Source of the DNA: Geosiphon pyriformis uo1 | Lineage: Eukaryota > Fungi > Glomeromycota | NCBI GenBank assembly: GCA_016748015.1 | Contig: JAAOMT010000659.1 | Coordinates: 623,222 to 687,221 of the forward strand | Direction: 5' to 3' | Length of the DNA: 64,000 nt | Shown here: positions 1 to 64,000 of the stretch, piece after piece | How positions within the stretch are numbered: position 1 is the stretch's first letter | Layout: each line of letters begins with the position of its first letter | Notes under the pieces: model-generated | Seen by the model: the letters and a program-made list of their open reading frames with translations, nothing else | Told to the model about the DNA's origin: nothing | Database searches by the model: none | Made by a program: the position numbers and the translations under genes

Positions 1-539
1 CATCCATATCAGGAATAGGGCTGGCTGCTGTTGTGGAGATTTTACTGAAGATCTCATCTGGAACCACAAAGGGGTTCAGTATGACCATAGCAGTTGTGAC
101 TGCCTGCTGCTGTTTTTTGGGATTTTTTGCTTTTGCGGCCATTTGTGAAGCAGTAGTAGTAGAAGTAGTAGTGAGAGTGGTGAGAGCAGGAAAGACCAAC
201 TTGTTGACTGGTCTGTTATTAAAAATCTTTGGGCTCTTTGAAGTGGTAGAGACAACACTGGGACTAACCCGAGTGTGTCTTTTTGAAGGAACTTTGACTG
301 GAGAAGAACTTCCAGCCAAAGGAGAAGAAAATGAACCAGAAGCCGCTAAAGGCAGCTTATTACTATTATTTTTTAAAGGAAATGTTGCCAGAACATTTTG
401 TCTAGCTGCTTCAATAACAGAGAGACCCTCTCGTGTTGAAACTTTATTAGTTACTATAGGAAAAGTAATGTTTGCAACTTTTTTACTCTTAGCTCTATTC
501 ATGGTCATGAAATTTAGAAGAGAAAGAGTTTTTTGTCTG
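1..539 (-). mobile_element. ORF1-only non-autonomous non-LTR element, copy A (5' part; runs off window start)
   Basis: Near-identical to 3663-4025 and to the reverse complement of ~27998-28535. ATG at 508 opens MTMNRAKSKKVANITFP...; junction with gypsy protease sequence at ~540. Confidence 0.85.
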
Positions 540-540
540 C

Positions 541-1760
541 AAAGCTATTCCTGTCTGCATTAATGGCATCAGTATTGAAACTGACATGGAAGTTTCTGAA
601 GCTAAAGAATATACCATCATTGTTAGCAATGAGTGGCTCAAGAAAGCAAAAGCCTTACTCGACTATGAACTTTGTGAGCTAACCATAAGATGTGATGAAA
701 AACCCATTGTGGTTAAATGTCACCATTGGACAACTCCTCTAGCAACCAAACAAAATCAAGAAGATAAGCAATCAGAGGAATCAGATGATGAAGAGAGTGA
801 TGAAGAAGATGAACAAGAAGAACAAGAAGAAACTGCTGAACTTGCCTATACCACCTTCACCAGCAATGGCAAGCCACTAGACAATGTTAAAGCTGATAGA
901 GAGGAAATCATTGTAAATGGCAAGCTGATCTGCTGGCCCTACTATGATATCCTAAGAAGAACCTTTGACCAAAAGCCTGACAAGAAAGCCAAATACAGTT
1001 ATTGGTGGCATGGCCCTTGTGCCCAGTGCTGGTGCAATAAACCTTTGTATTTTTCAAGTGATAAATGCAAATCATGCCTGATCTATTACAAAAATTGGGA
1101 ACCAATTAGCCTAATACCAAGAGATAAATTAAAAGAAGTACAGAAGTCCTTTGAGAATGAACCACCTGAGATCCAATCATTAGTAGTAAAACAAAGAGAA
1201 CCCTTCCCAGAAGAAAGAAAGATAGACATTGAAAATCTGTTGGCAAGAAACAGCCCAGTTATCTCAAAAGAAGGTGATACCCCAGGACGAACCCATGTAA
1301 TACAACACACCATCACCACCAGAGAAACTTGCCCCATTCATTTAAAGCCTTACCAATCCAATTGCCAAAATAATGAGTTCATCAAGAAAGAAATAAACAG
1401 AATGAAAGAACTTGAATTCATACAAGAAACCAAGAGTGAATGGGCTTTCCCAGTTGTAGTGGTATCCAAGAAAGGTGAAACTCTATGCTTCTGTGTTGAC
1501 TACTGCCAATTAAATGCCATCACTGAAAGAGACATGTATCCACTTCCCAAGATTAATGCAATGCTGGACCAATTCAAAGATGCTAACTGCTGGATTCTGG
1601 CAAGTAAAGATGGATCCAGAAAGCCAGAAGAAAACCACCTTCATTACCAAGTATGGCATCTATGAATTCACAGTCATGCCTTTTGGTCTTACCAATGCCC
1701 CACCCACCTTTTAATGCTTAATGGATAAAGTATTTGAATCAGTGAAAGAAAACTTTGTTC
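541..1760 (+). mobile_element. Ty3/gypsy pol fragment (protease C-terminus, Cys-rich spacer, RT N-terminus), degraded
   Basis: ORF 586-1665 is homologous to the pol copies at 13172-14704 and 39481-40710 (WAFPVVVVSKK...FCVDY; [14 protein letters not shown]). Cut on both sides by non-LTR insertions. Confidence 0.9.
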
Positions 1761-4025
1761 TTTTTTTTTTTTTTTTGTCAACGTGTAGCCACGCCGGTTG
1801 TTTATTAGTTATTCCACAGTGATGTGGTGGTTTCATAAAGCCAGCTCACCCAATAATACATATTACAAGATGCGGCTAACCACAAGTGGAAAGCCCTAAC
1901 TACACGCTAGTACTACCTTTGCTACCTAATATATTAAACATATCTAATTCATACATCTTACCCATAATACATACAAGTTTATGACTACTCTTAACAAGAC
2001 TGTTCATCCACTTAGCAGTTTGATCTGGATCGGACTTAATATTAGAGGATTGAACCTTTCATAACTCCATCATCGAATCAAATGTATCATCATAGACTGA
2101 AAAATCTTTAACATCACCATTATCATCATCATCATTATTATCATCCATGTCTTCATCATCAGATATGTTATAGTGTACCTTCTCACTCCTCAACTTGAGG
2201 GCCCCCACTTCCTTTTGTAGCACAGAAGCCACAGCACGAACAGCCTTAATTTGGTTTCCCAATCCAATCACACTTTTTTTCATTGCCTCTGCCACAACTG
2301 GTGGAGTAGACAATAATGTAGTAACCAATGCAACTAAAGAACCCACAGGCTCAACTATAGATTTGATCAACAAAGCCAGTTTACTAAGTTGGGTTTCCAG
2401 AGAAGCCAATCTAGCATTAACAGCAACATCCGAACCAGAGGAGGCAACCAGCAATGGCGGCACCACAACTTTGGGGGAGGTACTGAAAGCCAGTCTCGTA
2501 TCAGCAGCAGCAGCAACAGGAGGAACAACAGAGGTGGCAGCTTTGGTGTAGGATTTAGCTCCAACAAGAGATGACTTAAGAAAGACGGGACCACCAGTAG
2601 AATTAGAAGAGAGTTTGGGAGGGAGAGGTGGCAACACCTTGCAGTCCACAGCCAAATAATCCAAACTTTGACATCTGTAGCAGTGACGACATCCAGGAGT
2701 TTCCCACCAGATGCAGCAGCCATATAAGGTACCAGTTTTTGAAACAGCAGAATTTAAAGATTCCAAGGAATCAAAGGTCACCACTGCAAAGCATTGACGT
2801 CAATAGGAATCAGGGGAGTGGGGAATGAAACATGTACGGCCACCAACTTGGGAGACCAGATCACTTATCTCAAATGCAGTGCAGCCAAATGGAAGATTAA
2901 CCAGCTTAGCTTTGAAAGCATTTCTTGAGAAGATAACCTCCTTTTGGTTGGCAATGAGAAAAATCCTAACACTATCTTTTCTGACCAATACAGACCAGTT
3001 AAAGAGAGCAGCAGCAGCAGAAAAAACGTCCTTAAAGTTAACCACAGCATATTGCCATAAGCCAGCAGGCTTCAACTTAACAGAAGTGACAACACCAAAA
3101 ATACCAAGAGCAGATTTGATGTCATCAGAAGAGACTCCCAAGGGTACATTACGCAGTGCAACAGACAAAGAAGGGGAAGAAACAGAGGCTACTCCTGAAG
3201 ACCATGCAATCTTAAGAGTGGTCAAAAAAACCTTATCACCAATGGCCACTTTGGTAGCACCATTTAGACACTCCTGAGATGCAAATTCCACACAGAACAA
3301 CTTGACAGCATCTTGTGAAACAGATTTAAGCCCAATACAACCAGGCAGCAATTGAAACAAAGAACTAAGCAAAGCCATCTTGATCTTAAATGTAGCACCA
3401 GGTACAAGATTGGAGGCCACCCAACCAGAGAACCTTTGACGTCCAGTTACATTCACCCAAGCACCAGCATCAGATGCACCAGAAACTGGGGAGGGAACAG
3501 TTGATTCCATTTCCATCTGATCAGTCCAATCTTTGAGATCATCTGGATTGATGGACTGTTTTGCTACTGGGATTGGCAATGATCTGCCAGAGAGTACCAC
3601 ATCAGGCAACACAGCCAGTGGTTGATCTTGGCCCAACTTGGAAGATGTGCTACTGCTGTTGCCATCCATATCAGGAATAGGGCTGGCTGCTGTTGTGGAG
3701 ATCTTACTAAAGATCTCATCTGAAACCACAAAGGGGTTCGATGTGACCATAGCAGTTATGACTGCCTGCTGCTGTTTTTTGGGATTTTTTGCTTTTGTGG
3801 CCATTTGTGAAGTAGTAGTAGTAGAAGTAGTAGTGGGAGTGGTGAGAACAGGAAAGACCAACTTGTTGACTGGTCTGTTATTAAAAATCTTTGGGCTCTT
3901 TGAAGTGGTAGAGACAACACTGGGACTAACCCAAGTGTGTTTTTTTGAAGGAACTTTGACTGGAGAAGAACTTCCAGCCAAAGGAGATGAAAATGAACCA
4001 GAAGCCGCTAAAAGCAGCTTATTAC
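1761..4025 (-). mobile_element. ORF1-only non-autonomous non-LTR element, copy B
   Basis: Poly(T) 1761-1776 is the poly(A) tail. 3' tail shared with the LINE; colinear with copy C (27979-30417); 5' ~170 bp cut off by the LTR at 4026. Confidence 0.9.
1900..4025 (-). pseudogene. LINE ORF1-like protein (Ser/Thr-rich N-terminus, RRM-like domains, CCHC knuckle, putative coiled coil, Asp-rich tract), with premature stops
   Basis: ORFs 2800-3981 and 2059-2784 are in one frame. Motifs VALRNVPLG...WQYAVVNF, KAKLVNLP and CYRCQSLD(H/Y)LAVDC; ends ...GSTSV*. Confidence 0.8.
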
Positions 4026-4632
4026 TGTTACAGATTGGAGTAACAAGCTAACGAATAGCAAGGGAGAACAGTATTGTATGGTAATGGAAATAAACAAAGA
4101 AGGAATTACAATAAGGGAGCGAATTGAATAAGTAGGAATTCAATATGCGTGATCTGTCTCATAAAAATCACAGTTGCTAATCTTTTCTTAAATCTGAAGG
4201 TAAAGGAATAGTCCATGATTGTCAACAAGATAACACTGCTGCTATTATTCTATGCCTCAACTCGGCGATTCTTAGAATCAATAACAGGTATCATTATACT
4301 TTTTAATCGTTTTTTTATTCAATGAATTACAAGAGCTTCTCAGGCTAATTCTAACAAATACAAATCAAGAAGGGGAAAAGATAAGGTATGTGAATGCCAA
4401 CAAGTAGATACTTGAAGGTAAGGAAAGGGGAATAAGCGATTATGAGAGAAAGTAATTGATATTGTTTATTTCGTTACTTTGATCATGTCTTTCTACAGCT
4501 AAGGGAATCATTGCTTATATAGCTATCTAAAGTGGTCAATGATCACTATCTAAAAATAGGGTGGCTAATTATATGACATCAGTGGCTAATACATGTGATA
4601 ATTAATAAAAACTATGTGTTTCAACTGTAACA
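4026..4632 (-). repeat. LTR (subfamily a), 3' LTR of unit 1
   Basis: TGTTACAG...CTGTAACA termini; adjacent PPT complement tcatcctctcc from 4633. Confidence 0.9.
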
Positions 4633-5258
4633 TCATCCTCTCCAAAGAGATTGAGCTCTGGCGAAATCAAACTATTTATGGGATAGTCTATGTGAAGGGT
4701 TTTGTCTAACACAAAACTAACTAGTTTGTTGAAATCTTTTATGGATAGAGTATATAATACTTGAGGCGAAATAAGCTTTGTATCTAAGAGACCAAATCTT
4801 TGTATAAGAGTTCTGGCTCTTCTTGCAATGGTCAAAACTCTTGGGACATCCAATCGTATAATGCCCAAAATTTTCACTTGTATCTCTGAAGTTGTTTTCT
4901 TCATGAGCTTCATGTCTTCTATGATTTCACCAAGACGACCATAGAGTTCTAGTTGTCTTTCATATGACAAGTTTTTGTCTATGGGCAAGATTTCTTGTAT
5001 TGTTTTTCCAATTGTGCTGGAAGGTGAAAGTATTGCTGCTGTTATGCTTTCCAGCAGATATTTATCCATTTTGTCACCAATTCTTTCTCTTCTGGTAGTT
5101 GTTTTCTTTGGTCTGATAACAGTGTGAGTTCCACTGTTGTCTGTTATAGTGGTTTGTTTTCCGATAGTCAGAGTAGTATTTGAATAGTTCTTGATCCAGT
5201 ACTCATGGAGAGTATAGAAAGCATTTTGAATGTTTTGATCCAGGAAATAATTGTTCAT
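4602..5258 (-). CDS. Gypsy ORF4, 218-aa protein of unknown function (open in this copy)
   Basis: ATG at 5258 (MNNYFLDQ...) follows the integrase stop; reads through the PPT and stops ~30 nt inside the LTR. Homologous copies at 24914, 42448, 55720 and 62660. Confidence 0.75.
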   Translation of the reverse strand: MNNYFLDQNIQNAFYTLHEYWIKNYSNTTLTIGKQTTITDNSGTHTVIRPKKTTTRRERIGDKMDKYLLESITAAILSPSSTIGKTIQEILPIDKNLSYERQLELYGRLGEIIEDMKLMKKTTSEIQVKILGIIRLDVPRVLTIARRARTLIQRFGLLDTKLISPQVLYTLSIKDFNKLVSFVLDKTLHIDYPINSLISPELNLFGEDDVTVETHSFY

Positions 5259-5299
5259 GTCAATTGAAGATACCTCTGTTTTGGGAATGGTGCATTTAT

Positions 5300-6613
5300 T
5301 TATATCTAATTTTTGCTGATCATTTGGGTCAGTATTACCACAACAGGTAACCAATCAGGTTGTTTGTAATATTTCTTGAGTCGCATGCCATGAACAGGGT
5401 GATCACTGAATATTGTTCCATATTGATTTTGTAAGATATAAGAACCATTGTTCAAAACTTTGTTGACTATAAAGGGTTCTTTTCACAGGCTAGAGAATTT
5501 ATCACCATAGACATTGTCTCTGTCTGAATGGTATTCCAAAATTAAGTCACCAACACTTAAGGAAAGTGTTTTATAGGTCTTTTTCTTTTTGAGCTTCTCT
5601 TAGAACTGTTTTATCTTTTCAAAGGCAATTATCTGTGCTTCTACCAATGAGTCAAGAATGGTACCAAGTCTTCTTTGCAAAATGTTCTTGTAATCTCCTA
5701 TTGTTATTTCTTCAAAAGGTATTGTTTCTATATCTGTTTCTATTGGTAGAGTTGCCATTCATCCATAGAGCAAATAAAAGGGTTCATAACTTGTTATGTC
5801 ATGATTCACAGTTCTGTAAACAAACAAAGCTGAAGGCAATACTTTGTCCCATAGGTTGGTTTCTTCACTGGTTTTGGCTAGGGTTTCACATAGTGTTCTA
5901 TTGAAATGTTCCACTAAGCCATTTGTTTGGGGGTGATAAGGGGAAGAGAGTTTATGACGTATTCCCATTTTTCTGCAAAGTTCTTCAACCAGTGTACTGA
6001 GAAAAGCTCTTCCTCTATCAGATAAAAGTTCTTTGGGGCAGCTGTGGTAACAGATAATATCTTCATAAATAAAATTGGCAATTGAGACTGCTGTTTGATC
6101 TGGGGTGGCTCTTGCTTCTACCCACTTTGTAAGATAGTCGGTAGCTGTGATAATGTATCTGTTGCCATTAGGAGTTACTGTTAAAGGTCCAACAACATCT
6201 ATACCAATTCTATCAAATGGTTGACCAACAAAGATTGGATGGATATCTTCCTTGCGATTGGGTTTTTCTCTTCTTTGGCAGATATCACAGGTTTTGATGT
6301 ATTCAGCAATGTCTTTTCCCAAGATAGGCCAATAATAGTGAGCTAAAGTTTTCTGGATCGTTTTTGTTTTTCCAAAGTGTCCAGCTAATGGATCAGTGTG
6401 CATATTGTAGATCACAATTTCTCTTTCTTCAAATCTAATAACTCTCTGGGGGCAGTCAGGATCTTTTCTATTTCTTTTATATAACTGGTTCTGGCGAATC
6501 AAATAGAAATTTGATGGTTTGCGCAAATGTTCTCTTTGCTGTCGAGTATAATCCAGTATGTATTGTCCTTTACCCAAAAATTCCATTAAGGCAGAGTAGT
6601 TGTCCAAGTCCAT
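5300..6613 (-). pseudogene. Integrase ORF (H2C2 zinc finger, DDE core, GPF-type C-terminus)
   Basis: MHTDPLAGHFG...CDICQ, IGIDVVGP, LLSDRG, QTNGLVE; own ATG (MDLDNY); premature stops. Confidence 0.9.
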
Positions 6614-6678
6614 TATTGTGTTTGTTTGTGGGGGAGTTACAAATAATTAAGTTGGTTTGGTTTGAGAGAGTTTTACTA

Positions 6679-9331
6679 TTACTGGATGGTAAGTCTGGAG
6701 AGAGCATCGGTGTTTTGATGATTAGCTCCTTTGCGGTGTTGAATGTCATAGTCAAATTTGTCCAAGTGGAGTATCCAGCGAGTTTTCTATTTATGTTCCA
6801 GATTTCTTTTGTTACATAGCCAAACCAAAGCTTGGTAATCTGTTACCACCAAAAATTTCACACTCTTAAGATATTTGTCCCAGTAGTTGGTAGCCCAAAC
6901 TACTGCTAAGCATTCTTGCTCAGTGACTGAGTAGTTCTTTTCTGCTGGTGTAAGAGTTCTACTGGCATATGCTACGGCGTGTTTTCTGTTATCTTCATCT
7001 TTTTGGGAAAGAACAGCACCAAGTCCATAGCCAGATACATCAGTGTGGAGGATAAAAGGTTGATCCAAATTAGGTTGCATGAGGATGGGTTCTGTAACCA
7101 GTTTTTCCTTCAGAATTTCAAATGCTTTTTGTTGATGAGTGCCCCAGTGATAATTGATGTTTTTTCTAAGTAGCTGATTGAGAGGAGCAGCGATTTTGGA
7201 GAAATCCTTGACAAACTTGCAATAATAAGAGGCCAAACCAAGAAAAGAGCATAGTTCATGAACATTCATTGGTTGTCTAATGTTTTGAACTTTTTCAATT
7301 TTGGCTGGATCAGGGAAAATTCCATCTTTTGTAATAAGATGGCCAAGGAACTGGGTGGATTGACGTCCAAAGAATGATTTGATTAGATTGATCTTAAGAC
7401 CAGCATTTCTAAGGAGGTCAAAAACCTTTTGCAAATGTTCAAGGTATTCATCCCAGGTTTTTGAGTATACCATTATGTCATCCAAGTAGACTAGAACAAA
7501 GTTTTCTTTTACTGATTTAAATACTTTGTCCATTAAGCATTGAAATGTGGAAGGAGCATTTGTGAGACCAAAAGGCATGACTGTGAATTCATAGGTACCA
7601 TACTTGGTGATGAAAGCAGTTTTTTTTCTGCTTTCTAATCCAGCAGTTAAGTCAATGGTTGAGAAGAAAGCAGCACTATGGAATTGGTCTAGCATTGCAT
7701 CAATCTTGAGAAGTGGGTACATGTCTCTTTCAGTAATGGCATTTAATTGGTGATAGTCAACACAAAAGCATAGGGTTCCTCCTTTCTTGGATACCACTAC
7801 AACTGGGAATGCCCATTTACTCTTGGTTTCCTGTATGAATCCAAGAGTTTTCATTCAGGTTAATTTTTTTTTTATAAACTCATCATTGTGCCTGTTGGAT
7901 TGATAGGGCTTCAAATAGATGGGGCAAATTTCTCTGGTGATGATGGTGTGTTGTATCACATGTGTACATCCAGGAGGTTCACCTTCTTTTGAGATAACTA
8001 GCCAGCAGGTTTTCAATGTCTACTTTTCTTTCTTCTGGAGAGGGTTCTCTTTGTTCTACAACCAGTGATTGGATTTCAGATGGTTCATTTTCAAAGGACT
8101 TTTGGACTTCTTTTATTTCCTCTCGGGGTATTAAACTGATTGGTTCCCAATCTTTGTAATAGATCAGGCAGGACATGCATTCATCACTAGGAGAGTACAA
8201 TGGTTTGTTGCACCAGCACTGGGCACAAGGACCATGCTACTAATAACTGTATTTGGCTTTCTTGCCTGGCTTTCTGTCAAAGGTTCTTCTAAGCATGTCA
8301 TAATAAGGCCAGCAGATCAGCTTGCCATTGACAATGATTCCTTCTTTATCTGTCTTGACATTATCCAGTGGTTTGCCATTGCTGGTGAAGATGGTATAGG
8401 TGAGTTCAGCAGTTTCTTCTTGTTCTTCTTGTTCTTCTTCTTCCTCACTTTCTTCATCATCTGATTCATTTTCTTCTGGACTCTGCTTGGGTACTGGGGG
8501 AGTTGTCCAATGGTGACACTTAACCACAATGGGTTTCTCACCACATCTGATGGTTAGTTCACAGAGTTCATAATCAAGCAAAGCCTTTGCTTTCTTGAGC
8601 CATTCATTGCCAACAATGATGGTGTATTCTTTTGCTTCAGACACTTCCATATCAGTTTCAATGCTGATGCCATTGATGTGGACAGGAATAGCTTTGGCTA
8701 TGCCAAGCCCTTTTTTCTTATCACCATGCACATTGGTCATTGGTCGTGTGGATAGTTCATCAATTTTTCTGCCAATTGCTTCAAGAAAGTGTTTGGCAAT
8801 AACACTAACAGATGATCTACTGTCTAGGATCAAATCGATGAAGTAGCCAGCCACTTGGGCTTTACAAATTAGAAGAGTGACATTGCTATTGTCAGCAAGT
8901 CCAGCTTGGTGAGAGTGTTTGTTGGTTTTGGGTGTCTTTTTCTTTGGAATCAGAAATTTGCGAAGATCTTTTCTGAATTGTGGATGGGTCATCAATTGGC
9001 CAAAGATTATATGTGCTGGGGTTTCCATAAAGTCTTTGACAACAGAATAGGGACCAGATTTTTGTACTATTTTTGGGGTTTCTAACTTTGGAGGGTTCTT
9101 GAAAACTTTGGCTTTTGGGGGCTCATTGTTGTCAGCAGTTGATGTAGAAGCTTTATTGGGGTCCAGAACGAAATCAACTTTGGCTTTCTTCTTCTTTCTT
9201 GTGGATTCAGAGGGGTTGATTGCTAATTCATCCATGTTATGGTCATCATTAGTTAAGTTAAAAGCGTAAAAGAGGTTTTCTTCTGGTTGGCTTGCACTCT
9301 CACCCTTTGGAGGTGCGCTTACCAGTTTAAA
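6679..9331 (-). pseudogene. pol (aspartic protease, RT, RNase H), degraded
   Basis: LILDSRSS (DSG in other copies), VYLDDI, ILHTDVSGYGLGAVL, EQECLAVVWA; ends SRLTIQ*. Confidence 0.9.
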
Positions 9332-10258
9332 GGCTGATAAACAGTGGCTTCAACTAGGGGATCCTCTCCATCTAACAATTCTTTGCTGAGCATTGGCATC
9401 TGTTTCTTGTGAGAACCAGATAGCAGGGGATCCTTGAAGGTAGCCACCAACAATTTGGAACTTGTACTCATCATCATATTGATTGGCTGTAGCGGCTCTT
9501 TCAAAGTCATCCAACCATTCAATTGCATCTTGTGCATCACCTCTAAATAATGGTATTGGGGTGTTGTTTCTTCGCCCTAGAGCAGTTTGTATACCTTGGA
9601 GGGCAGCCAGAATGTTTGCTTGCATGGGGTCATTAGCCATTGGTTCAGGGGTAACTGTTTGTGTAGATGAGTCTGATTTGCTTGAAAAAAAAAAAAAAAC
9701 AGGGGCAGTTTGGTAGCTTTCTTCTTCTGTTTCAAAGGGAGTTTCAGTTGCTTGATGNNNNNNNNNNNNNNNNNNNNNNNNNNNNNNNNNNNNNNNNNNN
9801 NNNNNNNNNNNNNNNNNNNNNNNNNNNNNNNNNNNNNNNNNNNNNNNNNNNNNNNNNNNNNNNNNNNNNNNNNNNNNNNNNNNNNNNNNNNNNNNNNNNN
9901 NNNNNNNNNNNNNNNNNNNNNNNNNNNNNNNNNNNNNNNNNNNNNNNNNNNNNNNNNNNNNNNNNNNNNNNNNNNNNNNNNNNNNNNNNNNNNNNNNNNN
10001 NNNNNNNNNNNNNNNNNNNNNNNNNNNNNNNNNNNNNNNNNNNNNNNNNNNNNNNNNNNNNNNNNNNNAGGTTTCAGCTGAATGCTCGTTCAGGAACCAG
10101 TTCCAAAAGTCTTGGAATTGTCTACTGGATTGTTCTTCAAGGGGGAAGCAGATCAAGCAGGAGGGCAGAGGATTAAGTTCAATGAAACTTTGGTCGTTTC
10201 TGTTGTGTGCTGCAAAGTGTTCTTCTGATTGCTGTGACAGATATGAGTAATCACCCAT
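9319..10258 (-). pseudogene. gag, with a large internal deletion and an assembly gap
   Basis: MGDYSY... start; PLFRGDAQDAIEWLDDFERAA capsid motif joined directly to the ...EDPLVEATVYQPLNW* end. Confidence 0.85.
9758..10068. other. Assembly gap (N run)
   Basis: Run of n; the equivalent segment in the sister unit (16141-16300) is only ~160 bp. Confidence 0.99.
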
Positions 10259-10310
10259 ACAATGAGGGAATAAGTGAATTTTGACAACCTCACAGGGAGC
10301 ACTACTTTTA

Positions 10311-10988
10311 TGTTATGGGTTGGAGTAACAAGCTAATGGATAGCAAAGGAGAACAGTATTGTATGGTGATGGAAATAAACAAAGAAGGAATTACAATAAG
10401 GGAGCAAATTGAATAAGTAGGAATTCAATGTGCGTGATCAGTCTCATAAAAATCACAGTCGCTAATTTTTTCTTAAATCTGAAGGTAGAGGAATAGTCCG
10501 TGATTGTCAACAAGATAACACTGCTGCTATTATTCTATGCCTCAACTTGGTGATTCTTAGAATCAATAACAGGTATCGTTGTACTTTTCAATCATTTCTT
10601 TATTCAATGAATTACAAGAGCAAGCCAATTGCTTCTCAGGCTAATTCTAACAAATACAAATCAAGAAGGAGAAAAGATAAGGTATGTGAATGCCAACAAG
10701 TAGATACTTGAAAGTAAGGAAAGGGGAATAAGCGATTATGAGAGGAAGTAATTGATATTGTTTATTTTGTTACTTTGATCATGTCTTTCTACAGCTAAGG
10801 GAATCATTGCTTATATAGCTATCTAAAGTGGTCAACAACCAGGTTAATGATCAGGTCAATGATCAGGTCAACGGTCAGGTCATTGATCAGGTCAACGATC
10901 ACTATCTAAAAATAGGGTGGCTAATTATATGACATCAGTGGCTAATACATGTGATAATTAATAAAAACTTTGGGTTTCAACCATAACA
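10311..10988 (-). repeat. LTR (subfamily a), shared central LTR
   Basis: TGTTATGG...CCATAACA termini; PBS complement 10286-10304; PPT complement from 10989. Confidence 0.9.
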
Positions 10989-11086
10989 TTATCCTCTCCA
11001 AAGAGATTGAGCTCTGGCGAAATCAAGCTATTTATGGGATAGTCTATGTGAAGGGTTTTGTCTAACTCAAAACTAACTAGTTTGTT

Positions 11087-11245
11087 NNNNNNNNNNNNNN
11101 NNNNNNNNNNNNNNNNNNNNNNNNNNNNNNNNNNNNNNNNNNNNNNNNNNNNNNNNNNNNNNNNNNNNNNNNNNNNNNNNNNNNNNNNNNNNNNNNNNNN
11201 NNNNNNNNNNNNNNNNNNNNNNNNNNNNNNNNNNNNNNNNNNNNN
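11087..11245. other. Assembly gap (N run) covering most of ORF4 of unit 2
   Basis: Run of n; the equivalent region in unit 1 is ~840 bp. Confidence 0.99.
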
Positions 11246-12296
11246 AAAGTGTTTTATAGGTCTTTTTCTTTTTGAGCTTCTCTTGGAACTGTTTTATCTT
11301 TTCAAAGGCAATTATCCGTGCTTTTACCAATGAGTCAAGAATGGTACCAAGTCTTCTTTGCAAAATGTTCTTGTAATCTCCTATTGTTATTTCTTCAAAA
11401 GGTATTGTTTCTATATCTGTTTCTATTGGTAGAGTTGCCATTCGTTCATAGAGCAAATAAAAGGGTTCATAACTTGTTATGTCATGATTCACAGTTCTGT
11501 AAACAAACAAAGCTGAAGGCAATACTTTGTCCCATAGGTTGGTTTCTTCACTGGTTTTGGCTAGGGTTTCACATAGTGTTCTATTGAAACGTTCTACTAG
11601 GCCATTTGTTTGGGGGTGATAAGGGGAAGAGAGTTTATGATGTATTCCCATTTTTCTGCAAAGTTCTTCAACCAGTGTACTGAGAAAAGCTCTTCCTCTA
11701 TCAGATAAAAGTTCTTTGGGGCAGCTGTAATGACAGATAATATCTTCATAAATGAAATTGGCAATTGAGACTGCTGTTTGATCTGGGGTGGCTCTTGCTT
11801 CTACCCACTTTGTAAGATAGTCGGTAGCTGTGATAATATATCTGTTGCCATTAGGAGTTACTGTTAAAGGTCCAACAACATTTATACCAATTCTGTCAAA
11901 TGGTTAACCAACAGAGATCGGATGGATATCTTTCTTGCGATTGGGTTTTCCTCTTCTTTGACAGGTATCACAGGTTTTGATGTATTTAGCAATGTCTTTT
12001 CCCAAGATAGGCCAATAATAGCGAGCTAAAGTTTTCTGGATTGTTTTTGTTTTTCCAAAGTGTCCAGCTAATGGATCAGTGTGCATATTGTAGATCACAA
12101 TTTCTCTTTCTTCAAATCTGATGACTCTCTGGGGGCAGTCAGGATCTTTTCTATTTCTTTTATATAACTGGTTCTGGCGAATCAAATAGAAATTTGATTG
12201 TTTGCGCAAATGTTCTCTTTGCTGTCGAGTATAATCTGGTATGTATTGTTCTTTACCCAAAAATTCCATTAAGGCAGAGTAGTTGTTCAAGTCCAT
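11246..12296 (-). pseudogene. Integrase ORF, unit 2
   Basis: ORFs 11904-12302 and 11073-11651; H2C2 and QTNGLVERFN motifs. Confidence 0.9.
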
Positions 12297-12360
12297 TATC
12301 ATGTTTGTTTGTGGGGGAGTTACAAATAATTAAGTTGGTTTGGTTTGAGAGGGTTTATTA

Positions 12361-14950
12361 TTACTGGATAGTAAGTCTGGAGAGAGCATTGGCATTTTGA
12401 TGATTAGCTCCTTTGCAGTGTTGAATGTAATAGTCGAATTCATCCAAGTGGAGTATTCAGCGAGTTATCCATTTATGTTCCAGATTTTTTTTGTTACGTA
12501 GCCAAACCAAAGCTTGGTGATCTGTTACCACCAAAAATTTCACACTCTTAAAATATTTGTCCCAGTAGCTGGTAGCCCAAACTACTGCTAAGCATTCTTG
12601 CTCAGTGACTGAGTAGTTCCTTTCTGCTGGTGTAAGAGTTCTACTGGCATATGCTACAGCATGTTCCCTGTCATCTTCATCTTTCTGGGAAAAAACAGCA
12701 CCAAGTCCATAGCCAGATGCATCAGTATGAAGAATAAAAGGTCGATCCAGATTAGGTTGCATGAGAATGGGTTCTGTAACCAGTTTTTCCTTCAGAATTT
12801 CAAATGCTTTTTGTTGATGAGTGCTCCAGTGATAATTGATGTTTTTCCTAAGTAGCTGATTGAAAAGAGTGGCAATTTTGGAGAAATCCTTGACAAACTT
12901 GTGATAATAAGAGGCCAAACCAAGAAAAGAGCGTAGTTCATGAACTTTTTCAATTTTGGCTGGATCAGAGAAGATTCCATCTTTTGTAATAAGATGGCCA
13001 AGGAACTGGGTGGATTGACGTCCAAAGAATGATTTGATTGGATTGATCTTGAGGCCAGCATTTCTAAGGAGATCAAAAACCTTTTGCAAATGTTCAAGGT
13101 GTTTATCTCAGGTTTTTGAGTATACCATTATGTCGTCCAAGTAGACTAAGACAAAGTTTTCTTTTACTGATTCAAATACTTTGTCCATACTTGGTGATGA
13201 AGGCAGTTTTCTTTCTGCTTTCTGGATCCATCTCTACTTGCCAGAATCCAGTAGTTAAGTCAATGGTTGAGAAGAAAGCGGCACCATGAAATTGGTCTAG
13301 CATTGCATCAATCTTGGGAAGTGGGTACATGTCTCTTTCAGTAATGGCATTTAGTTGGCAATAGTCAACACAAAAGCATAAGGTTCCTCCTTTCTTGGAT
13401 ACCACTACAACTGGGAATGCCCATTCACTCTTGGTTTCCTGTATGAATCCAAGGTTTTTCATTTGGGTTATTTCTTTTTTGATAAACTCATTATTGTGCC
13501 AGTTGGATTGATAGGGCTTCAAATAGATGGGACGAGTTTCTCTGGTGATGATGGTGTGTTGTATCACATGTGTACATCCAGGGGGTTCACTTTCTTTTGA
13601 GATAACTGGGCTGTTTCTAGCCAGCAGGTTTTCAATGTCTATCTTTCTTTCTTCTGGAGAGGGTTCTCTTTGTTTTACAACCAGTGATTGGATTTCAGGT
13701 GGTTCATTTTCAAAGAACTTTTGGACTTCTTTTATTTCCTCTCGGGGTATCAAACTGATTGGTTCCCAATCTTTGTAATAGATTAGGCAGGACATGCATT
13801 CATCACTAGGAGAATACAATGGTTTGTCACACCAGCACCGAGCACAAACACCATGCCACCAATAACTGTATTTGGCTTTCTTGCCTGGCTTTCTGTCAAA
13901 GGTTCTTCTGAGCATGTCATAATAAGGCCAGCAGATCAGCTTGCCATTGACAATGATTTCTTCTTTATCTGCCTTGACATTATCTAGTGGTTTGCCATTG
14001 CTGGTGAAGATAGTATAGGCGAGTTCAGCAGTTTCTTCTTGTTCTTCTTTTTTTTTACTTTCTTCATCATCTGATTTGTCTGATTCATTTTCTGCTGGGC
14101 TTTGCTTGGGTACTGAGGGAGTTGTCCAATAGTGACACTTAACCACAATGGGTTTCTCACCACATCTGATGGTTAGTTCACAGAGTTCATAATCAAGCAA
14201 AGCTTTTGCTTTCTTAAGCCATTCATTGCCAACAATGATGGTGTATTCTTTCACTTCAGATACTTCCATATCAGTTTCAATGCTGATGCCATTGATGCGG
14301 GCAGGAATAGCTTTGGCTATGCCAAGCCCTTTTTTCTTATCACCATGCATATTGGTCATTGGTCGTGTGGATGGTTCATCAATTTTTCTACCAATTGCTT
14401 CAAGAAAGTGTTTAGCAATAACACTAACAGATGATCCACTGTCTAGGATCAAATTGATAAAGTAGCCAGCCACTTGGGCTTTGCAAATTAGAGGAGTGAC
14501 ATTGCTATTGTCAACAAGTCCAGCTTGGTGAGGGTGTTTGTTGGTTTTGGGTGTCTTTTTCTTTGGAATCAGAGATTTGTGAAGATCTTTTCTGAATTGT
14601 GGATGGGTCATCAATTGGCCAAAGGTTATATGTGCTGGGGTTTTCATGAGGTCTTTGACAACAGAATAGGGGCTGGATTTTTGTACTATTTCTGGGGGTT
14701 CCAACTTTGGAGGGTTTTTGAAAACTTTGGCTTTTGGGGGCTCATTGTTGTCAGCAGTTGATGTAGAAGTTTTATTGGGGTCCAGAACAAAATCAACTTT
14801 GGCTTTTTTCTTCTTTCTTGTGGATTCAGAGGGGTTGATTGCTAGTTCATCTATGTCATAGTCATCATCAGTTAAGTTAAAAGTGTAAAAGGGGTTTTCT
14901 TCTGGTTGGCTTGCACTCTCACCCTTTGGAGGTGTGCCTACCAGTTTAAA
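12361..14950 (-). pseudogene. pol (protease, RT, RNase H), unit 2
   Basis: ORF 13172-14704 (LILDSGSS; FSTIDLTTGFWQ) and ORF 12457-13089 (HTDASGYGLGAV). Confidence 0.9.
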
Positions 14951-16491
14951 GGCTGATAAACAGTGGCTTCAACTAGGGGATTCTCTCCAAAGAAGTTGAT
15001 GTTGGCATGATTGGGTCTTTGGTTGGGAACATTGTTGTTGTTGGGTCTGTTATTCTGGGCATCATTGTTTCTGGGAACTGGTGGAGGCAGTGGAGGATTG
15101 TTGCAATCTCTTGAAAAATGTCCAGTTAATCCACAGCAATAGCATACAGGTGGGCCATAATTTTGTTGTCTTTGATAAGGTAGTTGCTAGGACTGATTGA
15201 ACCATGGTTCAAATCTGGGTCTTTATAGTTGTTGATTTTCTCTGACTGCTTGGGCTAAAGGTTCTAATAACCAGGCAAGATTTGCTGTAAGTCTGTCTAT
15301 TAACTGTTCATTTGGATCTTGAATGTGAGTGGCAAAAGAAGTAGCAGCCATTTGAAGGGCAGGAGCCATGACAGGAGCAGGAGCAAAAACTGGTAGTGTG
15401 GATCCCAAGTGCATTCTTTGGTTATCTTCAATTCTTTGTGCTAATTCAATGGCTATATCCATGGTGGGGTTATTTTTCAGGGCCAGAAGGGGCCAAAGAG
15501 CATACGATAGATCAGTTCTCAATCCTTTTGTGAAGGAGTGAATTTTCTGCTCTTTTGTCCAATTTTTTCCAGTGTCTACTTGTTTGATTAACTTTCTGAT
15601 TGCTTTGGCATATTCGGTTACAACTTCACCAAGACCTTGGGTTCTTCTTTCCAATTCCATATGCCATTTTGATATTAATATTGGGGTTCTGAACTTGTTT
15701 TCAAACCGGGTAGTGAAAGAAGTGTTGATTTCTTCCACATTTGCTGGTGTCCAACTGATTATTCTGTTCTGGGCATTGGCATCTGTTTCTTGTGAGAACC
15801 AGGTAGCAGGAGAGCCTTGGAGGTAGCCACCAACAATTTGAAACTTGTACTTATCATCATATTGATTAGCTGTAGTGGCTCTCTCAAAATCATCCAACCA
15901 TTCAATTGGATCTTGTGCATTACCTCTAAATAGTGGTAGTGGGGTATTGTTTCTTCTTCCTAGAGCAGTTTGTATACTTTAGAGGGCAGCCAGAATGTTT
16001 GCTTGCATGGGGTCATTAGCCATTGGTTCAGGGGTAACTGTTTGTGTAGACAAGTCTGATTCGCTTGATAAAAGATCAAAAACAGGGGCAGTTTGGTAGC
16101 TTTCTTCTTCTGTTTCAAAGGGAGTTTCAGTTGCTTGATGGGCAGCAATCCAAATGTGGATTTAATGATTCAGATATTCGAAATCAGAGGACTGTTGTTC
16201 AAAGGTTGCAGAATATAAGAGCTGATTGATACTGTTGTTTCTTTCTTCAAAGTCGTTTTCAAAATAAGCTTGGTCAAAGTAATAGGTTGTATAAGCTGTA
16301 TAGGTTTCAGCTGAATGCTCGTTCAGGAACCAGTTCCAAAAGTCTTGGAATTGTCTACTGGATTGTTCTTCAAGGGGGAAGCAGATCAAGCAGGAGGGCA
16401 GAGGATTAAGTTCAATGAAACTTTGGTCGTTTCTGTTGTGTGCTGCAAAGTGTTCTTCTGATTGCTGTGGCAGATATGAGTAATCACCCAT
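14938..16491 (-). pseudogene. gag, unit 2
   Basis: ORFs 16162-16491 and 15223-15897; CYCCGLTGHFSRDC knuckle near 15100-15145. Confidence 0.9.
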
Positions 16492-16518
16492 ACAATGAGG
16501 GAATAAGTGAATTTTGAC

Positions 16519-16537
16519 AACCTCACAGGGAGCACCA
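16519..16537 (-). promoter_or_regulatory. Primer-binding site, complementary to the 3' end of elongator tRNA-Met
   Basis: TGGTGCTCCCTGTGAGGTT, 6 nt from the LTR end. Its complement AACCTCACAGGGAGCACCA resembles eukaryotic elongator tRNA-Met 3' ends. Confidence 0.7.
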
Positions 16538-16543
16538 CTTTTA

Positions 16544-17196
16544 TGTTATGGGTTGGAGTAACAAGCTAACGGATAGTAAGAGAAAACAGTATTGTATGGT
16601 GATGGAAATAAACAAAGAAGGAATTACAATAAGGGAGCAAATTGAATAAGTAGGATTCAATGTGCGTGATCAGTCTCATAAAAATCACAGTCGCTAATCT
16701 TTTCTTAAATCTGAAGGTAGAGGAATTGTCCGTGATTGTCAACAAGATAATACCACTGCTATTATTCTATGCCTCAACTTGGTGATTCTTAGAATCAATA
16801 ACAGGTATCATTGTGCTTTTCAATTATTTCTTTATTCAATGAATTACAAGAGTAAGCCAATTGCTTTTTAGGCTAATTCTAACAAATACAAATCAAGAAG
16901 AGGAAAAGATAAGGTATGTGAATACCAACAAGTAGATACTTGAAGGTAAGGAAAAGGAAATAAACAATATGAAAGGAAGTAATTGATATTGTTTTATTTT
17001 GTTACTTTGATCATGTTTTTCTACAGCTAAGGGAATCATCGCTTATATAGCTATCTAAAGTGGTCAACGACCAGGTCAACAATCAGGTCATTGATCAGGT
17101 CAATGATCACTATCTAAAAATAGGGTGGCTAATTATATGACATCAATGGCTAATACATGTGATAACTAATAAAAACTTTGGGTTTCAATCATAACA
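16544..17196 (-). repeat. LTR (subfamily a), 5' LTR of unit 2
   Basis: TGTTATGG...CATAACA termini; colinear with the other two LTRs. Confidence 0.9.
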
Positions 17197-19255
17197 CTAC
17201 CAATAGACCATTTGGGAGTGTGAACACAAGTAGTGGAGACGATACACCCTTTAGAATAGCCAAAACATTGAAAAGAACAGCTCCACATAGGAGAACAGCA
17301 GATTTTTCTCTGATAACAACTAACAGATTGGAGGAAAAGGCCAATAAAAAATACAGACACATCAGAGGATTAAGCGTAAAAGGGCTAACTGAGAAATTCA
17401 CCCAAATATCTGAGGAAAACTTACCCGAAACCACATCTGTTTGAACTGATATCTTTGTCTTGCAGCCAATGTTCAACAAAGGAGGAAATAGCAAAAAATT
17501 TTAAATGGAAGCTTAAATTAGTGAAAAAAGGGCCTCAAAGTCTCTGAGAAAAATAGATGGACCATCCAAAGTGCCTAAAGAAGACAGAGACAGAGCTGCA
17601 CAAATAGAAGCAGCTCTGAGAAAGTGCAATCCTGATATTTTGAACAGGATCAACAGAAGGAAGTCAGCATTAGAGAATGAAAAACAAATGAGCAATCCAT
17701 TCGATGCAAACAAAGATGAGCCTAATGCAGAGGATGTCACAGAAGACATGAAAGACTCTGAATTAAGCCTATCAAGCAGAATAGCTAGTCCCAGTCCAAG
17801 ACAATATAGTAGTAAATTGCTTGGCAAAAGACCCATGTCTGTGGAAGCAAACCAGGAGGAAGAATGGCGAACGGTGGTCCATGGAACCAAGAGGCATGTG
17901 CTTTTTGTACAAGTGTTAGATATACCTGAGAAAATCATGGGAAAGAAAGTGGGGTGAATTTATGATATCAGTTACCTCTTGGGAGCTGTAATGGCTAGAA
18001 ACCAAGAAATCAGAGTGGATTTTTCCCAAGTGACTGGAAGAGACCAAGCCAGAGAAATTCTGGCAAATAATAAAATTAAGTCATTTTTGATGGCTACTGA
18101 TGGTGTCAACGTCCAAATGGCTGGCCAGAAAAAAGTCCTAGTAAGAGATATCCTCTTGGGCATCTCTGACAGAAAGGTGGGGGCCACTATAAAAGAATTT
18201 GGTGAGGTCAAAAAAATCCAAATCAGAGTGGCTGGCAAATGGCAATCAGCAGTGGTTAAATATAACAACCAAGAAGAAGCAACAAGAGCTGTAGATCAAT
18301 GGTCGACCATGATCAGAAAAGATGTGGTCCAATGATAGGAACCCAAAAGATCATTGAGCAGAGAAAGACTTGGAAAGCTAAATTGGTGGGCCTACCACAG
18401 AACTGTACTGCTCACTATTTGAGCACCACCTTAGATCAAATCAGGGCTCGATCCTACTTCATCCCAAGAACTAGTAAAAATTACACAAGGATGGGCTGTG
18501 CTTATGTGAGATTTGACAGTGAAGCCAGCCGCAACAATGCCACTAAAAAACCCTTGGTAATTGGTAACACACTGGTCTACTGGGTGCCTACCGATGCTAA
18601 AAAGTGCCACTTCTGTTATCAGATAAGACATTTGGTCTCGAAATGTCCAACCCTAGGTAAGAAGAAAGAAGAAAATACCAAGAAAGTTACCAACAATATC
18701 AGGTTGGCAAAACTGTATGTTAAGAGGAACATTCCAGAGGAAAACATCAAGGCCTTTAGTGAAAGATCATATGCTGATATGGCTGCACTCAGACTGCCCC
18801 ATAACTGGAACAACAACAATCCAAACAATACTCAGAAACATGGTCCACAAGTAAACAATAGGAAAGAACAATTGAAAAAAGGGGGTAACCAACCATAGAA
18901 GAGTGAAATTGATGAACTAAAACAGCAGGTTAATGAAATGGCAAAACTGCTGAATGCAATTGCTGCCAAACTTGGAGTGACAATAGAAAAAAGTGAAAAA
19001 GTAAAAGTTACCCAACAGCCAAGTGACACCTCAGAAAAAAAAGAAGTGGTTGAAATTGGATTACCAAGCCAAAGTACTATATTGAAATCCACCCCAGCAG
19101 AAAAAAAAGAGGCATACAACCCAGAATTGGAAATTAAAGAAATCAAAAAAACTTTGGAACCCATTCTGGAGTTACTGAAGCAAGTGAAAAAACAGAGTAG
19201 CTGGAGCAGTTCTACTGCTGGAGAATCTAAATCTATGGAAACAGATAATGTGTAG
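17197..19255 (+). pseudogene. LINE ORF1 (RRM-like domains, CCHC knuckle, putative coiled coil)
   Basis: VLVRDILLG...WQSAVVKY, KAKLVGLP, CHFCYQIRHLVSKC; multiple stops. Confidence 0.8.
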
Positions 19256-22200
19256 CATATCTGATTCCAACATAGTACAGAACTACTTCAATAACAACAC
19301 TTGGAAAATTGGTACTGTTAATGTTAGGGGACTTAATAATCCTGATAAAGCTGAAGAGGTGCTATGGTGGGTTATTGAGGAACAATTTGATTTTGTGATT
19401 GTTACAGAAACTAAAATGACTTCAACAAAAGAAAAGGGTGTATTTTTTGGTTCTGATGAATATCATGCCTTCTGAGAATCAAGTACAGAGAAACAAATGG
19501 GAACTGGTGTTGGTATACTGGTCAAAAAATGTTGGATACACCATGTAGAAACAATCAGGAAGTTTCATGGGAGGTTGTTGCATTTGGGGTTGAAATTTAG
19601 AGGAAAAATCAATGTGCACATAGTAGGACTGTACATGCTTGCTTCCAAATGACCTACTGAGAGGGCAGTAGCTAAATAAATTAGGAAACTTTTGAGAGAC
19701 ATTGTACAAAACAAAAAGATTATCATAGTGATAGACAATTTGAATGAAGATCTGTCATCCAAATCACTTGAGGAAACATATGCTACAAATAAGGCCAAAG
19801 CTTGTCCAACTGTTGCGACATTACAACATATGAATTTGGTGGATACACATGGGGCATATGCAACAAACAATCCAGAAAAGACATGGGCATCAAATGGTAT
19901 ACAAAGGAGATTGGACTATGTATTTACTGATGCAGTTACAGCCTTACTGGTCACAAACATTGGGGTGATTAATGTTAACAAATCCTTTAGCACTGATCAC
20001 AAAGCTGTGGTAACAATCATCCGATCTGATAGAATCTTGGCAGGCACTAAAAAATCTAGATCTGGAAGAAAGAAGTGTAGCACAACTATGATTGATGTTA
20101 AAAAGGCATCTGGTGTCCAATGGGAAATCTATGCTAGAGAAACTGACCGATTAACAAAAAAAATCAGTAGATAACAGCAAGAATGATCTAAATCAGATGT
20201 GGCTTACAATCAAGAAGACTGTGTTATAAGCTGCTGAGTGCCTACCGAAAAGAAAAGTGGAAGCCTGATCTGCACACACAAAAAAAGAATGCATAGATCA
20301 CAAGCTTGTTAAGATTGTTGCTGATATAATCAAACAAATAAGAGTAAACAATGCAAATATGCATGATAACAATGTTATGCAGTTGTTGGCCAAATAAAAG
20401 CAGCTGAAACCGGAAGCAGTTAATGCATATCTGATGACTCTCTCAAAGGATAAGCTAATTGTGGAATTACTCAATATTAAGAAAGAATACAGATCAACAC
20501 TGTGAGCTAGGATCAGGCTACAACAGCAGAGACAAATAGTGGACAATATCATTAGGAGACAACAAAACTTTGATCTAAACAAAGGAGCTATGATCAAAAG
20601 CATCATGAACAGAAAAAGACAAAGAATTGTACTAGACCATATAATTGAAAAAGGCAAATTTCATGACAATCCTAATGAAATTAAAAAGCTAGTAAACAAA
20701 AAAGCCCAAGAATGGACCAGAACAAGAAACATTGATCCTGACCTATGGAAAAGTTGGAAACACAGATTTGAACCAATCAATAGCATTCCAGACCATGCCT
20801 TTGATGGTGTAATGAATGAATTAACAAATGAAGAATTTGAACACATATTGAGCCACACACCCCATAACAAAACTTCTGGTCCATCAGGCATTCAAGCTGA
20901 ACTTTGGAGGAAGGCTGGGTCTAATACCAAGTCTAAACTGAAAACATTGCTCAATGCTTGCATTAAAGCAGCAAACATGCCTGAGGAGTGGAGAGTAGCA
21001 CAAGTCATACTGATTCCAAAGCCAAAAAAATGGGGTGGCAATATTGACATCATCAGGCTGATCACACTCATTGAAAGCACCAGAAAAATCTTAACCAAGA
21101 TTCTAACTGCTAGAATATCAAAAGCATGTGAACTCCACAATGTTCTAAAAGGGTACAATACCTCTGTACTAAAGAATACCTTCACGGCAGTGCCTATTTA
21201 GGTGATTAATGCTGTAGCTGAACACACAAGAGAATTTGGTAAGGAGGCTTGGTTTACATTTCAGGACATAAAAAAGGCATATAATTCAGTGGGATGAAAA
21301 CCCATGGAAGCTGCACTAAAGAGAATTAAGATGAACAATAGGTTCACTGAGCTGTTTGACTTAATGCACAACAATAGAAGCAACAGAATCATAACTGAAT
21401 TTGGGTTAAGTGATGAATATCAAGTACAGAATAAACTGGATCAGGGGGAAACAACTCACCCATTATGTGGAGAATTTTCTACAACCCTTTACTGTGCAAA
21501 GTAAAACAAGCTGATTATAGCCAGGGATACAAACTGACAGCAACATAGAAAAAGTGGGATAATCAATCAGATACACAATCTCTGTTGGTGTTAGTGAATC
21601 ACCTTGCCTTCGTCAATGACACAGTGTGGATAGCTAACTCAAGACAAGGAATGCAAAGTATTTTGGACACAGCCAGCTTCTTCTTCAGAATGGTAGATAT
21701 TGAGATCAACTTAGATAAAACTGAGACAATGGTGGTCAGACCCTCTAAAGGGAGATCTTCGATGGTAGAGCCACTAAAATTTGGTCCAGACAAACAAATC
21801 TTAAAATTGTTGGATCCATTTACATGTACCCGATATTTGGGAGTATGGATCAAAGCAGATGGTAAAAATGAGACTGTTCTAAAAATGATAGGATCTGACA
21901 TTGAAGCAGTGTGTGCAGTCATCAGAAAAAAACACATAACTGAGAAACAGGCTATCTACATTTTTAATAGTGTACTCAGTCTAGCTATTGAATTCAGATC
22001 TCAGTTAACTTATATTCCTAATAGCTGGGTTAGAAAATGGACTTCAAAGATTTTGGCTACTGTGAAGAAAAAAGCAAAACTCTCAGTAGACTTCCCAGCC
22101 AGTGCCATGCACCACTCATCCTTATATAACTTGTTCAAAATTGAGAATATACAAGCAAAAAGCAAGATCACAGATTTATTAGTTAGATTGAACAGTGCTG

Positions 22201-24149
22201 ATATTGCTGGAATGGCTACAAAAACCAGACTAGCCAACTTGCAGACACAGAGATGGTTAGCTCATAGTATACTTGAATATCCCACCAATAAACAATCCAA
22301 GCCAGAGGTTAATCTTATAGCAAACATTATACAGATGATAGAAAAAAAAGACATTTCATTCAAAGACAATAGTAATACACATGGAATACCTGAATCTTCA
22401 AGACCACAGGCATATTTAATTGAGTCTATCTTACCCTCAAGGGAAACCTACATTAAAGTTAGAAGCTTACTAAGAAAGGAAAACATGTTGTACTTGCATC
22501 AGATACAGAACAAAGATGAGTCGTTGATGACATGGATGGACTTTACAAGGAAGTACAGACAAAGCAATAGTGGTAGAATTCCCAGATGGTTTAAGATTTT
22601 AGAATCTACAATCATTATGGATGAGTACAGAAACATTGATGTAGCACAATGTAAGACATTGGGTATGCACATACTGACTAACCAAATACCTGATGATTTA
22701 GAAATGATGCAAAAAGACACTATTTACATCCATATCCCTGACACTTTACTATCACAATGGAAGAGTGTACAAGGGAAGTTAAAACTCAGGAAAGAGATAG
22801 AAATATCAACAGATGGCTCACTAGTAAAAGCTGGTTCTGAGGAAGCAAAAAAAGCAGCTGCTTTCATAACACATAGGATAGAGACCAAATTTGGTATAGC
22901 AATTGATAGAACATTGTTATCAATGAAAGCAGAGACAGTGGCTGTATTGCTAGCTTTGGAAGCAGTGCCTTACAAATGTAAACTAATGATAAACACAAAT
23001 AGTCAAGCGGTAATGGCAACGGCTCAAAGATGGTTGTCCAAAGATTCTCTCCTGTCTATTAGAAATCAGCTTAAAACTTCAAACTGGCACACATAGAATG
23101 CAATCAGAGTGATAATAAAAGAAAAAAGGATTGACCTCAACATGAACAAAGTGGCTGTACATGCTAGTATATTCGAAAATAAGAAGGCTGACAAACTAGC
23201 CAAAGGATCTACTGCTCTTGATACAATAAGGTGGGCCTACAATGCTAAGGAGACTGCATACATTCCCGTTTGTGGAGGAGTTGAAGTGGATCTAAACTTC
23301 AGGCATTTTCTGAACAAACAGGCTAGTCTTCAATCAGCTTTAGACTGAATAGGCAATAACAAAATCCAAAAAATGATAGGATCTTTAGACCAAGATATAG
23401 ACTGGATATGTACAACCAAAATTTGGAACTGAGATGGTAAAATGTCATTAGGCTTCACCTCAGCTAGTTCCTCAGCAATGCACACATTTATTATGAAATT
23501 ATTTCACAACATGCTGCCAACAGCAGAGGTGCTATACAACAGACATCCTCATGTATACTTGAATAATCTTTGCAAGACATGTCACAAGAAAGTGGAAACC
23601 AACTGGCACTTTTGGGATTGCTCTTTGAATATCCATGATGTAAAGAATAAGTGGATACAGTGCCTTTCAAAGGCTGTGAGAGGGGGACGCAGAGCCCAAA
23701 ACACTGATGAGAAGATTGCACTGTCTAATGAATACATTAGGTCAATATCTAACGTAGATCTGCTATGTAAAGGACTGATCAATAAGCAATTTGGAAGGAT
23801 CAATACTTTTTCTGACATCGACTTGAGGGCTAGCAATAAAGTATTGATTAAGGTGTATAAATGGGCAGTTGCTCAAGCAAGGAATAGATTGTGAGGAGAA
23901 CGTTGCAAACTGCAAACTGAATGGGAAAAAACAATGAGTATTAATAATAGGATCAAAAAAAATCCAACTGGTGGCTCCAGAATAAATAGCATTTCAGGGA
24001 ATGGTGGTAGAGTTAGCAATGGATCCATAGTCAAAATAGGTGATGTTTCCACACAGTGTAATGATATACTGACTAATGTTTTTTGTGATAGGAGTACTAT
24101 GTGTGATAGTGTTGTACCCCATAGATTTTTAGGTTATACTAGCGTGTAG
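19248..24149 (+). pseudogene. LINE ORF2 (APE endonuclease, RT, RNase H, Cys/His domain)
   Basis: IGTVNVRGLN, ETK, RLDYVF, TDHKAV (APE); LIPKP, HLAFV(N/D)DT, YLGV (RT); STDGS, ENKKADKLAK (RNase H); CKTC...HFWDC; ends LGYTSV*. Confidence 0.92.
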
Positions 24150-24913
24150 TTAGGCGTAACCACTTAGTAGTTAGCTGCATCTTGTAATTTAGATTATTGG
24201 GTGAGTTGGCTTTATGAAAAGGTCATGCTTTGTAAGTATGGCTAACCTAATAAAAGACCAACATAGCTACATGTTAACAAAAAAAAAACCCTAGCCAAAA
24301 CCAGTAAAGAAACAAACTTATGGGACAAAATACTGCCTTCAGCTTTGTTTGCTTATAGAACTGTGAATCATGACATAACAAGTTATGAACCCTTTTATCT
24401 ACTCTATGGACAAATGGCAACCTTACCAATAGAAACTGACATTGAGACAATACCCTTTGAAGAAATAACAATAGGGAATTACAAAGACATTTTGCAAAGA
24501 AAACTTGGTACCATTCTTGACTCATTAGTAGAAGCATGGATAATTGCCTTTGAAAAAATAAAACAATTCCAAGAGAAGCTTAAGAAAAAAAAAACATATA
24601 AAACACTTTCCTTAAGTGTTGGCAACTTAGTTTTAGAATACCATTCAGACAGAAACAATGTCTATGGTGATAAATTATCTAGCTGGTGAAAAGGACTCTT
24701 TATAGTCAACAAAGTTTTGAACAATGGTTCTTATATCTTACAAGATCAATATAAAACAATTTTCAATAATTGCCCTGTTCATGGCACATGATTCAAGAAA
24801 TATCACAAACGACCTGATTGGTTGCCTGTTGTGGTAATACTGACTCAAATAATCAACAAAAATCAAGTATAAATAAACACACCATTCCCAAAACAGAGGT
24901 ATCTTCAATCAAC

Positions 24914-25570
24914 ATAAACAATTATTTTCTGGATCAAAACATTCAAAACACTTTCTATACTCTCCATGAGTATTGGATCAAAAACTATCCAAATGCTACT
25001 TTGACCATTGGAAAACAGACCACCATAACTGATAACAGTGGGATACATACTGTTATTAGACCAAAGAAAACCACTATCAGAAAAGAGAGAATTGATAGCA
25101 AAATGGATAAATATCTGTTGGAAAGTATAACAGCAGCTATACTCCTATCTTCCAACACAATTGGAAAAACACTTCAAGAAATCTTACTCATAGACAAAAA
25201 CTTGTTATATGGAAGACAATTAAAACTCTATGGTTACCTTGGTGAAATCATAGAAGATATGAAGCTCATAAAGAAAACAACTTCAAAGATACAGGCAAAA
25301 ATTTTGGGCATTATACAGTTAGATGTTCCAAGAGTTTTAACTATTGCTAAAAGAGCCAAAACTCTAATACAAAGATTTGGTCTCTTGGATACAAAACTTA
25401 TTTCGCCTCAAGTGTTATATACCTTATCCACAAAAGACTTCAACAAACTAGTTAGTTTTGAATTAGATAAAACCTTTCAAATAGATTACACCATAAATAG
25501 CTTAATTTCACTGGAGCTCAATCTCTTTGGAGAGAATGATGTTATGGTTGAAACTTATACTTCTTATTAA
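24914..25570 (+). pseudogene. Gypsy ORF4 (start ATG mutated to ATA, otherwise open)
   Basis: Part of ORF 24818-25570; homologous to 4602-5258. Confidence 0.75.
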
Positions 25571-25598
25571 TTATCACATGTATTAGCCACTAATGTCA

Positions 25599-27147
25599 TT
25601 TTTTTTTTGTTAATGTGTAGCCATGCTGGTCTTTTATTAGTTTAACCACACTTACAAAGCATGACCTTTTCATAAAGCCAACTCACCCAATAATCTAAAT
25701 TACAAGATACAGCTAACCACTAAGTGGTTACACCTAACTACACGCTAGTATAACCTAAAAATCTATGGGGTACAACACTATCACACATAGTACTCCTACC
25801 ACAAAAAACATTAGTCAGTATACCATTACACTGTGTGGAAACATCACCTATTTTGACTATAGATCCATCACTAATTTTACCACCATTCCCTGAAATGCTA
25901 TCTATTCTGGAGTCACCAGTTGGATTTTTCTTGATCCTATTATTAATACTCATTGTTTTTTCCCATTCAGTTTGCAGTTTACAATGTTCTCCTTACAATC
26001 TATTCCTTGCTTGAGCAACTGTCCATTTACACATCTTAATCAATACTTTATTGCTAGCCCTTAAGTCGATGTCAGAAAAAGTATTGATCCTTTCAAATTG
26101 CTTATTGACCAGTCCTTTACATAGCAGATCTATGTTAGATATTGACCTGATGTATTTATTAGACAGTGCAATCTTCTCATCAGTGTTTTGGGCTCTGCGT
26201 CCCCTTCTCACAGCCTTTGAAAGGCACTGTATCCACTTATTCTTTACATCATCAATCAATGTCTTGCCCTTTTGGGTATTCAAAGAGCAATCCCAAAAGT
26301 GCCAGTTGGTTTCCACTTTCTTGTGACATGTCTTGCAAAGATTATTCAAGTATACATGAGAACATCTGTTGTATAGCACCTCTGCTGTTGACAGCATGTT
26401 GTGAAATGATTTCATAATAAATGTGCACATTGCTGAGGAACTAGCTGAGGTGAAGCCTAATGACATTTTACCATCCCAGTTCCAAATTTTGGTTGTACAT
26501 ATCCAGTCTATATCTTGGTTTAAAGATCCTATCATTTTTTGGACTTTGTTATTGCCTATCCAGTCTAAAGCTAATTGAAGACTAGCCTGTTTGTTCAGAA
26601 AATGCCTAAAGTTTAGATCCACTTCAACTCTACCACAAACAGGAATGTATGCAGTCTCTTTAGCATTGTAGGCCCACCTTATTGTATCAAGAGCAGTAGA
26701 TCTTTTGGCTAGTTTGTCAGCCTTCTTATTTTCGAATATACCAGCATGTGCAGCCACTTTGTTTATGTTGAGGTCAATCCTTTTTTCCCTTATTATCACT
26801 CTGATTGCATTCCATGTGTGCCAGTTTGAAGTTTTAAGCTGATTTCTAATAGACAGGAGAGAATCTTTAGACAACCATCTTTGAGCCGTTGCCATTACCG
26901 CTTGACTATCTATGTTTATTGTTGGTTTACATTTGTAAGGCACTGCTTTCAAAGCTAGCAATACAGCCACTGCCTCTACTTTCATTAATGACAATGTTCC
27001 ATCAATTGCTATACCAAATTCAGTCTCTATCCCATGTGTTATAAAAGCAGCCGCTCTTCTTGCTTCCTTAGAACCAGCTTTTACCAGTGAGCCATCTGTT
27101 GATATTTCTATCTCTTTTCTGAGTTTTAACTTCTCTCGTACACTCTT
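25599..27147 (-). mobile_element. 5'-truncated LINE copy (RNase H to poly(A)) with 13-bp TSD
   Basis: Poly(T) 25599-25608; TSD GCCACTAATGTCA at 25586-25598 and 27148-27160; ORF 25993-27174 encodes RNase H. Confidence 0.93.
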
Positions 27148-27757
27148 GCCACTAATGTCATATAAATTAGCCACTTTATTTTTAGTAAGTGATCATTGAC
27201 CTAGTTGTTGACCTGATCATTAATCACTTTTGATAACTATATAAGCAATGAATCTCTTAGCTGTAGAAAAGTATGAAAAAATCAAGGAAATCAAATAAAT
27301 AAAATAACAACTTTCATCTCAATTATTCTCTTATCACTAATTTTCCTTTTTCTACTTTTAAGTATCTGAACATCTTAAAGATAAAAGATTACTTGTTGGT
27401 TATTTTTTACCCTTTTTCCAAAATGTGTAATTACAACATTTGAAGATTATTGAATAAAATGTGACTAAAGAGTACATCTGATATCTGATATTGAATTCTA
27501 ATAGCGTCGATATGAAGCATAGAATTATACCAGGTGTGATCATTTGTTGACAATACAGACTATTTCTCTACCTTCAGATTCCCCGGTTATCTTTTAAAAA
27601 GTATAGCAACTGAGATATTTTATGAGACTAATCTTACACATTGAATTCATACTTATTCAATCTACTCTTTGAAGTTGAATTCCCTTTGATTATTTCCATT
27701 ACCCTACAATTCTGTTCTCTCTTGTTATCTGTTAACTTGTTACTCCAATCTGTAATA

Positions 27758-27847
27758 CTAGTATGTAATTAGGCATAACCACTTAGTGATTAGCCACATC
27801 TTGTAATTTAGATTATTGGATAAGTTGGCTTTATGAAAAAGCCATAT
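27758..27847 (+). mobile_element. Older LINE 3' tail, left part (continues at 45441-45514)
   Basis: Matches 24139-24225; split by LINE copy 2. Confidence 0.8.
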
Positions 27848-27978
27848 ATAAAAAACTTTTTTTTCTCTCTTTAACTGCTATCACACAATTTACTATGCCT
27901 CAAATTTAAAAAATAAGTTTTTGCAAAGAAATCTTTAAGTATAATAAATTATTATTATTATTATTACAATAGACTTAA

Positions 27979-30417
27979 GAATAATACATCATTCTTTAAA
28001 AAACTTTTTCTCTCCTAAATTTCATAACCACAAATAGAGCTAAGAGTAAAAAAGTTGCAAATGTTATTTTTCCTATAGTAACTAATAAAGTTTCAACACA
28101 AGAGGGTCTCTCTGTTATTGAAGCAGCTAGACAAAACGTTCTGGCAACATTTCTTTTAAAAAATAATAGTAATAAGCTGCCTTTAGCAACTTCTGGTTCA
28201 CTTTTTTCTCCTTTGGTTGGAAGTTCTTCTCCAGTCAAAGTTTCTTCAAAAAGACACACTCGGGTTAGTCCCAGTGTTGTCTCTACCACTTCAAAAAGCC
28301 CTAAAATTTTTAATAACAGACCAGTCAACAAGTTGGTCTTTCCTGCTTTTACTACTGCCACTACTACTTCTACTACTACTGCTTCACAAATGGCCGCAAA
28401 AGTGAAAAATCCCAAAAAACAGCAGTAGGCAGTCACAACTGCTATGGTCACACCGAACCCCTTTGTGGTTCCAGATGAGATCTTCAGTAAGATCTCCACA
28501 GCAGCAACCAGTCCTATTCCTGATATGGATGGCAACAGCAGCGACACATCTCCCAAGTTGGGCCAAGATCAACCACTGGCTGTGTTGCCTGATGTGGTAC
28601 TCTTCAGCAGATCATCGCCAATCCCAGTAGCAAAACAGTCCATCAATCCAGATGATTTCAAAGATTGGACTGATCAGATAGAAATGGAATCAACTGTTCC
28701 CCTCCAGTTTCTGGTGCATCTAATGCTGGTGCTTGGGTGAATGTGACTGGATGTCAAAGGTTCTCTGGTTGGGTGGCCTCCAATCTTGTACCTGGTGCTA
28801 CATTTAAGATCAAAATGGCTTTGCTCAGTTCTTTGTTTCAGTTGCTGCCTGGTTGTATTGGGCTTAAATCTGTTTCATGAGATGCTATCAAGTTGTTCTG
28901 TGTAAAATTTGCATCTTAGAAGTGTCTAAATGGTGCTACCAAAGTGGCCATTGGTGATGAGGTTTTTTTGACCACTCTTAAGATTGCACGGTCTTCAGGA
29001 GTGGCCTCTGTTTCTTCCTCTTCTTTGTCAATTGTATTGTGTGATGTACCCTTGGGTACTTCTTCTAATGACATCAAATCTGCTCTTGGAATTTTTGGTG
29101 TTGTCACTTCTGTTAAGTTGAAGCCTGCTGGCTTATGGCAATATGCTGTGGTTAACTTTAAGGACATTTTTTCTGCTGCTGCTGTTCTCTCTAACTGGTC
29201 TGTGTTGGTCAGAAAAGATAGTGTTAGAATTCTTCCCATTGCCAACCAAAAGAAGATTATCTCCTCAAGAGATGCTTTCAAAGCTAAGCTGGTTAATCTT
29301 CCATTTGGCTATACTGCATTTGAGATAAGTAATCTGGTCTTCCAAGTTGGTGGCTGTACGTGTTTCATTCCCCGCTCCCCTGATTCCTATTGACGTCAAT
29401 GCTTTGCTGTGGTAATCTTTGATTCCTTGGAATCTTTAAATGCTGCTGGTTCAAAAACTGGTACCTTACGTGGCTGCCGCATCTGGTGGGAAACTCCTGG
29501 ATGTTGTCACTGCTATAGATGTCAAAGTTTAGATCATTTGGCTGTAGACTGCAAGGTGTTGCCACCTCTCCCTTCCAAACTCTATTCTAATTCCACTGGT
29601 GGTCTTGTCTTTCTCAAGTCATCTCTTGTTGGAGCTAAATCTTATGCCAAAGCTGCTACCTCTGTGGTTCCTCCTGTTGCTGCTACTGCTGATACAGGTC
29701 TGGCTTTCGGTACCTCCTCCAAAGTTGTGGTGCCGCTGTTGCTAGTTGCCTCCTCTGGTTCAGATGTTGCTGTTAATACTAGATTGGCTTCTCTGGAAAT
29801 CCAACCTAGTGAACTGTCTTTGTTGATCAAATCTATAGTAGAGCCTGTGAGTTTTTTGGTTGTGTTGGTTACTACATTATTGTCTACTCCATCAGTTATG
29901 GCAGAGGCAATGAAGAAAAGTGTGATTGGATTGGGAAACCAAATTAAAGCTGTTTGTGCTGTGGCTTCTGTGCTGCAAAAAGAAGTGGAGGCCCTTAAGT
30001 TGAGAAGTGGGAAGGTACACTATAACTTATCTGATGATGATGACATGGATGATGATGATGATGATGGTGATGCTAAAGATTTTTCGGTCTATGATGATAC
30101 ATTTGATTCGATGATGGAGTTATGGGAGGTTCAATCCTCTAATATCAAGTTCGATCCAGATCAGACAGTTAAGTAGATGAGCGGTCTTGTTAAGAGTAGT
30201 CATAAACTTGTATGCATTATGGGTAAGATGTATGAATTAGATATGTTTAATACATTAGGTAGCAAAGGTAGTACTAGTGTGTAGTTAAGGCTTTCCACTT
30301 GTGGTTAGCTGCATCTTGTAATATGTATTATTGGGTGAGCTGGCTTTATGAAACCACCACATTACTGTAAAATAACTAATAAACAACTGGTGTGGCTACA
30401 CGTTAACAAAAAAAAAA
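27979..30417 (+). mobile_element. Complete ORF1-only non-autonomous non-LTR element, copy C (HAL1-like)
   Basis: 12-bp TSD CAATAGACTTAA at 27967-27978 and 30418-30429; poly(A) 30408-30417; single ORF1-like frame with no RT or endonuclease. Confidence 0.9.
28024..30284 (+). pseudogene. ORF1-like protein of copy C (~750 codons, disrupted)
   Basis: ORF pieces at 28213, 28444, 28944 and 29409; CYRCQSLDHLAVDC; Asp tract; ends KGSTSV* at 30282-30284. Confidence 0.8.
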
Positions 30418-30429
30418 CAATAGACTTAA

Positions 30430-32696
30430 AAGTGTCTGATAACAATGTCAACAGTAAAGTGAGACCAGTTATGCAAAGAAGTACAAGTGTAGAGACTATT
30501 AATAGTGAATATCAAGTGAAGAGAAACATAACTTCCACTGTTGAAAAAGAAAACTTTAACACTAATTCATAGAATTCATTAACTGTGAAAACTGCAAGAC
30601 CTACTATATCTCCATTTAAATTTAAAACTACCAATAGACCATTTGGAAGTGTGAACACAAGTAGTGGAGATGATACACCCTTTAGAATAGCCAACACATT
30701 GAAAAGAACAGCTTCACATAGGAGAGCAGCAGACTTTTCTTCAACAACAGCTAACAGATTAGAGGAAAAAGCCAACAAAAAATACAGACACATTGGAAGA
30801 ATAAGTGTAAAAAAGCTAACTGAAAAATTCAACCAAATAACTAAAGAAGACCTATCCAAAAACACATCTGTTTAAACCAACAACTTTGTCTTGCAACCAA
30901 TGTTCAACAAAAGAGGAAACAGCAACAAATTTCAAATAGAAGCTTGGACTGGAGAAAAGAGAGTCTCAAAGTCCCTAAAAAAAATGAATAAACCATCCAA
31001 AACACCAAAAAAAGACAGAGAAAAAGCTGCACAAATAGAAGCAGCTCTAAGAAAATGCAATCCTGACATTTTGGACAGAATCAACAGAAGAAGTTCTGCA
31101 ATAGAAAATAATGAGCAAATGGACAACCCATTTGACACAAACAGAGATAAGCCTAATGTGGATGATACTGCAGATGACATAAAAAACTCTGAATTCAGCC
31201 TATCAAGCAGAATGGCTAGTCCAAGTCCAGATCAATACAGTAGTAAATCACTTGGCAAAAAACCCATGCTTATGGAAGCAAGCCAGGAGAAAGAATGGAA
31301 AACAGTGGTTTATGGGACCAAAAGACATGTACTTTTTGTGCAAGCATTAGATATACCTGAAAAAATTATGGGAAAGAAAGTGGGATGGATTTATGATCTC
31401 TTGGAAGATGTTAGTTACCTCTTGGGGGCTGTAATGGCTAGGAACCAAGAAATCAGAATTGATTTTTCCCAAGTGGCTGAAAGAGACCAAGCCAGAGAAA
31501 TTCTGGCAAATAAAAGAATTGATGGCTACTGATGGGGTTAACAACCAAATGACTGGTCAAAAAAAAGTCCTGGTGAGAGATATCCCCTTGGGCATCTTAG
31601 ACAGAGAGATGGGAGCTGTCATGAAAGAATTCAGTAAGGTCAAGAAAATTCAAATCAGAGTGGCTGACAAATGACAATCAGCAGTGGTTGAATATAACAA
31701 CCAAGAAGAGGCAACCAAAACTGTAAACCAATGGTCAACTATGGTCAGAAAAAATGCAGTCAGAATTTACCCAATGATTGAAACCCAAAAAACCATTGAG
31801 CAGAGAAAAGCCTGGAAAGCTAAATTGGTGGACTTACTACAAAACTGTACTGCTCACTACTTGAGCACCACTTTGGATCAAATTAAAGTCCAATCTTGTT
31901 TCATCCCAAGAACTAGCAAAAATTATACAAGGATGGGCTGTGCTTATATAGAATTTAACAGTGAAGCTAGCTGCAACAATGCCACCAAAAAGCACTTGGT
32001 AATTGGTGACACACTGGTCTACTGGATGCCCACTAATGCTAAAGAGTGCCACTTCTGTTATTAGGTGGGGCATCTGGTCTCAAAATGTCCAACTTTGCAT
32101 AAGAAGAAAAAAGGAGATACCAAGAAAGTTACCAACAATATTAGGTTAGCAAAGCTGTATGTTAAGAGGAATGTTTCAGAAAAAAATGTTAAGGCCTTTG
32201 GTGGAAGATCATATGCTAAGATGGCTGTACTTAGACTGCCTCATAATTGGGACAACACCAATCTAAATGGTACTTGAAAACCTGGTCCACAGATAAACAA
32301 TAGAGAAAAACAATCAAAAAAAAGAGTCAACCAATCATGGAAGGCTGAAATCAATGAATTAAGACAGCAGGTTAATGAAATGGCAAAACTGCTAAGTGTA
32401 GTTGCTGCCAAACTTGGAGTGACAATGGAAAAAAAAAAGAAGTAATAGTTACTTAACAGCCAAGTAACACCACAGAAGAAAAGGAAAAAATAGAAAATAG
32501 GTCACCAAGCCAAAGTACTACAATTAAATCTACTCCAGCAGAGAGAAAAGAGGTATACAACTCGGAATTAGAGATAAAAAAAATTAAAAAAACACTGGAA
32601 CCCATTCTGGAGTTATTGAAGCAAGTAAAAAAACAGGGTAGCTAGAGCAGTTTTACTGCTGAAAAATCTAAATCTATGGAAACAGATAATGTGTAG
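30430..32696 (+). pseudogene. LINE copy 2 ORF1 (N-terminal remnant lies in 27848-27978)
   Basis: Homologous to 17197-19255. Confidence 0.8.
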
Positions 32697-35600
32697 CACA
32701 TTTAATTTCAACAAAAAACAGAACTACTCTAATAACAACACTTGGAAAATTGGTACTGTTAATGTTAGAAGACTTAATAATCCTGGTAAAGCTAAAAAGA
32801 TGCTACATTGGATTATTGAAGAACAATTTGATTTTGTGATTGTTACAGAAACAAAAATTACTCCAACAAAAAAAAAGAGTGTATTCTTTGGTTCTGATGA
32901 ATATTATGCCTTTTGGGAGTTAAGTGCAGAGAAACAAATAGGAACTGGTGTTGGTATACTGGTCAAAAAATGTTGGATACATCATGTGAAAACAATCAAG
33001 AAATATTATGGGAGGCTTTTACATTTGGGGTTAAAATTTAGAGGAAGAATCAATGTGCACATAGTAGGACTGTACATGTCTGCTTCCAAATTGCCTACTG
33101 AGAAAGCAGTTGCTAAAGAAATTAGAAAACTTTTGGGAGACATTGTGCAAAACAAAGAGATAATCATAGTTGCAGACAATTTGAATGAAGATCTGTCATC
33201 CAAATCACTTGAAGAAACATATGCTACAAATAAGGTCAAAGCTTGTTCCACTGTTGCAACACTACAACATATGAATTTAGTAGATACACATGGAGTGTAT
33301 GCAATAAACAATCCAGAAAAGACATGGGCATTAAATGGAGTACAAAGAAGATTGGATTATGTGTTTACTGATACAGTTACAGCCTTACTGGTCACAAACA
33401 TTGCGATAATTTATGTTAATGAATCATTTAGCACTGATTACAAAGCAGTAATAACAATTATCTGATCTGACAGAATCTTGGCAGGCAATAAAAAATCTAG
33501 ATCTGGGAGGAAAAAGAGTAGCACAACTATGATTGATGTTAAAAAAGCATCTGGAAAACAATGGGAAATCTATGCAAAAGAAACTGATTGATTGACAGAT
33601 GAAGCACAAAGAAAATTAGGAGATAACAGCAATGATGATCTAAACCTGATGTGGATTACAATCAAGAAGACTGTATTACAAGCTGCTGATTGCCTACCAA
33701 AAAGGAAAGTGGGAGCCCGATCTGCACACACAAAGAAAAAATGCATGGATCACAAGCTTGTTAAGATTGTTGCTGATATAATCAAACAAATAAGAGTAAA
33801 CAATGCAAATATACATGATAACAATGTTATGCAGTTGTTGGCTAAATGGAAACAGTTGAAACCTGAAATGGTTAATGCATATTTGATGATTCTTTCAAAG
33901 GATAAGCTTATTACAGAATTATTCAATATTAAGAAAGAATACAGATCAACACTACATGCTAGAATCAAGCTACAACAGCAGAGACAAATAGTGGACAATA
34001 TCATCAAAAGACAACAAAACTTTGATCTAAACAAAAGAGCTATAATCAAAAGCATCTTGAACAAAAAAAGACAAAGAATTGTATTGGACCATGTCATTGA
34101 AGAAGGCAAATTTCATGATGATCCTGATGAGATTAAAAAGCTAGTAAACAAAAAAGCCCAAGGATGGACTAGAACAAGAATTCTTGAGCCTAACCTATGG
34201 AAAAGTTGGGAACACAGATTTGAGCCGATTAAATACATTCCAGACCATGTCTTTGATGGTGTAATGACTAAAATATCAAATAAAGAATTTGAACACATAT
34301 TAAGCCACACACCCATAACAAAGCTTCTGGCCCATCAGGTATTCAAGCTGAACTCTAAAGGAAGACTGGGCCTAATACCAAATCTAAACTAAAAACATTG
34401 CTTAACACTTGTATTAAAGCAGCAAACATGCCTGAGGAGTAAAGAGTAGCACAAGTTATACTGATTCCAAAGCCAAAAGAATGGGGTGACAATATTGACA
34501 TCACCAGGCCGATTACACTCATTGAAAGCACTAGAAAAATCTTAAAGATTCTAACTGCAAGAATATCAAAAGCATGTGAACTCCACAATGTTCTAAAAAG
34601 TTATAATACCTCAGTGTTAAAGAATACCTCTACAGCAGTGCCAATTCATGTGATTAATACTGTTGCTGAACATGCAAAAAAATTTGGTAATGAGGCCTGG
34701 TTTACATTCCAGGACATAAAAAAAGCATATGATTCAGTGGGATGGAAACCCATAGAAGCTGCACTAAAGAGAATTAAGATGAACAATAAGTTTACTGAGC
34801 TGTTTGGCTTGATGCACAACAATAAAAGCAATAAGATTATAACTGAATTTGGGTTAAGTAACAAATATCAAGTACAAGATAGACTGGATCAGAGGAAAAC
34901 AAGCTCACCTATTATGTGGAGGATTTTCTATGACTCCTTACTATGTGAAGTAAAACAATTCAATTATAGTTATAGATACAAACTAACAGCTGCTTGGAAA
35001 AAGTGGGATAATCAATCAGATACACAATCTCTGTTGGTATTAGTGAATCACCTAGCTTTTGTTGATGACACAGTGTGGATAGCTAACTTAAGACAGGGCA
35101 TGCAGAGTATTTTGGACACAGCTAGCTCCTTTTTTAGAATGGTGGATATAGAGATCAATTTAGATAAGACTGAAACAATGGTGGTCAGACTCTTCAAAGG
35201 GAAATCACTGACAGTTGAGCCACTAAAATTTGGTCCAAACAAACAAATCTTGAAATTGCTGGATCCATCTACATGTATCTAATATTTGGGGGTATAAATC
35301 AGAGCAGATGGAAAAAATGACACTGTTCTAAAAATGATAGGATCTGACATTGAAGCAGTATGTGCAATTATTAGGAAAAAACACATCACTGAGAAACAGA
35401 CCATTTATATTTTTAACAGAGTTCTCAGTCCAGCAATAGAATTCAGATCTTAATTGACCCATATTCCAAATAGCTGGGCTAGAAAATGGACTTCAAAGAT
35501 TTCAGCCACTGTAAAGAAAAAAGCAAAACTTTTAGTCAATTTCCTAGCCAGTGCTATGTATTATTCATTCTTATATAACTTGTTCAAAATTGATGATATA

Positions 35601-36025
35601 CAAGCAAAAAGCAAGATCACAAATTTGTTGGTTAGATTGAACAGTGCTGATATTGCTGGAATGGCTACAAAAATCAGACTAGCTAACTTACAGGCACAAA
35701 GATGGTCAACCCATAGTATACTTGAATACCTTACCAATGAAAGATTTAGACTAGGTGTTAATTTAATTGTTAATATTATACAGATTATAGAGAAAAGAGG
35801 CATTTCATTTAGGAGTGATGGTAACACACATGTGGTACCCAAATCCTCAAGATCACAGGCATACTTAATTGAGACTGTCATACCTTCAGGTACAACTTAC
35901 ACTAAAGTTAAAAGTTTCCTAAGAAAGAAAAACATTTTGTACCTGTATCAGATACAGAACAAAGATAAAACATTGATGACATGGATGGACTACACAAGAA
36001 TATACAGACAAAACAATGGTGGTAG

Positions 36026-36747
36026 TGTTATGGTTGAAACTCATAGTTTTTATTAGTTATCACATGTATTAGTCACTGATGTCATATAATTAGCCAACCT
36101 ATTTTTAGATAGTAATTATTGACCTGATTATTGATCTGATCATTGATCTGATCAATAACCTGACCATTAATCTGATCATTGACCTGATCATTGACCTGAT
36201 TATTGACCTGGTTATTGACCACTTTTCATAGCTATATAAGCAATGAGTCTCTTAACTGTAGAAAAGTATGTTCTCAACAATCAAAGAAATATAATAAAAC
36301 AACTTTCATCTCAAACATTCTCTTATCGCTAATTTTTCTTTCTCTACCTTCAAGTATCTGAACATCTTTTGGATAAAAAATCTTTTGTTAGTGTTTATCT
36401 GCCTTTTCCTGAAATGATTAAACAAAGTATTTGAAGATTATTGAATAAAATGTGATTAAAGAGCACATCTGATACTTGATATTGAATTCTAAGAGTGCTG
36501 ACGTGAGGCATAGAATTATACCAAGTGTGATTATTTGTTGACAGTACAGACTATCTCTCTACCTTCAGATTCCCTGGTTACTTTTGAAAAGTATAGCGAC
36601 TGAGATATTTTATGAGACTGATCTTGCACATTGAATCCATACTCATTTAATTCACTTATTGAAGTTGAATTCCCTTTGATTATTTTCATCACCCTACAAT
36701 TCTGTTCTCTGTTGCTATCCATTAGCTTGTTACTCCAACTTGTAACA
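36026..36747 (+). repeat. 5' LTR of F1 (subfamily b)
   Basis: TGTTATGG...TGTAACA termini; TATA-like TATATAA 36233-36239; AATAAA at ~36445. Confidence 0.92.
36116..36220 (+). repeat. 12-bp tandem repeat (consensus ~TCATTGACCTGA), 8-9 units, in U3
   Basis: Read directly; copy number varies among LTRs. Confidence 0.85.
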
Positions 36748-36753
36748 TAAAAG

Positions 36754-36772
36754 TGGTGCTCCCTGTGAGGTT
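36754..36772 (+). promoter_or_regulatory. Primer-binding site (elongator tRNA-Met-like)
   Basis: TGGTGCTCCCTGTGAGGTT after LTR-TAAAAG. Confidence 0.7.
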
Positions 36773-36799
36773 GTCAAAATCCACTTTGTTTTCTATTAT

Positions 36800-38353
36800 A
36801 TGGGTGATTATTCATACCTGCCACAACAATCAGAAGAACACTTTAAAGCACACAACAAAAATGATCTAAACTTTATTGAACTCAATCCTTTGCCCTCCTG
36901 CTTGATTTGCTTTTCCATTGAAGAACAATTCAGCAGACAATTCCAAGCCTTTTGGAACTGGTTCTTGAATGAGCATTCAGCTGAAACCTACACAGCTTAT
37001 ACAATCTATTACTTTGACCAAGCTTATTTTGAAGACAACTTTAAAGGAAGAAACAATAGTATCAATCAGCTTTTATATTCTGCAACTTTTGAACAACAGC
37101 CCCCTGATTTTAAATATCTGAATCATCAAATCCACATTTGGATTGCTGCCCATCAATCAACAGAAACTTCTCTTGAAACAGAAGAAGAAAGCTATCAAAC
37201 TGCTCCTGTTTTTGATCTCTTTTCAAGTAAATCAGAACACTCCACACAAACAGTTACACCTGAACCAATGGCTCAAGACCCTCTGCAACAAAACATTCTG
37301 ATTGCCCTTCAAGGTATACAGACTGCTTTAGGGTGAAGAAACAACACCCCATTACCATTATTCAGAGGTGATGCCCAAGATCTAATTGAATGGTTGGATA
37401 ACTTTGAGAAAGCTGTTACAGCCAACCAATACAATAATGAGTACAAGTTTCAAATTGTTGGTGGCTACCTCCAAGGCTCTTCTGCTACATGGTTCTCACA
37501 GGAAACTGATGCTAATGCTCATCAAAGAATCATTAGATGGATGCCAGCAAATGCAGGAAAAAACAACACCTCTTTTACAACCCAGTTTGAAAACAAGTTC
37601 AGAACTCCAATCTTGATATCCAAGTGGCACATGAAATTAGAAAGAAGAACCCAAGGCCCAGGAGAAGTGGTAACTGAATATGCCAAAGCAATCAAAAAAT
37701 TGATCAAGCATGTAGACTCTGAAAGGAACTGAACAAAAAAGCAAAAAATTCATTCTTTCACGAAAAGACTAAGAACTGATTTATCTTATGCTCTTTAGCC
37801 TCTCTTGGCTCTAAAGAATAACCCTACAATGGACATGGCTATTGAATTTGCCCAACGAATTGAAGACAACCAAAGAATACATTTGGGATCTACACTTCCA
37901 GTTTTTGCTTCTGTTCCTGTCATGGCTCCTGCTCCTCAAATGACTGCTACTTTTTTTGCTGCCCAAACTCAAGATTCAAATAAACAATTAATTAATAGAC
38001 TCACAGCCAATCTTGCCTGGTTATTAGAACCTTTGGCACAAGCAGTTAGAGATAACCAACAACCACAAAGACCCAGATATAAACCATGTTTTAATCAGCC
38101 CCAGCAACCTCCTTATCAAGGACAGCAAAATCATGGTCTTCCTGTATGTTATAGATATGGATTAACTGGACATTTCTCAAGAGATTGCAACAATCCTCCT
38201 TTACCTCCTCCAGTCCTCAGAAATAATAACAATTAAAACAATAGACTCATCAACAATAATGCTCTCAATCAAAGACCCAACCATGCCAACATCAATTTCT
38301 TTGGAGAGAATCCTCTAGTTGAAGCCATAGTCTATCAGTCTTTAAACTGGTAG
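36800..38353 (+). pseudogene. gag of F1
   Basis: ORFs 36800, 37394 and 37805; decayed knuckle CYRYGLTGHFSRDC. Confidence 0.9.
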
Positions 38354-38390
38354 GCATACCTCCAAAAGGTGAGAGTACAAGCCAACCAGA
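38341..38390 (+). promoter_or_regulatory. Putative -1 ribosomal frameshift signal (TTTAAAC plus downstream hairpin)
   Basis: T TTA AAC in the gag frame, one codon before the stop; the -1 frame opens into pol; present in all four copies. Confidence 0.75.
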
Positions 38391-41034
38391 AAAAAACCCC
38401 TTTTTTGCTTTTAACTTAACTAATGATGACCATGACATGAATGAATTAGCAATCAACACTTCTGAATCAACCAGAAAAAAGAAGAAAGCCAAGGTTGATT
38501 TCATTCTAGATCCCAACAAAGCCTAAACTTCCACTGCTGATAACAATGAGCCACCAAAAGCCAAAGTTTTTAAGAACTCTCCAAAGTTGGAACCCCCAGA
38601 AATTGTACAAAAATCTGGATCCTATTCTGTTGTCAAAGATCTCATGGAAACCCCAGCACACATTACCTTTGGCCAGTTAATGACTCATCCACAATTCAGA
38701 AAAAATCTTCACAAATCTCTAATCCCCAAGAAAAAAACACCAAAGACCAATAAATGCCCTCACCAAGCTGGACTTGCTGACAACAGCAATGTCACTTCTC
38801 TAATTTGCAAAGCACAAGTGGCTGGTTATTTTATTGACTTGATCCTAGACAGTGGATCATCTGTTAGTGTAATTGCCAAACACTTCCTTGATGCAATTGG
38901 CAGAAAAATTGATGAGCCTTCCACCCAACCAATAACCAACATACATGGTAACAAGAAGAAAAGTCTGGGCATTGCCAAAGCTATTCCTGTCTGCATTAAT
39001 GGCATCAGTATTGAAACTGACATAGAAGTTTCTGAAGCTAAAGAATACACCATCATTGTTGGCAATGAGTGGCTCAAGAAAGTAAAAGCCTTATTCAACT
39101 ATGAACTTTGTGAGCTAACCATAAGATGTGGTGAAAAACCTATTGTGGTTAAATGTTGCCATTAGACAACTCTTCCAGCAACCAAACAAAATCAAGAAGA
39201 TGAGCAATCAGAGAAATCAGATGATGAAAAGAGTGATGAAAAAGATGAACAAGAAGAACAAAAAGAAACTGCTGAACTCACCTACACCATCTTCACCAGC
39301 AATGACAAGCCACTAGACAATATTAAAGCTGATAGAGAGGAAATCATTGTAAATGGCAAGCTGATCTGCTGACCCTACTATGATATTCTTAGAAGAACTT
39401 TTGACCAAAAACCTGACAAGAAAGCCAAGTATCATTATTGGTGGCATGGTTCTTGTGCCCAGTGCTGGTGCAACCAACTCTTGTATTCTCCAAGTGATGA
39501 ATGCAAATCATGCCTGATCTATTACAAAGATTGGGAACCAATCAGTTTAATACTTAGAGAAGAATTGAAAAAAGTCCAAAAGTCCTTTAAAAATGAACCA
39601 CCTGAGATCCAATCACTAGTTGTAGAACAAAAAGAACCATCACCTGAAGAAAAAAAGATTGATATTGAAAATCTGCTAGCTAGAAACAGCCCAGTTATCT
39701 CAAAAGAAGGTGATACCTCTGGACGAACCCATGTGATACAACACATTATCACCACCAGAAAAACTCACTCCATCTATTTGAAGCCATATCAATTCAATCA
39801 GCACAATGATGAGTTCATCAAGAAAGAGATAAACCAGATAAAAGAACTTAGATTCATACAAAAAACCAAGAGTGAATGGGCTTTTTCAGTTGTAGTGGTA
39901 TCCAAAAAAGGTGGAACCCTACACTTCTGTGTTGACTACTGCCAATTAAATGCCATCACTGAAAGAGACATGTACCCACTTCCCAAGATTGATGCAATAC
40001 TGGACCAATTCAAAGATGCTGCTTTCTTTTCAACTATTGATCTAACTGCTAGATTCTGGCAAGTAGAGATGGATCCAGAAAGCTGGAAGAAAACTGCCTT
40101 TATCACCAAGTATGGCACCTATGAATTCACAGTCATGTCTTTTGGTCTCACCAATGCCCTTCCCATCTTTCAATGCTTAATGGATAAAGTATTTGAATCA
40201 GTGAAAGAAAACTTTGTTTTGGTCTATCTGGACAATATAATGGTGTACTCAAAAACCTGGGATAAACACCTTGTACATTTGCAAAAGGTTTTTGATCTTC
40301 TCAGAAATGCAGGTCTCAAGATTAATCCAATCAAATCTTTCTTTGAAAGACAATCCACCCAATTTCTTGGTTATCTTATTACAAAAGATAGAATTTTTCC
40401 TAACCCAGCTAAGGTTGAAAAAGTCCAAAACATTAGACAACCAATGAATATTCATAAACTACACTCTTTCCTTGGTTTGGCTTCCTATTATCACAAATTT
40501 GTCAAAGATTTTTCCAAAATAGCTGCTCCACTTAATCAACTACTCAAGAAAAATGTCAACTACCATTGGGACACACATCAACAAAAAGCTTTTGAAACTC
40601 TAAAGGAAAAACTAATCACTAAACCAATTCTGAAACAATCTGATCTAGATCAACCTTTCATCCTCCACACTAATGCATTTGGCTATGGACTTGGAACTGT
40701 TTTATTCTAGAAAGATGAAGATGGCAAAGAACATGCCATAGCATATGCCAATAGAACTCTCTCACCAGCAGAGCAGAACTACTCGGTAACTGAACAAGAA
40801 TGTCTGACAGTAGTATGGGCTACTAGTTATTAGAACAAATATCTTCTTGGTGCCAAATTCCTGATAGTAACAGATTACCAAGCTTTGGTTTGGTTATGCA
40901 ACAAAAAGAAGCTAGAACATAAAAAAATAACTTGCTGAATACTCCACTTGGATGAATTCGACTAAGATATTCAACATCACAAAGGAGCACATCATCAAAA
41001 TGCCGACACTTTCTTTAGACTTACCATCCAGTAA
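38341..41034 (+). pseudogene. pol (PR-RT-RNase H) of F1
   Basis: ORFs 38587-39165 and 39481-40710; ends RLTIQ* (TAA 41032-41034). Confidence 0.9.
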
Positions 41035-41099
41035 CAGTACAACTACCTCAAACCAAATCAACCTAATTATTAGTAATTCTCTCACAACCAAACACAATA

Positions 41100-42405
41100 A
41101 TGAACTTGGACAACTACTCTGTCTTAATGGAATTTTTGGATAAAGGACAATACTCACCAGAATACAATTGACAGCAAAGAGAACATTTGCACAAATAATC
41201 AAATTTTTATTTGATCTGCCAGAACCAACTATACAAAAGAAACAGAAAAGATCCTGACCATCTCCAGAGAGTCATAAAATTTGAAGAAAGAGAAATTGTG
41301 ATCTACAATATGCACACTAATTTATTAGCTGGACACTTTGGAAAAACAAAAACAATTCAGAAAACCTTAGCTTACTATTATTGGCCTACCTTGGGAAAAG
41401 ACATTGCTGAATACATTAAAACCTGCAATACCTGCCAAAGAAGAAGAAAACCCAATCGCAAAGAAGATATCCATTTAATTTCTGTTGGTCAACCATTTAA
41501 CAGAATTGGTATAGATGTTATTGAACCTTTAACAGTAACTCCTGATGGCAACAGATACAGCTACCAACTATCTTACAAAGTGAGTAGAAGCAAGAGCCAC
41601 CCCAGATCAAACAGCAGTTTCAATAGCCAATTTCATTTATGAAGATATCATTTGTCACCATGGCTGTTTTAAAGAACTATTACCTGATAGAGAAAGAGCT
41701 TTTTTCAGTACACTGGTTGAAAAACTTTGTAGAAAAATGGGAATACGTCACAAACTTTCTTCCCCTTATCACCCCTAAACAAATGGCCTAATAGAACGTT
41801 TCAATAGAACACTGTGTGAAACCTTAGCCAAAACAAGTGAAAAAACAAACTTATGGGACAAAGTACTGTCTTCAGCTTTGTTTGCTTATAGAACTGTGAA
41901 TTATGACATAACAAGTTATGAATCTTTTTATCTGCTCTATGAACAAATGGCAACACTACCAATAGAAACTGATATTAAGACAATACTCTTTGAAGAAATC
42001 ACAATAGGGAATTACAAAGACATTTTGCAAAGGAAACTTGGTACCATTCTTGACTCACTTGTAGAAGCATGAATAATTGCCTTTGAAAAGATAAAACAGT
42101 TCCAAGAAAAGCTTAAAAAGAAGAAAACCTATAAAACACTTTCTTTAAGTATTGGTGACTTAGTTTTGGAATACCGCTTAGACAGAGACAATGTCTATGG
42201 TGATAAATTCTCTAGTCGGTGAAAAGGTCCCTTTATAGTCAACAAAGTTTTGAACAATAGTTCTTATATTCTTCAAGATCAATCTGGAACAATCTTTAAT
42301 AATCATTCTGTTCATGACATGCAACTCAAAAAATATTACAAACGACCTGATTGGTTACCAATTGTGATAATACCAACCCAAATGATTAGCAAAAACCAAA
42401 TATAA
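41100..42405 (+). pseudogene. Integrase ORF of F1
   Basis: ATG at 41100; H2C2 motif; KGPFIV; ends MISKNQI*. Confidence 0.88.
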
Positions 42406-42447
42406 ATAAATGCACCATTCCCAAAAACAGAAGTATCTTCAATCAAC

Positions 42448-43104
42448 ATGAACAATTATTTTCTGGATCAAAACATTTAAAATGCTTTCTATACTCTTCA
42501 TGAGTATTGGATCAAAAACTATCTAAATGCTACTCTGACCATTGGAAAACAAACTACAATGACTGATAACAGTGGAACACATACTATTATCAGACCAAAG
42601 AAAACAACTACCAGAAGAGAAAGAATTGGTAGCAAAATGAATAAGTATCTGTTAGAAAGCATAACAGCAGCAATACTTGTATCTTCTACCACAATTGAAA
42701 AAATGATTAAAGAAATCTTGCCCATAGACAAAAACTTGTCATATGGAAGACAACTAGAGCTCTATGGTCGCCTTAGTGAAATCATAGAAGACATGAAGCT
42801 CATGAAGAAAACAACTTCTGAGATACAAGTGAAAATTTTGGGCATTATATGGTTGGATGTCCCAAGAGTTTTGACCATTGCCAGAAGAGCCAAAACTCTT
42901 ATACAAAGGTTTGGTCTCTTGGATACAAAGCTTATTTCGCCTCAAGTACTATACACTTTATCCACAAAAGACTTTAATAAACAAGTTAGTTTTGAGTTAG
43001 ATAAAACCCTCCAATTAGAATATCCCATAAATAGTTTGATTTTGTCTGAGCTCAATCTCTTTGAAGAGGATGATGTTATGATTAAAACTCATAGTTTTTA
43101 TTAG
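42448..43104 (+). pseudogene. ORF4 of F1
   Basis: ATG at 42448, one early CAA>TAA change; remainder is ORF 42559-43104. Confidence 0.78.
43063..43073 (+). promoter_or_regulatory. Polypurine tract
   Basis: GAAGAGGATGA (GGAGAGGATGA in other copies) abutting the 3' LTR. Confidence 0.75.
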
Positions 43105-43711
43105 TTATCACATGTATTAGCCACTGATGTCATATAATTAGCCAACCTATTTTTAGATAGTAATCATTGACCTGGTCATTAACCACTTTTCATAGCTATA
43201 TAAGCAATGAGTTTCTTAGCTATAGAAAAGTATGTTTCCAACAATCAAAGAAATATAATAAAACAACTTTCATTTCAAACATTCTCTTATCATTAATTTT
43301 TCTTTCCCTACCTTCAAGTATCTGAACATCTTTTAGATAAAAGATTTCTTGTTGATGTTTATCTGCCTTTTTCTGAAACAATTAAACAAAGTATTTGAAA
43401 ATTATTGAATAAAACATGACTAAAAAGCACATCTGATACTTGATATTGAATTCTAAGAGTGCCAATGTGAGGCATAGAATTATACCAAGTGTAATCATTT
43501 GTTGACAATACGGACTATCTCTCTATCTTCAGATTTTCCAGTAATCTTTGAAAAGTATAGCAACTGAGATATTTTATAAGACTGATCTCGCACATTGAAT
43601 CCATACTCATTCAATTCGCTCATTGAAGTTGAATTCTCTTTGATTATTTCCATCACTCTACAATTCTGTTCTCTATTGCTATCCGTTAGCTTGTTACTTC
43701 AATCTGTAACA
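43074..43711 (+). repeat. 3' LTR of F1
   Basis: TGTTATGA...TGTAACA termini; colinear with 36026-36747 but with fewer 12-mers. Confidence 0.92.
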
Positions 43712-45440
43712 GTAGAATTCCCAAATGGTTTAAGATTTTAGAGTCTACAATCATTATGGATGAGTACAAGAACATTAATATAGTACAATATAAAGTATTA
43801 GGAATGCACAAACTGACTAACCAAATCCCAGATGATTTTGAAATGATGCAAAAAGATACCATTTACATCCATATTTCTGACACTTTATTATCACAGTGGA
43901 GGGGTGTATGAGAGACATTGAGGTTCAAAAAAAAAATAAAAATATCAACAGATGGCTCAATGGTAAAAGCTGGCTCTAAGAATACAAAAGAAGAGGCTGC
44001 TTTCATAACACATAGAATAGAGGCCAAATTTGGTATAGCAGTTGATAGAACATTATTGTCAACAAAAACAGAGGCAAAGACTGTGTTATTGGCTTTGGAA
44101 GCAGTATCTTACAAATGCAAACTAATGATAAACACAGATAGTCAAGTAGTAATGTCAATGGCTCAGAAGTGATTGTCTAAAGATGTACCCTTGTCTATTA
44201 GAAATTAGCTTAAAACTCCAAACTGGTACACATGGAATGCAATCAAAACAATTATTAGTGAAAAGAAGATTGATCTCAACATAAACAAAGTGGCTGCTCA
44301 TACTGATGTATTGGAAAATGAAAAGACTGACAAACTAGCCAAAGTGTCTACCATTCTTGATACTGTAAAGTAGACCTACAATGCTAAGGAAACTGCATAT
44401 ATTTTTTTTGCAAAGGAGTTGAATTGGATTTGAATATTAGACATTTTTTAAGCAAACAGACTAGTCTTCAAGCAGCATTGAATTGGACAGACAACAACAA
44501 AGTCCAAGAGTCAATAGCAGTTTTAGACCAAGATATAGATTGAATGTGCACAACCAAGATCTGAAACTGGAATAGAAAAATGTCATCAGGCTTCACCTCA
44601 GCTGGTTTGTCAGTGATGTGAACATTTCTTATGAAATTATTTCACAATATGCTGCCAATTGTAAAGGTGCTATACAACCAATGTCCTCTTGTGTACTTAA
44701 ACAATCTTTGCAAAATATGTCACAGGAAAGTGGAAACCAACCAACACTTTTGGGAATGCTCTCTGAATACCCAAGAGAGCAAAATACTGATTAATGATGT
44801 AAGAAACAGGTGAATACAGTGCCTATCATAGGCTGTGGGAGGTAAATGAAAATTCTTAAACACTAATGAAAAGATTGTACTGTTTAGTAAATATATTATG
44901 TTATCATTCAACATAGATTTGCTATGTAAAAGATTGGTCAATAAGCAATTTAGGAGAATTAATGCTTTTGCTGACATCAACCTAAAAACTAGCAATAATG
45001 TATTAATTAAAGTGTGTAAATGGGCAGTTACTCAAGCAAGAAATAGATTGTGAGAAGAACAGTACAGATTGCAAACTGAGTAAGAAAAATCCAAGAGTAT
45101 TGATAACAAAGTCAAGAAAAATCCATATGATGGCTTCAACATATATAACACATCAAGGGATGACAATAGGGATACTGGCAAACACATAGTAGGAATAGGT
45201 AACAATATGTAATAATATATTAACTAGTGTTTTTTGTAATAAGAGTATCTTGTATAGTAGTGTGATACTCCATAGATTTTCTGGTTATACTAGCATGTAG
45301 TTAGACATAACCACTTAGTGGTTAACCACATTTTGTAATCTAGATTATTGGATGAGTTGGCTTTATGAAAAGGTCATGCTCTGTGAATGTGACTAAACTA
45401 ATAAAAGACCAGCATGGCTACATGTTAACAAAAAAAAAAA

Positions 45441-45514
45441 ATGAAAAAGCCATATCTTTAAGTATAATTAAACTAATAAAAGACCAGCATGACTACATAT
45501 TAACAAAAAAAAAA
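45441..45514 (+). mobile_element. Older LINE 3' tail, right part with poly(A)
   Basis: ...AATAAAAGACCAGCATGACTACATATTAAC-A(n); abuts gypsy RNase H sequence. Confidence 0.8.
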
Positions 45515-46434
45515 TCAAGCCTTAATTTGGTTGCACAACAAAAAGAAACTAGAACATAAACGGATAACTTACTAAATACTCTATTTAAATAAATTTGACT
45601 ATAACATTCAATACCACAAAGGAGCAAATCATCAAAACACTGATGCTTTTTCTAGACTTACTATTCAGTGACAATACAATCTCTCAATCAAACCAGTAAC
45701 TCCTTCACAAATAAACACAATAATAGACTTAAACAACTACTCTGTCTTAATAGAATTTTTGAGTAAAGGACAATACTCACTAAATTACACTCAACAGCAA
45801 AGAAAACATTTGCACAAACAATTAAATTTCTATTTGATTTGCCAGAACCAGTTATATAAAAGAAACAGACAAGATTCTAACTGCCCCCAAAGAGTCATAA
45901 AATTTGAAGAAAAAGAAATTGTGATTTATAATATGCATACTAATCCATTAGCTGAACACTTTGGAAAAACAAAAACAATTCAGAAAACTTTAGCTCACTA
46001 TTATTGGCCTACTTTGGGAAAAGATATTGCTGAGTACATAAAAACCTGTGATATTTGCCAAAGAAGAGAAAAATCCAATCAAAAAAAAATATCTGTTGGC
46101 CAATCATTTGACAGAATTGGCATAGATGTTGTTAGACTTTTAACAATAACTCCTAATGACAACAGATACATTATCACAGCTACTGACTATTTTATAAAGT
46201 GGGTAGAAGCAAGAGCCATCTCAGACCAAACAGCAGTCTCAATAGCCAATTTTATTTATGAAGATATTATTTGCCACCATGGCTGCTCCAAAGAACTTTT
46301 ATCTGACAGAAGAAGAGCTTTTCTCAGTACACTAGTTAAAAAACTGTGTAGAAAAATAGGAATATGTCATAAACTTTTCTTTTCTTATTATTCTCAAACA
46401 AATGGCCTAGTAAAACGTTTTAATAGAACACTAT
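45515..46434 (+). mobile_element. Gypsy fragment (RNase H end and integrase N-terminal half)
   Basis: ORF 45759-46442 carries integrase motifs. Confidence 0.88.
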
Positions 46435-47101
46435 TGTTATAGTTGAAACCTACACTTTTTATTAATTATTACATATATTAGCCACTGATATTATATAAAT
46501 TAGCCACTCTATTTTTAGAAAGTAATCATTGACCTAATCAATGACCTAACTGTTGACCTGATCATTGATCACTTTTGATAGCTATATAAGTATTGAATCT
46601 TTTAGCTGTAGAAAAATATGTAAAAAAATTAAGAATCAAGTAAATAAAATAACAACTTTCATCTCAATCACTTTCTTATCACTAAAATTCACTTTTTCTA
46701 TCTTCAAGTATCTGAACATCTTGGGATAAAAGATATTTGTTGGCCTTTACCTATCCTTTTCCTGAAACATGTAATTACAATATTTGAAGATTATTGAATA
46801 AAACATGACTGAAGAATACATCTGATACCTGGTATTGAATTCTAAGAGTGCTAACATAAGACATAGAATTATACCAGACGTGATCATTTGTTAACAGTAC
46901 AGACTATCTCTCTACTTTTAGATTCCCCGGTTATCTTTTGAAAAGTACAGTAACTGAGATATTTTATGAGACTGATCTCGCACATTGAATCCATACTCAT
47001 TCAATTCACTCTTTGAAATTGAATTTTTTTTGATTCCTTTTATCACCCTACAATCCTGTTCTCCCTTGCTATCCATTAGCTTGTTACTTCAACCCATAAC
47101 A
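46435..47101 (+). repeat. LTR (subfamily b)
   Basis: TGTTATAG...CCATAACA termini. Confidence 0.9.
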
Positions 47102-47102
47102 A

Positions 47103-47744
47103 TGTTATAGTTGAAACCTATACTTCTTATTAATTATCACATGTATTAGCCACTAATGTCATATAATTAGCCATTCTATTTTTAGATAGTAATTATTGAC
47201 CTAATTATTAACCACTTTTAATAGCTATATAAGTGATGAATCTCTTAGCTGTTGAAAAAAATGTAAGAATTAAAAAAAGAAAAAAAATAAAATTACAACT
47301 TTATCTCAATCTTTTTTTTCTTATTAATTTTTTTTTTCTTACCTTCAAGTATCTGAACATTTTAAAGATAAAAGATTATTTATTGGTTATTCCCTACCCT
47401 TTTTTTGAAATGTGTAATTGTAGTATTTGAAGATTATTGAATAAAACATAACTGAAAAATACATCTAATACCTGATATTGAATTCTAAAAATGCTGGCAT
47501 AAGGCATAAAATTATACTAGTGTGTAATCATTTGTTAACAGTATAGACTATTCCTCTATTTTCAGATTCCCTGATTATTTTTGAAAAGTATAGTGACTGA
47601 GATATTTTATGAGACTGATCTCGCACATTAAATCCATACTTATTTAATTCACTCTTTAAAGTTGAATTCCTTTTGATTTCTCTTGTCATCTTACAATCCT
47701 ATTTTCCCTTGCTATCTGTTAGCTTGTTACTTCAATCTGTAATA
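47103..47744 (+). repeat. LTR (subfamily b), head-to-tail with the previous LTR
   Basis: TGTTATAG...TGTAATA termini; only 1 nt between the two LTRs. Confidence 0.9.
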
Positions 47745-48668
47745 GTATAAAAAATAAAAAGTTGGTTCAAGTTAAGTTGTTTGAGAATTGGTTCAATAAC
47801 AAGTTTTTTTTCAGAATTTCAAAAGCTTTTTGTTGATGAGTGCTCTAGTGATAATTAACATTTTTTCTAAGTAACTAATTAAGATGAAAGATGATTTTGG
47901 AGAAATTCTTAATAAATTTACAATAGTAAGAAGCCAATTCAAGGAAAGAGCATAATTCAAGAACATTTATTGGTTGTTTAATGTTTTGAACTTTTTCAAC
48001 TTTAGCTAGGTTAAAGAAAATTTCATCTTTTGTAATTAAATAACCAAAAAACTGGGTGGATTGTCATCCAAAGAAAAATTTAATTGGGTTGATCTTAAGG
48101 CCAGCATTTCTAAAGAGATTAAAAACCTTTTGCAAGTGTTTAAAATGTTTATCTCAGGTTTTTGAGTATATTATTATGTCATCTAAGTAAACCAGAACAA
48201 AGTTTTCTTTTACTGATTTAAATACTTTGTTTATTAGGTGTTGAAAGGTGGAAAGAGCATTGATGAGACCAAAAAGCATCACTGTGAATTCATAAGTGCC
48301 ATACTTGGTAATGAAAGCAGTTTTCTTTCTGTTTTTTGGATCCATTTCTACTTACCAAAATCTAGCAGTTAAGTCAATAGTTGAAAAGAAAGCAGCATCA
48401 TTGAATTTATCTAATATTGTATCAATTTTGAAGAGTGGGTACATGTTTCTTATAATGATGGCATTTAATTAGTAGTAGTCAACACAAAAGCATAGGGTTC
48501 TACTTTTTTTGGATACCACTACAACTGAAAAAGCCCATTTACTCTTGGTTTCTTGTATGAATTCAAGATTTTTTATCTGGTTTATCTCTTTTTTGATGAA
48601 CTCATCATTGTGTTAATTGGATTGATAAGGCTTCAAATAGATGAGACAGGTTTTTTTTGTGGTAATAA
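47745..48668 (-). mobile_element. Gypsy RT fragment (continues at 57036-57235)
   Basis: ORF 48154-48345 with VYLDDII. Confidence 0.88.
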
Positions 48669-49347
48669 TGTTATGGTTGAAACTTATACTTCTTATTAAT
48701 TATCACATGTATTAGCCACTGATGTCATATAAATTAGCCACTCTATTTTTGGAAAGTGATTATTGACCTGATCAATGACCTGACTGTTGACTTAATCATT
48801 GACCTAATTATTGACCACTTTTGATAACTATATAAGTGATGAATCTTTTAGCTATAGAAAAACATGTAAGAATCAAAGAAATAAAGAAATAAAATAACAA
48901 CTTTATCTTAATCCTTCTCTTATCACTAATTTCTCTTTCCCTATCTTCAAGTATTTGAACATCTTAAAAAATAAAAGACTACTTGATGGCATTTACCTAT
49001 CCTTTTCCTGAAACATGTAATTGCAGTATTTGAAGATTATTGAATAAAACATAACTGAAGAGCATATCTGATACTTGATATTGAATTCTAAGAGCATTGA
49101 TGTGAGGCATAGAATTATACCAAGTGTAATCATTTGTTGACAGTACAAACTATCTCTCTACCTTCAGATTCACCAGTTATCTTTTAAAAAGTATAGCAAC
49201 TGAGATATTTTATGAGACTGATCTTGCACATTGAATCCATACTTATTTAATTCACTCTTTAAAGTTGAATTCTCTTTGATTATTTCCATCACTCTACAAT
49301 CTTGTTTTTTCTTGCTATCCATTAGCTTGTTATTCCAACTCATAACA
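48669..49347 (+). repeat. 5' LTR of F2
   Basis: TGTTATGG...CATAACA termini, followed by TAAAAG-TGGTGCT. Confidence 0.9.
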
Positions 49348-49399
49348 TAAAAGTGGTGCTCTTTGTGAGGTTTTCAAAATCCATTTTATTTCTTATTGT

Positions 49400-50952
49400 A
49401 TGGGTGATTATTCATACCTGCCACAACAATTAGAAGAATACTTTGAAGCACACAACAAAAATGATCTAGACTTTATTGAACTTAATCCTTTGTCTTTCTG
49501 CTTGATTTGCTTCCCTATTGAAAAACAATTTAGCAGACAATTCCAAGACTTTTGAAACTTGTTCCTGAATAAGCATTTAGCTGAAATCTACACAGTTTAT
49601 ACAACCTATTACTTTAACCAAGCTTATTCTGAAGACAACTTTGAAGAAAAAAACAACAATATCAATCAGCTTTTATATTCTACAACCTTTGAACAACAGC
49701 CTCCTGATTTCGAATATCTGAATCATCAAATCCACATTTGGATTGCTGCCCATCAATTAACTGAAACTTCTCTTAAAACAGAAGAAAAAAGCTATCAAAC
49801 CACTCCCATTTTTGATCTCTTTTCAAGTAAATCAGAACATTTCACACAAACAGTTATACTTGAACCAATGACTCAAGACCCTCTACAACAAAACATTCTG
49901 ATTGCCTTTCAAGGTATACAAACTGCTTTAGGGCAAAGAAACAACAACCCATTACTATTATTCAGAGATGATGCCCAAGATCCAATTGAATGACTGAATG
50001 ACTTTAAGAGAGCTGCCACAGCAAACCAATATAATAATGAATACAAGTTTCAAATTGTTGGTGGCTACCTTCAAGGCTTTTCTGCTACTTGGTTCTCACA
50101 AGAAACCAATACCAATGCTTAGCAAAAAATCATTAGATAGACACTGGCAAATGCTAAAGAAGACAACACCTCTTTCATTGCCCAGTTTGAAATGAAATTT
50201 AGAACTTCCATCTTAATCTTAAAATGGTGTATAAAATTAGAAAAAAGAACTCAAGGCCCTGGTAAGATTGTGACAAAATATGCCAAAGCAATAAGAAACT
50301 CATTAAACAGGTAGACTCTAAAAGAAATTGAACAGAAAAGCAGAAAATACATTTCTTCATAAAAGGACTGAGAACTGATCTATCATATGCTCTTTGGCCC
50401 CTCCTGGCCTTGAAAGATAATCTTACAATAAATATGGCCATTGAACTTGCTCAGAGAATAGAAAACAATCAAAGAATGCATCTAGAATCCACACTTTCAG
50501 TTTTTGCTCCTGCTCTTGTTATGGCTCTTGCTTCTCAAATGGCTGCTACCTCTTTTGCTGTTCAAACTTAAGACCCAAATGAACAGTTAATAGATAGACT
50601 TATAGCTAATCTTGTCTGGCTATTAGAATCATTAGCCCAAGCAGTCAGAGACAACCAACAACCCCAAAGACCCAGATTTGAATCCTGTTTCAATCAGCTC
50701 CAGCAACCACCATATCAAAGACAATAAAATTATGATCCACCTGTGTGCTATTGCTGTGGACTAACTGGACACTTTTCCAGAGACTGTAACAATTCTCCAT
50801 TGCCCCCTCCAGTTCCTAAAAATAATGACATCCAGAATAACAGACCTAACAACAATAATGTTTCCAATCAAAGACCCAATCATGTCAACATTAATTTTTT
50901 TGGAGAAGATCCCTTAGTTGAAGCCACTGTTTATTAGCCTTTAAACTGGTAG
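49400..50952 (+). pseudogene. gag of F2
   Basis: MGDYSY start; CYCCGLTGHFSRDC from 50746. Confidence 0.85.
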
Positions 50953-53900
50953 GCACATCTCCAAAGAGTGAAAGTGCAAGCCAACCAGAAGAAAACCCCT
51001 TTTATGCTTTTAACCTAACTGATAATGATCATGACATGAATGAATTAGCAATCAACACTTCTGAATCAACAAGAAAGAAGAAGAAAGCCAAGGTTGATTT
51101 CGTTCTAGATCCAAAGAAAGCATCTATATCAACTGCTGATAACAATGAACCACCAAAGACTAAAGTTTTTAAAAATCCTCCAAAGTTAGAATCTCCAGAA
51201 ATTATACAAAAATCTGGACCCTATTCTGTTGTCAAAGATCTCATAGAAATGTCTGCACACATTACATTTGGCCAACTGATGATCCATTCACAGTTTAGAA
51301 AAAATCTTTGCAAATCATTGATACTGTTACAGATTGGAGTAACAAACTAACAGATAGCAAGGAAAAACAGGATTGTAGGGTAATAGAAATAATCAAAGAG
51401 AATTCAACTTCAATGAGCAAATTGAATAAGTATGGATTCAATGTGCAAGATCAGTCTTATAAAATATCTCAGTTGCTATTCTTTTCAAAGATAATTGGGA
51501 AATCTGAAGGTAGAGGGATAATCTATACTGTCAACAAATAATCATGCCTGGTATAATTCTATGTTTCATGTCAGCACTTTTAGAATTCAATATCACATAT
51601 TAGATGTACTTTTTAGTCACATTTTATTCAATAATTTTCAAATGCTACAATTACACATTTCAGGAAAAGGGTAGGAAATAACCAACAAGTAATTTTTTAT
51701 CTTTAAGATGTTCAGATACTTGAAAGTAAGAAAAGAGAAATTAGTGATAAGAGAGAGATTGAGATGAAAGTTGTTATTTTATTTATTTGATTTCTTTGAT
51801 TTTTATATGCTTTTTTACAGCTAAGAAATTCATTGTTTATATAGCTGTCAAAAGTGGTCAATAATTAGGTCAATGGTCAGATTATTGATAGGTCAATGAT
51901 TACTTACTAAAAATAGAGTGGCTAATTTATGTGACATCAGTGGCTAATACATGTAATAATTAATAAGAAGTATAAGTTTCAACTGTAACAATACTAAAAA
52001 AGAAGACACCAAAAACCAATAAACACTCTCATTAAGCTGGACTTGCTAATAATAGCAATGCCATCCCTCTGATTTGTAAAGCCCAAGTGGCTGGTTACTT
52101 CATTGATTTGATTCTAGACAGTAGATAATCTGTTAGTGTAATTGCCAAACACTTTTTTGAAGCAATTGGCAGAAAAATTGATGAGCCTTTTACAAGACCA
52201 ATAACCAATGTACATAATGACAAGAAAAAAGGTCTGGGCATAGCCAAAGCTATTTCTGTCCACATTAATGATATCAGCATTGAAACTGACATGAAAGTAT
52301 CTAAAGTAAAAGAATACACCATAATTGTTGGCAATAAGTAGCTTAAAAAAGCTAAAACACTACTTGACTATAAGCTTTGTGAGCTAATCATTAGATGTAA
52401 TGAAAAACCCATTGTAGTTAAGTGTTGTCACTGGACAATCCCTCCAGTACCCAAGCAAAACCAAGAAAAAAAACAATCAGACGAATCAGATGATGATGAG
52501 AATAATAATAAAGATCAAGAAAAACAAGAAAAAACTGCTGAACTTGTCTATACCATCTTCACCAGCAATGCCAAATCACTGGACAATATTAAAGTTGACA
52601 AAGAAGGAATTATAGTAAATAGCAAGCTGATCTGCTAGCTCTACTATGATATCCTCAGAAGAACTTTTGACAAAAAACCTAACAAGAAAGCCAAATACAA
52701 TTATTGGTGGCATGGTCTTTGTGCATGGTGCTGGTGTAATAAACTTTTGTATTTACCAAGTGATGAATGCAAATCCTGCCTAATTTATTACAAAGATTGG
52801 GAACCAATTAGCTTAATACTTTGAGAAGAACTTAAAGAAATACAAAAGTCCTTTGAGAATGAAACACCTGAAATCTAATCATTAGTTATAGAACAAAAAA
52901 AACTTTCTCTTGAAGAAAGAAAAGTGAACATTGAAAATCTGTTGGCTAAAAATAGTCCAGTTATATCAAAAGAAGATAATATCCCTAGACAAACCCATGT
53001 GATACAACACACTATCACCACCAAAGAAACTTGTCCCATCCATTTAAAGCCTTATTAATCCAATTAATACAATAATGAGTTTATCAAGAAAGAGATAAAC
53101 TGGATGAAAGATCTTGGATTCATACAAGAAACCAAGAGTGAATGGGCTTTCCCAATTGTAGTGGTATCCAAAAAAGGAGGAACTCTACACTTCTGTGTTG
53201 ATTATTGCCAACTAAATATTATTACTATAAGAGACATATACCCACTTCTCATAATTGATAAAATGCTAGATAAATTCAATAGTGCTGCTTTTTTCTCAAC
53301 CATTGACTTAACTGCTGGATTCTGGCAAATAGAGATGGATCCAGAAAACAGAAAGAAAACTGCCTTCATCACCAAGTATGGCACCTATAAATTCACAGTC
53401 ATGCCTTTTGGTCTTATTAATGCTCCTCCCACTTTTCAATGCCTGATAGACAAAGTATTTGAATCAGTAAAAGAAAACTTTGTTCTGGTCTACTTAGACA
53501 ACATAATGGTCTACTCAAAAACCTGGGATAAACACCTTGAACATTTACAGAAGATTTTTGACTTGCTTAGAAATGCTGGCCTTAAGATAAATCCAATCAA
53601 ATCTTTCTTTGGACACTAATTCACCCAGTTTCTTGGTCATTTTATTACAAAAGATGGAATCTTCCCTGACCCAGCTAAAGTTAAAAAAGTTCAGAACATT
53701 AGACAATCAATGAATGTTTCTGAACTATGCTCTTTTCTTGGTTTGGTCTCTTACTATCACAAATTTGTCAAGGATTTCTCCAAAATTGCCTTTTCTCTTA
53801 ATCAGCTACTCAAGAAAAATGTCAATTATTACTGGAGCACTCATTAACAAAAAGCTTTTGAATTTCTGAAGGAAAAACTTGTCACTAAACCAATTCTCAA

Positions 53901-54299
53901 GCAATCTGATTTGGACCAACTTTTTATTTTTACACTGATACATCTGGCTATAGACTTGGTGCTGTTTTTTTATAGAAAAATGAAAATGGCAGAGAACATG
54001 TTATAGCATATGCCAGTAGATCCCTTACACCAACAAAAAAGAACTATTCAGTTACTAAACAAGAATGTTTAACAGTAGTTTGGGCTATCAACTACTGAGA
54101 TCAATATCTTCTTGGTACAAAATTCTTAGTGGTAACAGATCATCAAGCCTTGGTTTGGCTGTGCAAGAAAAAAAAGCTGGAACACAAACAAATAACTCGC
54201 TGAATACTCCACTTGGATGAATTTGACTATGATATTTAACACCACAAAGGAGCAAATCATCAAAATGCTGATGCTTTATCTAGACTTACCATCCAGTGA
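50940..54299 (+). pseudogene. pol of F2, interrupted by the solo LTR
   Basis: ORFs 51036 and 53104; ends SRLTIQ* (TGA 54297-54299). Confidence 0.85.
51325..51990 (-). repeat. Solo LTR with perfect 4-bp TSD ATAC
   Basis: ATAC at 51321-51324 and 51991-51994; TGTTACAG...CTGTAACA termini. Confidence 0.93.
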
Positions 54300-54364
54300 C
54301 AGTACAACTTCTCAAACTAAACCAACTTAATTATTAGTAACTCCTTTATAAAACAAACATAATA

Positions 54365-55678
54365 ATGGACTTGGACAACTACTTTGCCTTAATAAAATTT
54401 TTAGGTAAAGGACAATACCCACCTAAATACACTCGACAGCAAAAAAAACATTTGCACAAACAATCAAATTTTTATTTGATTTGCCAGAACCAATTATACA
54501 AAAGAAACAGAAAAAATTCTGACCACTCTCAAAGAGTTATTAGATTTGAAGAAAAAAAAATTGTAATATACAACATACACACTGACCCATTAGCTGGACA
54601 CTTTGAAAAAACAAAAACAATTCAGAAAACTTTAGCTTGTTATTATTGGTCTATCTTAGAAAAAAACATTGCTAAATACATCAAAATTTGTGACATCTGC
54701 CAAAGAAAAAACAAACCCAATTGCAAAGAAAATATCTATTCAATTTCTGTTGGTCAATCATTTAACAGAATTGGTATAGATGTTGTTAGATCTTTAACAA
54801 TAACTCCTAATGGCAACAAATACATTATTACAGCTACTGACTATCTTACAAAATGAGTAGAAGCAAGAACCACCCCAGACCAAACAGCAGTTTCAATAGC
54901 CAATTTTATTTATAAAGATATTATCTGCTGTCATGGCTGCTCTTAAGAACTTTTATCTGATAAAGGAAGAGCTTTTCTCAGTATACTGGTTAAAAAACTT
55001 TGTAAAAAAATAAGAATATGTCATAAACTTTTCTCTCTTTATCACCCCAAAACAAATGGGCTAGTAGAACATTTTAATAGAACACTATGTGAAACTCTAG
55101 CCAAAACCAGTGAAGAAATAAACTTATGAGACAAAGTACTGCCTTCAGCTTTGTTTGCTTATAAAACTGTGAATCATAACATAACAAGTTATGAACTTTT
55201 TTATCTGCTCTATGAACACATGGCAACACTACCAATAAAAACTGACATTGAAACAATACTCTTTGAAGAGATCACAATAGGAAATTACAAAAACATTTTG
55301 CAAAAAAGACTTGGTACCATTCTTGACTCCTTGGTAGAAGCATGAATAATTGCTTTTGAAAAAATAAAACAGTTTCAAGAAAAGCTTAAGAAAAAGAAAA
55401 CCTATAAAACACTTTTTTTAAGTGTTGGTAACTTAATACTAGAATATTGCTTTAACAGAAATAATGTTTATGGTGATAAATTCTCTAGCTGATAGAAAAA
55501 ACTCTCTATAGTCAACAAAGTTTTGAACAATGGTTTTTATATTTTTCAAGATCAATCCAGAACAATCTTCAATAATTGTCCTGTTTATGATACATGACTC
55601 AAGAAATATCATAAACAACCTAATTGGCTGTCTGTTGTGATAATACTGACTCAAATAATCAGCAAAAATCAAATATAA
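54365..55678 (+). pseudogene. Integrase ORF of F2
   Basis: MDLDNY start; ORFs 54365-54856 and 55151-55345. Confidence 0.85.
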
Positions 55679-55719
55679 ATAAATGCATCATTTTTAAAAC
55701 AGAGATATTTTTAATTAAC

Positions 55720-56376
55720 ATGAACAATTATTTTCTGGATCAAAACATTCAAAACGTCTTCTATACTTTTCATGAGTATTGGATCAAAAACTATCCAAAT
55801 GCTACTCTAATTATTGGAAAACAAACCACCATAACTGATAACAGTAAAACACATACTATTATTAGACTAAAGAAAACTACTACCAAAAGAGAAAGAATTG
55901 GTAGTAAAATGGATAAATATCTGTTAGAAAGTATAACAGCAGTTATACTTATACCTTCCAATACAATTGGGAAAACACTTCAAAAAATCTTACCCATAAA
56001 CAAAAACTTGTCATATAGCAGGCAATTAGAACTCTATGGTGACTTTGGTGAAATTATAGAGGATATGAAACTCATGAAGAAAACAACTTTAGAGATACAA
56101 GCAGAAATTTTGGGCATTATATGGTTAGATGTCTCAAGAGTTTTAATTATTGCTAAAAGAGCCAAAACTCTAATACAAAGATTTGGTCTCTTGAATACAA
56201 AACTCATTTTGCCTTAAGTATTATATACCTTATCTACAAAAAACTTCAACAAACTAGTTAGCTTTGAGTTAGATAAAACCTTTTAAATAGATTACATCAT
56301 AAATAGTTTGATTTTGCCAGAGCTCAATCTCTTTGGAGAAGATAATGTTATGGTTGAAACTTATACTTCTTATTAA
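55720..56376 (+). pseudogene. ORF4 of F2
   Basis: ATG at 55720; premature TAA at 56215. Confidence 0.78.
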
Positions 56377-57035
56377 TTATTACATGTATTAGCCACTAAT
56401 GTCATATAAATTAGCCACTCTATTTTTGGAAAGTGATCATTGACCTGATCATTGACCTAATCAATAATCTGATTATTGACCTGACCATTGACCTGATCAT
56501 TGACTACTTTTGATAGCTATATAAGCAATGAATCTTTTAGCTATAGAAAAACATGTAAGAATCAAAGAAATAAAAAATAAAATAACAACTTCATCTCAAT
56601 CCTTCTCTTATTGCTAATTTTTTTTTCCCTACTTTCAAGTATCTAAACATCTTAAAAGATAAAAGACTACTTGTTGGCATTTATCTATCTTTTTCTTAAA
56701 ACATGTAATTACAGTATTTAAAGATTATTGAATAAAACATAACTGAAAAGCACATCTAATACTTGATATTGAATTCTAAGAGCACCAACATGAGGCATAG
56801 AATTATATCAAGTGTGATTATTTGTTAATAGTATGAACTATTTCTCTACCTTCAGATTTCCCGGTTATCTTTTGAAAAGTATAGTGACTGAAATATTTTA
56901 TGAGACTGATCTCGCACATTGAACTCATACTTATTTAATTCGCTCTTTAAAGTTGAATTCCCTTTAATTATTTCCATTATCCTACAATCTTGTTCTCCCT
57001 TGTTATTCATTAGCTTGTTACTCCAACCTGTAATA
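56346..57035 (+). repeat. 3' LTR of F2
   Basis: TGTTATGG...TGTAATA termini, after the PPT. Confidence 0.9.
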
Positions 57036-57235
57036 ATAGTATGTTGTATTACATGAGTTTGTCTGGGGATGTCTCCTTTTTTTGAAATAACTGGGCTATT
57101 TTTAGCCAACAAATTTTTAATGTCCATTTTTTTTTCTTTAAGAGAAGGTTTTTTTTGTTTTACAACTAATGATTGGATTTTAAATAGTTTATTTTCAAAA
57201 GATTTTTGTATTTTTTTTAGTTCTTCTCTGGATAT
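57036..57235 (-). mobile_element. Gypsy pol fragment, continuation of 47745-48668
   Basis: ...IQKSFEN...THVIQHT within ORF 56852-57271. Confidence 0.85.
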
Positions 57236-57866
57236 TGTTATGGATTGAAGTAACAAACTAATGGATAGCAAAAGAAAACAAGATTGTAGAATGATGAAAA
57301 GAAATTAACTTCAAAGAGCAAATTGAATAAATATGAATTCAATGTGTGAGATCAGTCTTATAACATATTTCAGTCGCTATACTTTTCAAGGATAACCAGA
57401 AAATCTGAAGGTAAAAAAATAGTCTATACTGTCAACAAATGATCACATCTGGTATAATTCTATACTTTATGTCAGCACTCTTAGAATTTAATATCAGGTA
57501 TCAGATGTGCTCTTTAGTCATGTTTTATTCAATAATCTTCAAATGCTTCAATTACACATTTCAGGAGAAGGGTAAGGAATAACCAATAAGTAATCTTTTA
57601 TTTTTAAGATGTTCAGATACTTGAAGATAGGGAAAGAGAAATTAGCAATAAGAAAAAGATTAAGATAAAGTTGTTACTTTATTTTTTTTATTTTTTTGAT
57701 TCTTATATGCTTTTCTATAGTTAAAAAATTTATTCTTTATATAGTTATTAAAAGTAGTCATTGATCAGGTCAATGATCACTATCTAAAAATAGAATAGTT
57801 AATTATATAACATTAGTGGCTAATACATGTAATAATTAATAAAAAGTATAAATTTCAATCATAATA
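57236..57866 (-). repeat. Solo LTR (subfamily b) with non-matching flanks
   Basis: TGTTATGG...CATAATA termini; flanks ATAT and CTAT belong to different elements. Confidence 0.88.
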
Positions 57867-60521
57867 CTATAAACCACTAAAACCAAATTAAAATAAAACA
57901 ACTATTTAATTAAATTAGAATTAATTTAGTAAGATTATTAACAACAATCAATAGAAACAACTAATATATAGCAGTTATCATAAACTATCTTACAAAATAA
58001 CTGAAAACTAAAACTATTTAAAAAATAAATGCAAAATCCATAACTGAATTTATATATCAAAATTTAATTTGTTGACATAGATGTTCAAAAAAATTATTGT
58101 TAGACCAAAAAACTCATTTTGTAAACAAAATATTAATAAAATTAAGTCAAAAATTTGGAATCAAAAGACTATTATTATCTTTATATTATTTACAAACCAA
58201 TAGCTTAGTCAAAAAATTTAATAGAATATTGTATAAAACAATAACCAAAATCAGCCAAAAAAATCAAAATAAATGAGATTTGTTTATTAAATAATAAAAC
58301 AAGATACTATACAAACAATATTATTTGAGTTAGTATATAATAAAACAGCAATACTACTAATAAAGATAAATATTTATATATATTTAACAGAACCAATAAC
58401 AAAAGCTAATTGTCAAAAAACACTATTGTGAAAAATTTATTACTTAATAAAAATACTGAAAAATAAAAAAAAAAGCAGTTAATAATATTCAAAAATTACA
58501 AAAAAAACAAAAACAACAACATAATAACTAGTTATTAGATAAACCAATTGAATTCAAGATTAAAGACAAAGTACTCTTATATTATACCAAAGCAGAAAAA
58601 CAATAAAGTAAAAAATTTGACTCCAAATAGAATAATTTATTTTATATTGAAAAAATTCTGGAAAACAGAGCATATAAGTTAAGATAAAACAACAAAATTT
58701 TAATTAAAACAGTACATAATAATTGACTAAAACTATATTACAATATAATATTATCTTTTATCAATAATATTCTACAACTAAAAGTACAACAAATACTAGT
58801 TAAACCAGATAAAATTCTACAAATTTTAAAACCAATTATAGTCATTAAAGCAAACATATCAATTTAAACAATTAGAATAGTATATAAAAAACTTGTACAT
58901 ATAATAAAAACAATCAAAAAAATAAAAATTCCAGATTATATTTATATTTTGGCACAACAATTATTTTTGACAATAAATCAGCAACAATTAAACATAGAAA
59001 TAATTATTAATTACCAAATGATTTATTATAAAAACACAAGCAAAAAAAAACAAAGAACAGTTCATACTAGTAACCATAGAAACAACCAAATTACTGGTCA
59101 AATAAAATTAAAAAAAGTAAAAAACACTTTTGAAAAAATACTGAGTATTATTACAACCAAAAAATTGACTAAAAAAAATTAAAAATTATGGATAGAATAA
59201 TTTTCAAAAGCATATTGTTATTATTAGCTAAGACAAAAGTTAAATTTTAAGAATTATATACAGACAAATCGAAAAAAATATTTAATTAACAAATAGAACA
59301 ACAAATTAAGAATTCTATTAAAAAAAACAAGTTTTATACTATATATTAAAACAATTTATTGACTACATGTTATATTTTAGAATTATTCAGAAATACTATT
59401 GTATTCAAAAATAAAAACAATAACTGTTAACCAATAAGAAAAAATAACTAACTTCTAATTTGAAAATCTAAAAACCAAAATTGAACACACAATATTAAAA
59501 AAAAAAATAATAGAGTTAATTTAAAATAAAAATTTAATAAAGCTCAATATTAAAAAAAAAATATTATTACTTATAGAAAAAGTATACAAAAAAAAATCAG
59601 AAAAATAGACCAATAGATAAATAATATTTAACATATAAACATATTTTCAAAAATATGTACATTTACAAAAAATGAACAAATTATCAGAAAATTTTGACAC
59701 TTTTTTAAAAATGTGCATATTTACAAAAAATAAGCATATTTTTAAGAAATTATAATATATTGCTTAAAAATAAGCACAGTTTTAGAAAGTAGTATAAAAA
59801 AAAGTAAAAATATATAAGATTTTATATAATAGAAATTATGTATATATAGTAATAATATCAAAAAAGAGAAAAGTATTTACAAATTTAGACAAATTTTTAA
59901 TTAATTAACAATTAATATTTATAATATACTTTTTTTTTTAAAAGATGGTTTTCTATATCTTAAAATAAAATTATCTTAATATTAAATAAAATTATCATTT
60001 AATTATTCAATTTATGTTATTTTTTTTATTAAATTAAAATTGTTATTTTTTATTTTTATTAACAACTTATGCTAATAACATCTGCTGCTTAATCATATTA
60101 AGCCAATAGCTCTTAATTATGACTATTAACAAAATATTAATATTTTATTTCTTTTTTTATTTTTTTTTATTTTATTTTTTATTTTATTTTCTTTGTTTTA
60201 TATTGTATACTAATTGATTAAAAAATTAAGTATTAAAATATTAACATTAAGAATAGTCTAGTAAAAAACTCATAAACAAAAATAAAAACTTAAAAATAAC
60301 TTATCAGAAAAGCATAACTACCAGATTAAATTGGTTTCTATGCTAAAAAAAAAAATTCAGAAAAACAACTACCAAGTAAATTTTTGTTTATTATACAAAG
60401 AACTTAACCAAAACTTATAAATCTAAAAACTTTTAGAAACTATCTACAATATTATTAACTATTAAGTACTAAATTATAAGTTTATTATTTATTTCAATAT
60501 TTTAAATAATCATCTGTAATA
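57867..60521 (+). mobile_element. Extremely decayed LTR element of a second gypsy family (integrase, probable 3' ORF, probable LTR ~59565-60521)
   Basis: Reversing C>T and G>A changes gives integrase-like ...YI.V..DYLTKW.EA... (~57965-58015) and ...QTN.LV..FN... (~58190-58225); A-rich PPT-like tract at ~59552. Confidence 0.55.
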
Positions 60522-60522
60522 A

Positions 60523-61403
60523 TGTTATGGGTTGGAGTAACAAGCTAATAAATAGCAAGGAAGAACAGGATTGTAGGGTAATAGAAATAATCAAAAAGAT
60601 TTCAACTTCAAGAAGCAAATTGAATAAGTATAGATTCAATATATAAGATCAGTCTTATAAAATATCTCAGTTGTTATACTTTTTAAATATAACTGGAGAA
60701 TCTGAAAGTAGAGAGATAGTCCATACTGTCAACAAATAATCATGTCTGGTATAATTCTATGCCTCATATCAGCACTCTTAGAATTTAATATCAGGTATCA
60801 GATGTACTTTTCAGTTACATTTTACTCAATAATCTTCAAATGCTGCAATTACATGTTTCAGGAAAAGAGTAAAGAATAATCAACAAGTAATCTTTTATTT
60901 CAAAATATTCAGATATTTGAAGGTAGAAAAGAGAAAATTAGTGGTAAGAGAATAATTGAGATGAAAGTTGTTATTTTATTTATTTTATTTTCTTGATTTC
61001 TATATGCTTTTCTATAGCTAAAAGATTCATTGCTTATATAGCTATTAAAAGTAGTCAATAATCAGGTCAACAACTAGGTCAATGATTACTTTCTAAAAAT
61101 AGAATGGCTAATTTATATAACATTAGTGGCTAATACATGTAATAATTAATAAGAAGCATAAGTTTTAATTATAATATCATCTTTTCCAAAGAGATTGAGC
61201 TCCAGCAAAATCAAGCTATTTATGGTGTAATCTATTTGAAAAGTTTTATTTAACTCAAAGCTAACTAGTTTGTTAAAGTCTTTTGTGGATAAGATATATA
61301 ATACTTGAGGTAAAATGAGTTTTGTATCCAAGAGACCAAATCTTTGTATTAGAGTTTTGGCTCTTCTGGCCATAGTTAAAACTCTTGAGACATTTAATCA
61401 TAT
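60523..61403 (-). mobile_element. Gypsy 3' end: LTR 60523-61176 plus ORF4 C-terminus
   Basis: LTR termini, PPT, ORF 61146-61373. Confidence 0.88.
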
Positions 61404-63273
61404 TGTTACAAATTGGAGTAACAAGCTAATAGATAGCAAGAGAAAACAGGATTGTAGAGTGATGGAAATAATCAAAGGGAATTCAACTTCAAAAAGTGAA
61501 TTAAATAAGTATGGATTCAATGTGCGAGATTAGTCTTATAAAATATCTCAGTCGCCATACTTTTTAAAGATAACTGGGAAATTTGAAAGTAAAAGGATAG
61601 TCTGTACTGTTAACAAATGATCATGCATGGTATAATTCTATGTCTCATGTCAGTGCTCTTAGAATTCAATATTAGGTATCAGATATGCTCTTTAGTCATA
61701 TTTTATTTAATAATCTTCAAATGCTGCAATTACATGTTTCAGGAAAAGGTAAGGAATAACCAACAAGTGATCTTTTATCTTTTAAGATATTCAGATACTT
61801 GAAAGTAAAGAAAGAGAAATTAGCAATAAAAGAAAAATTGAGATGAAATTGTTATTTTATTTCTTTTATTTCTTTGATTCTTACATGTTTTTTCTACAGC
61901 TAAGAGATTCATCACTTATATAGCTGTCAAAAGTGGTCAATGATCACTTTCCAAAAATAGAATGGCTAATTAATATGATATCAGTGGCTAATACATGTGA
62001 TAATTAATAAGAAGTTTAAGTTTCAACTGTAACATCATCCTTTCCAAAGAGATTGAGCTTCAGTGAAATCAAGCTATTTATGGTGTAATCTATTAGAAGA
62101 GTTTTATCTAACTCAAAGCTAACTAGTTTGTTGAAGTCTTTTGTGGATAAGGTATATAATACTTGAGGTAAAATGAGTTTTGTATTCAAGAAACCAAATC
62201 TTTGTATTAGAGTTTTGGCTCTTTTAGCAATAGTTAAAACTCTTGGGACATCTAACCATATAATGCCCAAAATTTCTGTCTGTATCTCTAAAGTTGTTTT
62301 TTTCATGAGTTTCATATTTTTTATAATTTCACCAAAGTAACCATAGAGTTCTAATTGCCTGCTATATGACAAGTTTTTGTTTATAGATAAGATTTTTTAA
62401 AGTGTTTTCCCAATTGTGTTAGAAAGTGAGAGTATAGCTGCTATTATACTTTCCAACAAATATTTATCTATTTTACTACCAATTATTTCTCTTCTGATAG
62501 TAGTTTTCTTTGGTCTAATAACAGTATGTGTTTCACTGTTATCTGTTATGGTGGTTTGTTTTCCAATGGTTAGAGTAGTATTTGGATAGTTTTTGATCCA
62601 ATACTTATGAAGAGTATAGAAGGCATTTTGAATGTTTTGATCCAGAAAATAATTGTTCATGTCAATTGAAAATACCTCTGTTTTGGAAATAGTGTATTTA
62701 TTTATACTTGATTTTCACTGATTATTTGAGTCGGTATTATCACAATAGGCAGCCAATCAAGTCGTTTATAATATTTCTTGAGTTGTGTATCATGAACAGG
62801 ATGATTATTGAAGATTGTTCTGGATTGATTTTGAAGAATATAAAAACCATTGTTCAAAACTTTGTTGACTATAAAAGGTCTTTTCCACCAGCTAAAAAAT
62901 TTATTACCATAAACATTGTCTCTGTTAGAACAGTATTCTAGTATCAAGTTATCAACACTTAAAGAAAGTATTTTATAGGTTTTTTTTTTCTTAAGCTTTT
63001 CTTGAAACTGTTTTATTTTTTCAAAAGCAATTATTCATGCTTCTACCAAGGAGTCAAAAATGATACCAAATCTTCTTTGCAAAATGTCTTTGTAATTTCC
63101 TATTGTGATTTCTTCAAAGAGTATTGTTTTAATGTTAGTTTCTATTGGTAGTGTTGCCATGCATCCATAGAACAGATAAAAAGATTTATAACTTTTTATG
63201 TTATGATTCACAGTTCTATAAACAAACAAAGCTAAAGGCAGTACTTTGTCTCATAAGTTTGTTTCTTTACTGG
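61404..63273 (-). mobile_element. Gypsy 3' end nested in the previous copy: LTR 61404-62034, ORF4 ~62004-62660, integrase C-terminus 62702-63273
   Basis: TGTTACAA...CTGTAACA termini; ORFs 62016, 62397, 62702 and 63035. Confidence 0.88.
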
Positions 63274-64000
63274 TGTTATGGTTTAAGAATTTAGCAAAAA
63301 GAATCATAAAAATAATACAAACTATTCAATCATAATATAGCACAGTAATAATCTTAGAAAGGTAATGATAAACATAGTAGCAAATACCATCTCGTGATAG
63401 TGGTAAGCACCAGTTCACAATAGCAGCCAACACCAACTGGTGATAGCAGCAAACACCAGGTTGAAATATCAAAAAGAAAGTATTTTCTCGTTGAACTATA
63501 AACATGTATATATACAGTAGTTTTAATATTAGGAAATAATCAATCAAGTAATAAAAATCATAACTTATCAAGCAACAGATCCAATTTTATCCGACAAACT
63601 CTACTTTAAATCATACTTTCAAATTAAATATCCCAAGAAACCTTTAAAAATCAAAAAGAAATGAAAAAGAATATTTAAAACGGAACTATCACAACCCAAA
63701 GTATTAAGAAACTTACTTGTATTATTTATTGAATGAAACTATCATTCATCAATTGAATCCCTTGGAAGAATAATCCTTGATCAAGATTATTCATATTGTT
63801 ACTAATTGATAAAAGCTTTATTGTGAGAATTAGAAAAGCACTAAAGACCATTAACATTCTGTGTTTCTAGATTAGAGAAACACATCAGGCAATTGCAAGG
63901 ATAGCCTCAGAGAAGACCCCAGACAGTGGGTAGATTTCAGTTCAGCCTCTGAAAAGGAGTACATAAACACACACAACAATCAAGAATTAAAGAATAACTT
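63274..64000. repeat. Probable LTR of a different family (runs off window end)
   Basis: Integrase homology stops abruptly at TGTTATGGTTTAAG; non-coding; degenerate ~22-bp repeats at 63394-63460. Confidence 0.45.

Follow-up and report, generated by a model that had tools for sequence, protein, structure and literature searches.

A split complement of the tRNA-Met anticodon arm in the LTRs of a Ty3/gypsy retrotransposon from Geosiphon pyriformis

Two short boxes separated by a spacer are found inside the LTRs of a retrotransposon from Geosiphon pyriformis. Read together, they are complementary to the anticodon arm and variable loop of tRNA-Met, and the LTR is followed by a primer-binding site (PBS) fitting tRNA-Met. 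This raises the question of whether the box pair is a chance resemblance, a relic of a captured tRNA, or a second site at which the element holds its primer. The window analyzed here is a stretch of 64,000 nucleotides, and all coordinates refer to it.

The retrotransposon and its LTRs

The window is a nest of decayed retroelements with a G+C content of 34% (17% in the stretch 58001-60000). Domains of retrotransposon gag, aspartic protease, reverse transcriptase (RT), RNase H, and integrase were recognized with Pfam, and their order, based on Pfam and tblastn, is that of Ty3/gypsy elements. Pfam also recognized pieces of LINE-type endonuclease, RT, and RNase H. In the database search, the best named protein matches were from Geosiphon pyriformis, with 76-82% identity, and the remaining close ones were from Glomeromycota, with around 50% identity. 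Short segments of gag reached 95-97% identity to Geosiphon pyriformis with tblastn.

The element with the box pair spans 36026-43711 and has a 4-bp target duplication on both sides (Table 1). It is a Ty3/gypsy LTR retrotransposon of the autonomous type, in which all the hallmarks are present: the gag-to-integrase order, LTRs of the form TG...CA, a PBS, a purine tract, and the target duplication. The 14 LTR copies that were aligned are divided into a short-spacer subfamily (3 copies) and a long-spacer subfamily (11 copies), which are around 70% alike.

Table 1. Features of the element with the box pair and of the short-spacer counterpart
Feature	Position	Strand	Remarks
5' LTR, Ty3/gypsy, TG...CA, long-spacer subfamily	36026-36747	+	partner LTR 43074-43711; 4-bp target duplication
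TATA box of the putative promoter	36233-36239	+	within a 17-column run identical across subfamilies; implies an R or U5 location of the boxes
AATAAA, likely poly(A) signal	36444-36449	+	12/14 copies; 10-column invariant run inside a 62%-identical region
Box 1 ACCTTCAGAT	36561-36570 (36571 with the extra last base)	+	complement of tRNA-Met nt 38-47 (37-47 extended)
Spacer, 40 nt	36571-36610	+	predicted to be looped out, weak fold; 28 nt in the short subfamily, 39-41 nt in others
Box 2 TATGAGACTGA	36611-36621 (36610 with the extra first base)	+	complement of tRNA-Met nt 27-37 (27-38 extended); covers the CAU anticodon
Hairpin, 7 bp, adjoining box 2	36630-36651	+	stem common to both subfamilies, loop differs; one stem base decayed here
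Gap from LTR end to PBS, 6 nt	36748-36753	+	identical in 4/4 PBS-bearing LTRs
PBS, 19 nt	36754-36772	+	132 nt downstream of box 2; fits eukaryote-type tRNA-Met(CAU) at its 3' end
Internal region: gag, protease, RT, RNase H, integrase, then purine tract	36800-43073	+	decayed: stops, frameshifts
3' LTR of the box-pair element	43074-43711	+	boxes 43525-43534 and 43575-43585; one transition in each
Short-subfamily module	10438-10486	-	box 1 10477-10486, 28-nt spacer 10449-10476, box 2 10438-10448
Short-subfamily hairpin	10408-10429	-	beside the module 10438-10486
Short-subfamily PBS	10286-10304	-	beside the module 10438-10486

An earlier note on this DNA had assigned the boxes to U5. Because the TATA box lies at 36233 and the AATAAA at 36444, and no conserved AATAAA was found downstream of it in the LTR among the 14 copies, U5 is the most likely location, as read from these two signals. 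This placement bears on one alternative role, a bridge: situated in R, or acting through a second tRNA, the boxes would pair with tRNA-Met and tie together the genome ends or dimer RNAs for minus-strand transfer. The complementarity and conservation described below apply equally to such a bridge, and the position of the poly(A) site is a prediction from the sequence. In the accessible text on Drosophila Gypsy, the ends are bridged in vitro by a second site of 11 nt close to the 3' end (PMC1635307), and Ty3 is described as similar. Against this, the AATAAA around 115 nt upstream of box 1 in 12 of the 14 copies, with no conserved one downstream, would leave the boxes in U5 and at the 5' end only. 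The bridge is considered unlikely.

Several other features of the LTRs were observed. The 6-nt gap also precedes the PBSs at 10304, 16537, and 49354. It exceeds the 0-5 nt window given in the available text of a plant survey, and with such a gap the integrase would need to trim an unusually long end. Target duplications of 4 bp with a central TA were seen for five elements (36026-43711, 51325-51990, 4026-17196, 48669-57035, and 57236-57866), exact in two and with one mismatch in three, hinting at a target preference. A 12-nt tandem repeat in U3 (36105-36220 and the equivalent site in other LTRs) varies from about 1 to 9 copies per LTR and is a possible enhancer array. By eye, the LTRs at 36026-36250 and 43074-43210 combine a U3 like that of the short subfamily with R-U5 of the long type, which suggests recombination near the transcription start.

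The surroundings include a tandem array of LTR-internal-LTR-internal-LTR at 4026-17196 on the minus strand, in which the middle LTR (about 10311-10988) is preceded by a purine tract and followed by a PBS. An ORF of 200-250 codons lies between the integrase and the 3' LTR at 4605-5354 (minus strand), 42481-43101, 55624-56214, and 24818-25567; it had no Pfam match, no chromodomain was detected, and the atlas search gave no informative match. LINE-like elements with endonuclease, RT, and RNase H occupy 17192-24288, 30623-36025 with 43712-45439, and 25599-27153, and the Ty3/gypsy element 36026-43711 interrupts one of them.

Complementarity of the boxes and the PBS to tRNA-Met

The two boxes, with a gap of 0-30 nt allowed between them, were used to search for tRNAs in public collections of viral and prokaryote sequences. 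The pair matched 25 loci, 9 viral and 16 from the prokaryote collection, and ARAGORN predicted tRNA-Met(CAT) over the box motif in 19 of them. This bears out the proposed identity of the boxes, which together complement tRNA-Met(CAU) over its anticodon arm and variable loop. The motif is present also in bacterial-type Met tRNAs. Eukaryote-type tRNA-Met genes (loci L136, L141, L144, L145, L147, and L148) were found on short contigs of prokaryote genome records, and these contigs are probably host contamination.

The eukaryote-type tRNA-Met genes agree with the PBS at 12-13 of 16 nt, none perfectly, in six tRNAs from other organisms. The agreement was 6-8 of 16 nt for bacterial-type Met tRNAs bearing the box motif (n=5) and 6-9 of 16 nt for other tRNA genes (n=5). 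From the PBS, a T-stem strand can be deduced that, in most of the eukaryote-type tRNAs, pairs with the five bases after the box motif. The proposal that the boxes and the PBS match the same tRNA thus holds at the level of the class, since the eukaryote-type class fits both; it is limited by the agreement of 12-13 of 16 nt with tRNAs of other organisms. A tRNA that matches the PBS and lacks the box motif, which would have spoken against the proposal, was not seen among these tRNAs of other organisms. The box-matched tRNA is likely to be the primer of the element. The eukaryote-type class fitting the boxes and the PBS is presumably the elongator, and elongator tRNA-Met is the likely primer. A scan with the 16-nt PBS yielded 7 viral and 118 metagenome loci (49 of the 64 parts of the metagenome collection); none of these 125 loci had tRNA-Met, the boxes, or an RT match, and thus all look like chance matches.

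The match of the boxes was compared with chance by a split-match score, in which the best two adjacent segments of the L131 tRNA were placed up to 80 nt apart in the LTR. Both subfamilies score 21, and the opposite LTR strand scores 10-11. The highest score reached was 16 among 600 dinucleotide shuffles and 15 among 134 non-LTR tiles, and a chance match of the boxes is excluded by this comparison. In two elements scanned along their length, no exact complement of at least 10 nt to all three tRNAs scanned was found other than the boxes; one further 10-nt complementary run was found with one tRNA only.

The positions of the boxes, the spacer lengths of 40 and 28 nt, and the distance of around 130 nt to the PBS were all reproduced. 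The break between the boxes had been located at about the canonical tRNA intron site. Each box extends by one base, to nt 37-47 and 27-38, and therefore the break is ambiguous by 2 nt, from 36/37 to 38/39. This interval is compatible with the canonical site 37/38, as given in the accessible text of PMC4090602, and the break can be placed only within it. The tRNA-Met gene of L145 has a 17-nt intron at the box break.

Conservation of the boxes and the limits of the tRNA similarity

Both boxes are carried by all 14 LTR copies in the window. Exact copies of box 1 were seen in 9 of them and of box 2 in 7, and 5 LTRs have the two boxes exact together. Of the 16 deviations, 15 are of the C>T or G>A type that prevails throughout these LTRs. 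As had been noted, both boxes are kept in two LTR subfamilies with different spacers: 21 of 21 box columns are equal between the subfamilies, while the spacer of 28 or 40 nt shows a 12-nt indel and changes in 5-6 of 28 columns. In the flanks and spacer, 202 of 263 columns are equal by majority and 213 of 263 when decay is allowed (around 77-81%).

The boxes are more conserved than the neighboring LTR sequence, contrary to what the earlier note had named as grounds for rejecting its idea. In the region 36451-36701, variable columns among four lineages number 0 of 21 in the boxes and 62 of 217 elsewhere (Fisher p=0.0013), where the lineages belong to one family separated mostly by one deep split and the columns are not independent. 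Invariant 10-mers and 11-mers elsewhere in the same region number 7 of 177 and 4 of 173, respectively. Each box sits within an invariant run of 16 columns, and no run between the AATAAA and the LTR end region is longer; the end region is in turn invariant over 47 columns. The box pair is a real, non-random, selectively kept feature.

The position G36614, opposite C34 of the tRNA, is A in 5 of the 11 long copies. As the copies with A are spread over the tree, and in one element one LTR has A and its partner G, the substitution is likely decay after insertion. Decay by C>T or G>A occurs in every context, with rates per site over all LTR copies of around 0.51 at CG, 0.35 at CC, 0.26 at CA, and 0.22 at CT. 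Contigs of the sequencing run X1 indicate a very high-copy family whose differences are mostly C>T or G>A among the 40 of 234 matches listed. No compensatory changes were found in the boxes, and the RT searches found no related family with another primer. The RT query had no match in viral contigs; the RT alignment search gave 6 loci with 27-43% identity, and in the 3 of these examined, neither a box within one mismatch nor such a PBS was present. The box pattern with a gap of 30-60 nt was found at 1 viral locus.

The similarity to tRNA stops sharply at the box edges, and there is no tRNA gene at this site. Beyond the boxes, the antisense LTR strand matches tRNA nt 1-26 at 4-6 of 26 positions, and nt 58-73 at 2-7 of 16, both at chance level. 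For nt 48-57, the flank of box 1 matches at 5-6 of 10 in three long copies and at 3-4 of 10 in the short copy. ARAGORN found no tRNA in the window, and its relaxed run on the 14 LTRs gave 7 inconsistent long-intron calls, none of them Met. Rfam gave 17 matches on the LTR, all below the gathering score and none to tRNA.

These edges are relevant to the alternative that the boxes are a relic of a captured tRNA, either an antisense piece of an intron-containing tRNA-Met gene or a product of RT read-through of the primer, kept by chance or for an unrelated role such as a protein site or an RNA fold. A relic would account for the break compatible with the intron site 37/38 (PMC4090602, accessible text), at which L145 does have an intron, and the spacer of 28-41 nt falls within the 6-133 nt range stated for eukaryotic tRNA introns in the source available. 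The orientation would also be the one given by plus-strand read-through, and the 5-6 of 10 matches to nt 48-57 beside box 1 in long copies point the same way. The flanks are otherwise at chance level, however, and the likeness ends before the D arm, T arm, and acceptor stem. Were the relic neutral, it should have decayed along with its flanks, but the boxes have stayed invariant and the spacer has changed. The relic is quite unlikely as the whole explanation, and a capture origin and a present pairing function are not exclusive.

Two further alternatives concern tRNA-derived sequences of other kinds. LTRs with tRNA-like sequence are described in the accessible text on Helenus (PMC10886601), and the LTR here could likewise hold a tRNA-derived RNA polymerase III promoter. 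Only nt 27-47 are kept, though: A and B boxes, looked for at the expected positions with their consensus patterns as motifs, are absent in 4 of the 4 LTR copies scanned for them, and ARAGORN found no tRNA in the window. This promoter, or a chance match in view of the score of 21 against 16 and 15, is highly improbable. Box 2 alone could serve half-tRNA priming as in copia and Ty5, or the box pair could be a target or decoy for tRNA fragments. Box 2 does complement nt 27-38, the region used by the anticodon-loop PBSs of fungal Copia and Helenus in the available text of PMC10886601. It sits 126 nt inside the LTR, however, and the integrase end would be lost if priming began at this point. The LTR here is followed by a full 3'-end PBS, in contrast to an anticodon-arm site directly after the 5' LTR, and half-tRNA priming is reported for Copia lineages only, as far as the available text goes (PMC6317226). 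The in-register box 1 would be left unexplained, and this alternative is very unlikely.

Possible function and comparison with known systems

Some tRNA-pairing role of the boxes is quite probable. With moderate confidence, they are interpreted as an extended PBS that unwinds the anticodon arm of tRNA-Met. Gag/NC would anneal the 3' end of elongator tRNA-Met to the PBS around 130 nt downstream, and with nt 58-76 taken by the PBS, the 5' part of the tRNA would be free to wrap round the boxes. The boxes would then pair with the anticodon arm and variable loop (nt 27-47) of the primer while the PBS holds its 3' end, in a predicted three-way junction of 11 and 12 bp with the spacer looped out. The likely gain would be that the primer is captured selectively and packaged stably and that initiation is controlled, as with the extra boxes of Ty1, and RT would displace the tRNA from the boxes around 130 nt into strong-stop synthesis. 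Besides the substitution at G36614 and the failure to find compensatory changes or a related family with another primer, two points count against the extended PBS: the PBS is already of full length, so there is no obvious need for help in annealing, and all pairing tests used tRNAs of other organisms and energies for unmodified RNA.

The modifications t6A37 and m2,2G26 hinder pairing. In the accessible text of PMC10275265, t6A is found at A37 of tRNAs with NNU anticodons, and m2,2G26 is frequent and usual in eukaryotes. The junction would coincide with modified A37, and the last paired base of box 2 comes right before G26; such limits are to be expected if the partner is a mature, modified tRNA. 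With a modified A37, no intron is needed to account for the break, and the two explanations do equally well.

Pairing of the boxes with the tRNA, as the earlier note suggested, was modeled by co-folding of LTR fragments with the L131 tRNA. Intact-box copies (6 copies shown) are predicted to form 11 and 12 intermolecular pairs with the spacer looped out, that is, a three-way junction. The predicted binding energy to the L131 tRNA ranged from -3.1 to -19.0 kcal/mol over the 14 copies, with a median of -11.7, calculated for unmodified RNA. The medians were -8.6 to -14.5 kcal/mol for 6 other box-bearing Met tRNAs and 0 to -5 kcal/mol for 14 tRNA genes without the motif, and 200 shuffled fragments gave a mean of -3.4 kcal/mol (sd 2.7, minimum -12.5). 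Pairing is feasible for unmodified RNA in this model. The favorable co-fold largely follows from the complementarity and is not independent evidence.

The structures proposed around the boxes fared less well. The spacer, described as able to fold back, folds no better than shuffles in 13 of the 14 copies, and the stems drawn differ between the subfamilies. A 9-column motif in it (36594-36602), invariant between the subfamilies, has 5-6 nt in common with box 2 and could provide another pairing register or a partner for the host D arm. The hairpin beside box 2 has a 7-bp stem in both subfamilies; the form originally quoted is the antisense strand of the short subfamily (10408-10429). Its z score is below -2 in 9 of the 14 copies (mononucleotide shuffles), without compensatory changes. 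The D-loop-like loop belongs to the short subfamily only, and the 11 long copies have a different one. As the loop differs in this way, the D-loop idea rests on 3 copies.

A more specific variant combines pairing with capture. An antisense piece of a host intron-containing tRNA-Met gene would have become an anticodon clamp with the former intron as its hinge; the exon parts would open the anticodon arm, hide CAU from the synthetase and ribosome, keep the 3' end uncharged, and hand the tRNA to the PBS. This complete scenario is distinctly unlikely. The boxes may well stem from capture even with pairing as their function.

The extended PBS can be compared with known systems, here as described in the accessible portions of the papers. 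Drosophila Gypsy has a second 11-nt site for tRNA-Lys2, which lies close to the RNA 3' end and complements portions of the anticodon and T stems; this site is described there as dispensable for cDNA synthesis, and the Gypsy PBS is 11 nt (PMC1635307). Both are Ty3/gypsy elements with a second primer-tRNA site complementing part of the anticodon stem, whereas the present element has two boxes (21-23 nt) for the whole anticodon arm, placed within the LTR and upstream of its 19-nt PBS. The sites of Ty1 and Ty3 for initiator tRNA-Met consist of three segments and target the T and D arms, with PBSs of 8-11 nt and the extra segments in GAG (Ty1) or in the 3' UTR (Ty3) (PMC4974528, PMC5371799). Here, too, a single primer tRNA is complemented by three RNA segments, and a spacer is predicted to be looped out (in Ty1 it measures up to 28 nt), but elongator tRNA-Met is the likely primer, the segments are directed at its anticodon arm and variable loop, and the boxes lie in the LTR. 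Among the traits of a multipartite PBS, segments outside the PBS that complement the primer tRNA are thus present, as tested on tRNA-Met genes of other organisms. The short PBS of 8-11 nt is absent, the PBS here being 19 nt with a fitting implied T-stem strand. The Ty1/Ty3 layout, with T/D-arm targets and segments 3' of the PBS or in the 3' UTR, is also absent, and no other run of at least 10 nt is common to the three tRNAs scanned.

The contacts of HIV-1 with tRNA-Lys3 outside the PBS, in the A-rich loop and the primer activation signal, are short, around 4-9 nt. HIV-1 reportedly also has a tRNA-gene-like sequence in U3-R. HIV-1 and the present element share an LTR sequence that is related to the primer tRNA outside the PBS, with a role in reverse transcription in HIV-1 and a probable one here, the match here being exact over 21 nt in contrast to those short contacts. 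Helenus TRIMs, according to the available text, are non-autonomous, keep the Pol III A and B boxes, and have no priming role found for their tRNA-related sequence (PMC10886601). They resemble the present element in having tRNA-related sequence inside the LTR, fungi included (PMC10886601). Unlike Helenus, which is below 1 kb and non-autonomous, the element here has a full gag-pol internal region, and the pattern is reversed: the A and B boxes are missing, and what has been kept is the stretch between the two.

No report of the box-pair layout was found in the open-access papers searched. By analogy, the module may work like the extra sites of Ty1, Ty3, and Gypsy, with a different layout consisting of a full-length PBS, an anticodon-arm target, and an upstream position in the LTR. 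What is likely novel here is this layout of a second primer-tRNA grip, and the principle is known from yeast and fly retrotransposons.

The choice, uncharging, and holding of the primer have been worked out for few LTR elements, mostly with initiator tRNA or short extra contacts. LTR libraries could be screened for split complements of the element's own primer, which are missed by PBS finders that look only behind the LTR. If the extended PBS is true, a site of 21-23 bp over the whole anticodon arm of the elongator would be a new architecture, present in an abundant element of Glomeromycota.
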